Part shown: piece after piece, positions 1 to 64,000 of the stretch
Position numbering within the stretch: the first letter of the stretch is position 1
Layout of the letters: each line of letters begins with the position of its first letter
NCBI GenBank assembly: GCA_045606785.1
Contig: JAZUSN010000017.1
Coordinates: forward strand, 187-64,186
Source of the DNA: Acutalibacteraceae bacterium
GTDB taxonomy: Bacteria > Bacillota > Clostridia > Oscillospirales > Acutalibacteraceae
Reading direction: 5' to 3'
DNA: 64,000 bases
Program-made: the position numbers and the translations under genes
Notes under the pieces: generated by a model
Seen by the model: the letters and a program-made list of their open reading frames with translations, nothing else
Database searches by the model: none
Told to the model about the DNA's origin: nothing

Positions 1-122
1 TTTTCAGCGAATTCTGCTGTTACGGCAACCGCCTCTTTGCAGGTGTATTTCACCTTGCCGTTTGCGCACGGAAGAATTGAAAGAATAAAGGCAAGAATGC
101 CGGCAAAAAACCTTTTAAACAT
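1..122 (-). CDS. N-terminal fragment of a secreted protein or lipoprotein (gene continues off the window)
   Basis: Reverse strand reads MFKRFFAGILAFILSILPCANGKVKYTCKEAV.... It has a hydrophobic signal-like N-terminus, with AGGAGG about 10 nt upstream of the ATG at 120-122. Confidence 0.5.
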   Translation of the reverse strand, partial: MFKRFFAGILAFILSILPCANGKVKYTCKEAVAVTAEFAE

Positions 123-402
123 ACACTATATCCTCCTGCTTTTTTCACAATAATATCACAAAAGATTCAAAAACTTATTATAACTTAATTTTAGACTACT
201 TTAACACATTACAACAATAATTACAAGAAACAACAATATTGGATAATTATCTGTTTTGTTTCAGCAGCTTAAGTGGATTATATCAGGAGAAAGATATTCT
301 GAAGATTTGATTGACAAAAATATTTTAGAAAACCCGGAATTTAAAAACATTTTTCCGGAAAATTCGTTATTAGAGAACTCCCATAATAATACCGCTCCAC
401 AC

Positions 403-440
403 AAAAAAGGCAGCACTTTTCCGCGCTGCCGTTTTGTTTT
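403..440. terminator. Bidirectional rho-independent terminator
   Basis: Stem GGCAGC/GCTGCC, flanked by an A-run upstream and GTTTTGTTTT downstream. It lies just downstream of the minus-strand gene ending at 477. Confidence 0.6.
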
Positions 441-476
441 AATTAAGTTTTTATTTTAGGGAAACTAACGGAATTC

Positions 477-1949
477 TCAATAATGTGCAGCCGAGCACTC
501 ACAGACAGGATTTAAGCCAAAGAGCTTTGAGAAAAAGTTTGCTATCTTCCAGAGGAAGCCGAGGAAGCCCCCCTTATGGCACGCGTGTCCGCAATTTTCA
601 GCCTTATCAATTTTAGCTTCAATCGCTGCTAAATCATCTGCAATATCTGCGTGCGTTTCGGGATTTGTTGCTTTTGCGTTTTCAAGGTCTGCCTTGAGTT
701 CCGCGATAAAGGCCGCATACTCTTCGCCTGAGTGAGCCTGCTCAAACTCTGCAATCCTTGCTTCAATCGCAGTGTAATCAGGCTTTGAAAATGTACCGTC
801 TTCAATACCTTTTTCGATCGTATCGCATATTTCGTTTATACCGTCTGAAATACCGTCAAGGATATACTGTTCATCCGTGGTATAGTTGTTTTTTATGCCT
901 GTGTTTCCAAGATATTCGTCAGCAATTTTCCCGACCTGTGTGCGAATATACTCCTTTGTATCCTCAATAAGGCTGTCGGCATATTCATTGACAAGGCTGT
1001 TATAACGGTCCATAGCTGTATCATATTCGCTGTAATCAGCTTCTATTGCGCCGCAGACACACTCATCAGTACCGTCGAAGCTGTGGTTATGAGTACTAAC
1101 CTTAAGTTCAAGATATGTTTCATTTTTGAGCACCGACGAATCTTTTAAAAGCTCAAACTCACCGTCGGGAGAGGTTTTTGCAAATATATATGAGTTTTCG
1201 GGAGCGCCTTCAGCTATCATGAAACTTCCCCCACTATAGAGCATTCCGTCAGGAGAACTACCCTTGAAGTTTGCCCCCGGAGCTATTGTTAAGCTTTTGT
1301 GGTTGGCTATGATTTTTTGGTTATCACTTGAAGCGGTCAGAGTGCCCCCATTGAGAACAACATCATTGGTGAAAGCAGGGTTGTTTTTTACAGAAATCGT
1401 AACGTTGCCGCCGTTTTGGGTATAAGGTGCGCATATGACCGAATAACCTGCTCCTTCCGCAGTTGCCGTAATACTGATATCACCGCCGTTCACGGTTAAT
1501 TCTCCGTCCCAACCGCTATTCGTAATAAAATATCCTTTTGTTGTTACCGAAAGAGATGCGTTTTCTTCTGCATTGATAATAACATCCACATTCCAGTTTG
1601 CAATTGCATAGCTTAGACTGGGAACTATTGCATTGTCACCGGAAAGGGTTATGGTTATACTTCCGGCAATATCTGAAGATAATAAATAATGGTCAAACGT
1701 AAGATCTTTGAACGTAACATCAACGCCGTAACTGTCAATAATTTGCATTTTGGGATTATTTCCGGTAAAAACGAAGCCGTCCGGGTCATAATTATTTTCA
1801 TCAATATTGTAATAATTTGTTTCAGCCTTTGAAACATCGACAACAGTCGGCACGCCGTCGCTTTCGGCCGCAAAAGCAGAAAGCGGTGCAATGGCAAAAA
1901 TCATTGCCGCTGCAAGCAACATGCTAATAAGTTTGGTTGATTTTTTCAT
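477..1949 (-). CDS. Secreted protein: beta-rich N-terminal half, helical C-terminal half, Cys-flanked amphipathic C-terminal tail
   Basis: ORF 477..1979. Preferred start is MKKSTKLISMLLAAAMIFAIAPLSAFA at 1949, preceded by AAGGAGG. It has a clear signal peptide. The C-terminus is CGHACHKGGFLGFLWKIANFFSKLFGLNPVCECSAAHY. Confidence 0.8.
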   Translation of the reverse strand: MKKSTKLISMLLAAAMIFAIAPLSAFAAESDGVPTVVDVSKAETNYYNIDENNYDPDGFVFTGNNPKMQIIDSYGVDVTFKDLTFDHYLLSSDIAGSITITLSGDNAIVPSLSYAIANWNVDVIINAEENASLSVTTKGYFITNSGWDGELTVNGGDISITATAEGAGYSVICAPYTQNGGNVTISVKNNPAFTNDVVLNGGTLTASSDNQKIIANHKSLTIAPGANFKGSSPDGMLYSGGSFMIAEGAPENSYIFAKTSPDGEFELLKDSSVLKNETYLELKVSTHNHSFDGTDECVCGAIEADYSEYDTAMDRYNSLVNEYADSLIEDTKEYIRTQVGKIADEYLGNTGIKNNYTTDEQYILDGISDGINEICDTIEKGIEDGTFSKPDYTAIEARIAEFEQAHSGEEYAAFIAELKADLENAKATNPETHADIADDLAAIEAKIDKAENCGHACHKGGFLGFLWKIANFFSKLFGLNPVCECSAAHY

Positions 1950-2008
1950 AGGTTTTTCCTCCTTGTTATGTAAATACAAATTGCTAAAGCATTAATATGA
2001 TTTTCGGT

Positions 2009-2668
2009 TTAATTGCTTTCTTGTTCAACAAAATCAGTAAACTCTGCAAGAACACGTTTGCCGAGTCCTCTGCAGTCCATCGCAAGAACTATGTCAATTT
2101 TTTCCTTACGGATTTCATCGGGTATATTGTATATGCCGAGAATCTGATTGAGTGCAGCAGATATTCTGACATCAAGCGGCACAGATGCTTCGTTTGAGAT
2201 AATTGTTGCGTAATCTATACCTTGAATAAGTATCTCCGCTTCAACGAACTGCTCATGAGTCCACTCTTTGCAATAGTCTGCAAGAAGCTTCTTTGCTCTG
2301 CTCACGTGGTTTTCGCGAAGATAATTGAGGCACATTCTGCTCTGAAATGCAGAAACAAAGAAATCTCTTGCAACCTCATTTTCTTCACACGCTGCCGCAA
2401 CAGTCATAAGCTCAATACATATTGACAAAACAGAGCCCACTCCCCTGTCAGCCTCGTAATCAATCAGCTTTTCCTGAAACTCGCAAAGCATTCTTACAAG
2501 CTCGGCAAGCACGTATTCTTTTGTCGGGAAATAAAACGTAAAATTACCTTTGCTGATTCCAAGTTCGCTACATACCATCTGAACGGTTGTTGACGAATAT
2601 CCGTACTCAAGAAACATTCGAGTAGAAACACGGAGTATTTTGTCTTTAGTTTTTTCTTTCTTTGCCAT
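2009..2668 (-). CDS. TetR/AcrR family transcriptional regulator
   Basis: N-terminal HTH region KILRVSTRMFLEYGYSSTTVQMVCSELGISKGNFTFYFPTKEYVL is typical of the TetR family. Length is 219 aa. Confidence 0.9.
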   Translation of the reverse strand: MAKKEKTKDKILRVSTRMFLEYGYSSTTVQMVCSELGISKGNFTFYFPTKEYVLAELVRMLCEFQEKLIDYEADRGVGSVLSICIELMTVAAACEENEVARDFFVSAFQSRMCLNYLRENHVSRAKKLLADYCKEWTHEQFVEAEILIQGIDYATIISNEASVPLDVRISAALNQILGIYNIPDEIRKEKIDIVLAMDCRGLGKRVLAEFTDFVEQESN

Positions 2669-2694
2669 AGATCTTCCTCCAAACAGAGCGTTGC

Positions 2695-2723
2695 ACGTGT
2701 GCTACGTATAATTTAGCACGCGT
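2695..2723. promoter_or_regulatory. Candidate TetR operator (10-bp inverted repeat around a TATAAT-like box)
   Basis: ACGTGTGCTA-cgtataatt-TAGCACGCGT, with one mismatch between arms. It sits in the divergent intergenic region between the tetR-like gene and the yitT remnant. Confidence 0.4.
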
Positions 2724-2853
2724 ACGGATTTATGTCAATAGTTTTTTTATTTTTCTTCCCTTCTTTTTCCGACGCTTTAGACAATTTATACAGTTAACAT
2801 ATTTGAACGATTACAATTATAATGTTAGTTATAATACAATGCGTGGTGATTGA

Positions 2854-3152
2854 ATGAAAGAATTGAAAAAGATTAAAATTGTAAACCTGCTTATGCTTAC
2901 TGTTGCAGGTATTGTAAACGCTTTTGGCGTTACGCTGTTTCTGACGCCCGTAAAACTATATGACAGCGGTATTTCAGGCACTTCGATGCTGCTACACCCC
3001 AATATCTGACACTATCGGTATTCCTGCCGGTTCTTAATATTCCGCTTTTTATTTTCGGACTAAAAAAACAAGGATGGCTTTTTACCGTCTATGCAATATA
3101 TACCGTCGGAATTTTATTCTCGTTCACGAAATCGATCCGTCTGCATATATAA
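2854..3152 (+). pseudogene. Frameshifted and truncated YitT-family (DUF161-type) membrane protein remnant
   Basis: ATG at 2854 gives MKELKKIKIVNLLMLTVAGIVNAFGVTLFLTPVKLYDSGISGTSMLL, then a stop at 3007-3009. A shifted frame from 3012 continues LSVFLPVLNIPLFIFGLKKQGWLFTVYAIYTVGI... and stops at 3152. Only about 100 of the roughly 280 aa expected for this family remain. Confidence 0.6.
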
Positions 3153-3237
3153 CTATCAGCAAAGTAACTGACGTGTTTTCCAACAATAATGCAGATTAAT
3201 ATTTGTCGGTTTAGTCCGCTCATTCTCAATTAAATAA

Positions 3238-3288
3238 AGCGTTGCAAGCAGGAATCATCTCTCCCTGTGCTGCAACGCTTTTTTGTTT
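3238..3288. terminator. Imperfect hairpin with T-run (bidirectional terminator candidate)
   Basis: AGCGTTGCA...TGCAACGCT stem followed by TTTTTTG. It lies between the yitT remnant and the 3' end of the minus-strand gene at 3298. Confidence 0.5.
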
Positions 3289-3297
3289 TAACAATTA

Positions 3298-5193
3298 TTA
3301 TCTATTCATCAGCATTCTCATAAAGAGGCCGCCCTGAACGGTTCTGTGGCGGAATGAAACCCACCTGCCGCTGACTGTATCGTACCAATCCGACATCGGA
3401 ACCCGTGATGGACTTTCGTTATACGCCTTCCAGAGAGGTGCTACATACGCCTCAAAAACCTCGTCGGAGGAAGCCATAGACGCCGTCCACACAAGCCAGT
3501 CGGACTTTGTGTAATCGGCTCTGCTGTCAAGAGGCATACCGTACTCATTGAAATGCTTCATATTGTCTGCAAGCTCAGCATCCATAAACTCCTGACCAAA
3601 CAGTCCGCTGCCCCACACCTTATCCCAGACCATATTGTATTTCATTGAATATGAATCGGGCTTATCAAAGGCAAGCCTTGTTGTGCCGTCCGGATTGACC
3701 GCTGTATTCTTCCAGGTCTGAGCCATCTTGACAGCTTCCTCGCGGTAGTATACGGCTTTTTCGTCATTGCCGAGCATTTTCATTATTATTGACATACCCT
3801 GCAGACCCATAATCGCCTTGAGAGAAAGGTTACAGTTGTGAGCAAGATGACCGGCAAAATCGTCGGTACAAAGCTGATGGCCGGGATCGGCGCCGTGCTT
3901 TATAAGGTAGCTGCACCATTTTTCAAGAAGCTCAATATGAGAGTTTGCAAAATCCGCCTTACCCGTTGCGAGAGCAACGTTCGTTTCCATAATCAGCATA
4001 TTTCCGCACTCTTCAACAGGCATCTGCCACTTTTCAATATCCTTCTGATTGTTTGCATAGACCTGACCGTTTAGGAGAGGATACTGACCGACATCGTGCG
4101 GAGCGAAATCAAACACCCATGCATCACTCTGCGCAAACCTGTAAACGGGGCGCATCATACCCTTGATAAGCTCGGGATTATAAATCAGGAACATCGGAAT
4201 TGACGGATAAGATACGTCAACCGTTGCGGCGCAACCGTTTGAGTAACACTCCTTGGAAATGAAAAGTATTTCACCGTTCTTATCGAGGACAAGCTTGTGT
4301 GCGGCAATAACCTGACGGTAAGCCAGCGACAAAAGCTCGGCGTATTTTTCTCCGCCTGCCTTGAGTGCATCGCTATATAGCTTGTCCGAAAACTCCTTAC
4401 ACCTGTTTTTGAGTGTAGCATATTCATTAGCCGCCTGAGAGATTGCCTCGGTTATTGTCTGACCGTCCTTGTTCCAATAGGAACAAAGCTTCTCACCGAA
4501 ATACTCGATGCTCTTTATATCGTCATATGCAAAATAATAAACGGCTGCTTTGTTTTCCTCGAGGGGTACGGTGATATTGATATGTGCATCGCCCCATATC
4601 TCGTTAGCAAAGCCCTTTGCGTTTGCATCGTTACAAGCCAGATAAAGATATCCCCAATCAATTTTAACGTCGTCACCGCTCTTGTTGAGAGGCTTCTGAA
4701 TACGATTGCCCATTTTCATAACGATAATATCGTCAACCGACAATTTTTCGGTATCAACAAGGTCATCGTTGGGCTCATCAAGACAAAGCTCTTCACTTGC
4801 AGCAATATTCACTGAAACCTCGTGCTCTTTTCCGTCCTTAGATTTGTAGGAAACCTCCAAATACGAAACGGGACGGGTAAGAAGAACGTAATCATCGGGA
4901 ATGAGAGGAGTCAAAAAGCTTATATTCAGAACGATTTCGTCGTTTTCAAACACAGCTGAAGTGGAAAGCGCATCAATATCCAAAGACACCTGCTTGATTT
5001 TATGTATATCTCTGTGGTAACCGAGGAAAAGGTACTCTTTGCCATCAATATTTACCGTGCCGATTACGGAGTTGCCCTTGCCCGACCAATGCTCGGTTTT
5101 GGAAAAATTGAGATTTGTATCAGCTGACCAGACGGTAAAAAACGGGTCAACGGTAATTAAAGGTACTGCAGGTGCTCTGAGTTTCATTTTCAA
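3298..5193 (-). CDS. DUF4965/DUF5127/DUF1793 'glutaminase A-like' putative glycoside hydrolase, no signal peptide
   Basis: 631 aa. The N-terminus LRAPAVPLITVDPFFTVWS...HWSGK and the overall length and organisation match the bacterial glutaminase-like family found in glycan-utilisation loci. Confidence 0.75.
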   Translation of the reverse strand: MKMKLRAPAVPLITVDPFFTVWSADTNLNFSKTEHWSGKGNSVIGTVNIDGKEYLFLGYHRDIHKIKQVSLDIDALSTSAVFENDEIVLNISFLTPLIPDDYVLLTRPVSYLEVSYKSKDGKEHEVSVNIAASEELCLDEPNDDLVDTEKLSVDDIIVMKMGNRIQKPLNKSGDDVKIDWGYLYLACNDANAKGFANEIWGDAHINITVPLEENKAAVYYFAYDDIKSIEYFGEKLCSYWNKDGQTITEAISQAANEYATLKNRCKEFSDKLYSDALKAGGEKYAELLSLAYRQVIAAHKLVLDKNGEILFISKECYSNGCAATVDVSYPSIPMFLIYNPELIKGMMRPVYRFAQSDAWVFDFAPHDVGQYPLLNGQVYANNQKDIEKWQMPVEECGNMLIMETNVALATGKADFANSHIELLEKWCSYLIKHGADPGHQLCTDDFAGHLAHNCNLSLKAIMGLQGMSIIMKMLGNDEKAVYYREEAVKMAQTWKNTAVNPDGTTRLAFDKPDSYSMKYNMVWDKVWGSGLFGQEFMDAELADNMKHFNEYGMPLDSRADYTKSDWLVWTASMASSDEVFEAYVAPLWKAYNESPSRVPMSDWYDTVSGRWVSFRHRTVQGGLFMRMLMNR

Positions 5194-5402
5194 TCATCCT
5201 TTCAAAAAGCATAAGCTGATTATAAGATATATTACGGCATAAAGCAACAAAAATGATTTATTGATATATCCCATTAGCCGTGATAAAACCATTAAAATAA
5301 CAAGAAAGATATGAAATGATATCTTATGAGCTTATAACTGTACGAAAAATAAAAGCGCTGCCAACTTGAAATCAAGATCGTAGCGCTTTCGCTTTATTAT
5401 TT

Positions 5403-7742
5403 TCAGTTATCGGATATTAGTTGTACAATTTCGATACCTGCGGTTTTATCGCTGTTTATATAGCCGCCGTTTTGGTAATACAGCTCTGAATTGACCGTCA
5501 CCACAGCGTTTGCAGGCACGTGCAGAACAGCTTTTACGCCCTGCGGCATGGTAAGATTGACGGCGCACTCGTCAGATGACTTTTCTGCGTTCAGAGTGAT
5601 TAAGCCCTTAACGCTCGGCACGGTACAGCTTATATTGTCAAACAGGTCATACTGAGGATTTATACTGACCTTTTCATAGCCTGCGCCAAGAGGAGTAATG
5701 CCGGCAAAGTGCTTGCTCATTATAACAAGCGGGCCGCCGCTCCAGGCGTGGTTTTTAGTACCTCGCCACGAATCCCAGAACTCCCAGAGTGTAGAATAAT
5801 CCTCGCCCATCATTTCCTCATATCTGATTTTGATTCTGTCTTTTGCCGCCTCATATTCGCCCATTTTGCACAGCGCCTCAAGCACGTAATACTCCATATA
5901 CGGGCTTGAATTTTTGGTATTTTTCAGCACATTCGTAATAACGCCGTACTGTTCTTTATCCGCAAGACCCGATAAAACGGCAAGCGCATTTGCTCTGTCG
6001 TCAGGCTTTCTTACGTCTTTACTCTTGTAGCCGTCTTCCGTCCAGAGTGACTTATAGCCCTTGGCGATAGCGGATTTCCTTTCGGTGATAAACGGCAAGT
6101 CGCTATCCCTGCCGAGAATTTCCGCCATTTGTTCCGTGGCAGAAAGAGCGTAGTAAACCCAGGCGTTTTCTATAGCCGTCATATCTGCCTTTGAGCCCCA
6201 ATCGGCCCAATCCCACGAGCCTTCGCGATGAACAACAAGGTTATTCTCGCCGATTTCCCAGAGCTTAAGATAATTCAGCGAAGCGTCGTAAACCTTTTCG
6301 ACAAACGCCTTATCGCCCGTATACTCATAGTAAGTTAGGAAACCGACAATGCCTGCAAGCTGTTGAACGGGCAGCTCAAAATAATCGCCGCTTATGGGCA
6401 CGACGGTTTGAAGCACGTTTGTATCATCAACGTGAGAAAGCATTGCCTGAACGCCCTTTTGATACAGAAGATAAGAGTTACTGTCCATAGAGTACATAGT
6501 CATTATCATTTCACTTGTGACGTCACCCCACCATTGCGCTCTTTCTCTGTCCGGGCAATCCATAAAATTATCGCGCATAGTGACGTAGAGCGTACGCAGA
6601 GATTTCTGCCACAGGGAATTGAGAAACTCATCATCGCACGTGAAATTGCCGCAGAATGAGCTGTTATACCCCGTTTCACGGTACTGCAAGGAAACGATTT
6701 TGACACCTCGCGGTATTTTATAAGTAATATGCTCACCGTTTATCCAGCCGAGGGCTTCGAACTCCTGCTCACCCTCTTTCGTTATGTAGGTTGAGGAAAC
6801 CGCACCGATAAGAGTGTTTTCAGTTGTTATGCGTATCTTTTTACCCGCAGGTGCCACTATTTTCAGATAGGGAGTAAGCTGTGCATTGTAAGGCACGTCA
6901 ACTGTAATCTTTTCGCCAAAGAGCTTACTTACGGTATAGTTTTCATAATTCTTCGAATTTTCGTAATCCTTCAATCCGTAATCCTTAAGGAAAGGAATTC
7001 CCCTCGGATAAAGCTTACCGTATACCCCCTCACCGCCGCGGGCATATTCCGTTGCATTTTCCCAGGAGGAGGTATCATACCCTGAACTTAACCAGTCCTC
7101 CGTATCCTTTCTTGCATCAAAACAGATGCTGTATTCGGGAAGCCTGTAGTTGGGCGGATAAAGTGCGCTGTCAATATAAGCGCTGTGCCTTTTCACCTTC
7201 CAGCTACTGTCGGAAACTACGGATATTTCTTCATTCACAGCCTCAAAAAGGAAACCGCCTTGACCGCTGCTGCAGTATGAATAGCTGGTTTCATCATCCC
7301 AGTACCATACCAGAGCACAGATTGCGTTTTCGCCCTCTTTTAAGTAGGGAGCAATGTCAACGCTGTCGTAATAGCAGCTGTTTTTGTCGGGGCCGCGCTT
7401 AACGCTGCCTTCGAAAACAACAGTCTCTCCGTTTATGTAAAGCCAGTATTTGGAATCAGCAGCAATATCGGCAATCAGCGTCACGGGCACTTTTTCTAGA
7501 CTTACTTTTTTGCTCAGGCACATCCAGACGTTTTTCTCCGTCAGGTTGTTCTTATCCCATATCCATTCAGCCTTCCACTCTATCTTCTCATCGGTAGAAA
7601 TCACGCTGTATCCGGGAATTGTTTCGGGAACAGTATATTCGTTTGTATACGGCACAAGCGTCGGCTTACCGAAAGAAAAAAGCGAAGCAATAAAAGCTGC
7701 CGCTATAGCAAGATATGAAATAATTGTCTGTATTGCTCTCAT
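5403..7742 (-). CDS. GH78-like (alpha-L-rhamnosidase family) six-hairpin glycosidase, membrane-anchored or secreted paralog
   Basis: 779 aa. N-terminal hydrophobic segment IISYLAIAAAFIASLFSF. The motif FMDCPDRERAQWWGDV matches the DCP-RE-x-x-W-GD signature of the Bac_rhamnosid6H catalytic domain. Confidence 0.8.
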   Translation of the reverse strand: MRAIQTIISYLAIAAAFIASLFSFGKPTLVPYTNEYTVPETIPGYSVISTDEKIEWKAEWIWDKNNLTEKNVWMCLSKKVSLEKVPVTLIADIAADSKYWLYINGETVVFEGSVKRGPDKNSCYYDSVDIAPYLKEGENAICALVWYWDDETSYSYCSSGQGGFLFEAVNEEISVVSDSSWKVKRHSAYIDSALYPPNYRLPEYSICFDARKDTEDWLSSGYDTSSWENATEYARGGEGVYGKLYPRGIPFLKDYGLKDYENSKNYENYTVSKLFGEKITVDVPYNAQLTPYLKIVAPAGKKIRITTENTLIGAVSSTYITKEGEQEFEALGWINGEHITYKIPRGVKIVSLQYRETGYNSSFCGNFTCDDEFLNSLWQKSLRTLYVTMRDNFMDCPDRERAQWWGDVTSEMIMTMYSMDSNSYLLYQKGVQAMLSHVDDTNVLQTVVPISGDYFELPVQQLAGIVGFLTYYEYTGDKAFVEKVYDASLNYLKLWEIGENNLVVHREGSWDWADWGSKADMTAIENAWVYYALSATEQMAEILGRDSDLPFITERKSAIAKGYKSLWTEDGYKSKDVRKPDDRANALAVLSGLADKEQYGVITNVLKNTKNSSPYMEYYVLEALCKMGEYEAAKDRIKIRYEEMMGEDYSTLWEFWDSWRGTKNHAWSGGPLVIMSKHFAGITPLGAGYEKVSINPQYDLFDNISCTVPSVKGLITLNAEKSSDECAVNLTMPQGVKAVLHVPANAVVTVNSELYYQNGGYINSDKTAGIEIVQLISDN

Positions 7743-7895
7743 ATTAACCTCCCGTTGTTGTTGGCGTGTTATTTTATTTTATCACCATATGCCGATAATT
7801 TCAACTTGTATATTGCAAAGTGACCGTTGAAAAACAACGATACATCTGTTATGATAACAGTCAGCGAATATTAATTTCAATGAGGTATTATTTTT

Positions 7896-10079
7896 ATGGG
7901 CAACGCATTATATGTTGATACGACAATCGGCACTGTCGGTGACGGACAGATCGAGAAATCCCACGGCGGCGGCAAAACCTACCCCGGTGCCTGCATCCCC
8001 GGCGGAATGGTTCAGCTCTCACCCGACACGATAAGCGGCGGCGACAACGGCAGCGGCTACAACTACTGCCACGATACGATTGAAGGTTTCAGCTTTAACA
8101 GAATGAGCGGCATAGGCTGGTACGGCGACCTGGGAAACATCCAGATTATGCCCGTAACCGAGGACACCGACCTTCGCAGCGGAAGCAACGAGGAGCTGCC
8201 TTTCACCAAGGGTACAGTCGGCTGGAAATCCGCATTTTCTCACGAAACAGAGAAGACCCGCGCAGGATATTACTCCGTTATGCTTGACAGGTATGGCGTT
8301 TTTGCAGAGTGCACAGCATCGGAGCACACGGGTATTTTAAGGTTTACGTATCAAAAAAACGCAGATAAAAAAGTAATCATCAACCTCAGCAGAAGAATCG
8401 GCGGTAAGGCGGATTTTCAGGAGGTTGACATAATAAACGACAGAAAGATAGAAGGACATATCAAGTGTACTCCTGCAGGCGGCGGCTTCGGTCACGGTAA
8501 CGGAGGAATTTTCTATGATGTGTATTTTGTTGCGGAATTTTCGTCTCCTTTTATCGGAAAGAAATTCTTTGAAAACGAGGAATTCACAGACACCTGCAAG
8601 GGTGAGGATCTGGGACTTTTTCTGGATTTCTCAAAAGAAAGTGATAAAGCATTACAGATAAAATGCGCTATATCCTATGTCGATATTGAGGGTGCAAGGA
8701 AAAATTTTGCTGCAGAATGCGAAAATACGGATTTTGACGATATGGCAGAAAGTGCCCTTAAAAAATGGGACGAAGCGTTTTCCTGTATAAAGGTTTCGGG
8801 CACGGATGAAACAGACCTGAAGCTGTTTTACACCTGCCTTTATCACGTGCTGCTGGACCCACGCACAATGGCTGACACGGACGGCAGATACAAAATCAAC
8901 TACGAAACCTTCAGAAACTCCGACTACAAGCAGAGAACGGTTTTCAGCGGTTGGGACGTTTACAGAAGCGAGTTTCCCCTGCTGAGCATTATCAGCCCCG
9001 ACACGGTACGGGATGAGATCAATTCGCTGCTGAAAATTGCAGAGCTCAATAATTCCTCATTCCCCCGTTGGGAGCTGCTCGGTATAAACGCAGGCTGTAT
9101 GGTCGGCGATCCCGGACTTATCGTGCTGGCAGATGCCGTTATAAAAGGCATTTACCCCTACGATATCGAAAAGGCATACAGAATTTCAAAAGCATCGAGC
9201 CTTTGCGAAAAAGAGCTGTTCGGAAAAGAATTCAAATCCATAAGACCCGACTGCAAGGAATACCTCGATGACTGCTATGTACCCGAAAAGCTGAGCGACA
9301 CACTTGAATACCTGCTTGCCGATTTCACTATGGCTAAGCTTGCGGACAAACTCGGCAAAACAGAGGATGCAAAGCTCTTTGAAAGCAGAGCCGACCGCTA
9401 CGCAGAAAACTACAATAAAGCATTGCAGTTTATGGCACCGCGTTGGCAGAACGGCGAATTCGTTTTTGAAGAAGACAGATATGACGATGACGGAACTGTG
9501 GAAAGCAATATTTTCCAGCAATCGTGGTTTGTGCCGTATGACGTCAAGGGGCTGAGCAGACTTTTCTCAGAGCAGAGAACAATTGAGCTGCTTGAGGAAT
9601 TTTTCGAAAAAGCAGACCTCAAAAGCCTCTGGAACGACGATTACAACCACTCAAACGAGCCGTGCCACAACATTACACACTATTTCAGCATTCTCGGACT
9701 TCCCGAAAGGACACAGTACTGGACAAGACGCGTTCAGAAAGAGGCTTACCGCACGGGCGCATACGGCTTTTGCGGCAACGAGGATGTAGGACAGCTCTCT
9801 GCATGGTACGTGCTTTCTGCCATGGGCTTTGCGCAGGTTTGCCCTGCCGACCCGAAATACTACATAAACACACCGCTTTTCAAAGATATCGAAGTTAAGT
9901 TAGACAAAAATTATCACTCCTGTAAAGTATCCGATACGTTAAAAATCAGCTGTGATAAGAATCCTCTTGATTTCCCGTATATCAAATCCGTCAGATTAAA
10001 CGGAAGAGAAATCACCGAATGCTATCTTACCTATGAGGAAATTACAAGCGGCGGCGAAATTGCATTTGAGCTGAAATAA
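7896..10079 (+). CDS. GH92 family alpha-mannosidase, no signal peptide
   Basis: 727 aa. GGGKTYPGACIPGGMVQLSPDT near the N-terminus and NEPCHNITHYFSILGLPERTQYWTRRV are GH92 hallmark regions. Confidence 0.9.
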   Translation: MGNALYVDTTIGTVGDGQIEKSHGGGKTYPGACIPGGMVQLSPDTISGGDNGSGYNYCHDTIEGFSFNRMSGIGWYGDLGNIQIMPVTEDTDLRSGSNEELPFTKGTVGWKSAFSHETEKTRAGYYSVMLDRYGVFAECTASEHTGILRFTYQKNADKKVIINLSRRIGGKADFQEVDIINDRKIEGHIKCTPAGGGFGHGNGGIFYDVYFVAEFSSPFIGKKFFENEEFTDTCKGEDLGLFLDFSKESDKALQIKCAISYVDIEGARKNFAAECENTDFDDMAESALKKWDEAFSCIKVSGTDETDLKLFYTCLYHVLLDPRTMADTDGRYKINYETFRNSDYKQRTVFSGWDVYRSEFPLLSIISPDTVRDEINSLLKIAELNNSSFPRWELLGINAGCMVGDPGLIVLADAVIKGIYPYDIEKAYRISKASSLCEKELFGKEFKSIRPDCKEYLDDCYVPEKLSDTLEYLLADFTMAKLADKLGKTEDAKLFESRADRYAENYNKALQFMAPRWQNGEFVFEEDRYDDDGTVESNIFQQSWFVPYDVKGLSRLFSEQRTIELLEEFFEKADLKSLWNDDYNHSNEPCHNITHYFSILGLPERTQYWTRRVQKEAYRTGAYGFCGNEDVGQLSAWYVLSAMGFAQVCPADPKYYINTPLFKDIEVKLDKNYHSCKVSDTLKISCDKNPLDFPYIKSVRLNGREITECYLTYEEITSGGEIAFELK

Positions 10080-10140
10080 CATGAACAAAGCTTGCTGTAA
10101 ATTTTATCAAGACTAATCTTATTCAAACGGAGATGACGAA

Positions 10141-11760
10141 ATGAAACGATCCTTCAAGTTTACCGCACTGATTCTCACTTTGGCGATTATGCTGACTTCG
10201 CTGTGCGTTTTTGCATTTGCTCAGGACAGCAAAAACTACTATTACATCGACTCGGTTTCGGGTGACGATGCAAACAGCGGCTTAACGGAAAGCGAAGCTG
10301 TTAAGACGATCGCAGGCCTTAAAGACCTGCACATAGGCCCCGGAACGCACTTCCTTTTCAGAAGCGGCGGTGAATACGACTGTGCCGTAACACTCACCTG
10401 CAGCGGCACAAAAGACAACCCCGTGGTTATCTCGTCATACGGTGAAGGCGAAAAGCCCTTGCTTTATACAAATGATAATACAGAGGTCTTCAGGTTTTTC
10501 GACTGTTCATATCTCACGCTTTCAAACGTACATATCAAAGCTCCAAACGGCGGCGGAGTCTGGATAGATACGTATAATCAGACATCGGTAGGCATTACGA
10601 TAGACAACGTGTATTTTGAGGATATGCAAAACTACAAAGTACACTACCGTGACGATTTTTCAAACGGTGCAGCCCGCGCAAGAGCTGCAGTTATGGTTAA
10701 GGGTCTGCCCGCAAGATCACGCTACGCAGTAAACGACCTGACAATAACAAACTGTGAGGTTTATAACTGCGGTAACGGCTTTATGATCTGGGGCTCCTGG
10801 AACGACAGCCAGACACCCTGGTGCGAAACCGAAGAAGAGATCGACCCCATATACAACACCGGTATGCTCATTAAGGGCTGCTATTTCCACGAAATGGACG
10901 CCGAGGCTGTTGTTGTCGGCATGTGTGACGGCGCACTCGTTACCCATTGCCGCGCGATCAACTGCTGTCAGGGCGAGGGAGTTGACGAAAACGGCGAAAT
11001 CGAATATTTCACAGCCGCAATGTGGTTCTGGGGAAGCGAAAACAGTACAATACAGTACTGTGAGATCGCAGGACAGAAAAACGTCGGCGACGGAATGGCT
11101 GTTGACTTTGACTCACACACGAACAACTGCACATATCAGTACATCTACTCACACGACAATATGCGCTTTATGTGTAACAACCCCAATTACAGCGGTCACA
11201 GCGGCAACACCGTGAGGTACTGCCTCTCCGTCAACGACAACAAGGGCCGCTCAACAACAGCCGTAGGCGCTTGCGGCGAGCACAACTTCAGCTTTTACAA
11301 CAACACAATCATAAACTGCGGCGAATTCCAGTTCAAAAACCTTTATAACGCATACATCGCAAACAACGTTATCGTACCCATGCAGGGCTCTACTTTCGCT
11401 TATGACGTTGACTCCTCAAGAAACAACGTATTTGAAAACAACTGCTACTATAACGTCATTAATCCGCTCGTTGATTTGGGTGCACTCAACGTTCTGCCCG
11501 GCTTTGCAGGCACGGATTACACCAACCCCGAAAGCTTTAAACTCTCTGCAGACTCACCGCTCATCGGTGCCGGTGCTGCGACACACGGTGTTGAAACCGA
11601 CTTTTTCGGCAACAGCATTGAGAGTGTAAATATCGGCTGCTACGCAGGAACAGGCACAGACACGGAATATAAGCCTGAAGGATTTTTCGAAAGAATCATC
11701 CGCTTGATAAGAAACTTTTTTGAAACAATCAGACACGAAATCGCGGTTATATTCGACTGA
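10141..11760 (+). CDS. Secreted right-handed parallel beta-helix repeat protein (pectate-lyase fold) with amphipathic C-terminal tail
   Basis: Signal peptide MKRSFKFTALILTLAIMLTSLCVFAFA. Repeated N/C/G-rich beta-helix rungs (ITNCEVYNCGNGF, VTHCRAINCCQGEG). The tail is EGFFERIIRLIRNFFETIRHEIAVIFD. Confidence 0.8.
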   Translation: MKRSFKFTALILTLAIMLTSLCVFAFAQDSKNYYYIDSVSGDDANSGLTESEAVKTIAGLKDLHIGPGTHFLFRSGGEYDCAVTLTCSGTKDNPVVISSYGEGEKPLLYTNDNTEVFRFFDCSYLTLSNVHIKAPNGGGVWIDTYNQTSVGITIDNVYFEDMQNYKVHYRDDFSNGAARARAAVMVKGLPARSRYAVNDLTITNCEVYNCGNGFMIWGSWNDSQTPWCETEEEIDPIYNTGMLIKGCYFHEMDAEAVVVGMCDGALVTHCRAINCCQGEGVDENGEIEYFTAAMWFWGSENSTIQYCEIAGQKNVGDGMAVDFDSHTNNCTYQYIYSHDNMRFMCNNPNYSGHSGNTVRYCLSVNDNKGRSTTAVGACGEHNFSFYNNTIINCGEFQFKNLYNAYIANNVIVPMQGSTFAYDVDSSRNNVFENNCYYNVINPLVDLGALNVLPGFAGTDYTNPESFKLSADSPLIGAGAATHGVETDFFGNSIESVNIGCYAGTGTDTEYKPEGFFERIIRLIRNFFETIRHEIAVIFD

Positions 11761-11786
11761 TTACCGCCACAAGGTAGTGATACAAG

Positions 11787-12860
11787 ATGAAAGCTAAAAA
11801 AATAGGAGAAGCCAAAACCATACTCTCCAACACCTGCAGCCATCACGGCTATTTTGCGTGGCCGACGGTTGCAGTTCTGCAGGACGGCAAAATTGCAGTA
11901 GGCGCATCAGGCTTCAGGCTTGAGCACGTTTGTCCTTTCGGTAAGGCAGTTATATCATACAGCTTTGACGGCGGCGAAACCTATACCCTACCCGCACCGG
12001 TCATCGACACCCCTCTCGATGACAGAGATGCCGGTATATGTACATTCGGCGAAAGCGGCGTTATATTCACCTCGTTCAACAACTCCGCACAAATGCAGCG
12101 TGACTACAATAAAGATAACCGCTACGTACAAAGCTATATCGACACCATTACACCCGAGGATGAAGAGAAATATCTGGGTTCAACGTTCAGAATAAGCCGC
12201 GACTGCGGTATCACCTTTGGTGAACTTCACCGCTCACCTATCACCTCCCCTCACGGCCCCGTTCAGCTTAAGGACGGTACTGTTATATGGGCAGGCACAA
12301 GGTTTGACAACATTTTCGGCGGTGTGGAGGTGCACCGTGTTGATACGCAGAGCGGTAAAACCGAGCTTATCGGCAGGATAACCTCCCAAGACAAAAACGT
12401 AGTGCTCAACGAGCCGCATCTGCTCGAGCTGCCCGAAGGACGACTCATCTGCCATATCAGAGCTGAAAACTCCGAGCTGTTTGAAGGTGGTGACGAATCG
12501 CTGTTTACGGTTTTCCAGAGTGTTTCCGATGACGGCGGAAAAACCTGGAGCGAGCCTGTGATGCTTCTTGACAAAACGGGAGGCGCACCGCCGCACCTTA
12601 TCCTGCTCTCAACGGGTGAGCTTGTATGCGCATACGGCAGACGTAAAAAGCCGTACGGCATTATGGCTATGGTAAGCCTCGACGGCGGTGAGAGCTGGCA
12701 GACAGATATTCCTATCTGCGATAATCTTGCAACGGATGACCTTGGCTACCCGACAACAGTTGAGCTTGAAGACAGCGTACTGCTTACCGTTTTTTACGAC
12801 AATGCAGGTGAAGACCTGCCATGCAGAATCAGACAGCAGAAGTGGAAACTGATTCGCTGA
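11787..12860 (+). CDS. BNR/Asp-box repeat beta-propeller protein (sialidase-like), cytoplasmic
   Basis: Asp-box motifs SFDGGETY, SDDGGKTWSEP and SLDGGESWQ. 357 aa with no signal peptide. Confidence 0.8.
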   Translation: MKAKKIGEAKTILSNTCSHHGYFAWPTVAVLQDGKIAVGASGFRLEHVCPFGKAVISYSFDGGETYTLPAPVIDTPLDDRDAGICTFGESGVIFTSFNNSAQMQRDYNKDNRYVQSYIDTITPEDEEKYLGSTFRISRDCGITFGELHRSPITSPHGPVQLKDGTVIWAGTRFDNIFGGVEVHRVDTQSGKTELIGRITSQDKNVVLNEPHLLELPEGRLICHIRAENSELFEGGDESLFTVFQSVSDDGGKTWSEPVMLLDKTGGAPPHLILLSTGELVCAYGRRKKPYGIMAMVSLDGGESWQTDIPICDNLATDDLGYPTTVELEDSVLLTVFYDNAGEDLPCRIRQQKWKLIR

Positions 12861-12876
12861 TAACTTATTGAGATTA

Positions 12877-12914
12877 AAAACCTACTGCAAATCACTGTGC
12901 AGTAGGTTTTAATT
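12877..12914 (+). terminator. Rho-independent terminator
   Basis: AAAACCTACTGCA / TGCAGTAGGTTTT stem followed by a T-rich tail. Confidence 0.8.
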
Positions 12915-12976
12915 ATATGTTTGACAAGCTTACCGAAAATGTTATAATAAGAAAAAAGAACTAAGGGTGATGAAAA

Positions 12977-14905
12977 ATGTTCACACGGATAATCGCAATA
13001 ATAATTAGCTTTTTCTCTGCTGTTTCCGCGCCTTTTTCACAGCTTTTTTCTGAGATTGAGCTGAAAAGTGAGCTTGCAAAAGGCAGCTATGAAAGCCCGT
13101 ATATTGTAAGGCCGCTTGAAAGCATAACGGTTAACGGTGTATCCATTGACGAATACTGCATTGTTATCCCCGACAGCGACAACGCGCTGTATTCAAATGC
13201 TGCAGATACGCTCTGCAACGAGCTTTACAAGGCTTGCGGAGTAAAAATCACAACAGCCGAATCCGCAAACGAAAAGGCATTTATCATCTGTGAAGAGCTC
13301 TACAGCACCGACACCTTCAGCCTTAAGGTTGAAAACGGAACTGTATATATCAAGGGCAGCTCAAATGTCGGCATTTCAAGAGGTATATCAGCTTTCGCAG
13401 ATGAGGTTTTGCTCAATACAAAGGGCAGCTTCGACTTTAAAGACGGCTACGAATACAGCAAGAAATTCGCAGACTACGTAACGTATGAGGCCTTCGGCGC
13501 TGTCGGTGACGGCAAGGCTGATGACCTTGAAGCAATCGTTAAAACCCACAACTATGCAAACGAAAACTCACTGAGCGTTTTTGCAAACGAGACTGCTACC
13601 TACTACATAGGCGGCACCAACAAGACGGCTACTATAAAAACCGATGTCAGCTGGTCAACCGCGAGGTTTATAATTGATGACACTCAGGTTGAAAACAGAA
13701 GTGCGTGGGTATTCAACATTGCCCCTTCACAGGGCGGAATCAACATAACCGACAGGGTATCTCCGCTAAAATCCGATGCCTCAAATATCGGCACAACACT
13801 TGAGAGCAAAAGCCTTGTTGTGCTGACAGATTCCAACGTCAAGCGTTACATCCGCAAGGGAGCCAACCAGAATTCGGGCAGCAACCAATCTGACGTTATA
13901 ATCGTTGACGAAAACGGCAGCATTTCACCCGACACACCACTTATCTGGGACTTTGATGCAATTACCGGCGCTACGGCTTACCCCATAGACCCGGAGACGC
14001 TGACAATCAAGGGCGGCATATTCACAACCTATGCAAACGGCGCCGCATCCGAATACACCTACTACACGAGAGGAATTCAGGTAAGGCGGTCAAATACTGT
14101 TATAGACGGCCTGTATCACGGTATCGAGAAAGAGGGCAAAACGGGTGCACCGTATTCAGCCTTTGTCAGCCTCTCCTGCTGTGCTGACGTGACGGTTAAA
14201 AACTGCACGTTCACAGGCCACAAAAAGTATTCCACAATCGGCTCTGCAGGCACCTCGGTTACAATGGGCACGTACGATATCGGTGCCGCTACGTCGGTAA
14301 ACGCAAAATTCATCAACTGCAAGCAGACAAACGATATAACCGATAACGATTACTGGGGAATCGCAGGCACAAACTACTGCAAGAATCTCGTATATGACGG
14401 CTGTGCATTCTCGCGCTTTGATGCCCACCAAGGTGTGCTCAACGCAACGGTTATCAACTCCGTTCTCGGTCACCACGGCATCAAGCTCATCGGCAGCGGA
14501 ACTGCTCTGATTGAAAACACCACCGTTTTGTCCGACAGCTTTGTTGACCTGCGCTCCGATTACGGCTCAACCTGGAACGGAGAGCTTATCATACGCAACT
14601 GCAGATTCTTCCCCACGGGTGTGGCAAGCCACATCATAAAGGCAGAAAACAGCGAAGACCACGACTTCGGCTACACCTGTTACCTGCCCGAAAGGGTTGA
14701 AATTGACGGTTTATTCGTGCACAGAATCGGTATCAATTACCTTTTTACAAAGGTTAACCCGAACCGCAAATCAGACTCGTACAGCGCAGAATATCCCGTT
14801 GTTACACCTAAAGAAATAACGGTTAAGGATTTCAGCTGTCTGTTCTTCGGCGAGCTCAAGGTTTCGCAGAACAAGGCTATGTTTGACGTTGAAATAACAG
14901 CATAA
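12977..14905 (+). CDS. Membrane-anchored or secreted pectate-lyase-superfamily (Pectate_lyase_3-type) beta-helix protein
   Basis: Hydrophobic N-terminus MFTRIIAIIISFFSAVSAPF. YEAFGAVGDGKADDLEAIVKTHNYAN resembles the GAxGDGxTDD motif that opens GH28/GH55-like beta-helix domains. Confidence 0.75.
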   Translation: MFTRIIAIIISFFSAVSAPFSQLFSEIELKSELAKGSYESPYIVRPLESITVNGVSIDEYCIVIPDSDNALYSNAADTLCNELYKACGVKITTAESANEKAFIICEELYSTDTFSLKVENGTVYIKGSSNVGISRGISAFADEVLLNTKGSFDFKDGYEYSKKFADYVTYEAFGAVGDGKADDLEAIVKTHNYANENSLSVFANETATYYIGGTNKTATIKTDVSWSTARFIIDDTQVENRSAWVFNIAPSQGGINITDRVSPLKSDASNIGTTLESKSLVVLTDSNVKRYIRKGANQNSGSNQSDVIIVDENGSISPDTPLIWDFDAITGATAYPIDPETLTIKGGIFTTYANGAASEYTYYTRGIQVRRSNTVIDGLYHGIEKEGKTGAPYSAFVSLSCCADVTVKNCTFTGHKKYSTIGSAGTSVTMGTYDIGAATSVNAKFINCKQTNDITDNDYWGIAGTNYCKNLVYDGCAFSRFDAHQGVLNATVINSVLGHHGIKLIGSGTALIENTTVLSDSFVDLRSDYGSTWNGELIIRNCRFFPTGVASHIIKAENSEDHDFGYTCYLPERVEIDGLFVHRIGINYLFTKVNPNRKSDSYSAEYPVVTPKEITVKDFSCLFFGELKVSQNKAMFDVEITA

Positions 14906-14907
14906 AG

Positions 14908-14941
14908 AAAATCTCCACGGTTTACACCGTGGAGATTTTTG
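14908..14941. terminator. Bidirectional terminator between convergent genes
   Basis: AAAATCTCCACGG / CCGTGGAGATTTT perfect stem. Confidence 0.85.
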
Positions 14942-14944
14942 TTA

Positions 14945-15820
14945 TTATTTATCAATTGAGTAATGTCTGATATTGACGGAAATCAGCTTATCGTAATCCG
15001 CTACGTGGATAAATGAGCCATCCTCCATCGGATAAACGGTGAGTCCCTCTGCTTCGTGGTCACGTCCGCTTACCGTTCTTTCAAACAGATTCTTAACTTC
15101 ACCTGTTTTAACATCAACCGTCTGGACAATTTCAGTTGCAGAGCCGGAAACGTCGTAGGACATATAAAGCAGTCCGTCATAATACTCTGCACCCTGTATT
15201 CTGTCAACAGGCTCTGAAAGCATGATCTTATGAGAGAATGTCATATCCTCAAGGTTGTATGCAAGAATACAGTCTGTTTCGTGGAAGGGTGAAGTGTAGA
15301 GATAGCCGTTATCCGCATCAACCGCACAGTAAGGAATACCGTCATCAAGGTATTCTGTGCCCAGGTCATAATACTCACCCGTATACTCGAGTGTTTCCGC
15401 ATCGTAGATTAGGATGAGGTTATACGTATCGGTTTCATCCTCTGTTGCGGCGTAAATCTTGCCGTCGTAGTAGCTGATACCGCCGATATGATCGCTGTTA
15501 TATTTTTCTTTGATATCCTTAGGAATGGCGAAATGAGTATAAGTAACACGCTCAAAGCCGTCAACCGTCCACTTTGCCATACCTACAAGGTCAAGAGCAG
15601 AAATTGAACCCGCCGTATAGTAATATTCACCGTCTGTCGTGATTCCCTGGCTCATGAGCAACGCTCTGTCAAGTGTAAACTTATCTGTTCTGACAAGCTC
15701 CGCATTGGGCGAGCAGGTAATATCGCCGCCGTTGATAACGCCTGAAAGCATAATGATAAAAGCGCTGAAAAGTGCCCAACCGGGATAAAGTACGGATTTA
15801 ATAATTTTCCAGATAAACAT
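14945..15820 (-). CDS. Membrane-anchored hypothetical protein, beta-propeller-like repeats
   Basis: N-terminal TM segment YPGWALFSAFIIMLSGVI. Recurring YYDG-x-(I/L)Y-type blades (ISYYDGKIYA, AEYYDGLLYM, DNGYLYT). No family recognised. Confidence 0.65.
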   Translation of the reverse strand: MFIWKIIKSVLYPGWALFSAFIIMLSGVINGGDITCSPNAELVRTDKFTLDRALLMSQGITTDGEYYYTAGSISALDLVGMAKWTVDGFERVTYTHFAIPKDIKEKYNSDHIGGISYYDGKIYAATEDETDTYNLILIYDAETLEYTGEYYDLGTEYLDDGIPYCAVDADNGYLYTSPFHETDCILAYNLEDMTFSHKIMLSEPVDRIQGAEYYDGLLYMSYDVSGSATEIVQTVDVKTGEVKNLFERTVSGRDHEAEGLTVYPMEDGSFIHVADYDKLISVNIRHYSIDK

Positions 15821-15841
15821 TGTACAGCCTCCGATATTTTT

Positions 15842-16888
15842 TTATTTAGTGATAAGCTCCTTCTCTTTTTCCTGCGGCTTCGGTGTTTTTCTTGCAATTG
15901 TCGGAAGCTCGAGGATTTTGAGCACGAGAGAATTGAGCCACTTGTTTGAAAGCAACAGCGTTACAAGGAACGCGAGCGGGAAGATTATCCATATCATCTG
16001 CTCACCGATATCCTCAATCGTAAAGCCGATTGCCTCAAACGTAGTATAGATGATATACATAACGAAAAAGTGGAAAATATACACAGACAGCGTATACTGA
16101 CCGAGCCTTGCGATATGTCCTTTACCGATCTTGTTGGGCGTGAGGATGATAAAGCACGCGCAAGCAATAACTGAAACCGCATAGCAGGCAAGGCGGATGA
16201 GCGGACCGAAATCAGCGAGCTCGTTGAGCTTTGCATAAGGATGCTGGAACACAAACATCGGTCTGAGAACGTACAGCTCCTTGAAGGTAAACGCAACCCA
16301 GATAAGCACACCGATAAGCGCTGCCGCACACACCTTTTTTATTGTGCCGCGGCTGAACTTCTCGAGCTTTTTGGGATCCATACAGTAGCCTGCATAGTAG
16401 AAAGGATAGAGAACTATTATTCTTGACAGAACGAAGAGATTGTTTATCTCCTCATCATAGCCTGCAAACAAACTTAACAGAACCGAAAAAATCAGAACGT
16501 AAGCAGGCTTGAAGCGGCTTGTATAAACCGTGACCGTTGCAAACACAAACAACGCAAACATAAACCACGGTATGCCCGACTCGCGCAGAACAAAGAACCT
16601 GAACCTCTGCAGGAATATGGCATCGTATGTAAAAGCAAGAACCTTTGAAACAAAGAAAAGCACGAGATAGCCTACGATTTTATCCCATTTTCTCTCGTTA
16701 ACCATACGCTTCGAGAACAGACCCGAAATAAAAATAAACAGCGGCATATGGAAAGTATAAATGAGAAGATACAGGCTTTGCGTAAATTCGTTTTCTTTGG
16801 CGTGAACATCTGCAAAGTGGCCAAGCACAACGCAGAACATCAGGAAAAGCTTGAGCAGATCCCATTTCTGAATACGGTTGCCCATCAA
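15842..16888 (-). CDS. Acyltransferase family 3 (integral-membrane O-acyltransferase)
   Basis: N-terminus RIQKWDLLKLFLMFCVVLGHF and about 10 hydrophobic segments are typical of Acyl_transf_3. Confidence 0.85.
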   Translation of the reverse strand: MMGNRIQKWDLLKLFLMFCVVLGHFADVHAKENEFTQSLYLLIYTFHMPLFIFISGLFSKRMVNERKWDKIVGYLVLFFVSKVLAFTYDAIFLQRFRFFVLRESGIPWFMFALFVFATVTVYTSRFKPAYVLIFSVLLSLFAGYDEEINNLFVLSRIIVLYPFYYAGYCMDPKKLEKFSRGTIKKVCAAALIGVLIWVAFTFKELYVLRPMFVFQHPYAKLNELADFGPLIRLACYAVSVIACACFIILTPNKIGKGHIARLGQYTLSVYIFHFFVMYIIYTTFEAIGFTIEDIGEQMIWIIFPLAFLVTLLLSNKWLNSLVLKILELPTIARKTPKPQEKEKELITK

Positions 16889-17060
16889 AAAATCACCTTT
16901 AAAAAGTATTTATGTAAAAGAACACTATTAATGATATTACACCATTTAACCAAAAAATGTCAAGGCTGTTGAGATAATTGTAAAGTCGGCGGCACTTGTT
17001 ATTTATCGGTGCGTATGCTATTATTTACACAGCACAGATAAAGAGAGAGGCAGGGATAAA

Positions 17061-18113
17061 ATGTTTGAAGAGCTTTTAAAAACAGAATCAAGCTGGGAAA
17101 AACTAAAGCACTCTCCCCTGCCGATTGCGGTTTACGGCACGGGCAACGGAGCTGACCGCGTATTCAGCGAGTTTGAAAGGCTGGGAATAACAGCTTCTGC
17201 CGTAATTGCAAGCGACGGTTTTGTAAGGAAACGCACTTTTCGCGGCTTTGAGGTGAAATCCGTATCGCAGGCTGAAGCTCAATTCGGCGATTTCACCGTT
17301 GCGCTGTGCTTTGCAAGCCCCTTACCGCAAGTGATTGAGAACATCAAAGCTTTGTCCGAAAAGCACAGGGTAATTATGCCGTCTGTGCCTGTTTTCGGCG
17401 ATAATATTTTCGACAAAGATTTTCTCAAGAAAAATCTTAAAGAAATTGAAAAGGCTTATTCTCTGCTCGCTGACGCCCAATCCAAAAAGGTATTCGAAAA
17501 CATTATCCGCTTTCAGATTACGGGCGAGCTAAATTACTGCTTTGATTGCGAAAGCGCAAAGGACGAGGCGTATTCGCTGCTTGACCTCGGCGAAAACGAG
17601 AGCTTTCTTGACCTTGGTGCTTACCGAGGCGACACGGTCGAGGAATTTTTGAAGTATGCAAAGTCTTTCGAAAAAATAGTTGCGGTCGAGCCCGATACAA
17701 GAACATTCAAAAAGCTCAGCGCTAATTGCGAATCATTGGATAACTGCATACTGCTGAACAATGCCGTATGGTCACGCAACTGCACGCTAAACTTTGACGG
17801 CAACAAGGGCAGAGGTGCATCCGCCAAGGCTGACGGCACACAGACGCAGGCGATATGTGTCGATTACCTGTTTGAAAAATACGGAAACTTCACCTTCCTT
17901 AACATCGACATTGAGGGTGCAGAGGGTGAAATGCTCAAGGGTGCTGCAAATGCGCTGAAAACCAAACCGAAGCTTTGTATGGCAGCGTACCACAGAAGCG
18001 AAGATATTTTTGAGCTTATTAACAAAATAAATGGAATAAATCCGGATTACAGATTTTATCTTCGTCATCACCCGCACATTTCATTCTGGGACACCAACAT
18101 TTACTGCATCTGA
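17061..18113 (+). CDS. FkbM-family SAM-dependent methyltransferase
   Basis: FLDLGAYRGDTVEEFLKY...VAVEPDTRTFKKL...NAVWS...FLNIDIEGAEGEMLKGA matches the FkbM methyltransferase core. Confidence 0.8.
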   Translation: MFEELLKTESSWEKLKHSPLPIAVYGTGNGADRVFSEFERLGITASAVIASDGFVRKRTFRGFEVKSVSQAEAQFGDFTVALCFASPLPQVIENIKALSEKHRVIMPSVPVFGDNIFDKDFLKKNLKEIEKAYSLLADAQSKKVFENIIRFQITGELNYCFDCESAKDEAYSLLDLGENESFLDLGAYRGDTVEEFLKYAKSFEKIVAVEPDTRTFKKLSANCESLDNCILLNNAVWSRNCTLNFDGNKGRGASAKADGTQTQAICVDYLFEKYGNFTFLNIDIEGAEGEMLKGAANALKTKPKLCMAAYHRSEDIFELINKINGINPDYRFYLRHHPHISFWDTNIYCI

Positions 18114-18141
18114 AACCAAACTGAACATACGGAGGAGAATT

Positions 18142-20301
18142 ATGGAATATAAGAGAATTCTCAAGGACGACTGGAAGGCAAAATGGATATGGCTTGATGA
18201 AGAAAAAGCAAATAAAAACGTATGGCTTTACTTTAACAAAACAGTAAATATCGGAAGCGTGCCCGACAGACTTATTGCCGAAATCGCAGCTGAAAACAAA
18301 TATTGGCTCTACATAAACGGTGAATGTGTAATACGCGAGGGTGGACTCAAACGAGGTCCCACTCCGACGGGCTGCTATTTTGACGAGGTTGATATTTCTT
18401 CTTATCTTCACGAGGGTGAAAACCTTATAAGCGTACTCGTATGGTACTGGGGTAACGAAGCGAGCTACTCGAGCACCGATGCAGGCTGCGGAGGTCTGCT
18501 TTTCGAGGCGGAGAGTGCAGGGATTTCAATTCTTTCCGACAGCAGCTGGAGCGCAGTCAAGAGCCCTGCTTTTCTTGAGGATAAGGGCAAGCTGCAGCCA
18601 AACTACAGACTGCCCGAAAGCAACATATATTTTGACGCACGCAAGGAAATCGAAGGCTGGAACAAACCCGGCTACGATTTTTCGGGCTGGGCAAAGGCTG
18701 ATGAATACGGCATCGGCGGTACAGCTCCCTGGGGCGAAACCTACAGCCGTGATATTCCGCTGTTCAAGGATTTCGGATTGGGTGACTATGAAAACAGCAA
18801 AGATTTTGAGGGTATAAGCTTTAAGCTGAAGAAAAAGATTACACTCAAAGTGCCCTACAACGCTCAGCTCACGCCCTACCTTAAGGTTGAGGCAAAGGCA
18901 GGCAAGAAAATAGTTATCACAACCGAAAACACGTACATGGGTTCAATCCACAGCACCTACGTTACAAAGCAGGGTGTTCAAGAGTTTGAGTCCCCTGCGT
19001 GGTTTAACGGTGAAATGATAACCTATGAAATTCCCGCGGGAGTTAAAATCATCAGCCTCAAATACCGTGAAAGCGGCTATAACACCGAATTCTGCGGCAG
19101 CTTCACCTGCGAAAGCGCAGATATGAACACGCTGTGGCAAAAGGCACTTCGCACGCTGTACGTTACGATGAGAGACAACTTTATGGACTGCCCCGACAGA
19201 GAAAGGGCACAATGGTGGGGTGACGTTACAAACGAAATGATGCTGACAATGTACAGCCTTGCCCCCTCGTCATACGCCCTGTATCTCAAGGGCGTCAACA
19301 CAATGCTCGCATACACAGACCCGAAAACAAAGGTGCTGCAGACTGTTGTGCCGATCAAAAACGATTATTTTGAACTGCCCTGCCAACAGCTTGCAGGCGT
19401 ATGCGGATTCTGGACATACTATATGTACACTGCCGACAAGGAGCTTATCGAAAAGGTTTACGGCGCATCACTCGACTACATCAACCTCTGGAATATCGCC
19501 GAGAGCGGACTTGTTGAGCACAGAGAGGGCTCGTGGGACTGGAAAGACTGGGGCGATAAAATTGACGAAGCACCCCTTGAAAACGCCTGGTATTACTACG
19601 CCTTATCGGCTGTTAAAAACATGGCAGAGCTGCTCTGCGACGAAAGCACCGCAAACGAGCTTGACAACAGAATGAAAGCTCTTTACATCGCATACCAATC
19701 AATGTGGACGGGCGACGGCTACAAGAGTGACAAAAACGAAGGCTATGACGACAGAGGCAATGCGGTTGCCGTGCTTTCGGGACTTTGCAGTAAAGACAAA
19801 TACGAAAAAATAAAAAACACAATTTTCAACATAAGAAACTCAAGCCCGTATATGGAACATTACGTGCTCGAAGCCCTGTGCACAATGGGCGAATTTGAGC
19901 TTGCGGAGAAAAGAATGTGCGAGCGCTACAACGAGATGATAGAAGAAGATTACTCTACGCTGTGGGAAAACTGGGTAAAGCTCGACGGCACGTCAAACCA
20001 CGCCTGGTCGGGCGGACCGCTTGTTGTGATGAGCCGGCATATTGCAGGCATAAAGCCGCTTACGGCAGGATACGGAAAAACCGAAATCAGACCGCAGTAC
20101 AGCCTGCATAGCAGAATCTCCTGCACGGTGCCTGCATGCATCGGCGAAATCAAGCTTGACTACAAACGCGACGGCGATAAGGCGTTAATCAACCTCACCT
20201 ACCCCGAATGCACGCAGGTGACGCTTCATCTGCCCGAAAACGCTGTTGTAACGGCAAACGGAAAAGCAGTTGAAGCAAACGGTAAAACGGTAATAATATA
20301 A
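18142..20301 (+). CDS. GH78-like six-hairpin glycosidase, cytoplasmic paralog of 5403..7742
   Basis: 719 aa with no signal peptide. It shares long identical blocks with the 5403..7742 product (LRTLYVTMRDNFMDCPDRERAQWWGDVT, VPYNAQLTPYLK, NSSPYME-YVLEALC). Confidence 0.8.
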   Translation: MEYKRILKDDWKAKWIWLDEEKANKNVWLYFNKTVNIGSVPDRLIAEIAAENKYWLYINGECVIREGGLKRGPTPTGCYFDEVDISSYLHEGENLISVLVWYWGNEASYSSTDAGCGGLLFEAESAGISILSDSSWSAVKSPAFLEDKGKLQPNYRLPESNIYFDARKEIEGWNKPGYDFSGWAKADEYGIGGTAPWGETYSRDIPLFKDFGLGDYENSKDFEGISFKLKKKITLKVPYNAQLTPYLKVEAKAGKKIVITTENTYMGSIHSTYVTKQGVQEFESPAWFNGEMITYEIPAGVKIISLKYRESGYNTEFCGSFTCESADMNTLWQKALRTLYVTMRDNFMDCPDRERAQWWGDVTNEMMLTMYSLAPSSYALYLKGVNTMLAYTDPKTKVLQTVVPIKNDYFELPCQQLAGVCGFWTYYMYTADKELIEKVYGASLDYINLWNIAESGLVEHREGSWDWKDWGDKIDEAPLENAWYYYALSAVKNMAELLCDESTANELDNRMKALYIAYQSMWTGDGYKSDKNEGYDDRGNAVAVLSGLCSKDKYEKIKNTIFNIRNSSPYMEHYVLEALCTMGEFELAEKRMCERYNEMIEEDYSTLWENWVKLDGTSNHAWSGGPLVVMSRHIAGIKPLTAGYGKTEIRPQYSLHSRISCTVPACIGEIKLDYKRDGDKALINLTYPECTQVTLHLPENAVVTANGKAVEANGKTVII

Positions 20302-20358
20302 CTGTTGCGCAAAATTGAATATTGCTATATAATTATAAAAAATGAGCGGAGAATAACT

Positions 20359-20892
20359 ATGGATTTTAAAGTGATTGCAGAAAGCCGTCAGTCGTGCAGA
20401 AGCTATGACGAGACAAAAAACGTTGAAAAAGAAAAGCTTGACGCTATAATCGAAGCGGCAAGGCTTGCCCCCTCGGCGTGTAACGCTCAGCCCTACCGCA
20501 TAACGGTGTGTACAGATTCTGCGGCAAAGGCTGTCGCCAAGGCAACCCAGGGTATGGGAATGAACAAATTTGCAACGCAGGCCCCCGTTATGATTGTTTT
20601 ATCGGAGGATTCATACAACACAACGGCAGCGGCAGGCTCAAAGCTCAAGAAAAACGATTACCGTTCGATCGATATAGGCATCGTAACGGCATATATTACA
20701 GCGCAGGCAACGGAGTTCGGGCTTTCGACCTGCATTCTCGGCTGGCTTGACGACAAGCAGATACGCAAAATCTGTTCGCTGGATTCCCCTGTCAGGCTCG
20801 TTATTGCGTTGGGCTACGCAAGCGCTGACGATAAGCTGAGAGAAAAGAAACGCAAGCAGACAAGCGAATTTGTAAGCTTTATCAAAGAATAA
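20359..20892 (+). CDS. Nitroreductase family protein
   Basis: MDFKVIAESRQSCRSYD...AARLAPSACNAQPYR is a typical nitroreductase N-terminus. The internal ATG at 20359 is preferred over the ORF-track start at 20305. Confidence 0.85.
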   Translation: MDFKVIAESRQSCRSYDETKNVEKEKLDAIIEAARLAPSACNAQPYRITVCTDSAAKAVAKATQGMGMNKFATQAPVMIVLSEDSYNTTAAAGSKLKKNDYRSIDIGIVTAYITAQATEFGLSTCILGWLDDKQIRKICSLDSPVRLVIALGYASADDKLREKKRKQTSEFVSFIKE

Positions 20893-20920
20893 ATTTTTAT
20901 AGTATACAGAGGTGTTAACT

Positions 20921-21937
20921 ATGGGCAGATACGCAATTTACGGTGCAGGCTCCCTGGGCACGGTCCTTGGCGCTTACATCACAAAAAACGGCGGTGAGAT
21001 AGACCTTATCAACCGCAACAAAGCTCACGTTGAGGCACTCAACACAAAGGGTGCAACAATTAAGGGCACAGTCAGCATGAACGTTCCCGTAAAGGCAATC
21101 ACTCCCGACGAAATGAACGGTCAGTACGACGTGATCCTGTTGATGACAAAACAGCTTTTCAACAAAGAGGTTGTTACAAAGCTTAAGGATCATCTGACAG
21201 ACAGCGGTGTTATCGTAACACTTCAAAACGGTCTGCCCGAGCCCGGAATTGCAGAAATCGTCGGTGCAAACCGCACGATGGGCTGCACGGTTGAATGGGG
21301 CGCAGCGCTCAACGAACCCGGCGTATGCACACTCACAAGCGAACCCGACAGCCTCTCATTCCATATGGGCAAGATGGACGGCATATCCGATGCACAGTTT
21401 AAAATGGTAAAAGACCTGCTTGAGCTTATGTGCCCCGTACACGAGGAGGATAACCTCATCGGTGCACGTTGGTCAAAGCTTCTTATCAACGCAACGTTCT
21501 CAGGTCTCGGCGCAGTTGTCGGCGGCGTATTCGGCGACGTATCCGAAAACAAGGCAGGCCAGAAGGTTGCTGTAAGATGTATGAAGGAGTGCATTGACGT
21601 AGGCCACGCAACAGGCGCAACATTCGCACCCGTCCAGGGCAAGAACATCACAAAGCTTTTCTACTACACAAACCCGATAAAGCGTGCAGTTGCAACGTTC
21701 CTCATTCCCATTGCAATGAAAAAGCACCGCGACATCGAGCCCTCTATGCTTCAGGACCTCAAGAAGGGCAAGCCCTGCGAAATTGATGCAATCAACGGCG
21801 TTGTATGCGAATGGGGCAGAAAGACAAATACGCCCACACCCATAAACGACCGAATAGTTGAAATTATCAAAAAGTGCGAAAGCGGCGAGCTTAAGCCCCA
21901 GGCATCGAACATTTCTCTGTTTGACGATTTACTGTAA
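20921..21937 (+). CDS. Ketopantoate reductase (PanE/ApbA) family oxidoreductase
   Basis: MGRYAIYGAGSLGTVLGAYI Rossmann motif, plus family-typical length and C-terminal domain. Confidence 0.85.
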   Translation: MGRYAIYGAGSLGTVLGAYITKNGGEIDLINRNKAHVEALNTKGATIKGTVSMNVPVKAITPDEMNGQYDVILLMTKQLFNKEVVTKLKDHLTDSGVIVTLQNGLPEPGIAEIVGANRTMGCTVEWGAALNEPGVCTLTSEPDSLSFHMGKMDGISDAQFKMVKDLLELMCPVHEEDNLIGARWSKLLINATFSGLGAVVGGVFGDVSENKAGQKVAVRCMKECIDVGHATGATFAPVQGKNITKLFYYTNPIKRAVATFLIPIAMKKHRDIEPSMLQDLKKGKPCEIDAINGVVCEWGRKTNTPTPINDRIVEIIKKCESGELKPQASNISLFDDLL

Positions 21938-21942
21938 TATTT

Positions 21943-21971
21943 AACAGGCAGGTTTACCCTGCCTGTTTTTT
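21943..21971 (+). terminator. Rho-independent terminator
   Basis: AACAGGCAGG / CCTGCCTGTT stem followed by TTTTT. Confidence 0.85.
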
Positions 21972-22024
21972 ATTGAAATATTAACACTAATATGATAATA
22001 TAAATCCATAAGGAGGGATAGGAT

Positions 22025-23101
22025 ATGGAACTGATGACCTACAAATGCCCTAACTGCGGCGGTGCGATTACGTTTGAAAGCGGAAATCAGGATTTTAAAT
22101 GTGAATACTGCGACAGCGTGTTTACGAAGGAGCAGCTCGCAGAGTATGATGAGATCCTCAAAAACAGCGGTCAGCCTGCTGACACACAGACCGTTGACGA
22201 ATTCGGCTGGAAGGACGAAGAGAACGAGGCAAAGCTGGAAAACGTCAACGCATACATCTGCAACCATTGCGGCGCTGAGATCATAACCGACGCTACCACC
22301 TCGGCATCAGAATGCCCATACTGCAACAGCCCGATAATCATAGCTCCGCAGCTCACGGGCGGACTTCGCCCCGACGTTGTGATTCCCTTTAAAATTCAGA
22401 AAGAGCAGGCCGAAAAAGCGCTGCAGGATTTTTATAAAGGCAAGCTGTTTTTGCCAAAGGAATTCAAAAAAGGCAACAGAATCAAAGAAATCAAGGGCGT
22501 TTATATCCCCTTCTGGCTGTTTGACTGCAGCGTCGGCGCAAACTTAACCTATAACGCAACAAGAGTAACGCATTGGCAAGATTCAAGCTACGAATACACC
22601 AAGACTGACAGATACAAAATATGGCGCTCGGGAAGTCTCAGCTTTGAAAAAATTCCCGCCGATGCATCCTCCAAAATGGATGACGCATATATGGATGCGA
22701 TTGAGCCGTACAACTATGCCGACCTCGTTGACTTTGATGCGGCCTACCTTTCGGGCTATATGGCAGACAGATACGACGTGACCGTTGAACAAAACACACC
22801 TCGTATAAACAGCCGAATCGAAGCTACAACGGTTGACACCTTCCGCCAGAGTATCAGCGGCTACACAACGGTTACACCGGACACAAAAAACATAGGCGTC
22901 AGTAACGGCAAAGCTAAATACGCCCTGCTTCCCGTATGGATGCTCAGCACAAAGTATAAAGACAAGATGTACACCTTTGCAATGAACGGCCAGACAGGAA
23001 AACTTGTAGGAAGCCTGCCGGTTGACAAGAAAAAATACTGGGGATGTCTGCTCGGCATCGCCGCAGGACTCATTGCGCTGGGTCAGCTCTTTGTATTTTA
23101 A
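22025..23101 (+). CDS. Double zinc-ribbon protein with C-terminal TM anchor (uncharacterised family)
   Basis: CPNCGG...CEYC and CNHCGA...CPYC zinc-ribbon pairs. C-terminal hydrophobic segment WGCLLGIAAGLIALGQLFVF. Confidence 0.7.
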   Translation: MELMTYKCPNCGGAITFESGNQDFKCEYCDSVFTKEQLAEYDEILKNSGQPADTQTVDEFGWKDEENEAKLENVNAYICNHCGAEIITDATTSASECPYCNSPIIIAPQLTGGLRPDVVIPFKIQKEQAEKALQDFYKGKLFLPKEFKKGNRIKEIKGVYIPFWLFDCSVGANLTYNATRVTHWQDSSYEYTKTDRYKIWRSGSLSFEKIPADASSKMDDAYMDAIEPYNYADLVDFDAAYLSGYMADRYDVTVEQNTPRINSRIEATTVDTFRQSISGYTTVTPDTKNIGVSNGKAKYALLPVWMLSTKYKDKMYTFAMNGQTGKLVGSLPVDKKKYWGCLLGIAAGLIALGQLFVF

Positions 23102-23115
23102 GGGGGGGAAGAAAA

Positions 23116-23997
23116 ATGAAGAAAACAGTTTGTTTAATCGTTTCTTTTATATTTGCCTTCGTCCTCGCTGTCCCCTGCTTTGCTCAGGTTGATTCGCCGT
23201 ATATGATTGACAATGCGGACCTGCTCAGCGACTATGAAGAGCAGTATCTGCTGACAGAAATTGAAAACCTGCGCAGCGAATACGGCTACGACATAATTAT
23301 TCACACGACGTACGATACTGAAGGCAAAGATATTATCAGCTACTGTGACGATTACTATGATGAGGGCGGTTATGCTGAAGACGGTCTGATTTTTGTTATC
23401 AGTATGGCAGAGCGTGATTACTATACGAGCACCTGCGGCACGCTTGTTGACTCCCTGCCCGATTATCAGATTGATTACATTTGCGCAAGCGTTACGCCTT
23501 ACCTCTCCGAGGGCAGTTACTTTGCCGCTTTTGAAGAATATCTGCGCGGACTGAATTCGTATTTCGGCGGCTACGAAAGCGGCGAAATTTCGCCCGATAT
23601 TCACTACGGCGACTATTACGGCGATGACTACTATTACTCTACTGACGATTATTATTACACGGATAATTATCAGCCGTCGGTAAAGGAATATGCAATTCGC
23701 GAGTTTGTCGTAATACTAGTGGCGTTTATCATAGCCTTTATTATCACAACAATAATCAAGAGTAAAATGAATACAGCCGTAAAGCAGCGCGATGCAGACA
23801 GCTACGTTGTTGACGGCAGCTTTGTGCTCAACGGTCAGCGTGATGCATTTGTAGGCACGCACACCGCACGCAGAGCCATACCGAAAAACAACAACACCAA
23901 CCACGGCGGCAGAGTCGGCGGCGGTGGTATTGGCGGCGGAGGCGGACATATATCCTCCGGCGGTGTAAGACACGGCGGCAGCGGCGGAAAGTTCTGA
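23116..23997 (+). CDS. TPM-domain (YgcG-like) membrane protein with Gly-rich C-terminal tail
   Basis: Signal peptide MKKTVCLIVSFIFAFVLAVPCFA. MIDNADLLSDYEEQYLLTEIENLRSEYGYDIIIHTT is TPM-domain-like. It has a central TM segment and the tail GGRVGGGGIGGGGGH. The ATG at 23116 is preceded by GGGGGGAAG. Confidence 0.8.
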   Translation: MKKTVCLIVSFIFAFVLAVPCFAQVDSPYMIDNADLLSDYEEQYLLTEIENLRSEYGYDIIIHTTYDTEGKDIISYCDDYYDEGGYAEDGLIFVISMAERDYYTSTCGTLVDSLPDYQIDYICASVTPYLSEGSYFAAFEEYLRGLNSYFGGYESGEISPDIHYGDYYGDDYYYSTDDYYYTDNYQPSVKEYAIREFVVILVAFIIAFIITTIIKSKMNTAVKQRDADSYVVDGSFVLNGQRDAFVGTHTARRAIPKNNNTNHGGRVGGGGIGGGGGHISSGGVRHGGSGGKF

Positions 23998-24002
23998 AAA
24001 AT

Positions 24003-24047
24003 AAACAACTTCGAAAGATTTCAATCAATCGAAGTTGTTTTTATTTT
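24003..24047 (+). terminator. Rho-independent terminator
   Basis: AAACAACTTCGA / TCGAAGTTGTTT stem followed by a T-run. Confidence 0.85.
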
Positions 24048-24207
24048 AGTCAGATTGTGCTGTTTTATGATAGTTTTATGCACACCTGCGCTTTTTTATA
24101 AGCAGTTGATTTCTCATTTTTATCAAAAAAAGAAAAGATAAATTCAATGTTGTTACGCGGAGAAAATTGTGATACAATTATATCAACAAAAGCAAAGGAG
24201 TAATATA

Positions 24208-25224
24208 ATGATACCTTTTCTGATAATTCTCGCTGTTATTATTTTAATCATCGGTGCTGCCGTTTTACTGGGATACAGTATGTACAACGCTGTTTTCGGC
24301 AAGCGCTGTGACGGTAACGAAAGGCTCAAATACTTCACACACAACGATTTCGAGTCACTCAAGGCCGCACCGATAGAATTCCCGAACAAAAACGGTGAAA
24401 TGCTCAGAGGCGCAATCTACGCAAAAGCAGGTGTGCAAAAGCCCGACGCGCTGATAGTTTTTTCACACGGCATGGGCGGCGGACATCTGAGCTATATGAC
24501 CGAAATCAACACGTTCGCCGAGAACGGATTTGCCGTGCTCGCCTATGACAACACGGGCACATTTTCATCCGACGGAAATAAGCTTGGCAGCTTCTGCCAG
24601 GGTCCTGCTGACCTTAAGGCAGCGCTCAGATTTGTTGCGGCACATCCTGTGCTCAGCAAGATGCAGATAATTCTTGCAGGCCACTCCTGGGGCGGATACT
24701 CCGTTTGTCAGGCACTCGGTCACCCCGACGTAAAGGTTGACGGTGCGGTAACATTCGGTGCACCCGACAGCGGTTACCAGGTAATCAGCGCCGCTATGGG
24801 TGAAAAGCTCAGCTTCCTCACTCCTGTATTCAAGCTGTTTTTCCGCATTTTCGAGGGCAAGGACGCTATGGTCACTTGCGCCGAATCGCTGGCAAAGGCC
24901 GAACCGACACCTGTGCTTTTGCTGCAGGGTGACGAGGATGCAATAGTCAGAAAGAACGTATCAGCTGCACTTGCCGCCAAAGATCTGCCGCACGTAAGGT
25001 CGGTTTTCTTCAAGGGAAGATACCATAATGTTTACCAGACAATAGCATCGGAAGAATATATGAACGGCACTTTTGCCAAAATCAACGAGCTCAAAAAGAA
25101 CAAATACGCAAGCGAAGAGGAGCTCTCCGCCTGCTACGACAATATCGACTATGAACTAATGACAAGAGAAGACCCTGCAGTAATAGACCTGGTCATACAG
25201 TTTATGAAAAACTGCATTGTATGA
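24208..25224 (+). CDS. Alpha/beta hydrolase with N-terminal TM anchor
   Basis: GHSWGG nucleophile elbow. MIPFLIILAVIILIIGAAVLL anchor. AAAGGAG RBS before the ATG at 24208. Confidence 0.8.
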   Translation: MIPFLIILAVIILIIGAAVLLGYSMYNAVFGKRCDGNERLKYFTHNDFESLKAAPIEFPNKNGEMLRGAIYAKAGVQKPDALIVFSHGMGGGHLSYMTEINTFAENGFAVLAYDNTGTFSSDGNKLGSFCQGPADLKAALRFVAAHPVLSKMQIILAGHSWGGYSVCQALGHPDVKVDGAVTFGAPDSGYQVISAAMGEKLSFLTPVFKLFFRIFEGKDAMVTCAESLAKAEPTPVLLLQGDEDAIVRKNVSAALAAKDLPHVRSVFFKGRYHNVYQTIASEEYMNGTFAKINELKKNKYASEEELSACYDNIDYELMTREDPAVIDLVIQFMKNCIV

Positions 25225-25234
25225 GGTGATACAG

Positions 25235-25786
25235 ATGAAGCTTTTTATTGCATCGGATATACACGGCTCCGAATATTACTGCAAAAAACTAATAAGCGCA
25301 TATAAGCGTGAGGAAGCGGACAGAATGCTTCTGCTCGGCGATATACTCTACCACGGTCCGAGGAATGACCTCCCCAAAGGCTATGCACCAAAGGCTGTAA
25401 TCGAGCTGCTTAACGCCATGAAGGACGAAATACTCTGCGTGAGAGGTAACTGCGACACAGAGGTTGACCAGATGGTGCTGAACTTCCCCGTCCTCGCAGA
25501 TTATGCGGTAATTTTTGACGGCGCACTCACGGTATACGCAACACACGGCCACGTGTACAACGAAAGCAACCTCCCTCCGCTCAAAAACGGTGACGTGCTG
25601 CTTCACGGACACACACACGTGCCCGCCTGCGTTGAGCACGAGGGCTACACCTACATCAACCCGGGCTCTGTTTCAATCCCGAAAGAGGACAGCCACCACG
25701 GATATATGATACTCGAAAACGGAGTATTCATCTGGAAAAGCCTTGAGGGTGATGTGATAAGAGTTTTTGATAAATCGGGTGATTAA
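25235..25786 (+). CDS. YfcE/MJ0936-family metallophosphoesterase
   Basis: MKLFIASDIHGS...LLGDILYHGPRN...GNCD...THGH...HGHTH is the calcineurin-like phosphodiesterase motif series. Confidence 0.85.
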   Translation: MKLFIASDIHGSEYYCKKLISAYKREEADRMLLLGDILYHGPRNDLPKGYAPKAVIELLNAMKDEILCVRGNCDTEVDQMVLNFPVLADYAVIFDGALTVYATHGHVYNESNLPPLKNGDVLLHGHTHVPACVEHEGYTYINPGSVSIPKEDSHHGYMILENGVFIWKSLEGDVIRVFDKSGD

Positions 25787-25800
25787 TAAGTTAAAGTAAA

Positions 25801-25835
25801 AGAAGCTGCATCGCAGGATGCAGCTTCTTTGTTTT
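25801..25835. terminator. Bidirectional terminator between convergent genes
   Basis: AGAAGCTGCATC / GATGCAGCTTCT stem followed by TTTGTTTT. Confidence 0.85.
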
Positions 25836-25843
25836 ATTGCGGT

Positions 25844-28800
25844 TTATTTAACCTTAACTGTAATGATCTCGAACGGCTTTACGGGAAGAGTAACGGAATT
25901 GTCGGTAACGGTAAGCTCCTCGATTTCGTTCTCCATAAGATCGCAGAGCACTGCACGGCTGACGTCAAAGCCAAACGTAAGCTTTGCACCGTTTACGCGC
26001 TTATTCCAGCTTTCGTACATACGTACAACCGTTTCGTCGCTGTCCTCAGCCTTCTTGACTGTATCAATAACAACGTTTTCGTCTGAAACGCTGACAAAGC
26101 TGTAGCTTTCGGGCAGAGCACCCTGCTGAGCGCTGAGCTTAACGGCAGTCATCGGGTTGTTGAGGTCGTAAGCGAGCTGCACCGTACCTGCCTGAGTAAA
26201 TGAGCCGATATGCGGACGGAGTGAATAAACAAACTCATGGTGTCCCTTGTCTGCCTTGGGGCTGGGATGTGTTGCACACTTGAGAAGTGTGAGTCTGATA
26301 ACGCTGTCATGTATGTCGTGGCCGTACTTACAGTCGTTAAGAATACTTACGCCGTAATCACACTCGGAAATATCAGCAAACTTGTGAGCGCATACCTCAA
26401 ACTTTGCGGCATCCCAGCTTGTGTTGCCGTGTGTGGGACGCTCAACGCTACCGAACTGAATCTCGTACGTTGCCTTATCTGCGTTGATTTCAACGGGGAA
26501 TGCAGCTTTGACGAGGATATGCTCCTGATGCCAGTCTGCTGTTGTGTCGAAATCAATCTTATCAATATCGGCATAGAGCCATACCTTCTGCTCAATTACG
26601 CTGTCGAAGAACTTACGTGTGATCTTAAAGCCCTTGCGTACACCCTCATCGAGCATTTCAACAGCGCTTACGTCGCTGATCTCCCAGCGCTTTTCTTTAT
26701 AGTAAACGGAAATCTCCCATGCGTCGTACTCTCTCGGGAAGTCCTCATAAGCTTCGATGACGTTTGCACGCTCACCCGCTTTGAGCACCTCACGACCTGC
26801 ACGCTTATCGTAAATACGGCTGATTGTATAATCATCGGCAAACTCAATGATAAAGAAGGCGTTTTCGAGCTTCTTGTCAGCTACGTCTACCGTACCCTCG
26901 CTCTCGTTGCCTTTGACAACCTTCCAGCCCTTTGCGGGGATATCCTTGACGTAAATCTTTTCACCGTCTACGTCAACCACACCGCTGTTTGTAAATGAAA
27001 GAGGATTGAAAACAGCAATACCGCCCTGTGTGCCTATTTTTGCGGCAATGCCTGCCTTTGCTGTGTCGAGCATATCTCTGCCGACAGCACCGATTGCCTC
27101 ATACTGTCTTGTGCTCTCCTCATAGACCTGGTAGATTGATGAGCCGGGAATAATATCGTGGAACTGGTTGAGAAGTATGCACTCCCAACCGTCATTAACA
27201 GCCTCCTGCGGATAAGCCGCGCCGTTGAAGCGGCGGTTGATTTCGCTGAAAAGCTCAACGTTCTGATAGAGGAATTCGCTCTTTCGGTTATAACGCTTGT
27301 TGCAAGCGTTGGATGTGTACGTGCCTCTGTGGAACTCAAGGTAGAGCTCACCTACCCAACGAGGCATTTTCGGATGATTTTCCGTGCGCTGCTTGACTCG
27401 CTCAAGGTAATCGCCTGCAAACTCCATCTTCGTGTTGGGAAGTGAAGGAATACCGTGCTTGAATCTGTCATAATTTTCAAGATGTCCCTGAGTCGGGCCG
27501 CCGCCACCGTCACCGTGGCCGAAGGTGATGATAACCTCGTTGTTGATATGCTTTTGCTGATATCTGTTCCAGCAGCCCTTGACAAGGTTTGCCTCGAGCA
27601 TTGCGTTATATGTAGTGTTACGGTTTATTGTATTTTCCTTATCGCAGCTCTGTGCCGTAAGGAAGTGGGTGAATATCTCTGTTGAATCAATGCCGCGCCA
27701 CATAAACGTATCGTAAGGCATCATATTTGTTTCATTCCAGCTGATTTTGGAGGTTACGAACTTATCGACACCGCTCTTGCGAAGAATCTGCGGAAGTGCT
27801 GCGCTGTAGCCGAATACGTCGGGCAGCCAGAGCACCTTGCTGTCAACGCCGAACTCCTTATTAAAGAATCGTTTGCCGAAAAGCACCTGACGCACAAGGC
27901 TTTCGCCGCTTGTAAGATTACAGTCAGCCTCAACCCACATTGCGCCTTCGACTTCCCACCTGCCCTCTTTGACAAGCTGCTTTATTTCCTCGTATACATC
28001 GGGAGCTTCCTCTTTGAGGTACTTGTAAAGCTGTGCTTGTGACGACATAAACTTGTATTCGGGATACTGCTTCATAAGAGCAACAACCGTCGAGAATGAA
28101 CGCACGACCTTTTCTCTGGTCTGGTCAAGAGTCCACAGCCAGGCTACGTCGATATGTGTATGGCCGATACAGATACAGTTGACCTCCTGCTCGTGACAGT
28201 ATCTGCCGTAGAACTCGTCGCGCATATAGTCGAGCGCTTTCTGTGAGGATTCTCTGCACTCGGGTGAGCCGGGCACACGCATATCGATCATATTGAGTGC
28301 TGTATTTACGTGCATAAGAATATCTGCATAATCCTTGCTCGTATCCTTGAGCAGGCGCAAAGTATCATAAGGCACCTTCAGATCATAATAAAGCTTTTTG
28401 TAAAGCTCGTCCACAACGAAAAGGTTGCAAACCACGCTGTGACGGCATCTGTTCATACCCGTATAAGCGTAGACGTAAATCTCGTATTCATCGCTGCCCT
28501 CAAGCATTGTGTAACGGTGGTTGGAATCACAGCCGTTCATCAGCTTGCCGTTGGCATAAACCGTGAACTGAGGATCACGGTCAACCTCTGAGTTAAAGCT
28601 GCCTGTTTCAAAATAGAACTCAACCGTCTTCCCCTTCATACTGTCGGGCATAACAATTTTTTTATAGAACCATGCGTGAGAATCGACTGTATCGCCCCAA
28701 CGGTCATACTTACCGAAATCCTGCCACTCATCGGTAACAGCAGGCGGCATACCTCCTACAGGCTTATAGCCGCAGGGAAGATACTTGAAATCGGTTATTT

Positions 28801-28873
28801 CAACAGAATCAGAAAAAACAAGCTTTTGAATCTCCGGCAGAAACACACGGAGCTTATCAACCAAAAAGTTCAA
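25844..28873 (-). CDS. GH38 family alpha-mannosidase (cytoplasmic, MngB-like architecture)
   Basis: 1009 aa. GHTHIDVAWLW, GHGDGGGGPT and FHRGTYTS are GH38 hallmark motifs. Confidence 0.9.
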   Translation of the reverse strand: MNFLVDKLRVFLPEIQKLVFSDSVEITDFKYLPCGYKPVGGMPPAVTDEWQDFGKYDRWGDTVDSHAWFYKKIVMPDSMKGKTVEFYFETGSFNSEVDRDPQFTVYANGKLMNGCDSNHRYTMLEGSDEYEIYVYAYTGMNRCRHSVVCNLFVVDELYKKLYYDLKVPYDTLRLLKDTSKDYADILMHVNTALNMIDMRVPGSPECRESSQKALDYMRDEFYGRYCHEQEVNCICIGHTHIDVAWLWTLDQTREKVVRSFSTVVALMKQYPEYKFMSSQAQLYKYLKEEAPDVYEEIKQLVKEGRWEVEGAMWVEADCNLTSGESLVRQVLFGKRFFNKEFGVDSKVLWLPDVFGYSAALPQILRKSGVDKFVTSKISWNETNMMPYDTFMWRGIDSTEIFTHFLTAQSCDKENTINRNTTYNAMLEANLVKGCWNRYQQKHINNEVIITFGHGDGGGGPTQGHLENYDRFKHGIPSLPNTKMEFAGDYLERVKQRTENHPKMPRWVGELYLEFHRGTYTSNACNKRYNRKSEFLYQNVELFSEINRRFNGAAYPQEAVNDGWECILLNQFHDIIPGSSIYQVYEESTRQYEAIGAVGRDMLDTAKAGIAAKIGTQGGIAVFNPLSFTNSGVVDVDGEKIYVKDIPAKGWKVVKGNESEGTVDVADKKLENAFFIIEFADDYTISRIYDKRAGREVLKAGERANVIEAYEDFPREYDAWEISVYYKEKRWEISDVSAVEMLDEGVRKGFKITRKFFDSVIEQKVWLYADIDKIDFDTTADWHQEHILVKAAFPVEINADKATYEIQFGSVERPTHGNTSWDAAKFEVCAHKFADISECDYGVSILNDCKYGHDIHDSVIRLTLLKCATHPSPKADKGHHEFVYSLRPHIGSFTQAGTVQLAYDLNNPMTAVKLSAQQGALPESYSFVSVSDENVVIDTVKKAEDSDETVVRMYESWNKRVNGAKLTFGFDVSRAVLCDLMENEIEELTVTDNSVTLPVKPFEIITVKVK

Positions 28874-29032
28874 AACACGTCCTCCTAAGTAACTTAATGT
28901 TACGGACAGTTTAACACAATATATTGTAAAATAAAAGTATTACCCATCAACTTTTTGTTAAAAATTTCATATAATTTTTTGTGCTGTTTTACCATAATAA
29001 ACGGCATAGAACTGACCTGAGGAGGGAAACAA

Positions 29033-29317
29033 ATGCAACACTGCATTGCAAACCTTAGAACAAAGGAAGTTATCAACAAAAAGGACGGCTGCAGACTCGG
29101 CCACGTATGCGACGTTGAGATTGATGCGTGCAACGGTCAGGTAATAAACTTGATTGTCTGCAGGGGCGGAAGAATGTTTTCGCCCTACGCCTGCGATCAC
29201 GATTTGCGTGTGCCGTGGTGTGATGTTGACGTAATCGGCGACGATATAATCCTCGTATGCTACACACCATCCACAGCACCGCCGCAGGGCTGCTCAAGAA
29301 GAGGATTTTTCAGATGA
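29033..29317 (+). CDS. YlmC/YmxH family sporulation protein (PRC-barrel)
   Basis: LRTKEVINKKDGCRLGHVCDVEIDACNGQVINLIV...DVIGDDIILV is characteristic of the family. GAGGAGGG RBS. Confidence 0.8.
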   Translation: MQHCIANLRTKEVINKKDGCRLGHVCDVEIDACNGQVINLIVCRGGRMFSPYACDHDLRVPWCDVDVIGDDIILVCYTPSTAPPQGCSRRGFFR

Positions 29318-29845
29318 GCCGAAGTAAATAAAAGGCACGGTTGTGTTAAGCGTGACGTCGGGTGCGCTTGTGGGATTGAAGCGGTAGCTATCAACCGCAA
29401 GTGCACCGCCCACCTCATCGCAGGTAAAAGAAAAACCGTACCACTGCGTATCGCACCGCTTGACGCCGCCGCTGTCTGACAGTAGCTCATCACCAATACC
29501 AAGCACGGAAAACACAGCTTCGACCTGACTGCTCTCAAAGCCGCAGAAAGCGCCGACGGCATCTGCCGCAAGCTTCGAAAAGCCCGAATTTTTGCTGCCG
29601 GCATATATTACACTCACGCGAACAAGACACCCGTTCGGCTCAGAAAACATTGAGACTTTGAAGCCGTCAACATAGCAGCTCTCTTTCAGGAACTCACCGC
29701 TGTACGTTTCCTCAACAACACAGCGGTATCCCCTCCTGTGCATTGCCGAAAGGAAATCAAGGCTGTCCCTCTCGCCTATCCGCACACAGGAAGCTGTAAG
29801 CAAACAAAGAATTACTGTCATAAACAAAAGGCAGATTTTTTTCAT
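29294..29845 (-). CDS. Lipoprotein, function unknown
   Basis: MKKICLLFMTVILCLLTASC lipobox-like signal. Its 3' end overlaps the ylmC-like gene by 24 nt (convergent). Confidence 0.7.
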   Translation of the reverse strand: MKKICLLFMTVILCLLTASCVRIGERDSLDFLSAMHRRGYRCVVEETYSGEFLKESCYVDGFKVSMFSEPNGCLVRVSVIYAGSKNSGFSKLAADAVGAFCGFESSQVEAVFSVLGIGDELLSDSGGVKRCDTQWYGFSFTCDEVGGALAVDSYRFNPTSAPDVTLNTTVPFIYFGSSEKSSS

Positions 29846-29950
29846 AGTCCTTTACTCTCCTTTTCAATGGTTATATTCACCAAAATGATGTGTTTGCAGA
29901 CCGATATATACATATATATGTAGAAAACAGTAAAATCATAATTTTGGGTA

Positions 29951-29979
29951 TTGCAATATCAAATAAAATAAATTAAAAT
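29951..29979 (+). promoter_or_regulatory. Candidate sigma-A promoter of the pur operon
   Basis: TTGCAA, a 17-nt spacer, then TAAAAT, about 155 nt upstream of the purE ATG. Confidence 0.5.
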
Positions 29980-30075
29980 ATACTTATTATTGAATGAGGG
30001 ATGTGGCGACAATGCGTATTATTTACACTGTATGCTGTATAGTACCTTGCCGCATTCTGTCAACTGCAGAATAAC

Positions 30076-30116
30076 GGCTGTTGCGCCAATATAGGTGTAA
30101 CAGCCTTAATCTTTTT
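30076..30116 (+). terminator. Leader terminator (attenuator) upstream of purE
   Basis: GGCTGTTGCGCC-aatata-GGTGTAACAGCC is a 12-bp stem including two G-U pairs. It is followed by TTAATCTTTTT and ends 20 nt before the purE start. Confidence 0.55.
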
Positions 30117-30135
30117 GAAAACGAGGTAACCAGCA

Positions 30136-30633
30136 ATGAAAAAAGTAGCAATCGTAATGGGCAGCGACAGTGATCTGCCGGTAGTAGGCAAAGCCATCAA
30201 AAAGCTCAGAGAGTTCGGAGTTGACTGTGAGGCACACGTTATGTCGGCACACAGAACACCCGACGCAGCTGCAGAATTCTCAAAGAATGCAGCAGCAAAC
30301 GGCTTTGGCGTTATTATTGCCGCAGCAGGCAAGGCAGCACACCTTGGCGGTGTACTTGCAGCACACACTACATTACCCGTTATCGGTATCCCCGTTAAAT
30401 CCTCCACACTTGACGGACTTGATGCACTTCTCGCCACTGTTCAGATGCCTGCAGGCATTCCCGTTGCAACGGTTGCTATCGACGGCGCTGAAAACGCAGC
30501 TATCCTCGCAGTTCAGATGCTTGCACTCAGCGAGCCGTCACTTGCTAAGGCACTTGATCAGATGAAAAAAGACATGGCAGATAAGGTTATGGAAAAGGAC
30601 GCTGCTCTTGCCGCTCAGGTAGCTTCACTCTGA
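30136..30633 (+). CDS. purE: 5-(carboxyamino)imidazole ribonucleotide mutase
   Basis: VAIVMGSDSDLPV...SAHRTP...AAAGKAAHLGGVLAAHTTLPVIGIP are canonical PurE motifs. Confidence 0.95.
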   Translation: MKKVAIVMGSDSDLPVVGKAIKKLREFGVDCEAHVMSAHRTPDAAAEFSKNAAANGFGVIIAAAGKAAHLGGVLAAHTTLPVIGIPVKSSTLDGLDALLATVQMPAGIPVATVAIDGAENAAILAVQMLALSEPSLAKALDQMKKDMADKVMEKDAALAAQVASL

Positions 30634-30659
30634 TCCCTTTTTACCGGGAGGTAAATAAT

Positions 30660-32084
30660 ATGTCTTCACTCCACGAAGAATGCGGCGTATTCGGCATATT
30701 TAACAGAAATCGCGAACACGACGCAGTACAGGAAACCTACCTCGCACTTTACGCATTGCAGCACCGCGGTCAGGTAAGCTGCGGCATAGCAGTACGCAAC
30801 GACCGGACGGTTGACTGCATCACAGAGCTCGGCACGGTGCCGGATGTATTCAACAAGGACAAGCTTTCATCGCTTACGGCAAACGGAAAGGGCGACGTTG
30901 CAATCGGTCACGTACGCTACTCCGCTCAGGGCGAAGAGGACGAAATCAACTCACAGCCTATGGTTATGAGCTACGAAAAAGGCTCAATCTCCATTGCGAA
31001 TAACGGCGCACTCGTAAGCACCGCAAAGCTCAGGAAAAACCTTGAATTAAACGGCTCTGTATTCCAGACAAACAGCAACGCCGAGATGATCGTTCACCTT
31101 ATAGCAAGACACAGGCTCGGCACGCCGAACATAGAAACGGCTATCTCAAAGGCTATGAAAGAGCTTGAGGGTGCATACTCATTCATCCTTATGACACCGC
31201 ACAAGCTCATCGCCGTGCGTGACCCCAAGGGCTTCCGTCCCCTGTGCTACGGCAAGGTCGGTGACTCATACGTGGTTGCCTCAGAATCATGCGCGATTCA
31301 GAGCATAGGCGGTGAATTCATCCGCGACATAAAGCCCGGTGAAATTCTTGTCATAACAAACGAAGCTGTATACAGCAACACAGACAACTGCGGACAAAAA
31401 ACCTCAATGTGCATATTTGAGCACGTTTACCTTGCAAGACCCGATTCGGTTATCGACGGTGCAAGCGTCCACCGCTCAAGACTCAACGCAGGTAAGTTCC
31501 TTGCAATAGAACACCCTGTTGAGGCTGACTTTGTAGCAGGTGTTCCCGACTCGGGAATTGACGCTGCAATCGGCTATGCAAAGCAATCGGACATTCCGTT
31601 CGGACTTGCGCTAATCAAAAACAGATACATCGGCAGAACGTTCATCCAGACAACGCAGAAGCAGCGTGAACGCTCTGTTCAGATAAAGCTCAACCCACTC
31701 GGCAACGAGATCGAGGGCAAGCGCATAGTGCTTGTTGACGACTCGATCGTCAGAGGCACGACCTGCGCCAAACTTATCAAGAAGCTCAGGGAAGCGGGCG
31801 CCAAGGAAATTCATATGAGAATCTCCTCTCCACCGTTCATTAACCCCTGCTATTTCGGCACAGACATCAGCTCAAAGGACAAGCTCATTGCCTGCAAGCT
31901 TGATATTGACGAAATATGCCGCTTTCTCGGTGCAGATTCACTCGGCTACCTCAGCATTGATTCAATGATGAAGGTCGCAGAAAACTCAGGCGTTGATTTT
32001 TGCAGTGCTTGCTTCACGGGCAACTACCCCGTTGATGTAACCGGCGAAAACTTCGTAGATAAATACAGTAAAAAAATCACTTGA
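30660..32084 (+). CDS. purF: Amidophosphoribosyltransferase
   Basis: N-terminal ...HEECGVFGIF (Ntn Cys) and the PRPP-binding loop VLVDDSIVRGTT. Confidence 0.95.
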   Translation: MSSLHEECGVFGIFNRNREHDAVQETYLALYALQHRGQVSCGIAVRNDRTVDCITELGTVPDVFNKDKLSSLTANGKGDVAIGHVRYSAQGEEDEINSQPMVMSYEKGSISIANNGALVSTAKLRKNLELNGSVFQTNSNAEMIVHLIARHRLGTPNIETAISKAMKELEGAYSFILMTPHKLIAVRDPKGFRPLCYGKVGDSYVVASESCAIQSIGGEFIRDIKPGEILVITNEAVYSNTDNCGQKTSMCIFEHVYLARPDSVIDGASVHRSRLNAGKFLAIEHPVEADFVAGVPDSGIDAAIGYAKQSDIPFGLALIKNRYIGRTFIQTTQKQRERSVQIKLNPLGNEIEGKRIVLVDDSIVRGTTCAKLIKKLREAGAKEIHMRISSPPFINPCYFGTDISSKDKLIACKLDIDEICRFLGADSLGYLSIDSMMKVAENSGVDFCSACFTGNYPVDVTGENFVDKYSKKIT

Positions 32085-32104
32085 TATAAAGGAGAGCCTT
32101 AACT

Positions 32105-33139
32105 ATGGAAAGTTATTCAAACAGCTACAAAGAAGCAGGCGTTGACGTAACAAAAGGTTACGAAGCAGTCAAGCTTATGAAGGCACACGTTGAACGCACA
32201 AGAATCCCCGGCGTTGCTGATGAAATCGGCGGCTTCGGCGGTATGTTCATCCCCAACCTTACAGGCATCAGCGAGCCCGTACTCGTTTCCGGCACAGACG
32301 GCGTAGGTACAAAGCTCAAGATTGCTTTTATGATGGACATACATAACACCGTCGGTATCGACTGCGTTGCAATGTGCGCAAACGACGTTGCTTGCTCAGG
32401 CGCAAAGCCCCTCTTCTTCCTCGACTACATTTCAGTTGCAAAGAACATTCCCGAAAAGGTAGCAGCAATCGTAAGCGGTGTTGCTGACGGATGTGTTCAG
32501 GCAGGCTGTGCACTTGTAGGCGGCGAAACGGCAGAAATGCCCGGCATCTACACAAACGATGAATATGACCTTGCAGGCTTCTGCGTAGGTCTTGCAGACC
32601 GTAAGGACATTATCGACGGCAAGAGCATTCAGGCAGGCGACGTTCTTATCGGCGTTGAATCCTCAGGTGTTCATTCAAACGGCTTCTCTCTGGTAAGAAA
32701 GGCATTCAACGTTTCACCCGAGAGACTTTCAATCTACGTTGACGAGCTTGGCAAGACACTCGGTGAAGAGCTCATCACACCCACAAAGATCTACGTCAAA
32801 ACAATCTCCGCTATCAAAGACGTATGCAAGATTCACGGCATCTCTCACATCACAGGCGGCGGCTTCTACGAAAACATTCCGAGAATGTTCAGCGGCAACG
32901 ACCTGAGAGCAAGAATTGAGAAGAAAGCTGTTCCCGTAAAGCCCATCTTCAAGCTTCTCGCTTCCGAGGGTATCCCCGAGAGAGATATGTTCAACACATT
33001 CAATATGGGTGTCGGTCTTTGCGTTGCAGTTTCCTCCGACAAGGCAGACGAGGCTGTAAGAGCAGTTAACGCTATCGGCGAAAAAGCACACATCATCGGT
33101 GAAGTTGTAGCCGGCGAAAAGGGTGTTGACATATGCTGA
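32105..33139 (+). CDS. purM: Phosphoribosylformylglycinamidine cyclo-ligase (AIR synthetase)
   Basis: YKEAGVDV...GGFGGMF...[10 protein letters not shown]...GGETAEMPG. Confidence 0.95.
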
Positions 33140-33723
33140 AAATAGTTGTCCTCGTATCGGGCGGCGGCACTAACCTTCAGGCTCTGCTGGATGCTAAGGC
33201 AGCAGGTCAGATTCCTCACGGCGAGTTTGTTCGCGTTATTTCAAGCGCAGCAGGTGCATACGCGCTTGAGCGTGCAAAGAACGCAGGTGTACAGGGCGTT
33301 GTTATAGAGCGTAAGGGCAAGACAGCTGAAGAGTTTGAAACAGCTCTTCTGGCCGAGCTTGAGGCCGCTGAGGCAGACCTCATCGTGCTTGCGGGCTTTA
33401 TGACAATACTCAGCGAAAAGATAATTGAAAAGTATCCCGAAAAGATCATAAACGTCCACCCTGCCCTCATCCCCTCTTTCTGCGGCAAAGGCTTCTACGG
33501 TCTCAAGGTTCACGAGGCTGCACTTGAGAAAGGTGTTAAGGTTACGGGCGCAACCGTTCACTTTGTCAACGAGATTCCCGACGGCGGCAGAATCATCGCA
33601 CAGAAGGCAGTTGACGTACTTGACGGTGACACACCCGAAATTCTTCAGAGAAGAGTTATGGAGCAGGCAGAATGGAAAATCCTTCCCGCAGCGGTAGCCA
33701 AGCTGTGCGAAGAGAGAAAGTAA
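33133..33723 (+). CDS. purN: Phosphoribosylglycinamide formyltransferase
   Basis: [18 protein letters not shown]...LAGFM...[12 protein letters not shown]...GATVHFV. It overlaps the purM stop by 7 nt. Confidence 0.95.
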
Positions 33724-33743
33724 TTTCAAGGAGGAAAACCCCA

Positions 33744-35294
33744 ATGAAAAGAAGAGCACTTCTCAGCGTTTCAGACAAGACAGGCATTGTTGAATTTGCA
33801 AAAGAGCTTTACGAGCTCGGTTTTGAAATAGTTTCCACAGGCGGCACGGCAAAGGCTGTTGCTGACGCAGGCATCCCCTGTACACAGGTTTCGGATATCA
33901 CAGGCTTCCCCGAGTGCCTCGACGGCAGAGTTAAGACTCTCCACCCCATGGTACACGCAGGTATACTTGCTATGCGCTCAAACCCCGAGCATATGGAGCA
34001 GCTTGAAAAGCTCGAGGTAACTCCGATCGACGTTGTTGCTATCAACCTCTACCCCTTCAAGCAGACAATTCTCAAGCCCGACGTTACACTTGAGGACGCA
34101 ATTGAGAATATCGACATCGGTGGCCCGACAATGATTCGTGCTGCTGCTAAAAACTGGCAGGACGTTGCTGTTATTGTTGACCCTGCTGACTACGCAACGG
34201 TTATTGAAGAGTACAAGGCTAACGGCGCACCCAGCAAGGAGACAAAGTTCAAGCTTGCAGGCAAGGTATTCGAGCACACGGCAAACTATGATTCAATGAT
34301 CAATACATACCTCAGAAAGCAGCGTGGCGAAGACCCGTTTGCAGAATGCTTCACCATGACCTTCGAAAAGGTTCAGGATATGCGCTACGGCGAGAATCCG
34401 CACCAGAAGGCAGCATTCTACACAGAGGTCGGTGCAGCTGACAATGTTCTTTCCGCTGCAAAACAGCTTCATGGTAAAGAGCTCAGCTACAACAACATTA
34501 ACGACGCTAACGGCGCACTTGATATCATCAAGGAATTCGGCTTTGACGAGCCCGTTGCAGTCGGTGTTAAGCACGCTAACCCCTGCGGTGTAGGCATCGG
34601 CAAGACAATCCACGAGGCATACCTCAACGCATACAACGCTGACCCCGTTTCAATCTTCGGCGGCATTGTTGCACTCAACAGAGAGGTTGACGAGGAAACA
34701 GCCAACGAGCTTGCAAAGATCTTCCTTGAGATTATCATTGCTCCCAAATTCTCCGAGAAGGCTCTCGAGATTCTCACAGCTAAGAAGAACATCCGTCTTC
34801 TTGAGCTTCCCAACCTTGCAGATTCCAACAAGAAGGGTCTTGTTGATATGAAGAAGGTTGCAGGCGGTCTGCTTGTTCAGGAGCTTGACACAGAGCTTCT
34901 CAACGAAGAAGACATCGTTTGCGTTACAGACAGAAAGCCCACAGAGGAAGAAATGAAGCAGCTTATGTTCGTATGGAAGGTTGTAAAGCACACCAAATCC
35001 AACGGCATTGCACTTGCAAAGGATAACGCTACAACAGGTATCGGCCCCGGCCAGACAAACCGTATTACAGCACTTGAGCTTGCTATCAAGTACGCAGGCG
35101 ACAAGGCTGCAGGCAGCGTTATGGGCAGCGACGCATTCTTCCCGTTTGATGACTGTGTAAAGGCAGCTCAGGCAGCAGGCATCACAGCTATCATTCAGCC
35201 GGGCGGCTCGATCCGTGACGAAGACTCAATCAAGGCTTGCAACGAAGCAGGTATCGCAATGGTATTCTGCGGCATGCGCCACTTCAAACACTGA
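33744..35294 (+). CDS. purH: Bifunctional AICAR transformylase / IMP cyclohydrolase
   Basis: [22 protein letters not shown]...VSTGGTAK...TLHP...GIGPGQTNR. The ATG at 33744 follows AAGGAGGAAAA. Confidence 0.95.
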
Positions 35295-35385
35295 GCCGAG
35301 AGCCTCGGCACCCAATACCTCAATAAAAGGGATATTTCCAATCGCATTGAGGCAACGAGATAAATCAGATTATTTCTGATGGAAT

Positions 35386-35552
35386 CCCTCAGTCAAAACC
35401 TGCGGTTTTGACAGCTCCCTTTAGACAAGGGAGCCTTTGCACTACCCTACCAATCATAAAACAGCGATGAAACTTTTTTGGTTTCATCGCTGTTTCAATA
35501 AAGCCCCCTTGCCTAAAGGGGGCTTTCAGTCGCCGGACTGTCAGGGGGATAA
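35386..35552. repeat. Hairpin-repeat module cluster 1, upstream of the DUF559 gene
   Basis: Successive short hairpins:
- TCAAAAC-ctgcg-GTTTTGA (35393..35411).
- CTCCCTTtagacAAGGGAG (35415..35433).
- CAGCGATGAAAC-tttttt-GTTTCATCGCTG (35462..35492).
- CCCCCTTgcctAAAGGGGG (35504..35522).
- CAGTCgccgGACTG (35527..35540).
The cluster ends in TCAGGGGGATAAAAATG, which supplies the RBS of the DUF559 ORF. Confidence 0.8.
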
Positions 35553-35554
35553 AA

Positions 35555-35917
35555 ATGGACAGAAAACACAACCCGAAATTAACTGAAAACGCAAAAACAC
35601 TTCGAAAAAATATGACCGAAGAAGAACGACATTTATGGTATGATTTTCTTCGTACGTATCCCGTTAGATTTCTGCGACAGAAAGTTATAGATAACTATAT
35701 CGTAGATTTTTACTGTCACGATGCAAGGCTGATTATCGAGCTTGACGGCTCACAGCATTACAGCAAAGAAGGCTTATTAAAAGACAAAATCCGCACAGAA
35801 AAAATTGAATCAAGAGATCTAACAGTTATACGAATACCCAATAATGAAATATTCGACAATTTCTACGGTGTTTGTGAGTATATTGACGTTATTATCAAGG
35901 AATCCCTCCACCGCTGA
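35555..35917 (+). CDS. DUF559 (Vsr/very-short-patch-repair-like) endonuclease domain protein
   Basis: 120 aa. TENAKTLRKNMTEEERHLWYDFLR...FLRQKVIDNYIVDFYCHDARLIIELDGSQH...R...L...G..V.RI.N.E is the DUF559 pattern. Confidence 0.85.
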   Translation: MDRKHNPKLTENAKTLRKNMTEEERHLWYDFLRTYPVRFLRQKVIDNYIVDFYCHDARLIIELDGSQHYSKEGLLKDKIRTEKIESRDLTVIRIPNNEIFDNFYGVCEYIDVIIKESLHR

Positions 35918-35926
35918 CGCGGTACT

Positions 35927-36017
35927 CCTCCCTTTAGACAAGGGAGGCAATACAACTAACAAAAGGCCCCCTTGCCTAAAGGGGGCTGTCAGCTTTAGCT
36001 GACTGGGGGATAAAAAA
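35927..36017. repeat. Hairpin-repeat module cluster 2 (direct repeat of 35415..35433 and 35504..35552)
   Basis: CCTCCCTTTAGACAAGGGAGG (35927..35947). CCCCCTTGCCTAAAGGGGGCTGTCAGCTTTAGCTGACTGGGGGATAAAAAA (35967..36017) is near-identical to the segment just upstream of the DUF559 ATG. Confidence 0.8.
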
Positions 36018-36058
36018 GTAGAAAAGAACTCAATCCAAATTTTACAGAATGCATAAAC

Positions 36059-36098
36059 AAACGAGCGATGAAACTGCAACTATTTCATCGCTCGTTAT
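36059..36098. repeat. Terminator-like hairpin sharing the GCGATGAAA/TTTCATCGC stem with 35462..35492
   Basis: AACGAGCGATGAAA-ctgcaacta-TTTCATCGCTCGTT. The half-site GTTTCATCGCTCGTTTTTT recurs at about 37380..37398. Confidence 0.7.
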
Positions 36099-36116
36099 AT
36101 TTTCATATCATCATAA

Positions 36117-36506
36117 TCAGAAAATTCCCAACCAAATTTCAAACGCAACAGGAACAAGAGTAATAAGTATACCACCGACCAACGGAATAATTTCATTCCC
36201 TATTGTCAGCTTCCTGTCATAAGCAAATTTATGCGGATTTTTCGGGTTAACAAACAGAGTGTATTTACAGCTTTTCGAAAACTCATTCATACGCTTTGTG
36301 CTGATGCCGAGGTCTGTCAGGCCATAGTATTCCTTACCGTTATACACGTAAAAAAATTTTGCTTTAACCTCTGAAAGCATCGTGACCGTATCAAGAAACC
36401 AGCCTTCTACAACCTCTGTACAACGCTTCATCTGAATAATTCTTACCAGAGTCAAAGTGATAAAAGGAGCACCACAACCGCAAAAAAACAGATATATAAT
36501 CCACAT
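36117..36506 (-). CDS. Small two-TM membrane protein (DUF3592-like topology)
   Basis: 129 aa. N-terminal TM segment (IIYLFFCGCGAPFITLTLV), a soluble beta-rich middle and a C-terminal TM segment (IIPLVGGILITLVPVAF). Confidence 0.6.
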   Translation of the reverse strand: MWIIYLFFCGCGAPFITLTLVRIIQMKRCTEVVEGWFLDTVTMLSEVKAKFFYVYNGKEYYGLTDLGISTKRMNEFSKSCKYTLFVNPKNPHKFAYDRKLTIGNEIIPLVGGILITLVPVAFEIWLGIF

Positions 36507-36568
36507 ACTATCCCTCTGTTCTGTTAGTATTATATGCTTGTGTTAAATTAGAGACAAATCACCATTGG

Positions 36569-36676
36569 CTCCCTCTGACGAGGGAGTTGTCAGCGAAGCT
36601 GACTGAGGGAGAGAAAACTGCCCCTCCGTCAAAACTGCGTTTTGCCACCTCCCCTGACAAGTGGAGGCTGTTTTTT
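36569..36676. repeat. Hairpin-repeat module cluster 3
   Basis: CTCCCTctgacgAGGGAG, GTCAGCgaaGCTGAC and TGAGGGAGAGAAAA. These are followed by CCCCTCCGTCAAAACTGCGTTTTGCCACCTCCCCTGACAAGTGGAGGCTG, which resembles 35386..35436. Confidence 0.75.
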
Positions 36677-36687
36677 GAATACACAGA

Positions 36688-37236
36688 TTACATTTCTATT
36701 ATTAATTCGGTCTCTAAAAAGCTGTTACCTTTTAAATATATTATCTTTATCTTATCATCAAATTTTATGTAGTCAACAATAGGGTCTACCGTTTCAGACA
36801 CATCCTCAAGCACTACTTCTTTTAAATACTCTCCTTTGTTAAAAATATCCTGTATTATAACACTATGCCTTCCATTATCATAATTTACAAATACAACATT
36901 CTCTTCGTATTCGCCTAAAACAGAATAATATGTGTCAGATACATCTCCGCTGTTAACATCACAATAAATCGTCCAACGAGTAGAAATACCCGTACCTGTT
37001 TGAACTGAAATGCTCAATAAATCCTCATTTATAACATTCACCTTGGGTTTCCTTGATACATCCTTATCACTTATGAGAATATTATCATGCCTGTCTTTGA
37101 TGACATAATCATAGGTAAAATTGCCGTTATCAGTAATTTTATATAATTGGTTGATATCATAACTGTCATTACAACCCGACAAAATCAAAACAAGAACTTT
37201 TACTAAGATAAAAATAATAATTAGTCTTCTTTTCAT
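36688..37236 (-). CDS. Lipoprotein, function unknown
   Basis: MKRRLIIIFILVKVLVLILSGCNDS lipobox. AT-rich codon usage. Confidence 0.7.
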   Translation of the reverse strand: MKRRLIIIFILVKVLVLILSGCNDSYDINQLYKITDNGNFTYDYVIKDRHDNILISDKDVSRKPKVNVINEDLLSISVQTGTGISTRWTIYCDVNSGDVSDTYYSVLGEYEENVVFVNYDNGRHSVIIQDIFNKGEYLKEVVLEDVSETVDPIVDYIKFDDKIKIIYLKGNSFLETELIIEM

Positions 37237-37395
37237 CGCCTATATCTCCTGACGGTCATTCCCAAGGTATGACAGCTATTCCTGCCTTACCCTACTTTTT
37301 ATAGGGTAAGGCTATATTCGTCCCTATTCCACCTCAACCATATCATAAAAAAATCTTTACTTCAAGAAGGAATAGGCAGTTTCATCGCTCGTTTT

Positions 37396-38346
37396 TTATC
37401 CTCGGAACAAGCTTAAAATAATTGCCAGAGGGCCTGTAACCGGCAAGAAAACAATGCTTATTATTGACATTACCAACACAAACCCTGTCATTCCTCCGCC
37501 CCAGAGGATAAGACCCATATTATCTTTTACATTGTACTCGGTTATGGCACCAAGCATAAGTTCGTCCGTAGCTATAACGTTACCGTTTGCGTCAATTATT
37601 TTTGCAGTTACCGTTGACCAGCCCATAGTGAGCCAGGATACTTTGGCACCCGTTACCATGCCGGCTGAATCTTCTTTTTCTTTGAGTATGCCTGTTTTTC
37701 CTTCAATTGACCATTCAATCTTACAACCGGGTGACGGAATGTAATAATACCCTAAATACAAGTCACCCATACCGCCGGAAACAATCGGACCTTGGTGATT
37801 ATTTCCACCCAAACCTGATTTTAATACAATGTTACAGAAGGGTTCAGGCTCCTGACCGTTAAAGAACAGCTCAACATGGCCTTCTCTCAGCCTAATATCT
37901 TTACCGGAAACATTAGACCATTGTTCCTCGGTACCTGCGTAGCAAATTGCTATAAACTGCTTTCTGTCAGAGGAATAATACACACGGTTGGCAATCAGGT
38001 CTCCCCTGATATATTTGAGGCTCTTAGGCAAACTTATTTTGCAGTAAACAGGATTACTGAAATTGAATGCATTTGGGGCAATGCTTGTAACACCCTCCTG
38101 CAACGTAATAAAAACTATTTTTTTCTCATAATTCCTCCAAGGAGCACTTGTAATTTCACCCTCACCGCTGATGACAAGCTCGCCGTCATCGTAGAGTGTC
38201 CACGTGAGGTTTTCGCCCTGTGCGCCGCAAAAGCCGCTGTCGACAACCTTTCTTGTTTCCTCCGCCGCAAAAGCTACGCTTGCTGTAGTGAAAAGCAACA
38301 CAGCACAAAGAATTACGGACATAAATTTCGTAAATTTTTTGTTCAT
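37396..38346 (-). CDS. Secreted BspA-type leucine-rich-repeat protein with Ig-like module and C-terminal TM anchor
   Basis: Signal peptide MNKKFTKFMSVILCAVLLFTTASVAFAAEE. GENLTWTLYDDGELVISGEGEI...PW...LQEGVTSIAPNAF is the typical opening of BspA-like LRR proteins. C-terminal TM segment GFVLVMSIISIVFLPVTGPLAIILSLF. Confidence 0.75.
   Translation of the reverse strand: MNKKFTKFMSVILCAVLLFTTASVAFAAEETRKVVDSGFCGAQGENLTWTLYDDGELVISGEGEITSAPWRNYEKKIVFITLQEGVTSIAPNAFNFSNPVYCKISLPKSLKYIRGDLIANRVYYSSDRKQFIAICYAGTEEQWSNVSGKDIRLREGHVELFFNGQEPEPFCNIVLKSGLGGNNHQGPIVSGGMGDLYLGYYYIPSPGCKIEWSIEGKTGILKEKEDSAGMVTGAKVSWLTMGWSTVTAKIIDANGNVIATDELMLGAITEYNVKDNMGLILWGGGMTGFVLVMSIISIVFLPVTGPLAIILSLFRG
38259..38346 (-). 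repeat. 88-bp signal-peptide cassette, copy A
   Basis: Near-identical at the nucleotide level to 39276..39363 (a block such as CCTCCGCCGCAAAAGCTACGCTTGCTGTAGTGAAAAG...GCACAAAGAATTACGGACAT). The downstream coding sequences are unrelated. Confidence 0.85.
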
Positions 38347-38394
38347 TATTTTTTACCTCATCATAAAAATATCAAATGTTGCATTGTACTTATA

Positions 38395-39363
38395 TCATTC
38401 GTTGCTCTCGGCTCTGTGAGTTCCGTAATCCGGGTTACCGAACAAAGCTTTGAAAAAATCCGACACATACTCAAAAGAGTTTATCATTATAGCACCGCCG
38501 CCAACAGTACCCATACCGGGCACAATAATAAAAGCCAACAAACCCAATAAAAAATCTTTCGGAAATTCTTTCAAATTTCTTGTTGCAATTTTACGCTCTT
38601 TTTTAACTGCAACTTCTTCCGAAACAACTTCTATTGTCATTTCTTCTGTAAACACACCGTCCAAGTTTAACTGTATTACATATTTTCCGGGTTCTTCGGG
38701 AGTAAAACTATCCGAATCAATTTCTACTGTTTTTCCGTTTACCGTATACGAAAAAGTTGCTTCTTCAAGCCAACCCTTTCCGTAACCGCCGTTGCCGCCC
38801 TCGATTGATACCTCGATCGGTTTGCCGACTATTCCACAATAATTTATTATTCTCTCTTCAGAATCAGTCGGTTCTTCAGAAAACGCAACATAATTATATC
38901 GGCATCTAATATAAAAATTATTTGCATCTTTTACTCTTGAAGCGGGAATAACTAACTTTAAACTTTTATCTCCGTCAGCCGTTGCAAAAGCTCCGGCTGA
39001 AACTTCAACGCCCAGAATTTCCTCACAAAAATCCGTATTGATAATTATCTGTGGATAATGGAAATTGTTTTTCTCAAAAATCCTAATTTGGATTTTTTCT
39101 TCACTGACTTCAATATTTTCCGTAATTTGAGCATTTTCAGATGACCGAGTCTGAACAGTTATTTTCGGAATGTCACCTGACACTGAATATTTATTAGAGT
39201 AAGTTATAACAACCGTATCAAAATCAGAATAGTAATCACAACTGTAGGTTTTCTCAAGTTCTTCTGTCTGTGCGTCCTCCGCCGCAAAAGCTACGCTTGC
39301 TGTAGTGAAAAGAAGCACCGCACAAAGAATTACGGACATGATTCTCTTAAACTTTTTGTTCAT
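38395..39363 (-). CDS. Secreted protein with C-terminal TM region and FFKALFG tail
   Basis: Signal peptide MNKKFKRIMSVILCAVLLFTTASVAFAAED. C-terminus FLLGLLAFIIVPGMGTVGGGAIMINSFEYVSDFFKALFGNPDYG.... Confidence 0.75.
   Translation of the reverse strand: MNKKFKRIMSVILCAVLLFTTASVAFAAEDAQTEELEKTYSCDYYSDFDTVVITYSNKYSVSGDIPKITVQTRSSENAQITENIEVSEEKIQIRIFEKNNFHYPQIIINTDFCEEILGVEVSAGAFATADGDKSLKLVIPASRVKDANNFYIRCRYNYVAFSEEPTDSEERIINYCGIVGKPIEVSIEGGNGGYGKGWLEEATFSYTVNGKTVEIDSDSFTPEEPGKYVIQLNLDGVFTEEMTIEVVSEEVAVKKERKIATRNLKEFPKDFLLGLLAFIIVPGMGTVGGGAIMINSFEYVSDFFKALFGNPDYGTHRAESNE
39276..39363 (-). repeat. 88-bp signal-peptide cassette, copy B
   Basis: See 38259..38346. The offset between copies is 1017 bp. 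Confidence 0.85.
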
Positions 39364-39393
39364 TTTTTCACCTGCTTCAATTAAAATTTTCGG

Positions 39394-39969
39394 TTATTTG
39401 CCGCCCAAATGCTCCAAAAGGAAGCCGGCAATTGCATCAAATACTTTGGGGCTTGTTTTCGGAAAAAGAGCTGACAGAAAACCTGCAGACAAGAAAGTAG
39501 AAAAAATGCCAAACATACTGAAAGATGCTATAATACCTTCAAAAAAGAGTTCGACCCTCTCGGTGAAAGGAACAGGCTCCAATATACGTATTTCGATAGT
39601 ATCGATAGCCATTATATTACCGTCAGTATCAAGAATCTGAAACCCTATGAAACAGCTTCCGTATGAAACAGCCTTAACCTCAGCCCCGCTGACCCCGCCT
39701 TTATCATCCGGAATAAAATTAACCTCACAACACTCGCCGTTTGCATAGTATTTTATTTCAAACGGCTCATCTGTCGGCGGGCACCAATCAATCTCAACAT
39801 AAGTTGTCTGCCCTATTTTCATATCCTTCCTCAAATTGGCAAAGCTTGCATCAACAGAAACATACGGCGGTTCTTTTTTGTCTGCAGCTGTTGAACTGAG
39901 CGGAAAAGCTGCCGCCAAAAGCAAAACGCACAACAAAACAGACAAAACCTTTTTTGATTTTTTTAACAT
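39394..39969 (-). CDS. Secreted Ig-like protein with C-terminal hydrophobic anchor
   Basis: Signal peptide MLKKSKKVLSVLLCVLLLAAAFPLSSTAAD. FIGFQILDTDGNIMAIDTIEI resembles TVTAKIIDANGNVIATDEL of the 37396 product. C-terminus IIASFSMFGIFSTFLSAGFLSALF.... Confidence 0.75.
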   Translation of the reverse strand: MLKKSKKVLSVLLCVLLLAAAFPLSSTAADKKEPPYVSVDASFANLRKDMKIGQTTYVEIDWCPPTDEPFEIKYYANGECCEVNFIPDDKGGVSGAEVKAVSYGSCFIGFQILDTDGNIMAIDTIEIRILEPVPFTERVELFFEGIIASFSMFGIFSTFLSAGFLSALFPKTSPKVFDAIAGFLLEHLGGK

Positions 39970-40188
39970 ATATATTTACCTCCCTTTTTGCTTTTGTTCG
40001 CTCCCTTTAAACGAACGATTAAATTACTCCGTATCCATATTATACCAATAAAAAGTTGATTATTCAATATTTCGTTTCATTTTATTAAAAGTTTGTTAAT
40101 AAGTTACAAATTTATTCATAATATTTCTAATAATAAACTTTTATTAAGAGGCTTTTAAATATTTTTTAATTTTAGTTGCCCGTAAATT

Positions 40189-40274
40189 TGTCATCCTAAA
40201 CGAAGTGAAGGATCTTTAAGCATTAGATGACTGAGGAGATTTTGTTAAGATTCTTCGCTACGCTCAGAATGACA
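40189..40274. repeat. Imperfect 27-bp inverted-repeat element (MITE/REP-like)
   Basis: TGTCATCCTAAACGAAGTGAAGGATCT (40189..40215) and AGATTCTTCGCTACGCTCAGAATGACA (40248..40274). The arms differ mostly by transitions compatible with G-U pairing. Confidence 0.7.
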
Positions 40275-40354
40275 AACATTTTTATTGAAATATTACTTTT
40301 ACAGCGTTAGAGGCAAGCCATTTTTCTAATAATGGATTTGCATACCGCCGGAAA

Positions 40355-40394
40355 CAACAAAAAACAGCACAGCTCAAAATTGAACTGTGCTGTT
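40355..40394 (-). terminator. Rho-independent terminator of the 40582..42126 transcript
   Basis: AACAGCACAG / CTGTGCTGTT stem. An A-run on the plus strand (40355..40364) gives a T-run on the minus strand. Confidence 0.8.
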
Positions 40395-40411
40395 TAGTTT
40401 TAAATCAAGTT

Positions 40412-40581
40412 ATGCAACAAGCTTATCTCGTTTTATCGCATCAACTCTGTACCTCAGTTTAATTGAGGCATTTGGTGTCGATCTTGTCGATACTCAGAAA
40501 CATGCAACAAACTCATCTCGTTTTATCGCATCAACTCTGTGCCTCAAGTTAATTGAGGTATTTGCTGTCGATCTTATCGAC
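40412..40581. repeat. Two-copy tandem direct repeat, 90-bp period, in the 3' UTR of the SDR-like gene
   Basis: ATGCAACAAGCTTATCTCGTTTTATCGCATCAACTCTGTACCTCAGTTTAATTGAGGCATTTGGTGTCGATCTTGTCGAT is copy 1. ATGCAACAAACTCATCTCGTTTTATCGCATCAACTCTGTGCCTCAAGTTAATTGAGGTATTTGCTGTCGATCTTATCGAC is copy 2. Copy 2 abuts the stop codon at 40582. Confidence 0.85.
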
Positions 40582-42126
40582 TTATTTCTTGTACTCCTTG
40601 AAATCTGCATAGATTTCTTCGGTGTAAACGTTGTTTTCGTCCTTATCGTGGAGCGGATACCAAACCTGAGCGAAGAAGGGGTTAACCTTTGCTTCGTCAT
40701 CGTATGCCCAGCGGAACTTCTTCTGCTCAGCCTTCTCGAGTGATGAGGGAAGCTCTTCGGGGCACCAGTGACCGCCGCGGAGAACAAGGTTCGGGCTCAT
40801 CATAAACTTATGGCCGTGTGCACATTCCCACTCAACGGGTGTGTACATATCAACGATCTCAGTTGCAAGGCACTTACCGCCACGGAACTCAGCAGCCTTC
40901 TGAAGATCCTCAAGAGTGAGTGAATCGAAGGGCTTGGACTCGTCATAACCGTGATCGAGAACAAGAGCCTTTGCAGGATCATCGTTGGGACGGTAGACCT
41001 TAACCTTGCTCCAATCAGAGCCGATTGCGTTCCACTTCTCAAGAGAGCCGACGTAAGCATTGATTCTGGGAGCAACCTTATTCTCTCTCCACCAGAGTGT
41101 ACCGTAAACGGGAGTCTTGGCAATCTTCTTCATAAAGGGCTTAACAGCAAATGAGAAGGGCTTTGCAAGGAATGCAAGCTTGTAGAACCACTCTACCCTA
41201 TCCATCATGCTCTTGAAGTATTCCTCAATGGGAGTGTTTGCACGGAAGTGGAGATAGCTCTCGAGAACATCGGAGTCGAGATACCACTGACCGTGGAAGT
41301 TACGTGTGATGAACCAATCGGGATCGAAGAGCTTCTTGGGATCGCCAAGGCCGAGACCGCACTTGCCGAGAAGAAGCTGCTCGAACTCCATATTTGTGAT
41401 TCTGTACTGAGCACCGGAACCGATGTTGTAGAATCGTCTCCAGAATTCCTCAGGAACATCGTCGCCACAGACGTTTACAAGGAGGCGACCTGAATCCTCA
41501 ACTGTTGCCCACTCAAGAACACCGTTGATAACAACGTGATACATGATAGGCTCCATATTCTTGAGAATTTCGGGATAAAGGATGCCTGACTGACGAAGAG
41601 ATACCCAATACTTAAGACCTGACTCTGCAAAAACAGACTCAGCAATAACCTTACTTGTTGCATAGTGGTCGTAAACGCTGATTTTGATGGGGTCGCCTGT
41701 ACGTGCCCAATGGATAGGATCGTCACGCTCACCTGTTTCAGCAACTGTACCTATGTAAACAACCTTAACAGCATCGGGATCGGGCTGTGCCTTGACAGCC
41801 TTAACGATATTCTGTGCAGCAGATACGTTTGTTTTGATAGTTGCAATGGGAAGATAGTCTGCAGAAGGAGAAACCATACCGCCGACGTGAAGGACGTAGT
41901 CGGAACCTGTGACACACTCGAGTACGCTATCGTACTTCTTGAGATCGCCCCAGACAATTCTGACAGAATCGTCATTCATATAATCCTTGAACTTTTCTCT
42001 GTTTTTCTCGCTGTCACGAAGAAGAACAACAATGTTGAACTTATCCTTCTTTGCATACAGCTGCTTGAAACCTTCCCAACCCATGTTGCCCGAAGCACCG
42101 GTCAGGAATACCGTTTTTTTGCTCAT
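40582..42126 (-). CDS. NAD(P)-binding SDR / epimerase-dehydratase-like protein with about 200-aa C-terminal extension
   Basis: VFLTGASGNMGWEG Rossmann motif and a YxxxK-like YATSK. The C-terminal part contains WECAHGHKFMMSPNLVLRGGHWCPE. AGGAGG RBS. Confidence 0.75.
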   Translation of the reverse strand: MSKKTVFLTGASGNMGWEGFKQLYAKKDKFNIVVLLRDSEKNREKFKDYMNDDSVRIVWGDLKKYDSVLECVTGSDYVLHVGGMVSPSADYLPIATIKTNVSAAQNIVKAVKAQPDPDAVKVVYIGTVAETGERDDPIHWARTGDPIKISVYDHYATSKVIAESVFAESGLKYWVSLRQSGILYPEILKNMEPIMYHVVINGVLEWATVEDSGRLLVNVCGDDVPEEFWRRFYNIGSGAQYRITNMEFEQLLLGKCGLGLGDPKKLFDPDWFITRNFHGQWYLDSDVLESYLHFRANTPIEEYFKSMMDRVEWFYKLAFLAKPFSFAVKPFMKKIAKTPVYGTLWWRENKVAPRINAYVGSLEKWNAIGSDWSKVKVYRPNDDPAKALVLDHGYDESKPFDSLTLEDLQKAAEFRGGKCLATEIVDMYTPVEWECAHGHKFMMSPNLVLRGGHWCPEELPSSLEKAEQKKFRWAYDDEAKVNPFFAQVWYPLHDKDENNVYTEEIYADFKEYKK

Positions 42127-42217
42127 ACCGCATTTGCCTCCTATTTTATGTTACTTTAAATCTACCATACTTCAACAAAAATTTCAATACAAATCTTCAT
42201 ATTATTAGCTTTAAGAC

Positions 42218-42751
42218 TTACTTTTTTTCGCAAACAGCAAAAAGAAAACCGTTATGCTCACCAACCGTGAAGCCGTAATCCTCATTGCTTGATCTTATCG
42301 GATTTTCGAGAGCATAAAACTCAATGGATTTGGCGTTATCCGCAAAGCCTGTACCAATTGCTTTGAGGTAACTCTCCTTGAGCGTCCAAAGGGTAAAAAA
42401 GGCTTTGTCTTCATTCTCTGCGTTATCTATCAAAGATATCTCGCCCTCGGTAAAAATACGCGATTCGACCGATTTGCGACGTTTTGAGCACAGCTCAACA
42501 TCAACTCCTGTTTCCCTGTCGGAAATGCCGCACATAGCTGTGCCCTTGCTGTGGCTGAGGCTGATAAAAATATCATTTCTGCCATCAATGTAGGGCTTGC
42601 CCTTTGCGTCTTTGAGTATAGTTATTTCATTCTCCGGGATGCAAAGCTTATCCGACAGAGCACGCTTGAGCAGATTATGTGCCGCCTCACTCATTTTTCT
42701 GTAACTATCTTCTATTGAATCAGCGAAAAAGATTTGGGTCAAAGCTATCAC
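42218..42751 (-). CDS. Sfp-type 4'-phosphopantetheinyl transferase (short form)
   Basis: FISLSHSKGTAMCGIS...GVDVE and FTLWTLKESYLKAIGTG are PPTase motifs. The start is uncertain: GTG at 42751, or TTG at 42742 behind AAGGTGA. Confidence 0.8.
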   Translation of the reverse strand: MIALTQIFFADSIEDSYRKMSEAAHNLLKRALSDKLCIPENEITILKDAKGKPYIDGRNDIFISLSHSKGTAMCGISDRETGVDVELCSKRRKSVESRIFTEGEISLIDNAENEDKAFFTLWTLKESYLKAIGTGFADNAKSIEFYALENPIRSSNEDYGFTVGEHNGFLFAVCEKK

Positions 42752-42755
42752 CTTT

Positions 42756-42793
42756 TTTCAAAAAATGCCGCCCGGGGTTTAGCCGGACGGCAT
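42756..42793 (-). terminator. Rho-independent terminator after the dockerin-protein gene
   Basis: ATGCCGTCCGG / CCGGGCGGCAT stem (one mismatch) followed by a T-run on the minus strand. Confidence 0.8.
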
Positions 42794-42812
42794 CTCGTGT
42801 TTTGGGAATTAT

Positions 42813-45800
42813 TCATGCAGTTGCAATCTGGTTAACTACCTGCTTGAGAAGTGCAGCGTCGTTAAGAAGAACTGCGTCTGCAGCATCAATAACACCGTCG
42901 TGGTTCGGGTCAGCAGCCATCTTCTCGTATTCGTTGAGACTGTTTGCCGAAAGAAGACCGTTATTGATCATTGTAACAAGGAATGAGTCGTTAGCATCGG
43001 TTGTACCGTTGCCGTCAAGGTCACCGTAGATGATTACGGTGTACTCAAGTCTGCAGGTTGTGCCATCCATAACCTTGATAACAGAACCTGTACCAAGTAC
43101 GGAATCCTCACACTGAATAGTACCTGTGCCGATAACCTCTGCATAGTAAGTCTTGAATGTGTCGAGTGTAAGCTCTTCAGCAAGACCGTAAACTATTCTC
43201 TTCTTTGTTTCAACAACTGTTGTTGAACCGTCTACGGGAGCAAGCTCACAGTCTGTTGTTGCAATGTCGAGAGAAACGAATGCGTTGGAAACGTCGGGAA
43301 CAAGGTTAACTGTATCAAGCTTGTATGCTGTACCGTTTTTAGTTACGCAAGCAACTGATGTGGGAACAGAATTTGCACTGTTTGTGGGAGACTTACAAAT
43401 TCTCTCATCAATGAAGATAAGACCGTCTGTAACAGCAGCATCAATACCTGTGTTAACAGTAAGCTTGAGTGTGAATACGTGTGTCTTCTCGTTTACGATA
43501 ACAGGAGCCTTCGCGCTTGTTGTTGCGAAGTTACCTGTAGTAATACGGGTACACTTGATATTATCGGGATTAAGCGGAACGTTATCCTCAAACTTGCTTG
43601 CCCAGTTAGTAGCAGAATAGTTTGTAGAACCTGACAAAGTTGTAGCTGCAAGTGATTTAATATAATCGGAAGTTGTGTTTGCAACAGTTGCATTTCTGAC
43701 GTTACCGGCAACTGTAAATACACGGTTATCAAACATAATACCGAAGATACCCTGGCCTGCATAGTAGTTTGTCTTTATGCTTACTTCAACCTCGATAGCG
43801 TCGCCTTCCTTGATGGATGTAGCGGGTACACGCTTGCCGTTGATTGTCTTGTAAACGTCGAGATAATAGTTACAGACTGTGTTAAGAGTCCAGACAGCTT
43901 CAACCGTAAGATTACCTGAAGGCATTGTCTTAAGGTCATAGGGCTGGCCGTTGAGAGTCCAACCGTCGAAGAGGTAGTTCTCCTTAGTGGGAGCTTCAAT
44001 GGAGATAGGTGTGCCGTAAGGAGCTGTGATAGCGTCGATTGCTGTGCCGCCGTCTGTATCAAAGTAAAGTGTGTATGTGTTTACACTGTACTGAGCATAG
44101 AGAGTGTGATGTGCATCAAGCTCTACAGGAACAGCTGATGTAACCTGATCGCCACCCTCGGGCTGTGTGAACCAGCCGATAAATGTGTGACCGTCCTTCT
44201 CGGGTGTGGGAAGCGGACCGTAGGTTGAGCCGTATGTTACGGAGTAAGCAGGTGTTGAAACCACGCCGTTCTCACCGGGATCAAGAGTGATGTCATATAC
44301 CTTCTCTGTCCAACCTGCGTAAACAAGCACTTCAGCATCCGAATCACCAAGGTCAGGCATTGTTGTGTATGATGCGGGCTGTGTGCAAGCAGTATCGTAA
44401 TACCAGCCTGTGAACGTATAGCCGTATCTTGTGGGAACAGGCATTTCGATTGCATCACCGTATTTAGCTGTAATAGCTTCACATGCTGAACCGAGACCTG
44501 AATCGAAGCGGAATGTGTAGCTTTCAACGTCACTCCAATGTGCGTAGAGATTCTCTACGTAGTTGATTGTAACGATGGTATCAGCAACGATCTGCTCGCC
44601 GCCTGTAGCATCGGAGAACCAACCGAGGAATGTATGACCGTCTCTTGTTGCAACGGGAAGCTCGCCGTACTCTACACCGTAGGTAAGCTCTTTGGATGTA
44701 ACATCAACAGAGCCACCGTTGGGATTAAAGTATGCATAGTAAGTAACGGGTGTGTAAGTGAAAGTTACTGTCTGCTCATCAGCAGAAAGTGTAACGGTCT
44801 GATACTGCTCTGTGGGCTCATAACCGGGATGAACGGGAGCAGTTACACGAACGACATATGTTCTTGTGCCGTCGTATGTCTGTGAACTGAGTACACGGTA
44901 GCCGCCGGCATAGCTTGCGTCCGGAGTCTGAGCGACGACTGTGTAACGTGCAGTCTTGAGAGTAAGACCGTCGATTGCGCTCTGGATAGAAGCAGCCATC
45001 TGATCAACCGCCGTCTGCCTGCTTGCAGGAAGATCATACTGAACAAGTGCGATAGCATTTGTAACATCGACGAATGAGTTATAGTTATCGGGATTAAGCT
45101 CGTTGACATATGCAACAAGTGCATAGATCTGAGAGTAATCTGCATAGGCACTTACAAGTGTATTAACTGCAAGCTCAATATTTTCGATAGCACGACTAAC
45201 TCTTGTCTGAGTAGCACTGGGATTAGCGAAAACTTCGAAAGCATTCTTGATAACAGAAACGTATGTTGTGAAGCCGCCGCTGTAATCAAATGCCTGCCTG
45301 TTCTTAGCCATTTCTCTTGCGAGAAGCGCACCAAGCTCATTCTTAACAGCTACGTGTTCGCCATCAGCTGAAGTGAGCACATAAACATATGTTGTGTAGG
45401 CTACGCCCAAGCACTCATATGTGATTTTGGCAGTAATTACGCTGCCTGTAGCACCTGTAGAAGTGATAGTTGCTGTATAGTAGCCATCATCCTGAAGTGC
45501 AAAATTTGATGAGATAACTGCGTTTTCAAGCTCAACAGCAATGTTTGTAAGCTCATTGGACGCAGCATCTTTGATTTGGATAACCGTGCTCTGACTGACA
45601 TTAACCGTACTTGCAGAACGGATATCAAGAGCAGATGCATAGTTAGTGTTGATAACTGTAAGACCTGCTTCAGCAGCAGCAAGAGCTGTTACTGCGTTGG
45701 CCTTTTCTTCTGCTGTGGCAGAAGTGTTGCTATTGACAAAAGTAGCGTTAGCAAGCGCTGCGGAATAGACAGCATATGATTCAGGTGTATATCTTGCTTC

Positions 45801-45947
45801 CGGGAAGGAATCATGATTATTGATCATATACTGAAGAACCGAAGCTGTGTAGCTTGCGGCATCAGCGACGATGCCGCAAGCGAGAGTACTAAATACAAGT
45901 GTCAATGCAATAAGAAAGCTTGTTAATCTTTTAAGTTTCATTTGCAT
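42813..45947 (-). CDS. Secreted multidomain protein: FIVAR-like helical repeats, Listeria-Bacteroides (Flg_new) repeats, beta domains, C-terminal type-I dockerin
   Basis: Signal peptide. Helical repeats such as YTPESYAVYSAALANA. Four repeats ending GHTFLGWF / GYTFTGWY / GHTFIGWF / NYLFDGW. Dockerin duplicated Ca-binding loops DLDGNGTTDANDSFLV and DPNHDGVIDAADAVLL. Confidence 0.85.
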   Translation of the reverse strand: MQMKLKRLTSFLIALTLVFSTLACGIVADAASYTASVLQYMINNHDSFPEARYTPESYAVYSAALANATFVNSNTSATAEEKANAVTALAAAEAGLTVINTNYASALDIRSASTVNVSQSTVIQIKDAASNELTNIAVELENAVISSNFALQDDGYYTATITSTGATGSVITAKITYECLGVAYTTYVYVLTSADGEHVAVKNELGALLAREMAKNRQAFDYSGGFTTYVSVIKNAFEVFANPSATQTRVSRAIENIELAVNTLVSAYADYSQIYALVAYVNELNPDNYNSFVDVTNAIALVQYDLPASRQTAVDQMAASIQSAIDGLTLKTARYTVVAQTPDASYAGGYRVLSSQTYDGTRTYVVRVTAPVHPGYEPTEQYQTVTLSADEQTVTFTYTPVTYYAYFNPNGGSVDVTSKELTYGVEYGELPVATRDGHTFLGWFSDATGGEQIVADTIVTINYVENLYAHWSDVESYTFRFDSGLGSACEAITAKYGDAIEMPVPTRYGYTFTGWYYDTACTQPASYTTMPDLGDSDAEVLVYAGWTEKVYDITLDPGENGVVSTPAYSVTYGSTYGPLPTPEKDGHTFIGWFTQPEGGDQVTSAVPVELDAHHTLYAQYSVNTYTLYFDTDGGTAIDAITAPYGTPISIEAPTKENYLFDGWTLNGQPYDLKTMPSGNLTVEAVWTLNTVCNYYLDVYKTINGKRVPATSIKEGDAIEVEVSIKTNYYAGQGIFGIMFDNRVFTVAGNVRNATVANTTSDYIKSLAATTLSGSTNYSATNWASKFEDNVPLNPDNIKCTRITTGNFATTSAKAPVIVNEKTHVFTLKLTVNTGIDAAVTDGLIFIDERICKSPTNSANSVPTSVACVTKNGTAYKLDTVNLVPDVSNAFVSLDIATTDCELAPVDGSTTVVETKKRIVYGLAEELTLDTFKTYYAEVIGTGTIQCEDSVLGTGSVIKVMDGTTCRLEYTVIIYGDLDGNGTTDANDSFLVTMINNGLLSANSLNEYEKMAADPNHDGVIDAADAVLLNDAALLKQVVNQIATA

Positions 45948-45988
45948 ATTCCCCTATTACACGAGTAAATTTTTAGTAAGTTGGTTGC

Positions 45989-48900
45989 TTAGCCGATTCC
46001 CAGTACGTTGGATACAAAGAATCCGAAGATACGGCTTAAGAATGCCATAATCTGCTGGAAGAATGACTGCTCAACAGGCTGCTGTTCTGTGGGCGGTGTT
46101 ACGCCTGTATCTACATCAGCGCCGGAGTTTGTTTCTGTGTCGTTGGTTGTAACTCTTGACCAGCGAGCGTAAAGAGTTGAGTAGTAAAGTGTTGTAACCT
46201 TAACTGTCTCGTCAACCTTAATACCGCCGGAAAGCTTGTTGTACCAGCCGACAAACTCGAAACCGTTACGTGTGGGAACAGGAAGGTCAGCATATGTGCT
46301 ACCGTATGCAACGTTTGCTGTTACGGGATCAACCGTACCGCCGTTTGCGTTGAGTGTTACTCTGTAAACATCGGGTGCATAGTTAAACTCAACAACAACG
46401 CCGCCCTTTGTGATAGTAACGAGCTTTGCCTTATCTGTTGACTTATAGCCCATGATTTCGGGAACGTTAACAATAACCTTTTCACCGATATCACCGTAAA
46501 TAGTGTCTGTGCTGAGAAGGATAACCTGCGGAACCTCGTTGCCATCCTCATCGATTACTGTTGCGGGATGAAGAATGCCGGAATTGTCGTAGCAACGGAT
46601 GATGATACGATCCTGTGCGGGCTCAAGGTTATCAATAGCTGCCTGGAGGTTGTCAATAATCTCGTTAACGAGTGACTGCTGAAGAACATCCTGTGAGAAG
46701 TCAATGCTCTTAAGGATATCTGTAACAGGGCTGAAATCCTGATAATCTTCAGGATTGAGTGAATTTGCAATAGAGATGAGCTTGTGAAGCTCTTCGAAAT
46801 CAGCTGACTTGTACTCAAGCCAATCGATTGCTTCAAGAAGGTTGATGTTAGCCTCATCGATCTGAGCCTGTGTAACCATCGGGTTGTTGAGGACTGCAAC
46901 CGCTGCCTCAAGATCCTTCTTGTAGATATCCCAACCGCCTGAATAGAACCAATCTTGACGGCAAGAAGAGATAGCTGCATCAACTGTAGCGCGAAGCTGG
47001 CTCTTATCGTAAGCAATGACACGAAGGTAGAACTTCGGAGCGGAGTTTGTCTGACCGCCGTTTGTTGCTATAGCTGTAACTGTGGGAGTGATAAGAGTTG
47101 TAGCAGTCTCGCCTGCTGCGGGAAGATTACCGGAGAATGTGAAGTTTCTGGAATCATCCTGGTTGAGTGTTACACCGTAGGAAGACGGCTCAACAACAAC
47201 GTTGGGATCGGAGCTTGTAACGTCAACATTGATAGATGAGAAAACACCGGAACCGATATTACCTGCAGAATAAGAATCTGCCATCTTGGTAAACGTAAAC
47301 ATAAGACCGGGAATCTCTTGGTAGTATCTGTAGATACTGCGGTCTGCGTAAACCGTACCCATGGGAACAGTTGCAAGATCGCCTGCGTAACCAGACCAGT
47401 TGTGATCTACGTGGTAGTTAAGAACACCGCTGTAGTCTGTGGACTGGATTCCGTATACACCTAAATGATACTTATTACGGATGTAGCCGGGGTAGCATGT
47501 ATTAACGTCAAAGTTGATTTCGTAGTCGCCTGCAGATACGAACGTGTAAGCATATGCTGTGTATTCCATACCTGTTGAGGGCTGAGTAAATTTGATCGTA
47601 GCTGTGATTACTGAATAAAGGGTTGCAGCAGCAGGGTTAATCTCCCAGCAGTAGTAATCGCCTTCTTCATACATCTGGCCAATCGTTGCGCCGCCGTTTA
47701 CAGTTGCAGATACGTTAGTGATAGCTGCGCCTGTGGACTCACGGAACTTAAGGACAGTCGTTGTATCTCTGGAAACAACGTCATCGATAATGACTTCTGA
47801 ACCGAGCTCGTAGTTAAGCTCCCAGAATTCAAGGCTGTTGAGAGCTGTACCGAGTCTTTCAGATACTCCGTCAACGATGTACTGATCATCAAGGTCGTAG
47901 TCACGGTCAATTGCAAGAGCCTCAGCATAAGCTGCTTTGAACTCTGCGATAGAGTGTGTGGTATAGAGTCTATAATCCTCTTCGGGGATAGCTTCAGCTC
48001 TCTTTATCATAACATCAAGAACGTTATAGCGCGCAAGAGAGATGTAAGCCTTAAGTCTGTTCTGTGACTTGAAGAGCTCCTGTCTTGCGATAGAAATCGC
48101 AGACTGTTTAGCATTAGGATCTGCTGCTACCTTATAAGCGTTTGCAAGTGCTTCGCTGTAAAGTCTCCATGATCTGTCAGTATAGACCTTGTTGCCTGCG
48201 CCGTCATCGTTTGCTTTAGCGTTGTTTGCCTCTGCATAGTTGATCTCGTAAGCAAGCTGGATCTTACAGGTCTCTGATCTGGGAGTCATCTCATCGTAGT
48301 AGTAGCCGAGTCTGTAGTAAAGGTTTTTAATCTCAAGAGCTGTAACGGAGTTCGGATTTTCGTTATATCTCTCTACGAGACTTACACAGTCTGAATATGT
48401 GTCGTCAAAGTTGGTGAACTCGAAGAGGTATTCGTAATCCTCTTCGCCGTATGTGAAGTAGCCGTCATCACTGTATGACAGGCCATCGTTTGACGGCATA
48501 TACTGCTGCATGAGCGTCTGAAGGTCTCTCATAGTCTTATTGGGATAACCAACGGGAGCGTTAACTGTAAAGTTATCGTTCTGGCTGAGACCGATGAGTG
48601 AACCGATAAGCGGAATAAGTGTCGGGAAGTTGTAATCTCTTTCTGAGTAAAGAGCAGAGAGAAGGTTACCTGCAAACTGGCCGAGCTTGCCGCCCTTTGT
48701 TGAGCCGTAAACAAGATCCTCAAGGTTCTGTGTGCTTGCGGGGATGATCTCAAGGCCGTTCATAAGGCTTGAAAGGATACCGCCGAGAAGGTCGAGAACA
48801 AAGTTTACAACGGGCTGATTGAGGATAGCATCGGGAGAGGAGTTCTTACCGATGAAGCTGAGGATCTTCTCAATATTGAGTGTCTGAACACCGTCAAGAA

Positions 48901-50623
48901 TTGCGCCGACGATAAGGGACTCGGATACTGTATCGTGAGTCTTCTGAATCGTAGTGAGCGTGGGATCGAGAAGTGTGAAGATTGTAGCATCAAGCTTCTC
49001 CCAACCTGTCATACCTGCAAGGTTCTGTCTTGTGTTGAAGATGAAGCCGAACTCTGCAACAAGCCAGCTAGCAAGGCAATCAACCATCTCGTCGAAGCTT
49101 GCATCGAATGGAATGTTGATATCGATGAGTGAATTGAGGAGGTAGATGAGGTAATCAGTACCGATTTCAATCCAAGCACCGTTTTCGGGATCAAGTGTAC
49201 CGTCTTCGATCATGCCGTAGTAGTCATTCTCGGGAAGAAGGTCAATAACAAGGCTGATGAGTATATAAGTAAGACATTCCTGAATAGTATCGCAATCGGG
49301 AAGGAATCTGACGCCTGCGAAGAAGTCGATACCGGGAGCTATAAGCATAATGATGTAGGAAATGAACTGATCAGTTGTCCACTCCGTCATATCCGGGAAC
49401 TCCGCATCCTCGGGGATAACCTCGGGAAGAAGCATCTGAAGGAGACCGGGGCCAAGCTCACGGAGAAGGCTAACGATATTTGCATAAAGCTCATCGTTGA
49501 TATCAATACCGTGATCTGTGAAAGCGATAATGCTGTAAAGAGCAGCAGGCTTCTTGATAACGTTACCTGCATCATCCGTTACAGTCTCACCTGCAAGGAG
49601 CCATGTAAGGGCTTTTTCAAGCTCGATTACAGGGTACTCTTCTGCATCGTAGGGATAGCCGAGACCAAGGTAGTCGTTGATGATACCGATAATTGTGGGA
49701 AGAAGACCGGGCTCTGCAGGATTACCGTAGGGCCACTCTTCGCTTACTTCGATATCCAGAGTATCGGGAAGTGACTCAACAAGTGTGGGAACAAGGATGT
49801 CAACCATAAGTGAGTCGATAGCGTTCTGGATAAGGTCGTAAGTAGAGCCTGATGTGATAGAGGTCTTGCCTGCCATGCTGGGCAGGAAGCCGGAGTAAGA
49901 CTGAGTTGAAACGTTGTAATCGCCGATAAGGAGCTGATCAACAACATCCTGAAGCAAACCGTCGATAGTAAATGAATCAATGGTGACACCGGCGGGAAGA
50001 GTATCGATCTCAGGCTCTGACTCTGCTTTGAGAAGGCTGTTATATATCAATGTATATATCATTTCCTTAAGGAAAGCAGGTATGTGATACAGGAAGCCCA
50101 TATCCGGATCATCAGGCGGAATAACGAGCTCCATAATGCCGCCGAAATCAATCGTACCGTTTACAAGCTTCTCAAGTGTGGGTCTGTTGTCGCTGAGAAA
50201 CTCAAGAAGAGCATAGAAGACTTCGGAGTCTTTATGTGTTTTTCTTCTGGGCTCAACAATCGCAGACTCATCAAGGTCCTTGAGGTCACCGACAAGGCTG
50301 AGACCCTGTGCAAAGTTGACCAGACCCATATCGAGAAGGTCTGAAATTGACTGGAATGTGTTATCAACTGAAGTAAGGTTGATTCTGATAGTACCTAAGA
50401 TACTAAGGTCAATCTCCTCGTTGATATTGGCATCGTACAGCACTGTATCCAGGAAGTCGAGCAACATTGAGCAGGACTGCTCATATGTATAGTACGGCTT
50501 ACCCAGGCTGTCGTAGCCGGCGGGTGATGTGTACGCCTCATAAGCTGAAGCTGTGCTTGCCATTGACGTCGCAAGCATAACAGCAGCCAGGAGGATACAC
50601 ATCAGCTTTTTGACTTTTTTCAT
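45989..50623 (-). CDS. Giant (1544 aa) secreted protein: about 870-aa unrecognised helical N-terminal region, FIVAR-like repeats, one Flg_new repeat, T/P linker, amphipathic C-terminal tail
   Basis: Start chosen at MKKVKKLMCILLAAVMLATSMASTASA (ATG 50623, GGAGGTG RBS) rather than the ORF-track start at 50791. Flg_new repeat ...NGFEFVGWYNKLSGG. The tail is SFFQQIMAFLSRIFGFFVSNVLGIG. Confidence 0.85.
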   Translation of the reverse strand: MKKVKKLMCILLAAVMLATSMASTASAYEAYTSPAGYDSLGKPYYTYEQSCSMLLDFLDTVLYDANINEEIDLSILGTIRINLTSVDNTFQSISDLLDMGLVNFAQGLSLVGDLKDLDESAIVEPRRKTHKDSEVFYALLEFLSDNRPTLEKLVNGTIDFGGIMELVIPPDDPDMGFLYHIPAFLKEMIYTLIYNSLLKAESEPEIDTLPAGVTIDSFTIDGLLQDVVDQLLIGDYNVSTQSYSGFLPSMAGKTSITSGSTYDLIQNAIDSLMVDILVPTLVESLPDTLDIEVSEEWPYGNPAEPGLLPTIIGIINDYLGLGYPYDAEEYPVIELEKALTWLLAGETVTDDAGNVIKKPAALYSIIAFTDHGIDINDELYANIVSLLRELGPGLLQMLLPEVIPEDAEFPDMTEWTTDQFISYIIMLIAPGIDFFAGVRFLPDCDTIQECLTYILISLVIDLLPENDYYGMIEDGTLDPENGAWIEIGTDYLIYLLNSLIDINIPFDASFDEMVDCLASWLVAEFGFIFNTRQNLAGMTGWEKLDATIFTLLDPTLTTIQKTHDTVSESLIVGAILDGVQTLNIEKILSFIGKNSSPDAILNQPVVNFVLDLLGGILSSLMNGLEIIPASTQNLEDLVYGSTKGGKLGQFAGNLLSALYSERDYNFPTLIPLIGSLIGLSQNDNFTVNAPVGYPNKTMRDLQTLMQQYMPSNDGLSYSDDGYFTYGEEDYEYLFEFTNFDDTYSDCVSLVERYNENPNSVTALEIKNLYYRLGYYYDEMTPRSETCKIQLAYEINYAEANNAKANDDGAGNKVYTDRSWRLYSEALANAYKVAADPNAKQSAISIARQELFKSQNRLKAYISLARYNVLDVMIKRAEAIPEEDYRLYTTHSIAEFKAAYAEALAIDRDYDLDDQYIVDGVSERLGTALNSLEFWELNYELGSEVIIDDVVSRDTTTVLKFRESTGAAITNVSATVNGGATIGQMYEEGDYYCWEINPAAATLYSVITATIKFTQPSTGMEYTAYAYTFVSAGDYEINFDVNTCYPGYIRNKYHLGVYGIQSTDYSGVLNYHVDHNWSGYAGDLATVPMGTVYADRSIYRYYQEIPGLMFTFTKMADSYSAGNIGSGVFSSINVDVTSSDPNVVVEPSSYGVTLNQDDSRNFTFSGNLPAAGETATTLITPTVTAIATNGGQTNSAPKFYLRVIAYDKSQLRATVDAAISSCRQDWFYSGGWDIYKKDLEAAVAVLNNPMVTQAQIDEANINLLEAIDWLEYKSADFEELHKLISIANSLNPEDYQDFSPVTDILKSIDFSQDVLQQSLVNEIIDNLQAAIDNLEPAQDRIIIRCYDNSGILHPATVIDEDGNEVPQVILLSTDTIYGDIGEKVIVNVPEIMGYKSTDKAKLVTITKGGVVVEFNYAPDVYRVTLNANGGTVDPVTANVAYGSTYADLPVPTRNGFEFVGWYNKLSGGIKVDETVKVTTLYYSTLYARWSRVTTNDTETNSGADVDTGVTPPTEQQPVEQSFFQQIMAFLSRIFGFFVSNVLGIG

Positions 50624-50911
50624 AAAAAAGCACCTCCATAGATTTTGCTGGTTTGCGTCGGGCAGGAATGCCTCTATGTACAAACTAATAGCAAATACCG
50701 ATACCACTAGGTATACAGTTATACTATTATGCATAGTGATTGTATCATAAGATTTATGCAAATGCAAGTTAAATAGCAATAAAAAAATCAAATTTTTTAC
50801 AAAAAATTGTACATTGTGTTAAGTTAGAATTATCATTACCACAAAATATAGTAATCTGTCGGAATACAGACACATTTCATTTCATCCAAGCTGTTACAAA
50901 TCACTAACGTC

Positions 50912-50933
50912 ACAAGTGTGTTAACACACTTGT
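50912..50933. promoter_or_regulatory. Perfect 22-bp palindrome (candidate operator) upstream of the sORF
   Basis: ACAAGTGTGTTAACACACTTGT, checked as its own reverse complement. It overlaps a TTGTCA -35-like hexamer about 70 nt before the sORF start. Confidence 0.45.
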
Positions 50934-51001
50934 CAAATCCGACTAAATATGTTACCATTGTTTAAATGCATATTACATTAAATGATAAGGAGTGACCAAA
51001 C

Positions 51002-51178
51002 GTGAAAAAAGCTATTGCATACCTAACATCCGCAGCTATTGTTTTATCTGCAACCGCCATCCCATCTTTGGCCGCAACGGTTGACCTGCCACCGGAGTTT
51101 GCAAGCCTCACACCGATTCTTGAAATCGTACTTAAGATTGTAGAGTTCCTTTCAAAAATTATCGGCTTTTTCAGCTGA
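51002..51178 (+). CDS. Unannotated 58-aa secreted peptide with amphipathic C-terminal helix
   Basis: Below the ORF-track cutoff. AAGGAG lies 8 nt upstream of GTG 51002. The translation is VKKAIAYLTSAAIVLSATAIPSLAATVDLPPEFASLTPILEIVLKIVEFLSKIIGFFS. It has a signal peptide with an AxA-like site (SLA-A), a stop at 51176-78, and a strong terminator follows. Confidence 0.65.
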   Translation: MKKAIAYLTSAAIVLSATAIPSLAATVDLPPEFASLTPILEIVLKIVEFLSKIIGFFS

Positions 51179-51193
51179 TGTATAAAGAGAACG

Positions 51194-51229
51194 AAAAGAG
51201 GATGTCTCGCGCAGAGACATCCTCTTTTT
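51194..51229. terminator. Bidirectional rho-independent terminator
   Basis: AAAAGAGGATGTCTC / GAGACATCCTCTTTT is a 15-bp perfect stem. Confidence 0.9.
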
Positions 51230-51248
51230 ATTGTTTTGAAGTTTAAGA

Positions 51249-52829
51249 TCAATCTTTTTTATCGCTGTTTTCCGAAACAGCCTTCTGTGCAGCCTTAACC
51301 TTGTCGAGTGACTCCGCATCACCCTGAGTAACCTCAGAGGTCATCAATGCACGGCGGGCAAGCAGCTCTTCGTACATCTTATCGCGCTTTTTACCCGTAA
51401 GATCGTAGAACAGAAGCGGAATAATACCGAGTGTTGTTGTGATAATGGGAAGGACGGTACACATAGCAAACAACCAGAACTTTGTTGAGTCAGTCTGAGC
51501 AGAACCGCTTGTGTAAGCGTTGATATCATAGCCGATCCACTTTTTAAACATCGTCTTAACAGCACCGCTGAGTACGCCTGCAAGCTTCTGCGCAAGGCCC
51601 TTTGCAGCTGAGGTCATAGCCTCTGTGCGGTAGCCATTCTTCCACTCGCAGTAGTCCATAGCTTCGTTGTACATTTCACTGGGGATAACGTTACGAAGGC
51701 CGTAGAAGAACATATATACGGTTTCCTGAAGTGCAAAAGCAATACCCATAGGAACTACCTTCTTGTAAAGGCCGTTCTTTTTGCCGCCTATGCAGCCGAA
51801 CAGGAATACGGGAATATACGTAATATCAATACTGTACTTACCAAGGATAGCAAGCGCACGTGTTGACATTTTCTTACGGAACCACGGAACAAGTGCATAA
51901 GAGAACGGGTGGACGATTGCGCCGGGGATACCAACGACCGTGCCGAGAGTAGCAAAGTTGAGAACGTCAATGAAGTAATCCTTCTTACTGCCGCTGAGAA
52001 GCGAGAAGCTGCTGAGCGTATCTGAAAGAGTGAGAAGAAGAATAGGCTTATTGTTGATGATTGACTTAACGCCTTCTTTGATACTAGGTGTTTCAATCGA
52101 CTGCATAACGCGCTCTTTTGTGATTGAAGCAAACCAAAGTGCTGCGATACCGCTGACAAGCGAAGTAAATACACCCATGCCCATAAATACAGAACGATAA
52201 GCTTTTTCGTAGCTACCTTTAGCAACGATCTGGTTACCGATAAGGTCAAGGACAACGTCCATTATCTGTTGGGGTAACTTCTCACCGAGGAAGCCCGAGA
52301 AGAACTGAGCCTGCGTAATCAGTCGCGTTCGTTCCAATGGGTTTGGTGTTATGGTTGCGAGCATACCCGTCTGTGCAAAGCCACGGAAAGTGCCGCCCGT
52401 TTCTCGCAGAAGTGCAAGAAGAAGGTAGAAGAAAAACTTTGCCATTGAATCGCCGGCCGCACTCGGGAAGAGCGCAGGCATAAGCCAATAAAGGCAGGTT
52501 GCGATCGTGCCGGGAATACCGAGAACGATAAGGTAGGGCTTGAACTTACCCCAACGGGTACGCGTTTTATCAACTATAGCACCCGAAAAGGTATCATTCA
52601 CAACGTCCCATATACCGTTTATGAAATTAGCTATTGTCTGAAGCTCCAGATTAAGTTTGAAGATCGTGGTAATGAAACGCTCGGAATATGTATTGATATT
52701 AAAGCTTTGGGCCATATCAAATATTACATAACCGACAGTTTCTTTAGTACCGACGTAACGTCTGTTTTGCTTGGCGTAAAAGTCTTCGGTGTACTGCGGT
52801 GCATCAGCCGCTTTTGTCTTTTCTGCCAA
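51249..52829 (-). CDS. GPH-family (MelB-like) glycoside/pentoside/hexuronide:cation symporter
   Basis: DVVNDTFSGAIVDKTRTRWGKFKPYLIVLGIPG is the GPH signature, with about 12 TM segments. The start is proposed at TTG 52829, 8 nt after AAGGAGG. The ORF-track ATG at 52949 would add 40 aa. A hydrophilic C-terminal tail of about 55 aa is present. Confidence 0.8.
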   Translation of the reverse strand: MAEKTKAADAPQYTEDFYAKQNRRYVGTKETVGYVIFDMAQSFNINTYSERFITTIFKLNLELQTIANFINGIWDVVNDTFSGAIVDKTRTRWGKFKPYLIVLGIPGTIATCLYWLMPALFPSAAGDSMAKFFFYLLLALLRETGGTFRGFAQTGMLATITPNPLERTRLITQAQFFSGFLGEKLPQQIMDVVLDLIGNQIVAKGSYEKAYRSVFMGMGVFTSLVSGIAALWFASITKERVMQSIETPSIKEGVKSIINNKPILLLTLSDTLSSFSLLSGSKKDYFIDVLNFATLGTVVGIPGAIVHPFSYALVPWFRKKMSTRALAILGKYSIDITYIPVFLFGCIGGKKNGLYKKVVPMGIAFALQETVYMFFYGLRNVIPSEMYNEAMDYCEWKNGYRTEAMTSAAKGLAQKLAGVLSGAVKTMFKKWIGYDINAYTSGSAQTDSTKFWLFAMCTVLPIITTTLGIIPLLFYDLTGKKRDKMYEELLARRALMTSEVTQGDAESLDKVKAAQKAVSENSDKKD

Positions 52830-53021
52830 AAAACCCGCCTCCTTGTATAAATTCTTGTTGATTATACCATAAAGAACAAATGAAATCAAGATAACATTCA
52901 CGCAAACGGAAGAAAATAATTGTAAAATTTTTTTAATAATTATCTTCAAGCAAATAGGAATCTCATTTTATATCTGCTGTGTGCATATGGTTTTAGAAAC
53001 AGATATAAAGGAGACGAATAT

Positions 53022-53711
53022 ATGCTTTTTGAACTTATCAGCACCGTGTTTTCAAACGTGATGTATTTTGCGCTGCACATCCGCAACGCAAACTCATTTC
53101 CGAAGCCACTAAGCGCAAAAGAAGAGCGGCTTTGCTTCGAGAAAATGAAGGAGGGAGACAAGCAGGCAGCGCAAAAGCTGGTTGAACACAACCTCAGGCT
53201 AGTTGCCCACGTAACCAAAAAATACTACTCTCTTACCGCAGACAGCGATGACCTTGTTTCCATCGGCACAATCGGGCTCATAAAGGCGGTAAACTCATTT
53301 GACATAAACAAAGGCGCACGCTTTGCAACCTATGCCGCACGCTGCATCGAAAACGAAACGCTTATGTACCTTAGAAGTATGAAGAAAGCCTCACAGGATA
53401 TTTCGATAAACGACCCTATCGAATCGGACGGAGAAGGCAATCCCCTCACCTACAGCGATGTAATTTACGAAGATGATACCATTGCAGACGATATTGACCT
53501 GAGCGAAAAAACAAAAAGAATATACGATTTTGTCGAAAATATGAAAAACAAGGCAGAAAAAGAAATCATAATATGCCGCTACGGTCTGTACAACACAAAA
53601 CCGCTGACACAACGTGAGGTTGCGCAGCGGTTAGGTATATCAAGGTCATATGTATCACGCATTGAAAAAAGGATACTTGAGCGTATGCGCGAATTTATGG
53701 AAAATCAATGA
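53022..53711 (+). CDS. sigK: Sporulation sigma factor K (pro-sigma-K), uninterrupted
   Basis: Pro-sequence followed by NANSFPKPLSAKEE...GDKQAAQKLVEHNLRLVAHVTKKY...SIGTIGLIKAVNSF...ATYAARCIENE closely follows SigK. The GxxxARxxLIEHNLRLVAH type distinguishes it from SigE. Confidence 0.85.
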   Translation: MLFELISTVFSNVMYFALHIRNANSFPKPLSAKEERLCFEKMKEGDKQAAQKLVEHNLRLVAHVTKKYYSLTADSDDLVSIGTIGLIKAVNSFDINKGARFATYAARCIENETLMYLRSMKKASQDISINDPIESDGEGNPLTYSDVIYEDDTIADDIDLSEKTKRIYDFVENMKNKAEKEIIICRYGLYNTKPLTQREVAQRLGISRSYVSRIEKRILERMREFMENQ

Positions 53712-55111
53712 TAGCCTACAGCAAGGCCGAAAAGAAGCATCAGACTTGTAGCCGCAAGATTTATAAGCTGGAACTTCCACGAATACTTTATCCACTTGCC
53801 GTAGCTGACACCTGTAAGACCGAGAGCTATGAGAAGAGCGGCATTAGTGGGATAGAAAACGTTTGAGAAGCCGTCGCCGAAAGCGAACGCAACAACACAA
53901 AGCTGCGGATTAACAGCAAAAAGCTGCGCCATAGGCACGATAAGCGGAATGAGGAGAAACGCCTTTGCTGAGCCCGAGCTGATAAAGAAGTTCATAACAA
54001 GAACTATCAGATAGACAAACAGCACGATTACGTACCTGGGCATACCGTCCATTGCCTCAACAGACCAATGAAGGACCGTATCGAGAATCTTCGCCTCTGT
54101 GAGCGTATATTTGATTGAGCTTGCAAGCAGAAGCAGCAAAACCGCAGGAAGGATATTGACTATGCCCTTGCCGAAGTTTTTGCCGAGAGAAGAAAGCTTT
54201 GTACCTGAAAGAAGCACGGAAGAAACACCTGCAACAAGGAATGCCAGAGCAACAATTATCATTGTGTAATCCTGCAATGCAGGAATGAATCCCGAGCTTA
54301 TAACAGCAAGAATTCCCAAGGAAAGGATAACCGCAAAACAGATGAGTGCCTTATCCATCTTTTTGTCCGGCTTGAAAGCACCTGAATTTACGGCACCGAG
54401 ACCTTTTTTCTCAACCTTCTTGGCATTAAAGTAGATAAAGAGCACGAGTATAACGTAAATTACGGCAAAGGCTACAATACGAAGCCAGATACCCGAAAAC
54501 ATCGGCAGACCAGCCAGACTCTGTGCAACGCCGACGGTGAAAGGATTGCATACGCCCGAGGCAAAGCCGCAGCCGACTGCAAGCAGACTCATACCCATAC
54601 CCGTCATTGCATCCCAACCCAAGCTGATGCTCAGCGCAACAACAATCGGCACCATGGGTATACACTCTTCAAAAGAGCCGATAAAGGCACCCATAGCCAT
54701 AAAGAAAAACGTTACAACCGCAAGCAGTTTATAGCGGGCTGCACCGAAACGGGAAACGATTTTATCGAGCATATATTTCATAAGTCCGCAGGAATCAAGC
54801 GCTGTGAAGACACCGCCGATTATAAGCAGAAACGCAATAATAGCAATTATTGTACCGCCGCCCTCTGCACCGAGCACCAGCACGGGTGAAGCGAGCCACT
54901 TACCGAATGAAATACCGCCCTCAACCGTATTATAGCACCTTGCAGGGTCAAGCATCTGCTTACCGTTTACGTCAATGCGCACATACTCGCCGCCAGGAAT
55001 AAAAAAGGTAAGCGCATATGTAAGAATCATAAGTGCAAAGATAACCGCAATTGCCGTAACGTAAGATTTTACGCTGACGTTAAGTCCTTTGCTCTCCTTG
55101 GTTTTACTCAT
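53705..55111 (-). CDS. YfcC-family (DcuC/C4-dicarboxylate-anaerobic-carrier-like) transporter
   Basis: 468 aa and polytopic. The N-terminus SVKSYVTAIAVIFALMILTYALTFFIPGGEY is typical of YfcC. It overlaps sigK by 7 nt (convergent). Confidence 0.8.
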   Translation of the reverse strand: MSKTKESKGLNVSVKSYVTAIAVIFALMILTYALTFFIPGGEYVRIDVNGKQMLDPARCYNTVEGGISFGKWLASPVLVLGAEGGGTIIAIIAFLLIIGGVFTALDSCGLMKYMLDKIVSRFGAARYKLLAVVTFFFMAMGAFIGSFEECIPMVPIVVALSISLGWDAMTGMGMSLLAVGCGFASGVCNPFTVGVAQSLAGLPMFSGIWLRIVAFAVIYVILVLFIYFNAKKVEKKGLGAVNSGAFKPDKKMDKALICFAVILSLGILAVISSGFIPALQDYTMIIVALAFLVAGVSSVLLSGTKLSSLGKNFGKGIVNILPAVLLLLLASSIKYTLTEAKILDTVLHWSVEAMDGMPRYVIVLFVYLIVLVMNFFISSGSAKAFLLIPLIVPMAQLFAVNPQLCVVAFAFGDGFSNVFYPTNAALLIALGLTGVSYGKWIKYSWKFQLINLAATSLMLLFGLAVGYH

Positions 55112-55219
55112 TTTTACCTCTCCTAAAACAAATACTTAACAAATTATAAGCTTTGTTTCTATTTTTTTCAATGTGAATATTAAACTAAAAATATCGAAGA
55201 ATATATACGGGTGATATAA

Positions 55220-55402
55220 ATGAAATACAATCACAGCGAAGAAAAGCGTTCGAAGCTGTCAAACAACGAAATTGAAGATGACGTATTTGATATGGTAAAC
55301 AAATACGGTACGTATAACATTCAGCCGACAAACGACACGGATAACACATTCCCTGCAATTGCACAGGGGCTTGCAAAAAAGCACCGCAGAAAACACAAAT
55401 AA
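55220..55402 (+). CDS. Small hydrophilic protein, function unknown
   Basis: 60 aa: MKYNHSEEKRSKLSNNEIEDDVFDMVNKYGTYNIQPTNDTDNTFPAIAQGLAKKHRRKHK. GGGTGA RBS and a downstream hairpin. No family recognised. Confidence 0.5.
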   Translation: MKYNHSEEKRSKLSNNEIEDDVFDMVNKYGTYNIQPTNDTDNTFPAIAQGLAKKHRRKHK

Positions 55403-55457
55403 AAAACAAAGAAGCCTCCGTTTGCACGGAAGCTTTTTGCATTTCTGTTCGCGATGA

Positions 55458-55607
55458 TTATGCAGAAATCATACCGATAAGATCCTTAACAGCAGCGACA
55501 ATCTTATCAACGATGCCGGACTCCTGAATCTTAGTTACGATCTCCTTAACTGTTGCGATAACCTCTTCCCAGTTGATCTCCTTGAGCATTTCCATGATCT
55601 GATCCAT
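55458..55607 (-). CDS. Leaderless 49-aa acidic amphipathic peptide (paralog 1)
   Basis: MDQIMEMLKEINWEEVIATVKEIVTKIQESGIVDKIVAAVKDLIGMISA. GGAGGTGAAA RBS. The internal ATG at 55607 is preferred over the ORF-track start at 55673. Confidence 0.7.
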   Translation of the reverse strand: MDQIMEMLKEINWEEVIATVKEIVTKIQESGIVDKIVAAVKDLIGMISA

Positions 55608-55644
55608 TACGATTTCACCTCCGTAAAACATGTTTGCATAATGG

Positions 55645-55673
55645 ATTATAGCACCTATTACAAAATTTGTCAA
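55645..55673 (-). promoter_or_regulatory. Consensus sigma-A promoter for peptide paralog 1
   Basis: The minus strand reads TTGACA-aattttgtaataggtgc-TATAAT, with perfect hexamers and a 17-nt spacer. Confidence 0.75.
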
Positions 55674-55763
55674 ATAAAAATTTAATAATTTCTTAAAAAA
55701 ACAACGACGGCCTGCACAAGCGCAGACCGCCAGAATGTGTAATGTAGGTTTTAAACAAAGAAA

Positions 55764-55901
55764 TTATGCAAAGAGACCCTGGAAAAAGCTGATGATTGCC
55801 TCAACAACACCTGAATCCTTAATCATACCTACGATGTCAGCAGCCTTACCTTCGTTAAGGAAGTTAAGAAGCTCCTCTACAAATGCGAGAATCTGATCCA
55901 T
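55764..55901 (-). CDS. Leaderless 45-aa acidic amphipathic peptide (paralog 2)
   Basis: MDQILAFVEELLNFLNEGKAADIVGMIKDSGVVEAIISFFQGLFA. GGAGGTGAAA RBS. An imperfect hairpin plus T-run lies downstream at about 55700..55745. Confidence 0.7.
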   Translation of the reverse strand: MDQILAFVEELLNFLNEGKAADIVGMIKDSGVVEAIISFFQGLFA

Positions 55902-55935
55902 TATTTTCACCTCCTGCATCTTCTGAAGTAATTTT

Positions 55936-55964
55936 ATTATAGACAAATTTTACGTTCGTGTCAA
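55936..55964 (-). promoter_or_regulatory. Consensus sigma-A promoter for peptide paralog 2
   Basis: The minus strand reads TTGACA-cgaacgtaaaatttgtc-TATAAT, with perfect hexamers and a 17-nt spacer. Confidence 0.75.
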
Positions 55965-56033
55965 CGCGTTGTTAACAAATTATTAACGCCAGAAGTAACA
56001 GTGAAGTAAAAACAAAGCAAAATCTTACTGATT

Positions 56034-57338
56034 TCAATGTTTTCTCTTTAAATCTCCGTTTGCAGGGTTATCCAGCACCGTGCCGTGCTCGTCAAAACGC
56101 GAGCCGTGGCAAGGGCAATCCCACGAGTGCTCTGCCCTGTTCCACTTGAGCGAACAGCCTAAATGCGGACAGCGTTTGCCCGTAAGCCCCGCAAAACCTA
56201 CCACCGATTCAGCTGCATTTATAAGCAGTTGAGAATTCAGCATACTTCTGTCGGGTGTAAAAAGCGGTGAATACTCGTTCTTATTTTCTGTCACACAGTC
56301 GCACAGCAGTTTAGCTGCAACCATTCCACCCGTAACACCCCATTTATTAAAACCGCTCGCAACAAAAAGCCTGTGAGTATTTGCGGAATAACCGCCTATA
56401 TACGGCACAGAGTCAAGGCTCATACAGTCTTGCGCCGCCCAATGTGCAACCTCCGCAGATGATTTATAGTGTTCTGCGGCAAACCGGCGAAGTTCTGCCC
56501 AGTTTCCGCCGGTTTTACCGGTACGGTGGCTGCCGCCGCCAAGCAGCAGCAAACCGCCGTAATTACGGAAAGAAAGGCCGTTTTTATCTTCATCCACATA
56601 CATACCGTCAAGCTGCTGAGCATTCTCCAGCGCAAGCACATAGGAGCGATGCTGATAGAGCTTGATAGAATAAAGACCGTGCTTATTGATAAACGGAAAG
56701 TGGGTTGTAACTATAACATTCTCAGCGCGGATGACCGCTTTATCGGTAACTGCGGTATTTCCTTTCATTTCACGCACAAAGGTATTTTCATAAATATTGA
56801 GATTTTTCGCAATCGCACCGAGAAACTTCAGCGGATGAAACTGAGCCTGCTCACCAAAGACCACCGCGCCTGCTATATCAATCGGTAACGGTAAAATATC
56901 GGAAAATTTTGCTTTACACCCCATTTTTAAAAGCGCTGACATTTCCTTCTCCAGCACCTCTCTGTCAGACACAGAGTAGACGTAGTTGTCTTTTGTTTCA
57001 AAGTCGCAGTCAATGCCCCTGCAAAGCCTTTTGTATTCAGCAAGAGCATCTTCATTTGCACGGTAATACGCATAAGCTTTTTCCGCACCGTATTTTTTAA
57101 ACAATTTACTGTAAATCAAACCGTGCTGTGATGTGATTTTTGCGGTCGTATTCTGAGTTGTGCCGCTGCAGATTCTGTTTTTTTCAACAAGAATATACCG
57201 CACTCCCCTGCCGTGCAGAAAATATGCCGTCAACAAGCCTGCTATACCGCCGCCTATTATCAACACGTCGGTTTTCACTTCGCCCTCAAGTGTCGGAAAC
57301 GACGGCATTTCAACATCTTTACGCCACAACGACTCCAT
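56034..57338 (-). CDS. FAD-dependent oxidoreductase fused to a C-terminal Rieske [2Fe-2S] domain (YhfW-like)
   Basis: DVLIIGGGIAGL dinucleotide-binding motif. Rieske motifs CPHLGC...CPCHGS. Start taken at MESLWRKD (57338), behind GAGGTGA. Confidence 0.8.
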   Translation of the reverse strand: MESLWRKDVEMPSFPTLEGEVKTDVLIIGGGIAGLLTAYFLHGRGVRYILVEKNRICSGTTQNTTAKITSQHGLIYSKLFKKYGAEKAYAYYRANEDALAEYKRLCRGIDCDFETKDNYVYSVSDREVLEKEMSALLKMGCKAKFSDILPLPIDIAGAVVFGEQAQFHPLKFLGAIAKNLNIYENTFVREMKGNTAVTDKAVIRAENVIVTTHFPFINKHGLYSIKLYQHRSYVLALENAQQLDGMYVDEDKNGLSFRNYGGLLLLGGGSHRTGKTGGNWAELRRFAAEHYKSSAEVAHWAAQDCMSLDSVPYIGGYSANTHRLFVASGFNKWGVTGGMVAAKLLCDCVTENKNEYSPLFTPDRSMLNSQLLINAAESVVGFAGLTGKRCPHLGCSLKWNRAEHSWDCPCHGSRFDEHGTVLDNPANGDLKRKH

Positions 57339-57384
57339 AAAGATCACCTCAAATAAAAATTTTATTCTATTTTGTGACATAAAG

Positions 57385-57415
57385 ACAAAAAAATACAGCC
57401 TCAAAAGAGGCTGTA
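57385..57415 (-). terminator. Rho-independent terminator after glyA
   Basis: TACAGCCTC / GAGGCTGTA stem followed by a T-run on the minus strand. Confidence 0.8.
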
Positions 57416-57433
57416 CAAAAGTTTAAGCATTGA

Positions 57434-58681
57434 TTAATAAATCGGATATTTCTCGCAGATTTTGTTGACTTCTGCACGGATGTAGTCCGCGCTGTTCTCG
57501 AAATCAGTTGCAGCGAGGTAGATAAGCTCAGCAATCTTGACCATATCCTCCTCGACCATACCTCTTGAGGTAACTGCAGCAGTACCGATACGTACACCGC
57601 TTGTGATGAAGAACTTTTCGGGATCGTTGGGAATTGCGTTCTTGTTGACTGTGATGAATACTTCGTCAAGGCGCTTTTCAAGCTCCTTGCCCGTGATGCT
57701 GAAGGGACGCAGGTCAACAAGCATAAGGTGGTTATCCGTTCCGCCTGAAACAAGGTTGAAGCCCTTTGCAAGAAGTGCATCGGCAAGCGCCTTTGCATTC
57801 TTGACGATCTGCTGCTGATAAGCCTTAAACTCGGGCTTGAGAGCCTCACCGAAGCAGACAGCCTTACCTGCGATAACGTGCATAAGAGGGCCGCCCTGGC
57901 TGCCGGGGAAAATAGCCTTGTCGATATCTTTAGCATACTCCTCTTTGCAGAGAATCATACCGCCTCTGGGGCCGCGGAGAGTTTTGTGAGTTGTGGTTGT
58001 AACAAAATCGGCAAACGGCACGGGAGAATCGTGGCAATCAGCTGCGATAAGACCTGCGATATGAGCCATATCAACCATAAAGAGGCTGCCTGCAAGCTTT
58101 GCGATTTTGCTGATACGTCTGAAATCAATAACTCTGGGGTATGCGGAAGCGCCTGCAACGATGAGCTTGGGTTTGACCTCAAGTGCGAGTCTTTCAAGCT
58201 CGTCATAATCGATGAAACCTTCTTCGGTTACACCGTAGGGCACGAAATTGTAAAGCTTGCCGCTGAGATTTGCGGGTGAGCCGTGGGTCAGGTGACCGCC
58301 GCAGTCAAGGCTCATACCGAGAACAGTATCGCCCGGCTTGAGAAATGCGTTGTAAACAGCGAAATTTGCCTGTGAGCCCGAGTGAGGCTGAACATTTACG
58401 TGCTCTGCACCGAAGAGCTGCTTTGCGCGCTCAATAGCGATATTTTCAACAATATCAACACACTCGCAGCCGCCGTAGTAACGCTTTGCGGGATAACCCT
58501 CGGCATACTTGTTAGTAAGAACGCTGCCCATTGCGGCAAGAACGGCGGGAGAGACGATATTTTCCGAAGCGATAAGCTCGATATTGCGCTTCTGGCGGGC
58601 AAGTTCGAGGGACATTGCGTCCGCTACTTCGGTATCCGTCTCACGGATGAGAGAAATTGAATCAAGTACATTTTCAAACAT
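57434..58681 (-). CDS. glyA: Serine hydroxymethyltransferase
   Basis: [37 protein letters not shown]...[13 protein letters not shown] are canonical SHMT motifs. Confidence 0.95.
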
Positions 58682-58701
58682 AATATTTTACCTCCGATAA
58701 A

Positions 58702-60705
58702 TCAAACATCAAGGTTTTGTACGTATTTTGCGTTTTTCTCAATAAATTCGCGTCTGGGCTCAACCTTATCGCCCATAAGAATTGAGAAGGTTTCGTCAGC
58801 CTGAATGGCATCTTCAAGAGTAACTCTGAGCATTGTGCGGTTTGCAGGGTCCATTGTTGTTTCGCGAAGCTGGATGGGATCCATCTCACCAAGACCTTTG
58901 TATCGCTGAATGTCGCAGCTGCCGCCCATTTCGGCAATCTTCTCGTCACGCTCCTCGTCAGAGAATGCATACTCTACCTTCTTGCCTTTACTTATTTTGT
59001 AAAGCGGTGGCTGTGCGATATAGACGTAGCCGTTGTCGATAAGCGGACGCATATAGCGGAAGAAGAATGTGAGAAGAAGTGTGCGGATATGTGCACCGTC
59101 GACGTCGGCATCGGCCATAATGATGATTTTGTGATAACGAAGCTTTGTGATATCGAAATCCTCATCAATACCGGTACCGAGAGCGATAACGACGGGGGTC
59201 AGCTTTTCGTTGCCGATAACCTTATCGAGTCTTGCCTTTTCGACGTTGAGCATTTTACCCCAGAGAGGAAGAATAGCCTGATAGTTTTTATCTCTGCCTT
59301 CCTTTGCAGAGCCGCCCGCAGAGTCACCCTCGACGATGTACAGTTCTGTATTTTCGGGGTTTTTGTCTGTACAGTCGGCAAGCTTACCGGGAAGTGAGCT
59401 TGAATTTGAAAGAGCTGTCTTTCTTGCGGATTCCTTGGCTTTACGTACCGCCTCACGCACACGTGAAGCCTCACAAGCCTTGGTAAGGAGAGCCTTAGCA
59501 ACCTGCGGATTCTCCTCGAAATAGGTCATAAGCTTATCGTTGACGGTTTTGGAGACAAGCTTTGTCATCTCGGTGTTGCCGAGCTTACCCTTTGTCTGGC
59601 CTTCAAACTGAGCCTCTGTAAGCTTGACGCTTATGATTGCAACAAGACCCTCACGCACATCTTCGCCGGAAAGATTCTTATCGCTTTCCTTGAGGATGCC
59701 GTACTTTTTGCCGTAATCGTTGAATACCTTTGTAAGAGCTGTTTTGAAGCCCGTTTCGTGGGTACCGCCGTCGATCGTTCGAACGTTGTTGGCAAAGCTG
59801 ATAAGTGTTTCGTTATAGCCGTCGTTATACATAAGAGCGATTTCAGCGCTCGAATCGTCACGCACGCTGGAAAAATGAATCGGAGCAGGCTGAACAGGTG
59901 TAAAGCCTCGGCTCTCATTAACGTGATTTACAAACTCACTCAGACCGCCCTCGTAGCAGAATACACGCTCCTGAACATTATCGGGGGCACGTCTGTCTGT
60001 GAAAGTGATTTTGAGGCCTGCATTAAGGAATGCGGACTCACGCAATCTGCGCTCAAGAATCTCAAAATCGTAGACTGTTGTTTCGGTGAAAATTTCGGGA
60101 TCAGCCTTGAAGCGGATAAATGTACCCGTATTCTCGCTTGTGCCGATAATGTCAAGGTCGCTTCTGATTTCGCCGCGCTCAAAGCTCTGGCGGTATACAT
60201 TACCGTTACGGGAAACCTCGACGACAAACCACTCGGAAAGAGCGTTAACAACGGAAGAACCGACACCGTGAAGACCGCCGGAAACCTTGTAGCCGCTGCC
60301 GCCGAATTTACCGCCGGCGTGAAGCACGGTAAGAACAACGGTAACAGATGGCATACCCATCTTTTCGTTCATATCAACCGGGATACCTCGTCCGTTATCA
60401 CGTACGCTGATTACGTTGTCGGGCTCGATTTCAACCTCAATATGTGTGCAAAAGCCTGCGAGAGCCTCGTCGATTGAGTTATCGACAATTTCGTACACAA
60501 GGTGATGAAGACCGTTGGGGCCTGTAGAGCCGATATACATACCGGGTCTCATGCGTACAGCCTCAAGTCCCTCGAGAACCTGAATCTGATTTGCGCCGTA
60601 TTCTTCACTTACGGCTGTGTCCATTTGCTCAACGGGGCCTATTCCCTCTTCGTTGATTTCGTCTGTGAAAGTCTCTGTGATCTGAATGTTTTCCTGATTA
60701 TCCAA
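58702..60705 (-). CDS. gyrB: DNA gyrase subunit B (type IIA topoisomerase ATPase subunit)
   Basis: [21 protein letters not shown]...[14 protein letters not shown]...[14 protein letters not shown]...[10 protein letters not shown]. It is called gyrB rather than parE because a DUF370 gene lies immediately upstream, as in Firmicute origin regions. TTG start at 60705, 8 nt after AAGGAGG. Confidence 0.85.
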
Positions 60706-60744
60706 AACTGACTTCCTCCTTGTTATTTGTTATCCGTCGGCTGT

Positions 60745-61011
60745 TCAGCGGTTGTTCAGCGTGTTTTTACTGCGCTTGAGGAGAGTTGACGGAGATATAG
60801 GTGAGATATAAACTGTGGTTGTGCCGTCGGTATTACGGCACACGATAAAAGATTTGGGCAGATCCATACTGACGTTGACGACCCTGCCGGTTTTGGTTGC
60901 ATTGGCAAGATAGTCTCTCGTCGCCTTTGAAACAGTTGTCGCATCAAGGTCGAATATGCCGAGAATCTCTTCGTAAGTTATTACAGTGTCTTGTCCGAGG
61001 TGCAGGTACAT
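60745..61011 (-). CDS. DUF370 domain protein (RemB/YaaB-like)
   Basis: MYLHLGQDTVITYEEILGIFDLD...VYISPISPSTLLKR is typical of DUF370. AAAGAGGAG RBS lies inside the tadA 3' end. Confidence 0.8.
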   Translation of the reverse strand: MYLHLGQDTVITYEEILGIFDLDATTVSKATRDYLANATKTGRVVNVSMDLPKSFIVCRNTDGTTTVYISPISPSTLLKRSKNTLNNR

Positions 61012-61499
61012 GCGCTCAGCTCCTCTTTACGTTTCTTTTTCTGCTCTGCTTTGCGGATACGAAGCGCTGCAAAAAACTCGGTAAGCAACGCGCCGCATTC
61101 CTCCTGCATAAAGCCGCCTTCAATTTTCGGTTTACTGTTATACGGAAAATCACAAAGGTTTACAACGCTGCCCATAGAGCCCGACTTATAGTCGTATGCG
61201 CCGAAAACCACGCGTCTTACTCTTGAATTGATAATAGCCCCCGTACACATCGGGCAGGGCTCAAGTGTTACGAAAAGCTCACACTCGGCAAGGCGCCAGC
61301 CGCCAAGAGTATTGCATGCCATATTAATTGCTTCTACCTCTGCATGGGCAAGAGCATTCTTGCCGGTTTCACGCCGATTGAAACCCTCACCGACAATTAC
61401 ACCGTTGTGAGTTACTACCGCACCGACGGGCACTTCATCAAGAACTGCCGCCTGCCTGGCAAGCTCAATTGCCCGCAGCATAAATTCGCTGTCCGTCAT
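60981..61499 (-). CDS. tadA: tRNA adenosine(34) deaminase
   Basis: HAEVEAI...TLEPCPMCTGAI zinc-binding deaminase motifs. Start taken at MTDSEFMLRAIELA (61499). The 3' end overlaps the DUF370 gene by 31 nt. Confidence 0.9.
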   Translation of the reverse strand: MTDSEFMLRAIELARQAAVLDEVPVGAVVTHNGVIVGEGFNRRETGKNALAHAEVEAINMACNTLGGWRLAECELFVTLEPCPMCTGAIINSRVRRVVFGAYDYKSGSMGSVVNLCDFPYNSKPKIEGGFMQEECGALLTEFFAALRIRKAEQKKKRKEELSACTCTSDKTL

Positions 61500-61518
61500 A
61501 ATACTACCTTCCATCCGT

Positions 61519-62499
61519 TTAGACGATGTTACTGATGATAATAAATGCAAAATAAGCCAACGCAAGAACCATCGGTATTGAAACGAAGAAACCGAACGTT
61601 CTCCTGCGCGTACTCAGACCCGATTCATCGCGCCGCATCTTCAGGCCGTACCTTCTGCCATAAGCGACCAGAGCAATAATACCTGCCGCAACAACTCCGA
61701 TACATGCGATGTTGTATATGATGTAACTCACATCGGGAACGGCATATTCCAGCTCGGTAAAGAACACAGAAAAACCGTTATTGAGAGCGTGAATGATAAT
61801 GCCGACCCAAAGGCTGCGCGAATACACAACCGCACAACCTATCACAAAGCCTGCCAAGGATGCAAAAACAATATTGGCCGGACGAACGTGAGCAAGGCCA
61901 AAAAGCACAGAGGTAGCAATGACCGCGAAAAAATCGCCGTAACGCCTGAGCGGCTGCATAAGAACACCGCGGAACACGAACTCCTCAACCAAAGGAGCAA
62001 TAACCGCAGCACAGACAAAATCCATTACGACGTCGAGCGCGTTGGTTGAAGGAACAGGCTGCGGAGTGTAGCCGCCTATACCGATAAGGTCAAACAAGGT
62101 GCCGACAATGTTGGCAATATAGTTTGAAGCGATGCAGAAGCCGAAGCCTGCTGCAATCAGCAGCACAGCTTTGTCAAAGGAAATCGGAGTATGAAACGGG
62201 AGAGCTTTGAAATATGAAAGCCTGCCTCTTTTTTTGCTGTAGAGCCAGAAAGGTAGACCAAGCGAGATAACCGTAAAGAACAAGCCGCCCGACGCATACT
62301 GAAAAGCAGGGTTGCTGTAATACGCATCCACAAGACCGAACAGCTTAAGAAAAACGAACAGAACCTCCTGCAAGGCGAAGTAGCCGAGCAGGCACCAGCC
62401 TGCAACAGCGCTGTGCTTGCGAAGAGTGCGGTATCTTTCGCGTGACGGGTCGGGAGAGAGCGGAGCCGCATAAACAAATTCCTGTGCCATATGCGTCAC
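61519..62499 (-). CDS. CPBP-family intramembrane glutamic endopeptidase (CAAX protease-like)
   Basis: APLVEEFVFRGVLM, FGLAH and HALNN motifs in a polytopic protein. Confidence 0.85.
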   Translation of the reverse strand: MTHMAQEFVYAAPLSPDPSRERYRTLRKHSAVAGWCLLGYFALQEVLFVFLKLFGLVDAYYSNPAFQYASGGLFFTVISLGLPFWLYSKKRGRLSYFKALPFHTPISFDKAVLLIAAGFGFCIASNYIANIVGTLFDLIGIGGYTPQPVPSTNALDVVMDFVCAAVIAPLVEEFVFRGVLMQPLRRYGDFFAVIATSVLFGLAHVRPANIVFASLAGFVIGCAVVYSRSLWVGIIIHALNNGFSVFFTELEYAVPDVSYIIYNIACIGVVAAGIIALVAYGRRYGLKMRRDESGLSTRRRTFGFFVSIPMVLALAYFAFIIISNIV

Positions 62500-62680
62500 C
62501 TCCTAAATAATAACGCACAAATAAGTATAATTTATATCTATAATATTACACGTAGAGATTATAACACAACGCACACAAAAAAGCAACACACAAATGAAGA
62601 AAAAAGCAACATTATTCAGTTGAAATAATGCGCTGAATATGGTAAACTTATATCAATTTTTCTGCAGAGAGGTGCAACTT

Positions 62681-63436
62681 ATGAAATTTGTATCCTGGAA
62701 CGTAAACGGACTCAGAGCGTGTATGACAAAGGGCTTTGACGATATATTAAGAAATCTGGACGCAGACATATTCTGCGTTCAGGAAACCAAGCTTCAGCTC
62801 GGTCAGATAGACTATCACCCCGAAGGATACAGCCAGTTCTGGAATTACGCCGAAAAGAAAGGCTACTCCGGCACGGCGGTATTCACAAAACAGGAGCCGC
62901 TCAGCGTATTTTACGGCATTGACGTAGAAAAGCACGACCACGAGGGCAGAGTCATAACTCTTGAGTTTGAAAAGTTCTATTTTGTCTGTGTTTATACACC
63001 CAATTCACAGGATGAGCTTCGCAGGCTTGACTACAGAATGGAGTGGGAGGACGATTTCAGAGAGTATCTTGTTTCTCTTGCAAAGGACAAGCACGTCGTC
63101 GTATGCGGCGATATGAACGTTGCCCACAAGGAAATCGACCTCAAAAACCCGAAAACCAACCGCCGCAACCCGGGCTTCACCGATGAAGAAAGAGGAAAGT
63201 TCGACCTACTCCTCGGCGCAGGCTTTACGGATACATTCCGTTACTTCTACCCCGACCTTGAAAATGCTTACTCTTGGTGGAGCTACCGCTTCAAGGCAAG
63301 AGAAAAGAATGTCGGGTGGCGCATTGACTATTTTCTTGTCAGCAGCGGCGCTGACAGCCTGCTGAAGAGTGCAAAGATACACAGCGATATATTCGGCTCG
63401 GACCACTGCCCCGTTGAAGTTGAAATTGATTTTTAA
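62681..63436 (+). CDS. xth: Exodeoxyribonuclease III
   Basis: MKFVSWNVNGLRA...FCVQETK...GDMNVAH...WSYR...GWRIDYFL...GSDHCPV. Confidence 0.95.
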   Translation: MKFVSWNVNGLRACMTKGFDDILRNLDADIFCVQETKLQLGQIDYHPEGYSQFWNYAEKKGYSGTAVFTKQEPLSVFYGIDVEKHDHEGRVITLEFEKFYFVCVYTPNSQDELRRLDYRMEWEDDFREYLVSLAKDKHVVVCGDMNVAHKEIDLKNPKTNRRNPGFTDEERGKFDLLLGAGFTDTFRYFYPDLENAYSWWSYRFKAREKNVGWRIDYFLVSSGADSLLKSAKIHSDIFGSDHCPVEVEIDF

Positions 63437-63448
63437 GGAGAATCGGTA

Positions 63449-63925
63449 ATGTCTATTGAAAAAGTACGCCCCTACCTCGCAGAAAGAGGTATGGAGGCAA
63501 GAATAAAGGAATTTGACGTATCAAGCGCAACGGTTGAGCTTGCGGCACAGGCACTCGGCTGCGAGGGCAAAAGAATTGCAAAAACACTCTCGTTTATGCT
63601 TAACTCAAACGCAATACTCATCGTTGCCGCAGGTGACGCCAAGGTTGACAACGCCAAATACAAGGCCCGCTTCGGCGCAAAGGCAAAAATGCTCACACCT
63701 GATGAGGCTGTCGAGCTTGTAGGACACGCAGTAGGCGGCGTATGCCCCTTTGCGGTAAACGACGGCGTCAGCATTTACCTTGATATTTCTCTCAAGCGTT
63801 TTGATATCGTATACCCTGCAGCAGGCAGCTCCAACAGCGCTGTTGAGCTGAGCATACCCGAGCTTGAGTCACTCTGCCCCGATGCAGAATGGGTAGACGT
63901 ATGCAAGGCATGGCAGGAAGTATAA
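63449..63925 (+). CDS. YbaK/EbsC-family aminoacyl-tRNA editing (deacylase) domain protein
   Basis: IAKTLSFM...ILIVAAGDAKVDN...GHAVGGVCPF is typical of YbaK/ProX-type domains. Confidence 0.8.
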   Translation: MSIEKVRPYLAERGMEARIKEFDVSSATVELAAQALGCEGKRIAKTLSFMLNSNAILIVAAGDAKVDNAKYKARFGAKAKMLTPDEAVELVGHAVGGVCPFAVNDGVSIYLDISLKRFDIVYPAAGSSNSAVELSIPELESLCPDAEWVDVCKAWQEV

Positions 63926-63929
63926 AAGA

Positions 63930-64000
63930 ATGAAAAAGTTTTCTCCCCTGCTGATTGTTATCGCTGCGACGCTGTGGGGCACGATGGGCTTCTTCACACG
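63930..64000 (+). CDS. N-terminal fragment of an EamA/DMT-type membrane transporter (runs off the window)
   Basis: MKKFSPLLIVIAATLWGTMGFFT resembles the EamA N-terminus. Only 23 codons are visible. Confidence 0.4.
   Translation, partial: MKKFSPLLIVIAATLWGTMGFFT

Follow-up and report, generated by a model that had tools for sequence, protein, structure and literature searches.

C-terminal amphipathic helices on secreted proteins of gut Acutalibacteraceae, including a Cys/His-capped 38-residue module, as candidate envelope anchors

Acutalibacteraceae are an abundant but uncultured gut family. In a 64-kb stretch of DNA from such an organism, an uncultured gut Clostridia bacterium (this stretch is called the window here), the initial annotation had noted that three otherwise different secreted proteins end in similar amphipathic tails. 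This raises the question of whether these tails are one shared element and what such an element does for the proteins that carry it.

Similar tails at the ends of secreted proteins

We confirmed the three strong tails in a giant protein (SFFQQIMAFLSRIFGFFVSNVLGIG), in protein 477..1949 (GFLGFLWKIANFFSKLFGLNPVCECSAAHY) and in a short open reading frame (sORF; LKIVEFLSKIIGFFS), each running to the stop codon, and signal-peptide-like N-termini were present in all three products, as had been claimed. Searching the six-frame translation of the whole 64 kb for [KQ]I..F[FL]S[KR][IL][FI]G[FL] yielded exactly three matches, 2, 9 and 11 residues from the stop, but the expression was composed post hoc, with the data already known, and the significance of these matches is therefore overstated. 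The shared residues are encoded by different codons in the three tails (for example Ser by AGC vs. TCA and Leu by TTA vs. CTT), which indicates that the likeness was selected at the peptide level and does not reflect a recent DNA copy. Recent duplication or gene conversion was ruled out as its origin, since the synonymous sites differ.

Unbiased pairwise statistics between the window tails were marginal and gave a weaker picture than the regular expression. With the 1114 window ORFs as database, phmmer retrieved the sORF with the giant tail at E=0.09, the giant tail with the sORF at E=2.4 and the sORF with the 477 helix at E=0.77. With a profile built from the tails of giant-protein orthologs, the sORF tail was the best non-self match (E=2.5e-5); the 477 helix scored E=0.57. 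A helix-only profile of the module described below scored the giant tail at E=15, and every Cys/His position of this module is missing from the giant and sORF tails. The three tails, which had been presented as one motif, are not demonstrably one homologous family.

All three lie at the extreme C-terminus and have helical hydrophobic moments of 0.45-0.66 (z = 2.5-3.5); for the tails taken more broadly, muH values of 0.45-0.85 (z = 2.5-3.5 vs. shuffles) were obtained. C-terminal enrichment had been proposed as a check, and it was found: the giant-tail profile matched 15 of 580 unrelated non-module ORFs, and 8 of these 15 matches end at most 15 residues from the C-terminus, compared with 0.88 expected, while shuffled ORFs gave 2.4 matches, 0.3 of them C-terminal. 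In independent genomes the same profile prefers C-terminal helices, including module helices outside its training set, and tails like that of the giant protein also occur on other secreted proteins of Acutalibacteraceae. In this clade, an amphipathic motif does recur at the very end of signal-peptide proteins that otherwise differ.

The expectation that these tails differ from curated sorting signals was borne out. When the window proteins and 62 module proteins were compared with Pfam and NCBIfam/TIGRFAM, no PEP-CTERM, GlyGly-CTERM or other curated sorting domain appeared among the families listed, and no Gram_pos_anchor domain was matched. No LPXTG-like motif with a hydrophobic segment and basic residues behind it is present in the tails. 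Dockerin (PF00404) matched no tail and none of the 62 module proteins, its only match in the window being protein 42813..45947.

Three further tails had been listed as weaker matches. The beta-helix protein 10141..11760 has a tail of strong amphipathicity (muH 0.85) that matched no profile; this tail is analogous rather than demonstrably homologous to the others. In protein 38395..39363 the sequence VSDFFKALFG does lie 13 residues from the stop, but the match is weak; it sits downstream of a true hydrophobic segment. The leaderless peptide gave marginal matches only (E 0.07-0.8).

Table 1. Features of the window, with coordinates and strand
Feature	Position	Strand	Description
Secreted protein 477..1949	477..1949	-	490 aa; signal peptide MKKSTKLISMLLAAAMIFAIAPLSAFAAE; carries the Cys/His module
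Stop codon of 477..1949	477-479	-	directly behind HY
Cys/His-capped helix module	480..593	-	38 aa, C-terminal, CGHACHKGGFLGFLWKIANFFSKLFGLNPVCECSAAHY; family-profile match
Module C-site	480-512	-	N-P-V-C-E-C-S-A-A-H-Y
Module amphipathic helix	513-569	-	
Module N-site	576-593	-	C-x-H-x-C-H
Tail of beta-helix protein 10141..11760	11683..11757	+	FFERIIRLIRNFFETIRHEIAVIFD; cationic C-terminal helix behind G/T/D/E linker
VSDFFKALFG in secreted protein 38395..39363	38437..38466	-	weak match, muH 0.40
Flg_new-repeat protein ending in dockerin	42813..45947	-	downstream neighbour of the giant gene
Giant secreted protein	45989..50623	-	1544 aa; signal peptide MKKVKKLMCILLAAVMLATSMASTASA, FIVAR, Flg_new (InlB B-repeat), linker, tail
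Giant-protein tail	45992..46066	-	SFFQQIMAFLSRIFGFFVSNVLGIG; 25-aa C-terminal amphipathic/hydrophobic helix
Linker ahead of giant tail	46067..46159	-	SRVTTNDTETNSGADVDTGVTPPTEQQPVEQ; low-complexity, T/D/E/P/Q-rich
Promoter-like sequence of sORF	50930-50958	+	TTGTCA-17-TACCAT, extended TG; consensus match only
Ribosome-binding site of sORF	50987-50992	+	AAGGAG, 9 nt ahead of GTG start
sORF	51002..51178	+	58 aa; signal peptide (51002-51076), conserved ATVDLPPEF, then helix
sORF amphipathic helix	51113-51175	+	PILEIVLKIVEFLSKIIGFFS
Terminator-like hairpin	51193..51229	.	bidirectional, intrinsic-terminator-like, 16 bp stem; directly after sORF stop

The Cys/His-capped module

The tail of protein 477..1949, for which we found P0035 and a copy in L075 as orthologs, had been listed under the recurrent motif only. 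That motif is here the helix in the middle of a much larger module of 38 residues, which is far better conserved and has invariant Cys/His clusters on either side. A family profile from sequences outside the window matched this tail end to end (positions 1-38, 73.5 bits, E=7e-22). The gap-free pattern is C-x-[HC]-x-C-H-x2-G-x2-G-x2-W-K-I-x2-F-F-x-K-L-F-x2-N-P-x-C-x-C-G-x2-H-Y, with the consensus C-x-[H/C]-x-C-H-K-x-G-[helix W-K-I-x-x-F-F-x-K-L-F]-x-x-N-P-V-C-E-C-G-A-A-H-Y-COOH, and among the three tails it is found in 477..1949 only, with Ser for Gly at position -5.

Homolog searches with short tail alignments favour short targets (4-5 very short proteins were obtained), and the module was surveyed by an exhaustive search of 1.84 billion representatives, which located it in 113 protein clusters. 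When genomes were scanned with NPxCxCGxxHY and no stop was required, 110 of the 121 matches were modules; in 108 of these 110 the stop codon follows at once, as it did after none of 10 chance matches. A signal-peptide-like N-terminus was present in 66 of 70 complete module ORFs. All matches come from Acutalibacteraceae-like gut MAGs, and every carrier found is a MAG; single genomes contain several paralogs (at least seven in JAZLAJ01, at least six in JAZUOC01). No module was found in viral contigs, which speaks against a phage link.

Although its carriers are otherwise unrelated or share less than 50% identity, about 20 of the 38 positions hardly vary. Cys-38, Cys-34, His-33, Cys-8, Cys-6 and His-2 show no or almost no variation, and position -36 is occupied by His (157) or Cys (23) and by no other residue. 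Among codons for identical residues 44% differ synonymously, also between paralogs of one genome, and purifying selection acts on the module peptide. Both faces of the helix are conserved (W-24 94%, F-19/F-18 91-98%, F-14 100%, K-23 93%, K-16 90%). An AlphaFold2 model from a five-sequence alignment (mean pLDDT 64) predicted only the central helix, with low confidence, and was uninformative on the Cys/His geometry, and the coupling between the two clusters is weak (-36 with -7, MIp 0.15) and possibly phylogenetic. Judged from their residues, the two clusters would most likely coordinate a metal, for example zinc. They lie at opposite ends of a helix of about 20 residues, so that one metal could not be shared by both within a monomer.

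No Pfam or NCBIfam entry matched the module, a PDB sequence search returned only a chance fragment of a ryanodine receptor (E=0.29), and a literature search by sequence strings and by concept retrieved no description. Reading C-D-H-L-C-H as a CX3CH heme-binding site was set aside, since -36 can be Cys, the carriers would be Sec substrates of Clostridia and other signs of a cytochrome are missing. A CAAX-like prenylation box and a reversed sortase motif (NPxC) were rejected on motif order.

The passengers of 62 module proteins are diverse (Pfam) and of kinds typical for cell surfaces: LRR_5 repeats prevail (37/62), accompanied by nucleotidase, transglutaminase, CotH, lectin, papain, A2M and aerolysin domains, and none of the 62 matched LPXTG, SLH, cell-wall-binding or dockerin models. 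The 5'-nucleotidase homologs among the carriers have LPXTG-anchored enzymes among their best NCBIfam models; these models match the nucleotidase passenger and not the module.

Such a pattern raises the alternative that the module is a dedicated sorting or docking tag, read by a conserved partner such as a processing enzyme, a PDZ-type reader of C-termini or a surface receptor. The protein would be cleaved or modified by this partner, or held by it, and the helix would be a recognition surface or transient stop-transfer element rather than the final anchor. We consider this alternative rather unlikely but the strongest of those weighed here. The near-invariance on unrelated passengers, the fixed length with a stop directly behind the module, the paralogs within a tightly delimited clade, the mutual exclusion with known anchors and the replacement of LPXTG on nucleotidase homologs are all consistent with it. 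PEP-CTERM-type signals were recognised in silico by just such a pattern. Against it stands the neighbourhood: a look for a co-occurring candidate sorting enzyme had been proposed as a check, but no partner gene recurs in about 100 module loci, the best non-carrier family being present in only 8. The module also differs from a classical tripartite signal, since no basic cluster follows the helix, a Kyte-Doolittle value of 0.9-1.1 makes the helix itself too polar to span a membrane, conservation is highest beyond it and curated sorting-signal models do not match.

The plain tail of the giant protein and the neighbouring sORF

In the last 125 residues of the giant protein, AlphaFold2, whose use had been proposed as a check, placed a lone helix (residues 101-121) beyond a linker that is predicted to be disordered (pLDDT <50 at residues 77-100). 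This tail has a muH of 0.51 and a Kyte-Doolittle 19-mer mean of 1.79. All 47 orthologs (46-98% identity) retain a tail of 25 residues with unchanged length, but its sequence is not conserved (16-68% identity vs. 46-89% in the body), and two very different tail alleles occur at 87-89% overall identity. Constant length together with fast drift fits a physico-chemical constraint such as lipid contact. In distant homologs (P0177-P0181) a dockerin stands in place of the tail.

The initial annotation had named an ordinary transmembrane segment lacking sequence conservation as an observation that would refute its motif, and this applies in part to the giant tail. In many orthologs the hydrophobicity of the tail would suffice for a transmembrane call (19-mer Kyte-Doolittle means reach 2.16), but a charged acidic allele (FFDKIFDFFTKLFEFFKTKVFNFI) in orthologs of 87-89% identity is not transmembrane in character (0.59), so that the tail need not span the membrane. 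No tail combines the stop-transfer features, a Kyte-Doolittle value above 1.6 over about 19 residues followed by basic residues: the window tail exceeds this value, but no residues and hence no basic cluster follow it, and the orthologs with 2.16 would reach the hydrophobicity alone.

The sORF encodes a real and conserved small secreted peptide that is kept in synteny. Its family, found through the homolog search with short tail alignments, comprises more than 10 distinct sequences, and the hairpin after its stop also lies behind the convergent MFS_2 transporter gene. The giant gene and the dockerin gene 42813..45947 form a pair that is syntenic across species, and the dockerin of 42813..45947 shows that the organism uses this kind of attachment as well.

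The sORF adjoins the giant gene in eight loci and is retained despite an inversion of orientation. This association, together with the profile match of its tail, agrees with a second alternative, which we regard as improbable: the helices could be elements of assembly or activity rather than anchors. They would bundle surface proteins into oligomers, by pairing of the giant tail with the sORF peptide or of module with module through intermolecular metal sites, or the free sORF peptide would be a secreted amphipathic effector akin to a phenol-soluble modulin or bacteriocin. Hydrophobic doublets every 3.5 residues give the helices a wide hydrophobic face (e.g. FFDKIFDFFTKLFEFF), and Cys/His half-sites at opposite helix ends would suit an antiparallel metal-bridged dimer. 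An anecdotal parallel change in the sORF and giant tails (...IIGFFS with ...IFGFFVS in the window, ...IADFFNF with ...LFEFFKTKVFNFI in L124) points in the same direction. However, this co-variation comprises only 6-7 pairs and breaks down in L125, L126 and L131, and it remains anecdotal, since a scan of metagenomes for further pairs yielded two contigs only, both shorter than 2 kb. L127, L129 and L130 have a giant tail without sORF, sORF relatives were not found near module genes, and nothing near the sORF points to toxicity or immunity genes.

That there is no shared feature at all, and that unrelated hydrophobic C-termini (stop-transfer segments) look alike through composition and a post hoc pattern, is very improbable in our view and largely refuted for the module, which is unquestionably a real, non-random family: the marginal pairwise E-values, the poor score of the giant tail under the helix-only module profile, the transmembrane-grade orthologs and the poor sequence conservation of the giant tail would fit this explanation, but the match of the giant-tail profile to the sORF, its C-terminal enrichment, which includes untrained module helices, and the charged alleles argue against it.

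Possible envelope anchoring and comparison with known systems

We interpret the tails as C-terminal amphipathic alpha-helices that would hold Sec-exported proteins on the cell envelope, a reading that we consider about as likely as not. It draws on the export signals and terminal position of the helices, on their amphipathicity and C-terminal enrichment, on the constant length of the giant tail and its exchange for a dockerin in distant homologs, on the lack of other anchors in the module proteins and on the precedent of E. coli DacA. Within the envelope, the helices would most likely lie in the cytoplasmic membrane on its outer side, like the last 18 residues of E. coli PBP5. The N-terminal signal peptide would drive export, the passenger domains would fold extracellularly and the disordered acidic/Thr/Pro-rich linker would act as spacer. 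The terminal helix, last out of the translocon, would then partition into the membrane interface via its wide Phe/Ile/Leu face, with the narrow polar stripe (K/R/S/Q/E) pointing outward. Three evolutionary versions would coexist in the window: the plain, fast-evolving tail of the giant protein, the sORF as stand-alone signal-peptide-plus-helix peptide, which may sit beside the giant's tail or pair with it, and the module of 477..1949, in which two invariant Cys/His clusters (C-x-[H/C]-x-C-H and C-x-C-G-x-x-H-Y-COOH), as putative metal site for e.g. zinc, would clamp a cationic helix. For the module, a new, metal-capped variant of a PBP5-like anchor would be the best reading of its function.

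Several observations sit less well with simple anchoring. More than 100 different surface proteins carry the module, and its sequence is far more constrained than that of the plain tails; a specific fold, oligomer or partner is therefore probable in addition. Conservation on both faces of its helix, whereas plain tails drift freely, exceeds the need of generic lipid binding and counts against the anchor reading, and the near-invariant ...A-A-H-Y-COOH at the stop points to a partner that recognises the free C-terminus. A helix at the membrane interface would furthermore require the proteins to cross a thick Gram-positive wall with linkers of only about 30 residues. As a tentative and somewhat doubtful extension, the module may represent an unrecognised metal-dependent system of C-terminal sorting or anchoring, with its own receptor or processing enzyme reading ...A-A-H-Y-COOH and with the plain tails and the sORF as simpler relatives or accessories. 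If so, it would be a new entry among the surface-display routes of monoderm bacteria, here in gut Acutalibacteraceae.

Surface display in Gram-positive bacteria is usually attributed to LPXTG/sortase, lipoproteins, transmembrane anchors and SLH, CWB, LysM, GW and dockerin modules. A 2018 review of the subject (PMC5817068) mentions neither amphipathic C-terminal nor Cys-rich anchors. Many adhesin-like or enzymatic surface proteins of Acutalibacteraceae (BspA-type LRR proteins, nucleotidases, proteases, lectins) end in an amphipathic helix, often inside the strikingly conserved Cys/His module, which we could trace neither in Pfam, NCBIfam or the PDB nor in the literature. Should the module serve as anchor or as sorting tag, a simple sequence rule would predict the surface proteome of this family, a candidate handle for surface display or targeting would be at hand, and a biochemical question would be posed, namely which metal and which partner are involved. 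If it is a lipid-binding helix only, the PBP5 principle of anchoring would extend to large Gram-positive surface proteins.

Short terminal amphipathic helices at the lipid interface are also known from the membrane-targeting sequences of MinD and FtsA and from phenol-soluble modulins and delta-toxin. The former act on the cytoplasmic face, unlike the proposed tails. The sORF product resembles the latter in being essentially a lone amphipathic helix, but phenol-soluble modulins lack a signal peptide, whereas the sORF has one in addition to its conserved ATVDLPPEF, and no homology was detected.

With the tripartite signals (LPXTG/sortase, PEP-CTERM/exosortase, GlyGly-CTERM/rhombosortase, PGF-CTERM/archaeosortase) the module has in common that a short element closes many unrelated secreted proteins, that a genome has several carriers, restriction to a clade and a signature motif combined with a hydrophobic helix. 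It differs from them in lacking an LPXTG, PEP or GG motif, in an amphipathic helix with two conserved Lys, in ending with the invariant N-P-x-C-x-C-G-x-x-H-Y-COOH instead of a basic cluster and in the absence of an identified cognate enzyme from the roughly 100 loci. Type I dockerin is likewise a C-terminal attachment module reused on many passengers, its fold is metal-dependent, and it is present in the same organism and takes the tail's position in distant giant homologs. However, dockerin is a Ca2+-binding, EF-hand-like duplication of about 60-70 aa with Asp/Asn ligands that binds cohesins, whereas the module has 38 aa with putative Cys/His ligands around one hydrophobic helix and no sequence similarity to it.

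C-terminal amphipathic anchors are known from PBP5, PBP6 and DacD. The motif had been taken for a possibly uncharacterised helix or tag, but it closely resembles the anchor of E. coli PBP5 (DacA), in which a C-terminal amphipathic helix fixes the protein on the outer side of the cytoplasmic membrane (PMC2909392). As in PBP5, Sec-exported proteins with a cleavable signal peptide have an amphipathic helix of similar hydrophobic moment (0.50 in PBP5) as their last 18-25 or so residues, and the tails RTFFGKIIDWVMQYVNLFLGFLFK, KNFFERLIDLFHRIIDWFRNLFR and NFFDKIFDFFTKLFEFF, as well as RTFFGKIIDWVMQ..., NFFDKIFDFFTKLF... and KNFFERLIDLFHRIIDWF, recall the end of DacA in sequence style. In DacA the giant-tail profile finds FFGKIIDY at the corresponding place, but the E-value of 1.1 is not significant and we thus do not claim homology; the likeness may be convergent. 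The PBP anchors belong to DD-carboxypeptidases of Gram-negative bacteria and have no Cys/His clusters, whereas the helices described here are carried by adhesin-like and enzyme passengers of monoderm Clostridia with up to 2400 aa and, in the module, are flanked by two such clusters.

Three C-terminal tails and a wider class of helices

The initial annotation described a recurrent motif at the C-termini of three otherwise unrelated secreted products, and this observation was confirmed, since translation of the named ORFs reproduced all three quoted tails exactly. In a six-frame scan of the window, the pattern [KQ]I..F[FL]S[KR][IL][FI]G[FL] matched three times only (2, 9, and 11 residues before the stop), in the giant protein, the 477 protein, and a small ORF (sORF), all of which carry signal-peptide-like N-termini; this pattern was defined post hoc, and the similarity is weaker by unbiased statistics. 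When the tails were searched with phmmer against the 1114 window ORFs, each was among the others' top non-self matches, with E-values of 0.09-2.4. It can be seen from the table how two profiles score them. The helical hydrophobic moment is high in all tails (muH 0.45-0.85, z 2.5-3.5). Codons for the residues common to the three tails differ, so the resemblance is kept at the peptide level and a recent DNA copy is excluded as its source. Common descent of the three tails is not established.

Features of the window, with E-values of the tails in two profile searches
Feature	Position	Strand	E, module-helix-only profile	E, giant-ortholog-tail profile
Giant protein	45989..50623	-	15	training set
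477 protein	477..1949	-	1e-10	0.57 (helix-aligned)
sORF	51002..51178	+	0.035 (rank 2)	2.5e-5
Dockerin-terminated protein	42813..45947
Conserved gene order	40582..52949
Low-GC stretch	36000..40000
Lipoprotein-like ORF	36688..37236
Secreted paralog 1	37396..38346
Secreted paralog 2	38395..39363
Secreted paralog 3	39394..39969
60-aa ORF	55220..55402	+
MDQI peptide, ~45 aa	55764..55901	-
MDQI peptide, ~49 aa	55458..55607	-
N-terminus of 642-aa protein	12977..13060	+

The giant-tail profile was run on 684 ORFs of unrelated Acutalibacteraceae loci, 580 of them lacking the Cys/His module described below. It detected module helices absent from its training and also plain tails without Cys/His clusters on other signal-peptide proteins (C-terminal KNFFERLIDLFHRIIDWFRNLFR, AGFFQKLVAFFKSIFGATKIYE, and SFWDKIADFFKKIYDYFMSIFSYFDK). 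Among the 580 non-module ORFs there were 15 matches, and 8 of these ended at most 15 residues from the C-terminus (0.88 expected); shuffled controls gave 2.4 matches, 0.3 of them C-terminal. This enrichment agrees with the placement of the motif at extreme C-termini. Taken together, cross-detection and C-terminal enrichment show that C-terminal amphipathic helices rich in Phe form a loose class in this clade, of which the module is a sharply defined member or derivative. The earlier interpretation is partly supported: a C-terminal envelope-type helix is still the likeliest reading, a single motif is not, as the 477 tail is a larger Cys/His module. The reading we rank highest, with about even confidence, is that the tails serve as envelope or membrane-interface anchors.

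The sole strong non-C-terminal match of the giant-tail profile was the helix TMFEKIIAFFMSIINFFLS (E=2.4e-6) near the N-terminus of a 309-aa ORF on another locus (L067:6384-7313, minus strand), which may reflect a wrongly called start or the use of this helix type as a signal anchor. In the window, the 642-aa protein begins with MFTRIIAIIISFFSAVSAPFSQLFSE, in the Phe/Ile-rich style of the tails. The two adjacent leaderless helical peptides starting with MDQI are kept in locus L003 and may be bacteriocin-like or modulin-like; the first ends in AIISFFQGLFA and is marginal against the tail profiles (E 0.07-0.8). The conserved 60-aa ORF (MKYNHSEEKRSKLS...PAIAQGLAKKHRRKHK) adjoins a DcuC transporter gene and recurs in L003, L124, and L125. 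The low-GC stretch (38-39%, strong negative GC skew), which may be an acquired island, contains the lipoprotein-like ORF and the three secreted paralogs; their signal peptides are nearly the same, and each paralog has a hydrophobic segment at the C-terminal end.

The Cys/His-capped module

Searching 1.84 billion representative proteins with a profile built from five tails yielded 122 matches at E<=1e-3, of which 113 had one common gap-free C-terminal 38-mer with the consensus C-[SD]-H-[LMI]-C-H-K-x-G-[FI]-[ML]-G-F-[IF]-W-K-I-[VI]-x-F-F-x-K-L-F-[KG]-x-N-P-V-C-E-C-G-A-A-H-Y-COOH. Its central helix is the motif first noticed. The 477 tail, the only copy in the window, was left out of a family profile, which it then matched at each of the 38 positions (73.5 bits, E=7e-22). 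We then scanned 185,579 species (one genome each) with a DNA pattern for N-P-x-C-x-C-G-x-x-H-Y, leaving the stop unspecified. Among the 121 matches listed, 110 carried the full module, with a stop codon immediately after in 108; ten non-module matches (Vibrio, Priestia, Bacteroidia, others) were chance, with an immediate stop in none. The real copies listed came exclusively from gut MAGs, labeled Acutalibacteraceae (majority), ruminant-gut 'Clostridia bacterium', Oscillospiraceae, Ruminococcus sp., Eubacteriales, and Ca. Fimenecus. Single genomes hold at least seven (JAZLAJ01) or at least six (JAZUOC01) copies, and a search of 2.9 million viral contigs gave no copy.

Synonymous sites of the module are nearly saturated (codons differ at 44% of identical residues, and at 39-50% between paralogs within one genome), so that its conservation reflects purifying selection; gene conversion is ruled out, same-genome paralogs included. 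Counted from the C-terminus, position -36 is Cys in place of His (CxCxCH) in 23 of 180 unique tails, weakly coupled with Glu to Ala at -7. Such a swap is of the type expected of a metal ligand, which suggests metal binding. Divergent subtypes carry 2-5 additional residues behind HY (L039, L073), end in QQYCDCGITHW (L077), or have a helix insertion (L043) or deletion (L055/L086), and a CH[SF][DE]N[WA]F subfamily is without GxxG.

Carriers range from 55 to 2433 aa, mostly start with MKK, and have a signal-peptide-like N-terminus in 66 of 70 complete ORFs. Pfam assigned diverse extracellular passengers to 62 module proteins: BspA-type LRR_5 in 37, and further Metallophos/5'-nucleotidase, DUF6273, transglutaminase, CotH, lectins, papain, A2M, aerolysin, cohesin, and M26. 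Many carriers (e.g., P0018, P0065, P0117, P0123; consensus of alignment A6) have upstream ~30-aa repeats, H-x9-(P)T-C-x3-G-x5-C-x2-C-G-x11-H, which are zinc-ribbon-like, extracellular, and apparently uncurated as well (sub-threshold Pfam matches to zf-HIT, Zn_ribbon_SprT, and DZR).

Conservation on both helix faces, the invariant free AAHY end, and the Cys/His caps all exceed the needs of lipid binding, and they speak for the less likely alternative that the module is a sorting or docking tag for a putative partner. The suggested check for a co-occurring conserved gene, a candidate sorting enzyme, gave none in the neighborhood of the module: no recurrent neighbor adjoined it in ~100 loci.

The giant-protein tail and the adjacent sORF

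The expectation that orthologs keep the tail held for the giant protein: all 47 orthologs (46-98% identity) have a 25-residue tail of equal length behind an acidic/Thr-rich linker. Sequence divergence is faster in the tail (16-68% identity) than in the body of the same orthologs (46-89%), and at 87-89% overall identity two unlike versions exist, one hydrophobic (...SQLIGLIFSNVFGIG), the other strongly charged (NFFDKIFDFFTKLFEFFKTKVFNFI, Kyte-Doolittle 0.59). Conservation extends to the presence, length, and amphipathic periodicity of the tail but not to its sequence. In an AlphaFold2 model of the last 125 residues, run with 17 sequences, the Flg_new domain is predicted with confidence and is followed by a disordered linker (residues 77-100, pLDDT <50) and a single tail helix (residues 101-121). 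Distant homologs (P0177-P0181) have a C-terminal dockerin instead of the tail, and the next window gene is likewise dockerin-terminated.

The sORF is a genuine gene, with a promoter-like site, an AAGGAG ribosome-binding site that precedes the GTG start by 9 nt, and a 16-bp terminator hairpin directly 3' of the stop. Its conserved family (58-62 aa) runs from a signal peptide through ATV[DE]LPPEF to PI[LF]E[IF]VLKIVEF[LI][SA]KI..F[FL]. The window, L001, L002, L124, L125, L126, L128, and L131 all have the sORF next to the giant gene, inverted in L126 and L128; the compared loci L127, L129, and L130 have no sORF. That the tails are assembly or effector elements is unlikely; this reading includes a possible pairing of sORF and giant tail, whose co-variation is anecdotal only. 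Least probable of all is that the three tails have no shared feature.

The window and Logan contigs L001/L002 (98% DNA identity) are assigned to the same species by sequence; syntenic loci L124, L125, L127, and L131 are 76-84% identical, with weaker matches extending to L126 and L128. The MAG series, the dockerins, and the host range of the module together suggest that this uncultured Clostridia lineage probably belongs in or near Acutalibacteraceae. Across L124-L131, species with giant-protein identity of just 46-89% keep one gene order: MFS_2 transporter, sORF, giant, dockerin protein, 4'-phosphopantetheinyl transferase, epimerase. Upstream in L129 and L130, other genes take the place of transporter and sORF.

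Comparison with known anchors

LPXTG anchors, SLH domains, cell-wall-binding repeats, and dockerins were found in none of the 62 module proteins by Pfam. Nucleotidase carriers match, besides other nucleotidase models, two NCBIfam models of LPXTG-anchored nucleotidases, so the module occupies the place of LPXTG elsewhere. No NCBIfam model covers the module tail, a PDB sequence search gave nothing resembling it, and a literature search retrieved neither a description nor its sequence strings. Neither amphipathic nor Cys-rich anchors at the C-terminus appear in a 2018 review of how monoderms display surface proteins (PMC5817068).

Among characterized elements, the tails come nearest to the amphipathic anchor at the C-terminus of E. 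coli PBP5 (DacA), which tethers that exported protein to the outer side of the cytoplasmic membrane (PMC2909392) and whose sequence we confirmed from the K-12 genome. The resemblance in style is strong (cf. RTFFGKIIDWVMQYV... in the homologous protein P0176), although not significant (E=1.1). The plain tails are most likely new PBP5-like anchors, a kind already known, and the Cys/His-capped module, the most interesting outcome, is an undescribed variant.

Follow-up and report, generated by a model that had tools for sequence, protein, structure and literature searches.

A conserved small gene encoding a predicted exported helical peptide lies next to a giant surface-protein gene in a narrow group of gut Clostridia

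Results

The sORF and its expression signals

The locus lies in a 64,000-nt stretch of Acutalibacteraceae DNA, called the window here. A small open reading frame (sORF) runs from position 51002 to 51178 on the plus strand, starts with GTG and encodes 58 aa; its translation is exactly as quoted by an earlier note on this DNA, and all sequence features given in that note were located in the window. The gap between the sORF and the divergent gene of a 1544-aa giant protein (ATG at 50623, minus strand) is 378 bp, as stated there. The putative promoter of the sORF (50930..50958, plus strand) consists of a -35 box TTGTCA, a 17-nt spacer and an extended -10 element TGTTACCAT (TG-n-TACCAT). The TTG of the -35 box and the T-TG-TA--AT of the extended -10 element are invariant in 14 of 14 loci (alignment A4). 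An RBS (AAGGAG, 50987..50992, plus strand) had been placed 8 nt upstream of the GTG; the RBS is present and the measured spacing is 9 nt. (A)AGGAG or AGGAG is found at equal distance in the loci of the window clade. The terminator reported straight after the sORF is also present, as a hairpin at 51193..51229 with T-runs on both sides and a stem of 16 bp rather than 15. This hairpin is bidirectional, ending the sORF on the plus strand and a convergent MFS_2 transporter gene on the minus strand. In every orthologous locus a hairpin of differing sequence, then a T-run, lies 3' of the stop codon; the terminator is kept by structure rather than by sequence. The -35 box, extended -10 element, RBS, start codon and terminator hairpin are all conserved among the orthologous loci. 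Judged by these signals, the sORF is a monocistronic gene with its own promoter and terminator: a dedicated sigma-A-type promoter of the extended -10 class would drive its transcription, translation would begin from a strong RBS and the GTG, and the transcript would end at a strong terminator.

The perfect 22-bp palindrome ACAAGTGTGTTAACACACTTGT claimed at 50912..50933 was found as described, its right arm extending into the -35 box. No other perfect palindrome in the 64 kb has arms of 8 nt or longer, and statistically it is out of the ordinary: arms of at least 11 nt turned up in 1 Markov-1 random window out of 100, and a match within 3 mismatches was seen in none of 100 shuffles. No second copy or half-site cluster was found in the window. 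The palindrome occurs only in the window and in the near-identical strain L006, whose giant protein is 98% identical, and its absence from 12 of the 13 other loci rejects it as a conserved operator of the sORF family. By this distribution it appears to be a recent acquisition of the source strain lineage, and from its position over the -35 box it could be a repressor site.

Orthologues, gene neighborhood and selection

Orthologues of 58-64 aa were found in at least 13 species-level genomes, all of them Acutalibacteraceae or unclassified Clostridia from animal guts. Eleven homologues (58-63 aa) share the invariant pattern PS-AATVDLP-EF...PI-E--L---EF---I. A further 13 loci came from GTDB species genomes: seven are complete orthologues, each with an RBS upstream, four have a less certain start or are partial, and two are repeats of loci already in the set. 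An exhaustive profile search of 1.84 billion protein representatives returned 7 clusters, all small (58-91 aa), so that the module as a C-terminal domain of large proteins was rejected. The sORF is found only in this narrow group of gut Clostridia. Its product gave no Pfam-A match and no NCBIfam match above cut-off, and the mature peptide alone gave no NCBIfam match at all. A profile search of the PDB was empty at E up to 10, and Foldseek with the peptide model found nothing at E up to 0.001. The literature on Ruminococcaceae and Acutalibacteraceae yielded nothing specific on the sORF protein or on a C-terminal amphipathic anchor. The description of the sORF as unannotated is true for the source genome: neither its product nor the antisense product is on record, whereas another window protein is on record at 100% identity. 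Orthologues elsewhere have been annotated as genes (e.g., MBQ5824039.1, 'hypothetical protein IIW48_04455').

The sORF always lies between the MFS_2 gene and the giant surface-protein gene or operon, and the block from an epimerase gene to DcuC is syntenic throughout. MFS_2 and the sORF converge in the window clade. The clade with a giant protein of ∼60% identity has the sORF at the same place in the opposite orientation, where it follows MFS_2 in tandem after 40-60 nt. One locus (L031) has a near-consensus sORF promoter of its own.

A 58-codon open frame is not significant by itself, and we judged the sORF real because it is conserved. Synonymous sites are near saturation (mean pS 0.59 vs. 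pN 0.19; pN/pS ∼0.3). In comparisons with the window, the nearest strain L006 aside, pN of the mature region was 0.09-0.17 against a pS of 0.33-0.74, and the mature region is under stronger constraint than the signal peptide. The proposal of a coding gene on the plus strand is borne out by this comparison of synonymous and nonsynonymous changes, in which the frame is kept under purifying selection.

A 96-aa ORF on the minus strand (50962..51252) offers another reading, in which the plus strand carries no gene and what matters is this antisense frame or a non-coding RNA. No stop codon interrupts the antisense frame over the 174-nt overlap in 9 of 9 loci examined, and its pN/pS is 0.37, close to the 0.32 of the plus frame; the two ratios are near each other because both frames share third codon positions, and only this sharing with the true frame keeps the antisense frame open. 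Depending on the locus, the antisense frame is open over 46 to 125 aa, and it has no conserved start or RBS; in the window it reads through the terminator. Its codon-usage log-likelihood is -10.7 bits (plus frame, +5.9 bits) and its substitutions are non-conservative, with a mean BLOSUM62 score of -0.68 against +0.42 in the plus frame. The plus frame, for its part, has a conserved promoter, RBS, start, stop and signal-peptide anatomy. As for RNA elements, Rfam gave none in the intergenic region at gathering score and only sub-threshold terminator-like matches. A weak promoter-like site on the minus strand (51186..51158, 9 of 12 matches) was noted when a type I toxin-antitoxin arrangement was considered; the region holds 4 such sites where 3.2 are expected, a number compatible with chance. 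The antisense ORF fails every test able to separate the strands and is rejected as a shadow frame. Its coding signatures are worse than those of the plus frame, which leaves the sORF standing against the comparison that the earlier note had set for it, and we regard the reading that puts the antisense ORF or a non-coding RNA in place of the sORF as hardly credible. We concluded that the sORF is an orphan gene, well supported and narrowly distributed, and very probably a real and expressed coding gene.

The predicted product

Codons 1-24 (51002..51073, plus strand) encode MKKAIAYLTSAAIVLSATAIPSLA, which consists of an MKK n-region, a 17-residue h-region and the c-region P-S-L-A, in which the residues at -3 and -1 of the predicted cleavage site are small. 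Among at least 25 orthologues compared by inspection, the PS(L/F)A cut before A is conserved in nearly all and the h-region is variable. The N-terminus had been read as a Sec signal peptide, and by inspection it does have the anatomy of a cleavable one. No lipobox or Cys at +1 was found; the product would not be a lipoprotein, as neither the 58-mer nor its homologues contain a cysteine anywhere. An LPXTG motif is absent as well, and the 'PPEF' leads into an amphipathic helix that contains E and K and lacks a basic tail, so that no LPXTG, PEP or PEF-CTERM sorting signal is present. Export and cleavage of the product are probable on these grounds. The 58-aa precursor would leave via the Sec pathway, and cleavage by signal peptidase I behind PSLA(24) would yield an anionic mature peptide of 34 aa.

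The predicted mature peptide ATVDLPPEFASLTPILEIVLKIVEFLSKIIGFFS (51074..51178 with the stop codon, plus strand) begins with the invariant segment ATVDLPPEF, in which the Glu is replaced in some members (LPPVF, LPDAF), and continues with an amphipathic helix of 21 residues (P38-S58). The helix bears a stripe of E41, K45, E48 and K52 and an S51xxxG55 motif, the family form of which is (S/A)xxx(G/S). The hydrophobic moment, taken over 18 residues, is 0.58; the mean hydrophobicity is 0.49 and the net charge is -2 (-2 to -3 in the orthologues). The AF2 model (pLDDT 65) has helices at residues 2-26 and 31-57. In the peptide as we picture it, ATVDLPPEF would be extended and residues 38-58 would form a very hydrophobic amphipathic helix with a narrow conserved E-K-E-K stripe. 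Most likely this helix would hold the peptide against the outside of the cytoplasmic membrane or against other hydrophobic surfaces, where the peptide would self-associate or pair helix-to-helix with similar amphipathic helices. A role as a membrane-interface helix is plausible, and the product is most likely a small exported helical peptide.

The two-helix hairpin of the AF2 model is also what one would expect of an uncleaved small membrane protein, in which the N-terminal stretch is a signal anchor, the second helix lies on or in the outer leaflet, and the protein might modulate MFS_2. The high-TM-score Foldseek matches are only small transmembrane hairpins (e.g., PsbZ; E-values >5), and the tandem arrangement behind MFS_2 in the ∼60%-identity clade fits such a role. 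Against it, the pairing of a conserved PS(L/F)A c-region, small at -3 and -1, with a variable h-region is characteristic of cleaved signals, the sORF and MFS_2 are convergent in the window clade, and the near-consensus promoter in L031 serves the sORF itself. We consider the uncleaved form improbable.

Likeness to the tail of the giant protein

The giant protein ends in an amphipathic tail SFFQQIMAFLSRIFGFFVSNVLGIG (45992..46066, minus strand) with a segment that resembles the sORF helix: KIVEFLSKIIGFF of the sORF and QIMAFLSRIFGFF of the giant tail are identical at 8 of 13 positions, and both helices carry an (S/T)xxx(G/E) motif. Among 381 six-frame ORFs of at least 60 aa in the window, the giant tail is the best BLOSUM62 local match (score 43), a score reached by 0.5% of shuffled queries (shuffle p ∼0.005). 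Alignment of the peptide and giant-tail families with hhalign gave a probability of 58% and P ∼1e-4 over 18 columns, and an HMM of the mature peptide (hmmsearch) did not retrieve the giant tail. In most related genomes the two tails share 2-5 of 18 residues. Co-evolution of the two tails was rejected, since a similarity matrix of 14 genomes has only a marginal diagonal excess (24.6 vs. 22.0, permutation p = 0.04, not corrected for phylogeny). Judged by these comparisons, the likeness is real and modest in the source genome and weak in most relatives.

The likeness is narrower than the earlier note had it. The mature peptide was described there as essentially only the tail motif, whereas the resemblance spans 13-18 residues and the most conserved part, ATVDLPPEF, is missing from the giant protein. 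Nor is there one tail module shared in the window: the tail of a 539-aa beta-helix protein is a family-specific conserved helix ending HEIxVIFD, and the tail of a 500-aa protein scored 33 against a shuffle mean of 33.6 and was rejected as a carrier of a common motif. An origin of the likeness at the DNA level, by gene conversion or by a recent duplication involving the sORF and the 3' end of the giant gene, was likewise rejected: no DNA similarity was found in the window (local score 9), and the shared residues use different codons, with the same codon in only 2 of 8 (e.g., Ser TCA vs. AGC). Convergence of two amphipathic helices is possible.

The adjacency of sORF and giant gene may merely reflect shared ancestry, as the whole epimerase-DcuC block is syntenic, and the sORF could equally belong with the transporter, as it lies directly downstream of MFS_2 in the other clade. 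Giant homologues at 46-52% identity keep an amphipathic tail and have no sORF within 6 kb. The N-terminal 1000 aa of the giant protein (pLDDT 74) gave no PDB match at E up to 0.001, only local similarity to FIVAR-type modules and weak similarity to CAMP factor.

Discussion

Phenol-soluble modulins (PSMs) and delta-toxin are, like the sORF peptide, short and made up mostly of one amphipathic, Phe/Ile/Leu-rich alpha-helix, with hydrophobic moments of 0.60 (PSM-alpha3) and 0.66 (delta-toxin). PSMs lack a signal peptide and depend on a dedicated (Pmt-type) ABC exporter; the sORF peptide differs in its Sec-type signal, its anionic character, its invariant non-helical N-terminal segment and the lack of sequence homology, and no ABC exporter adjoins the sORF in the syntenic loci. 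The peptide could nevertheless be a free membrane-active or surfactant peptide of this kind that is exported by Sec and works without the giant protein, its targets being membranes, vesicles, biofilm matrix or hydrophobic feed particles. The comparable hydrophobic moment and hydrophobicity of the helix point in this direction, as does the poor conservation of the likeness to the giant tail; a strong promoter, RBS and terminator of its own suggest abundant autonomous expression. Most lytic peptides are cationic or neutral, however, and a charge of -2 to -3 fits them poorly. ATVDLPPEF would have no role in a simple surfactant, and the family is very narrow. A free surfactant is, in our estimate, unlikely, though it is the alternative that we take most seriously.

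Sec-dependent class II bacteriocins of the enterocin P type (PMC6700250, PMC3546714) resemble the sORF product in having a small precursor with a Sec signal and an unmodified mature peptide of 30-50 aa. A small, helical peptide with predicted Sec export would suit such a bacteriocin, and the single NCBIfam match below cut-off, JUQZ_fam_ocin, hints at the same (E = 0.15, 12.3 bits vs. a cut-off of 40, residues 1-32, mostly signal peptide). Class II bacteriocins are cationic, often have YGNGV and a disulphide, sit next to an immunity gene and belong to variable loci, and the sORF has none of these features: the mature peptide is anionic, without a YGNGV motif or cysteines, and the gene is monocistronic with no adjoining immunity or transporter gene of such a system, its neighbors being the giant surface-protein gene and MFS_2 in every locus. 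It occupies a fixed site in core synteny across at least 13 species and not a variable island. A bacteriocin is quite improbable.

We give slightly less weight still to a secreted pro-peptide of a signaling system that, on the model of PapR, would yield ATVDLPPEF as its pheromone. The segment right after the cleavage site is invariant, and VDLPPEF is similar to the PapR heptapeptide ADLPFEF, a likeness that does not amount to a test. In RRNPP pro-peptides the known signals are found at the C-terminal end or close to it; the motif here is N-terminal in the mature peptide (residues 3-9). The Sec-exported PapR/RRNPP precursors of ∼50 aa (PMC2441798) do match the sORF product in their signal and in length (40-60 aa). 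No RRNPP/TPR-HTH receptor or Opp permease gene was found among the window proteins examined or in the conserved neighborhood, and the rest of the sORF peptide is a helix under strong constraint rather than a disposable pro-region. The replacement of the Glu in some members also speaks against a pheromone.

Two further systems, with C-terminal attachment modules, can be compared with the arrangement at this locus. Low-molecular-weight PBPs such as E. coli PBP5 have C-terminal amphipathic-helix membrane anchors, and from their sequences the giant tail and the sORF helix likewise look like in-plane amphipathic anchors that end an exported polypeptide. The sORF helix differs in being also a free-standing gene product, and there is no homology to the PBP anchors. 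In the csc clusters of Lactobacillus (PMC1534035), neighboring genes encode small and very large secreted proteins with a short C-terminal module in common, which is thought to build a surface complex. The csc module is of the WxL or LPXTG type and the genes are co-transcribed (PMC1534035); here, the common element is a helix of 13-18 residues whose likeness is weak in the family as a whole, and the sORF forms a transcription unit of its own.

The best explanation overall, which we hold tentatively, is an exported membrane-interface peptide that is possibly accessory to the giant protein. Its most likely partner would be the C-terminal tail of the adjacent giant surface protein, the peptide serving as a small accessory or anchoring subunit; that it partners specifically with this tail is somewhat doubtful. 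In favor of a link are the constant place of the sORF beside the giant gene, kept even in the ∼60%-identity clade, the rank of the giant tail as the best match to the helix in the window, and the motif common to both helices. The roles that the earlier note proposed for a free copy of the tail, as competitor, nucleator or partner of tail-bearing proteins, are speculative. A more far-reaching form of the same idea seems distinctly unlikely to us: the peptide would be the free-standing half of an undescribed, sortase-independent way of holding surface proteins, its Sec-exported helix, with the SxxxG motif and the E-K-E-K stripe, assembling in the outer membrane leaflet and docking the tail of the giant protein and perhaps of other tail-bearing exoproteins. 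Uncultured Acutalibacteraceae would then possess a surface complex of the cohesin/dockerin type with a dedicated, non-covalently acting anchor subunit.

Annotation routinely passes over small secreted proteins, and the sORF was left uncalled in its own genome although purifying selection maintains it in over a dozen uncultured species from rumen and gut. As a well-supported orphan gene it is of use to annotation and a sensible target of peptidomics, if not a surprising kind of object. Should the peptide indeed anchor or organize the giant protein, these bacteria would have a means of surface attachment that needs neither sortase nor S-layer-homology domains.

The sORF is a conserved gene with its own expression signals

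The small open reading frame (sORF, 51002..51178, +) comprises 58 codons from a GTG start and is divergent from the gene of the 1544-aa giant surface protein (giant; 45989..50623, -) across a gap of 378 bp. These elements, the signal-like N-terminus and a perfect palindrome were all found as the earlier note had described them. The AAGGAG ribosome-binding site (50987..50992, +) and the terminator hairpin with its T-run (51193..51229) are also present, with a spacing of 9 nt to the GTG (claimed, 8 nt) and a stem of 16 bp (claimed, 15 bp). A promoter-like site, TTGTCA-17-TGnTACCAT, serves as candidate start signal for the sORF. In an alignment of 14 upstream regions the -35 TTG and the extended -10 T-TG-TA--AT are invariant at fixed spacing, and both the start codon and the ribosome-binding site ahead of it are conserved. 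A hairpin and T-run follow the sORF stop codon in every locus; because the hairpin sequences differ, the terminator is kept as a structure. The description of the sORF as unannotated is correct locally, since neither its product nor the antisense product is on record for the source genome (another window protein is, at 100% identity, from a 111-kb NCBI contig), while orthologues elsewhere are called genes.

Eleven homologues (58-63 aa, 66-95% identity), one of them annotated at NCBI (MBQ5824039.1, hypothetical protein), emerged from a search of 5.8 billion proteins. Scanning one genome per GTDB species gave 13 further loci, 11 of them new, all from MAGs assigned to Acutalibacteraceae or to unclassified Clostridia; where a host is given in the record, the source is a ruminant gut. 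A profile search through all 1.84 billion representative proteins yielded seven clusters, each of small proteins (58-91 aa); the module thus never forms the C-terminal part of a large protein, and the family is limited to one clade. Searches of Pfam, NCBIfam, PDB sequences and folds gave no match, and the sORF represents an orphan small-protein family without curated relatives. Across nine loci, mean pS was 0.59 and mean pN 0.19. The mature part is under tighter constraint than the signal peptide, with a pN of 0.09-0.17 vs. a pS of 0.33-0.74 in pairs with the window (the near-identical strain L006 left out).

The rival reading, that the sORF is not a gene, was weighed together with the 96-aa antisense ORF (50962..51252, -), which the earlier note had named as a possible better coding frame. 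This ORF shares its third codon positions with the sORF frame, which explains why no stop codon interrupts it and why a pN/pS of 0.37 does not discriminate. Between loci it ranges from 46 to 125 aa in length with no start codon conserved, and its window copy reads through the terminator. Codon-usage log-likelihoods, trained on coding vs. shadow frames of 22 long window genes, were +5.9 bits for the plus frame and -10.7 bits for the antisense ORF, and the mean BLOSUM62 scores of substitutions were +0.42 and -0.68, respectively. As extent, codon usage and substitutions all favor the plus frame, the antisense ORF was rejected as the true gene. Homologues, purifying selection and the conserved promoter, ribosome-binding site, start and terminator bear out the coding claim and make it very probable that the sORF is a real gene.

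The palindrome is a local feature

The palindrome ACAAGTGTGTTAACACACTTGT (50912..50933), whose right arm overlaps the -35 box, is the sole perfect palindrome with arms of at least 8 nt in the 64 kb. Arms of at least 11 nt arose in 1 of 100 Markov-1 random windows, and 0 of 100 shuffles matched the palindrome within three mismatches. No further copy or half-site cluster was found within the window. It occurs in the window and in L006 (giant 98% and sORF product 95% identical) and is missing from the other 12 loci of the alignment, where only the -35-box part, (C)ACTTG(T/C), is conserved. The palindrome is not part of the conserved sORF design; it may be a recently acquired repressor site.

The sORF keeps its place despite inversion

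The gene order in the window clade is epimerase, ACPS, 1044-aa dockerin protein, giant (-), sORF (+) and the transporter gene MFS_2 (-), followed by a sporulation-type sigma factor (+) and DcuC (-), with the sORF divergent from giant and convergent with MFS_2. A second clade (loci L021-L023, L025 and L031), with a giant of ~60% identity, has the order MFS_2 (+), sORF (+), giant (+), all co-directional. Between the two clades the sORF unit of ~300 bp (50624..51248 region in the window) is thus inverted relative to both neighbors and keeps its place between them. In this second clade the sORF retains its own terminator, and in L031 it also has a near-consensus promoter, which overlaps the stop codon of MFS_2. 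More distant homologues of giant (46-52% identity) retain the partner dockerin protein and an amphipathic tail; they have other upstream neighbors, with no sORF within 6 kb.

Anatomy and possible role of the peptide

The sORF is a conserved coding gene in its own transcription unit, whose product is built like a cleaved Sec substrate and continues into an amphipathic helix. MKK is followed by 17 hydrophobic residues and PSLA, and the n, h and c regions with S and A at -3/-1 fit a signal peptidase I substrate, which agrees with the Sec-type signal peptide proposed earlier. The product lacks cysteine and is therefore not a lipoprotein. Judged by this anatomy, it is probably exported and cleaved; under the rival reading it stays uncleaved as a small membrane protein, perhaps linked to MFS_2.

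The predicted mature 34-mer has a net charge of -2. A Sec-dependent bacteriocin is thus disfavored by the anionic peptide, and also by the lack of an immunity gene and the placement in core synteny. In the family alignment the h-region is variable and PS(L/F)AATVDLP(P/A)EF...PI-E--L---EF---I is conserved or invariant. The most conserved stretch is ATVDLPPEF right after the cleavage site, not the helix. A PapR-like signaling pro-peptide is a further rival, since VDLPPEF resembles ADLPFEF (PMC2441798); the motif, however, is at the wrong end of the peptide, and no receptor gene was found among the window proteins examined or in the conserved neighborhood.

AF2 on the family alignment gave helices at residues 2-26 and 31-57 (pLDDT 65). 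The P38-S58 helix (hydrophobic moment 0.58, mean hydrophobicity 0.49) has hydrophobic residues at 5 of every 7 positions, the conserved E41, K45, E48 and K52 in one narrow stripe, and an (S/A)51xxx(G/S)55 motif. Once exported, such a helix would hold the peptide where membrane and wall meet or on hydrophobic surfaces, and there it would oligomerize or pair with similar helices; we give this interface role an even chance. An autonomous PSM-like membrane-active peptide is the rival use of the helix. For an interface helix the most plausible partner would be the tail of giant, because adjacency persists despite inversion, the similarity is the best in the window and the small-xxx-small motif is shared; specific partnering with that tail is nonetheless only a tentative, rather doubtful proposal.

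The likeness to the giant tail is real in the window genome: KIVEFLSKIIGFF of the helix and QIMAFLSRIFGFF within giant's last 25 residues share 8/13 identities, the highest-scoring local alignment with any of the 381 six-frame ORFs (shuffle p 0.005). Profile-profile comparison of the two families gave a probability of 58% (P 1e-4, 18 columns); hmmsearch with the peptide profile did not retrieve the tail. Over 14 genomes, similarity within genomes was only slightly higher than between them (24.6 vs. 22.0; p = 0.04, uncorrected for phylogeny), and identities are only 2-5/18 in most lineages. The likeness put forward in the earlier note holds for this genome and is weak in most relatives, and its view of the mature peptide as essentially only this motif fails on the conservation of ATVDLPPEF. 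Because common residues mostly use different codons, there was no recent gene conversion; the likeness reflects either an old homology that has since eroded or two amphipathic helices that converged.

One common tail module on several window proteins was rejected. The tail of a 500-aa protein scores at shuffle background, and that of the 539-aa beta-helix protein (10141..11760, +), a charged amphipathic helix FFERIIRLIRNFFETIRHEIAVIFD, is family-specific, ending HEIxVIFD in 120/120 listed homologues (of 905 matches). An Rce1-like/CPBP intramembrane protease (61519..62499, -) has FGFFVS in its C-terminal region, six residues common to the giant tail IFGFFVSNVLGIG, probably by coincidence.

The giant protein and other small or secreted products

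The N-terminal 1000 aa of giant (47624..50623, -) are mostly helical by AF2 (pLDDT 74), with no PDB fold match at E <=0.001; the only matches were local ones to the FIVAR-type modules in StrH and ZmpB, and weak ones of low TM to CAMP factors. Its family is narrow (47 full-length homologues) and almost invariant in length (1530-1608 aa). Its gene is preceded by a conserved promoter, TTGCAT-17-TGTGATACAAT, and a leader of ~120 nt that is strongly conserved (together in 50625..50790, -). Just 3' of the -10 box, ATAATAGTGTA is nearly invariant, including relatives at 46-52% identity, and could be an operator or leader RNA element; the upstream region has no Rfam match. Just downstream of giant lies the 1044-aa protein with Flg_new repeats and a dockerin-like C-terminus (42813..45947, -). 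Conservation of this pair extends to the most remote relatives (L026-L029), which suggests a candidate cohesin-dockerin-type surface complex.

Three consecutive genes (37396..39969, -; 316, 322 and 191 aa) encode proteins whose signal peptides resemble one another and whose C-terminal regions are hydrophobic and rich in Gly and Phe; they may form a further surface or membrane-anchored set. Two paralogous acidic helical sORFs without signal peptide, of 49 aa (55458..55607, -; MDQIMEMLKEINWEE...DLIGMISA) and 45 aa (55764..55901, -; MDQILAFVEELLNFL...AIISFFQGLFA), are each preceded by a GGAGGTG ribosome-binding site and match called genes of the same lengths at the matching position in loci L001-L003 and L011 of relatives. 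Their C-termini loosely recall the 58-aa sORF tail, and searches of Pfam and NCBIfam gave no match for either. A 60-aa ORF (55220..55402, +) with a strongly basic C-terminus (…AKKHRRKHK) has no family match; a 60-aa gene is called at the matching position in several relatives (L001, L009, L011).

By its sequence features the product of the 58-codon gene would fall in a familiar class, the small exported amphipathic peptides. Unusual for this class are the Sec signal, the anionic mature peptide, the invariant N-terminal segment and the fixed place beside a giant surface-protein operon. The sORF is a sound gain in annotation and a reasonable experimental target, and not a very surprising one.

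Follow-up and report, generated by a model that had tools for sequence, protein, structure and literature searches.

Two tandem genes, pep2 and pep1, on the minus strand of a 64 000-nucleotide stretch of DNA from an Acutalibacteraceae bacterium (this whole stretch is called the window below) encode peptides that may be abundant, leaderless and active at interfaces or membranes; they would act like the staphylococcal PSM-beta peptides while lying outside the PSM-beta family. We put this reading forward tentatively, as possible if still short of probable. The genes themselves are genuine: the pair recurs in other species with the same signals and with its frames under purifying selection, and this takes it beyond chance.

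Gene pair and coding frames

The original prediction had two tandem open reading frames here, and both were found on the minus strand, at the positions it had given them. The pep2 coding sequence (55764..55901, minus strand; ATG at 55901, stop at 55764) has 45 codons plus the stop, with the product MDQILAFVEELLNFLNEGKAADIVGMIKDSGVVEAIISFFQGLFA; the pep1 coding sequence (55458..55607, minus strand; ATG at 55607, stop at 55458) has 49 codons plus the stop, with the product MDQIMEMLKEINWEEVIATVKEIVTKIQESGIVDKIVAAVKDLIGMISA. Values of dN/dS (0.09-0.15 for pep2, 0.33 for pep1) show that purifying selection acts on both coding frames. The codons are strongly biased, AAG being used at 98% versus 63% in the background; in the codon count made for the peptide genes GCC, GCG, GTG, CTG and ACG did not occur at all.

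It had been allowed that longer frames, starting at 55673 and 55946, could be the conserved ones. We saw that they are not: the start at 55673 is the TTG of a -35 box, the start at 55946 is a TTG in a promoter spacer, and the upstream extensions vary among orthologues from 4 to 55 codons without conservation. The ATG codons of both genes are fixed by the conserved ribosome site.

Expression signals

Each gene had been said to possess a perfect consensus promoter, a strong ribosome-binding site and a terminator of its own, and all three were confirmed for both. The promoters are exact matches (12 of 12) to TTGACA-17-TATAAT on the minus strand, at 55936..55964 for pep2 and at 55645..55673 for pep1; the latter also has a TGn extended -10 element and an upstream tract made of A and T only. 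These are the sole two exact matches on either strand of the window, with 0.01 expected from dinucleotide shuffles. A 12/12 promoter precedes 30 of the 39 copies listed from the window and the collected loci; for pep2, 15 upstream regions were listed, of which 13 score 12/12 (spacer of 17 or 18 nt) and one scores 11/12.

The ribosome-binding site GGAGGTGA stands 5 nt before the ATG of pep2 (55907..55914, minus strand), where it is conserved in orthologues, and 7 nt before the ATG of pep1 (55615..55622, minus strand). Its GGAGG core is present in all pep1- and pep2-type copies listed, mostly in the full form GGAGGTGA. The intrinsic terminator of pep2 (55695..55732, minus strand; hairpin 55732..55705) has a 12-bp stem with 7 GC pairs and a T-run; that of pep1 (55402..55435, minus strand; site 55435..55412) is likewise a hairpin with a T-run, and a hairpin with a T-run follows nearly all of the 39 copies listed. 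The pep1 terminator hairpin also doubles as a plus-strand terminator (55417..55430) for a convergent 60-aa open reading frame.

Thus the two genes are separate monocistronic units, and this layout, in which each has a promoter, a ribosome site and a terminator to itself, is kept across species. The leaders are short (33-40 nt) and fold weakly (0 to -5 kcal/mol), so the idea of a stabilising hairpin or riboswitch at the 5'-end was dropped; Rfam gave no match anywhere in the window. Judged by promoter, ribosome site, short unstructured leader, optimal codons and terminator, both genes are equipped for heavy expression. The very high constitutive expression proposed earlier is a prediction made solely from these sequence signals.

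One could argue that the open reading frames are not translated at all, the conserved units being small RNAs or chance frames. They are short, and NCBI calls some orthologues merely hypothetical proteins and leaves others uncalled. This explanation is nevertheless scarcely credible: dN/dS is 0.09-0.33 in the proposed frame, a strong ribosome site precedes the ATG at constant spacing in every copy, length and helix pattern are kept in three subfamilies, and neither an Rfam family nor structure in the leaders speaks for a functional RNA. A type I toxin peptide, which would call for a membrane-spanning hydrophobic helix and an overlapping antisense RNA gene, was also considered and rejected: no uncharged stretch could cross a membrane, Rfam gave no match, and the strong ribosome site is open.

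Upstream of the pep2 promoter we observed two direct-repeat pairs on the minus strand: a proximal one, CGTTAA-N5-TGTTAA (55972..55988), in helical phase with the -35 box, and a distal one, TTTTAC-N5-TGTTAC (55995..56011), a candidate response-regulator site. Repeats of this TGTWAH-N5-TGTWAH-like form are phased at 11-12 bp. The distal one keeps its position, 47 nt upstream of the start of the -35 box, in 14 distinct orthologous promoters, and in one locus (L011) it is a perfect TGTTAC-N5-TGTTAC. Allowing at most one mismatch, we counted 1.43 sites per 68-nt pep2 upstream region versus 0.018 in shuffles. The repeats look like a response-regulator site, presumably of the OmpR family rather than of the LytTR type. 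Since they are conserved, phased and located upstream of the -35 box, pep2 may be regulated and not purely constitutive. The idea of a window-wide regulon defined by TGTWAH-N5-TGTWAH was dropped, the pattern being too degenerate (20 matches versus 11 expected).

Family and distribution

The two genes are paralogues, as had been proposed: BLASTP of pep1 against pep2 gave E = 2e-5 and hhalign of the two subfamily profiles gave 96.4%. There is a third subfamily, of 53-aa peptides, and one locus (L039) carries a three-gene array. We found the family in 17 GTDB species-level MAGs, classified as Acutalibacteraceae or 'Clostridia bacterium', from ruminant gut; the carriers are all MAGs, and the genome scan behind this count used an alignment of pep1 only. 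The order pep2 then pep1 is seen in 11 of the 17 species and in further metagenome contigs. The family is narrow: clustering at 50% identity gives ∼17 clusters for it in a set of 1.8 billion representatives, and a scan of JGI metagenomes added three short contigs and no more. As far as sequence searches reach, this is an unnamed small-protein family, seen only in ruminant-gut Clostridia.

The original prediction had not recognised the family, and neither did the libraries searched: no significant match was obtained, and scans of pep1 and pep2 against Pfam, NCBIfam, PHROGs and PADLOC returned noise only. The third subfamily had no significant match in Pfam, PHROGs and PADLOC. Noise matches included PSM-alpha, at E = 4.7 and 0.011. 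A search of PDB sequences with the family profile retrieved only HEAT/alphaRep repeats and Cmr4, all at E ≥ 0.08; Foldseek of both AF2 models against PDB gave no match, the models being short and of moderate confidence. Searches of phages and plasmids by tblastn and a scan of IMG/VR gave no relatives, and we found no account in the literature of such peptides in Clostridia or Acutalibacteraceae.

Matches of the profile to some large proteins were rejected as signs of kinship, their scores being sums of many weak repeat matches; P0041 and P0042 carry HEAT-like repeats, P0036 carries repeats of another type and P0025 is an insect allergen repeat protein (PF06757). The PF06757 repeat is of the Bla g 1 type, a lipid-binding helical capsule; its last two helices (...VQELVQKLRDHGIDVDKIVDFFKSIFGW) can be aligned with helices 2-3 of the family across 35 columns with 40% identity (hhalign probability 80%), in a match chosen post hoc from 1.8 billion proteins. 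The high total score of this protein comes from 14 near-identical repeats; a single repeat against the library gave E ∼5-10, and the PF06757 model itself did not match the peptides. We treat the likeness as convergence of an amphipathic helix-turn-helix.

Housekeeping genes (gyrB-like, glyA) surround the pair and are uninformative on function. Genes for ABC exporters, immunity, processing or modification were absent within 4-10 kb in the window, in L001-L033 and in L039; among the window open reading frames scanned against Pfam, none was an exporter, immunity or processing gene.

Properties of the peptides

Both peptides are net acidic, as the original prediction stated, with a charge by residue count of -4 (pep1) and -5 (pep2) and pI of 4.44 and 4.05, respectively; over the family, pI is 4.05-4.72 and net charge -2 to -6. 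The expected lack of a signal peptide was borne out by inspection: the MDQI N-termini show no sign of a Sec signal, lacking both a basic n-region and a hydrophobic h-region. A double-glycine leader in pep2 (…NEG|K) was rejected, the site being non-conserved and without a transporter; no GG motif is conserved in the family alignment that could form a GG/GA cleavage motif behind a leader of ∼15-24 aa, and no C39-peptidase ABC transporter occurs in any locus flank.

The products are predicted to fold as three short amphipathic helices. The AF2 model of pep1 has helices at 2-9, 13-28 and 33-48 (pLDDT 72.4) and that of pep2 also has three (pLDDT 64.7); confidence is moderate throughout (pLDDT 65-72, pTM 0.35-0.41). 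GRAVY is +0.45 and +0.79 and the apolar fraction 0.53 and 0.58 for the two peptides, with the mean helical hydrophobic moment ∼2 sd above shuffles. Neither peptide has an uncharged stretch of membrane-spanning length; as monomers they would expose excess apolar surface. We considered the near-invariant Ser30 as a phosphopantetheine site of the acyl-carrier-protein (ACP) kind and rejected this: the peptide is too short for the fold, and the serine is missing in the third subfamily and in short forms. Ser30 is more likely a helix N-cap.

Likeness to PSM-beta

We infer abundance, pairing and interface activity, as well as export and regulator binding, in the following form. The peptides pep2 and pep1 would self-associate, probably as a pep2/pep1 pair; being abundant, they would then partition, surfactant-like, to the membrane or to other apolar interfaces at the cell envelope. 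Release would require an unlinked exporter or cell lysis, and pep2 might be tuned by an OmpR/WalR-type response regulator acting through the phased repeats.

The model for this proposal is staphylococcal PSM-beta, an abundant surfactant-like peptide at interfaces. [quoted passage not shown] The length is close (44 aa for PSM-beta, 45-49 aa for pep2 and pep1), and both kinds begin at the initiator Met with neither signal nor leader. Both are amphipathic with several helices (predicted for pep1 and pep2), net negative with a pI of 4-5 and similar in GRAVY and hydrophobic moment; in GRAVY, apolar fraction and moment, pep1 and pep2 come close to the values calculated for S. aureus PSM-beta1. They have in common a turn of an acidic residue followed by (S/N)-G-(V/I) ahead of the last helix, and a hydrophobic, Phe-rich C-terminal end. 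In both systems tandem paralogues are found with no exporter beside them, Pmt being encoded apart from the psm genes.

Homology to PSM-beta was rejected: the family profile, compared by hhalign with 26 PSM-beta sequences, gave probabilities of 0.13% and 0.21%, with 96.4% for the pep1 and pep2 profiles as positive control. The PSM-beta model of Pfam, PF05480, did not match the peptides at E ≤ 10 in hmmscan. The PSM-beta2 structure 5kgz, which is in the library by sequence, was not retrieved by Foldseek with either model, both short and of moderate confidence. The hosts differ, a strictly anaerobic gut Clostridia clade on one side and Staphylococcus on the other. Staphylococcal psm genes are under direct control of AgrA (PMC7872022); pep1 and pep2 each have a consensus sigma-A promoter and a terminator of their own. 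Finally, pep1 and pep2 are more acidic (-4 to -5 by residue count versus about -1 for PSM-beta1). This counts against the PSM-beta-like reading, since peptides with a net charge of -4 to -5 should bind less well to anionic bacterial membranes.

Another possibility is that the peptides are abundant small acidic proteins of the cytoplasm: soluble helical bundles with a buried apolar core and an acidic outside, which would bind, chaperone or regulate an intracellular partner in stoichiometric amounts and never be exported. We consider this somewhat unlikely, while still taking it seriously. The absence of a signal peptide and of a linked exporter in every locus agrees with it, as does the conserved housekeeping site beside glyA and a gyrB-like gene; apolar positions at a spacing of 3-4, seen in the sequence and in the AF2 helices, are typical of helical bundles, the invariant MD(Q)I N-terminus of both paralogues suits a specific protein contact, and the acidic surface speaks against binding of anionic lipids. 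However, an apolar content of 53-58% with positive GRAVY is high for a soluble 5-kDa protein, and an arrangement of tandem paralogues, each monocistronic and with a maximal promoter, is less typical of regulators than of structural or secreted peptides made in bulk. Besides, no conserved partner gene adjoins the pair, and the C-terminal FFxxLF(G/A) resembles membrane-targeting helices.

C-terminal motif and secreted proteins

The C-terminus of pep2 had been said to echo an FFxxLFG tail of secreted proteins in the window. The seven-residue motif is indeed present, but a search with the peptide profile misses the tails. F[FL]xx[LI]F[GA] occurs four times in all window open reading frames, each time within 13 residues of the C-terminus: in three proteins with signal peptides (tails FFSKLFG, FFKALFG and FLSRIFG) and in pep2. 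Homology of the peptides to these tails is undetectable, the best per-domain profile scores being <0 bits. Amphipathic membrane-targeting C-termini are known from MinD (...FLKRLFGG) and from the C-terminal anchor of PBP5/6. By motif counting only, the pep2-type ends FFxGLFA and FFKSIFEMFA and the window tails have the same F-(F/L)-x-x-(L/I)-F-G form as the MinD-type helices; those of MinD and PBP5/6, however, are short appendages on larger proteins, usually with basic flanks, whereas the pep2 motif ends a free 45-aa acidic peptide.

One could speculate that the peptides act as separate, free partners to the amphipathic tails at the C-termini of secreted proteins, co-assembling with them on the outside of the membrane and helping to hold or organise tail-anchored exoproteins. 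The restriction of the four motifs to C-termini, in pep2 and three signal-peptide proteins, fits this, and so does the presence in nine other species of a small secreted protein and a multi-pass membrane protein downstream of the pair. The small secreted protein is rich in similar F-rich amphipathic segments and ends in ...LLAFLMGFLG. Nevertheless, we regard such a partnership as distinctly improbable: the peptide profile misses the tails, the window lacks the secreted and membrane gene pair, the motif is short and of a generic kind for the end of an amphipathic helix, and a leaderless peptide has no export route. The family compared with the small secreted protein gave an hhalign value of 0.8%, which weighs against the partnership too; descent of the peptides and that protein from a common ancestor was rejected on this value.

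A bolder version of the PSM-beta-like reading would make the pair the first PSM-like system outside staphylococci: paired leaderless acidic surfactant peptides made in bulk by strictly anaerobic gut Clostridia, expressed in part under a WalR/PhoP-type envelope regulator and acting on the outer membrane surface of the cell in concert with undescribed exoproteins held there by amphipathic FFxxLFG tails. Taken as a whole, this version is improbable.

Comparison with leaderless bacteriocins

Leaderless paralogues of ∼45 aa, encoded in tandem, beginning with Met and having strong expression signals, also bring to mind a two-peptide bacteriocin of the enterocin L50A/B kind, exported unprocessed and killing competitors. 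The class IId peptides (enterocin L50A/B and relatives), as described in a review (PMC6131525), share with pep1 and pep2 the tandem paralogy, the length of ∼45 aa and the leaderless, helical and hydrophobic character. The review also describes leaderless bacteriocins as similar in size, fMet-bearing and helical (PMC6131525), which favours this option. An intramembrane protease of the CPBP/Abi type, which belongs to a class often linked with immunity to bacteriocins, is encoded at 61519..62499, 5.6 kb off; however, four unrelated genes lie between, and the gene is part of a conserved housekeeping block.

We find a bacteriocin highly improbable. The family has a pI of 4.0-4.7 and a charge of -2 to -6, in contrast to the pI >10 and positive charge of the leaderless bacteriocins seen in the review table (PMC6131525); the acidic pep1 and pep2 are thus unlike the classic cationic leaderless bacteriocins of that table, in agreement with the original prediction. 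Class IId loci carry secretion and immunity genes, whereas pep1/pep2 loci are without them, no transporter or immunity gene adjoining the pair in 17 species. Instead of lying on a mobile or variable island, the pair occupies one fixed place in the chromosome and is under purifying selection; no matches were obtained in the phage, plasmid and viral collections, and no relevant bacteriocin model of Pfam or NCBIfam matched at E ≤ 10.

Significance

If the abundance of the peptides lives up to their signals, they would rank with the major gene products of an uncultured ruminant-gut bacterial group and could represent a second, independently evolved case of PSM-type leaderless amphipathic peptides. 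At such abundance they would bear on how a Gram-positive anaerobe shapes its envelope, detaches from plant particles or spreads over them, or interacts with neighbours or the host. If they stay in the cytoplasm, no counterpart of such an abundant small protein is known. Both promoter and ribosome-site cassettes, for their part, would offer compact, portable expression signals for Oscillospirales.

Two tandem peptide genes

Two short genes lie in series on the minus strand at 55458-55964: pep2 (ATG 55901 to stop 55764, 45 aa) comes first, and pep1 (ATG 55607 to stop 55458, 49 aa) second. Both have a TTGACA-17 nt-TATAAT promoter on that strand (55964..55936 for pep2; 55673..55645 for pep1, where there is also a TGn extended -10, with an A+T-only tract 5′ of the -35), a GGAGGTGA ribosome site 5–7 nt 5′ of the ATG, and a terminator made of a GC-rich hairpin and a T-run (minus strand, 55732..55705 and 55435..55412, respectively). 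These signals bear out the original prediction of tandem short peptide genes, each with its own promoter, ribosome site and terminator. The claim of a perfect promoter before each gene also stood: these two sites are the only exact TTGACA-17-TATAAT matches on both strands of the 64-kb window (0.01 expected in dinucleotide-preserving shuffles), and relaxing the spacer to 16–18 nt added a single match, at 12921. We consider the original observation confirmed, with most of its interpretation holding.

Two longer ORFs were rejected as ORF-calling artefacts: the one from 55673 begins at the TTG forming the first half of the pep1 -35 box, the one from 55946 at a TTG inside the pep2 promoter spacer. 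The open frame 5′ of the ATG ranges from 4 to 55 codons, differing between species; therefore, the short ORFs are the conserved units, and the possibility that the longer frames are the conserved ones, raised with the original prediction, was checked and fails.

Distribution and selection

Word-indexed searches over 5.8 billion proteins returned 14 relatives of pep1 (71–100% identity) and 10 of pep2 (64–98% identity), every one 45–49 aa long and metagenome- or MAG-derived. Searching 1.84 billion cluster representatives with a profile, we obtained 21 matches only, ∼17 of them small peptides of 37–89 aa. Scanning one genome per GTDB species, we saw 17 carriers, all of them MAGs labelled Acutalibacteraceae or ‘Clostridia bacterium’; where record titles give a host, it is cattle, sheep or goat hindgut. 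In source records the homologues are named ‘hypothetical protein’ only. Searches of Pfam, NCBIfam, PHROGs and PADLOC with the peptides gave nothing significant, the PDB had no match by sequence or by fold, and phage, plasmid and viral-contig collections contained no relatives, in agreement with the initial statement that the family was not recognised. The family is real, unnamed and narrow in distribution; it is well suited for follow-up. All its carriers are uncultured.

One profile match, P0025 (E = 2.5e-58), was rejected as spurious. It is an insect allergen repeat protein (PF06757) whose score is a sum over 14 near-identical weak matches; a single repeat against the library had E ∼5–10, and the single-pair hhalign value was 80% over 35 columns. 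In our view, an amphipathic helix-turn-helix arose convergently here.

In 11 of the 17 species pep2 is followed by pep1, while six have one gene only, from a third subfamily with 53 aa (MDFTAILNTVVEAVKGIDWEKVIATVKDIVEKIIPIITDKVVPVITDLIGKIA). A more distant MAG (GCA_024404095.1, locus L039, 5366..6138) has three tandem family genes, of 49, 53 and 45 aa, with a separate promoter each (TTGACA-17-TGnTAATAT-type). At locus L037 (197..689) a 41-aa short form is paired with a 52-aa member, so array size varies between these loci; in the 79-aa protein P0039 the short form is duplicated internally.

The proposed frames are under selection, with dN/dS (Nei–Gojobori) of 0.33 for pep1, 0.09–0.15 for pep2 and 0.09 for the third subfamily. 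A non-coding reading can be all but discarded; Rfam gave nothing across the window.

Expression level and a candidate regulatory site

Among 39 family copies listed from the fetched loci and the window, the promoter matched at 12/12 positions in 30 and at 10–11 in the remainder. The GGAGG ribosome-site core was kept in all pep1- and pep2-type copies, mostly as GGAGGTGA, and a hairpin with a T-run was present 3′ of nearly all 39. The expression signals are the family's most conserved feature. Furthermore, predicted leaders are 33–40 nt long, A-rich and essentially without structure (0 to -5 kcal/mol), and codon usage is strongly skewed in the same direction as in glyA: 98% of Lys codons are AAG, versus 63% in the window's long genes, and GCC, GCG, GTG, CTG and ACG are absent. 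Jointly, promoters, ribosome sites, terminators, leaders and codon skew point to very high expression, as far as can be inferred from such features.

Aligning the regions 5′ of pep2 from 14 distinct orthologous promoters, we observed conserved blocks beyond the core hexamers. In the window these are a distal repeat, TTTTAC-N5-TGTTAC (56011..55995), and a proximal one, CGTTAA-N5-TGTTAA (55988..55972), both on the minus strand 5′ of the -35, with half-sites spaced 11–12 bp and phased with it. Sites of the type TGTWAH-N5-TGTWAH (at most one mismatch) occur 1.43 times per 68-nt region versus 0.018 in shuffles, and, measured upstream from the -35 start, such sites are invariably at 47 and 24 nt. 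In one species the repeat is a perfect TGTTAC-N5-TGTTAC. The pattern is too degenerate for a window-wide search to inform. No such repeats were seen 5′ of pep1 in the window's clade. In spacing and half-site, the pep2 repeats are similar to the boxes of OmpR-family regulators, Bacillus WalR and PhoP among them. Because the phased repeats look like a response-regulator site, pep2 may be regulated, via a putative OmpR/WalR/PhoP-type site, rather than constitutive.

Properties and possible role of the peptides

The two peptides are 30% identical over 44 residues (BLASTP E = 2e-5), and their subfamily profiles align at 96.4% in hhalign over 48 columns; by these comparisons they are paralogues. Both open with M-D-(Q)-I, have a near-invariant Ser within an (E/D)-S-G-(I/V) turn and show apolar periodicity, in line with the MDQI start and (D/E)SG(I/V)V core first noted for the pair. 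AF2 models built with the family alignment predict three helices in pep1 (2-9, 13-28, 33-48; pLDDT 72.4) and in pep2 (2-16, 20-30, 32-44; pLDDT 64.7). For pep1 and pep2, respectively, the pI is 4.44 and 4.05, GRAVY +0.45 and +0.79, and the apolar fraction 0.53 and 0.58. Net charge across the family is -2 to -6; the 29 distinct peptide sequences have no Cys or His and one Arg in all, and the peptides have no uncharged stretch of membrane-crossing length.

The closest look-alikes are the staphylococcal beta-type phenol-soluble modulins (PSM-beta), which are likewise leaderless, acidic and of similar length, with several amphipathic helices (predicted in pep1 and pep2), an (E)-(N/S)-G-(V/I) turn and an end rich in Phe. 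Kinship was rejected: with 26 full-length sequences aligned out of 58, all with PF05480, hhalign gave probabilities of 0.13% and 0.21%. Since the pep1/pep2 comparison served as positive control, this negative is genuine; the resemblance is by design, not descent.

Our leading proposal, still a tentative one, is that these leaderless amphipathic peptides would be abundant, self-associate and act at the membrane or envelope interface in the manner of PSM-beta; they would probably form a pair, with pep2 probably under the control of an envelope-type response regulator. Nearly as likely, though doubtful as well, is a helical-bundle protein confined to the cytoplasm, because there is no sign of export and the acidic charge disfavours anionic lipid.

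Genomic neighbourhood

The pair occupies a fixed chromosomal site, in the order gyrB-like gene, glyA, variable insert, pep2, pep1. The insert in the window is an FAD/Rieske oxidoreductase (56034..57404); some other species have there, in opposite orientation, a gene for an LRR protein. Gene contexts are unrelated for the third subfamily and the L039 array.

The downstream side varies between species. In the window and in its closest relatives, the pair is followed by a convergent 60-aa ORF and by genes for a DcuC-family carrier, a sporulation-type sigma factor and an MFS transporter. The pep1 hairpin is a two-way terminator that also serves the 60-aa ORF (MKYNHSEEKRSKLSNNEIEDD...KKHRRKHK; 55220..55402, plus strand), which has no family match and is among the called genes in the closest relatives (L006-L010). 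The sigma-70-family factor (53022..53711, plus strand; regions 2 and 4) has an N-terminal extension and a ...NSFPKPLSAKEE... segment, which we take to be typical of pro-sigma-E/K of sporulating Firmicutes; unlike it, the pep1 and pep2 promoters are of vegetative sigma-A type. Nine other species (loci L018, L019, L022-L027 and L001) encode instead a multi-pass membrane protein of ∼240 aa that is unannotated, a secreted protein of 116 aa and a fucosidase. The first two genes (e.g. L022, 4292..5011 and 5121..5471) are conserved, on the same strand as the pair, and absent from the window; the 116-aa protein is acidic, with F-rich amphipathic segments and a C-terminus ...LLAFLMGFLG.

A CPBP/Rce1-like intramembrane protease (PF02517), of a class frequently tied to bacteriocin self-immunity, is encoded 5.6 kb from the peptides (61519..62499, minus strand). 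Deaminase, gyrB-like, glyA and oxidoreductase genes lie in between, and the protease gene is within a conserved block also present in L011. Across the examined loci no exporter, immunity, protease or modification gene accompanies the peptides. A two-peptide bacteriocin is thus far from probable: in the table rows of the review PMC6131525 used here, leaderless bacteriocins have positive charge and pI above 10, and for the characterised ones that review reports secretion and immunity genes, whereas the present peptides are acidic and have no such linked genes. The original remark that they are unlike classic cationic leaderless bacteriocins is upheld to that extent.

Phe-rich tails of secreted proteins

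Window ORFs of 40 aa or more (66,831 residues in total) contain F[FL]xx[LI]F[GA] four times, in every case at most 13 residues from the C-terminus; hence, the tail motif is real and position-specific. Three copies are in minus-strand proteins (477..1979, 38395..39363 and 45989..50791) that have clear signal peptides, and the fourth is in pep2. The tail echo first noted in pep2 holds as a motif match, kept in pep2-type peptides elsewhere (FFKGLFA, FFKSIFEMFA), but not at profile level, the peptide profile scoring below 0 bits on the secreted-protein tails. No Pfam or NCBIfam model covers these tails. In form, the motif is that of amphipathic helices that target membranes, the MinD C-terminus being an example, and it fits interface binding; a functional link would be conjectural, and partnership of the peptides with tail-anchored exoproteins is speculative and unlikely.

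Several signal-peptide proteins, the three above and also those at 10141..11760 (plus strand) and 39394..39969 (minus strand), have short Phe-rich amphipathic segments at their ends: ...ANFFSKLFGL..., ...DFFKALFGN..., ...AFLSRIFGFF... and ...GFFERIIRLIRNFFETI.... A possible role for the tails is that of an in-plane membrane anchor at the C-terminus, typical of the clade. For 38395..39363, the N-terminal 60 residues have a sub-threshold match to NCBIfam ‘BLB8/JUQZ-1 family protein’ (E = 4e-4; 20.5 bits, cut-off 40), probably reflecting the signal-peptide region only. Two very large secreted proteins with Listeria-Bacteroides repeats are encoded on the minus strand: 45989..50791 has a FIVAR domain and the amphipathic tail, and 42813..45947 has a type I dockerin at its end, a sign of a surface system like a cellulosome or amylosome.
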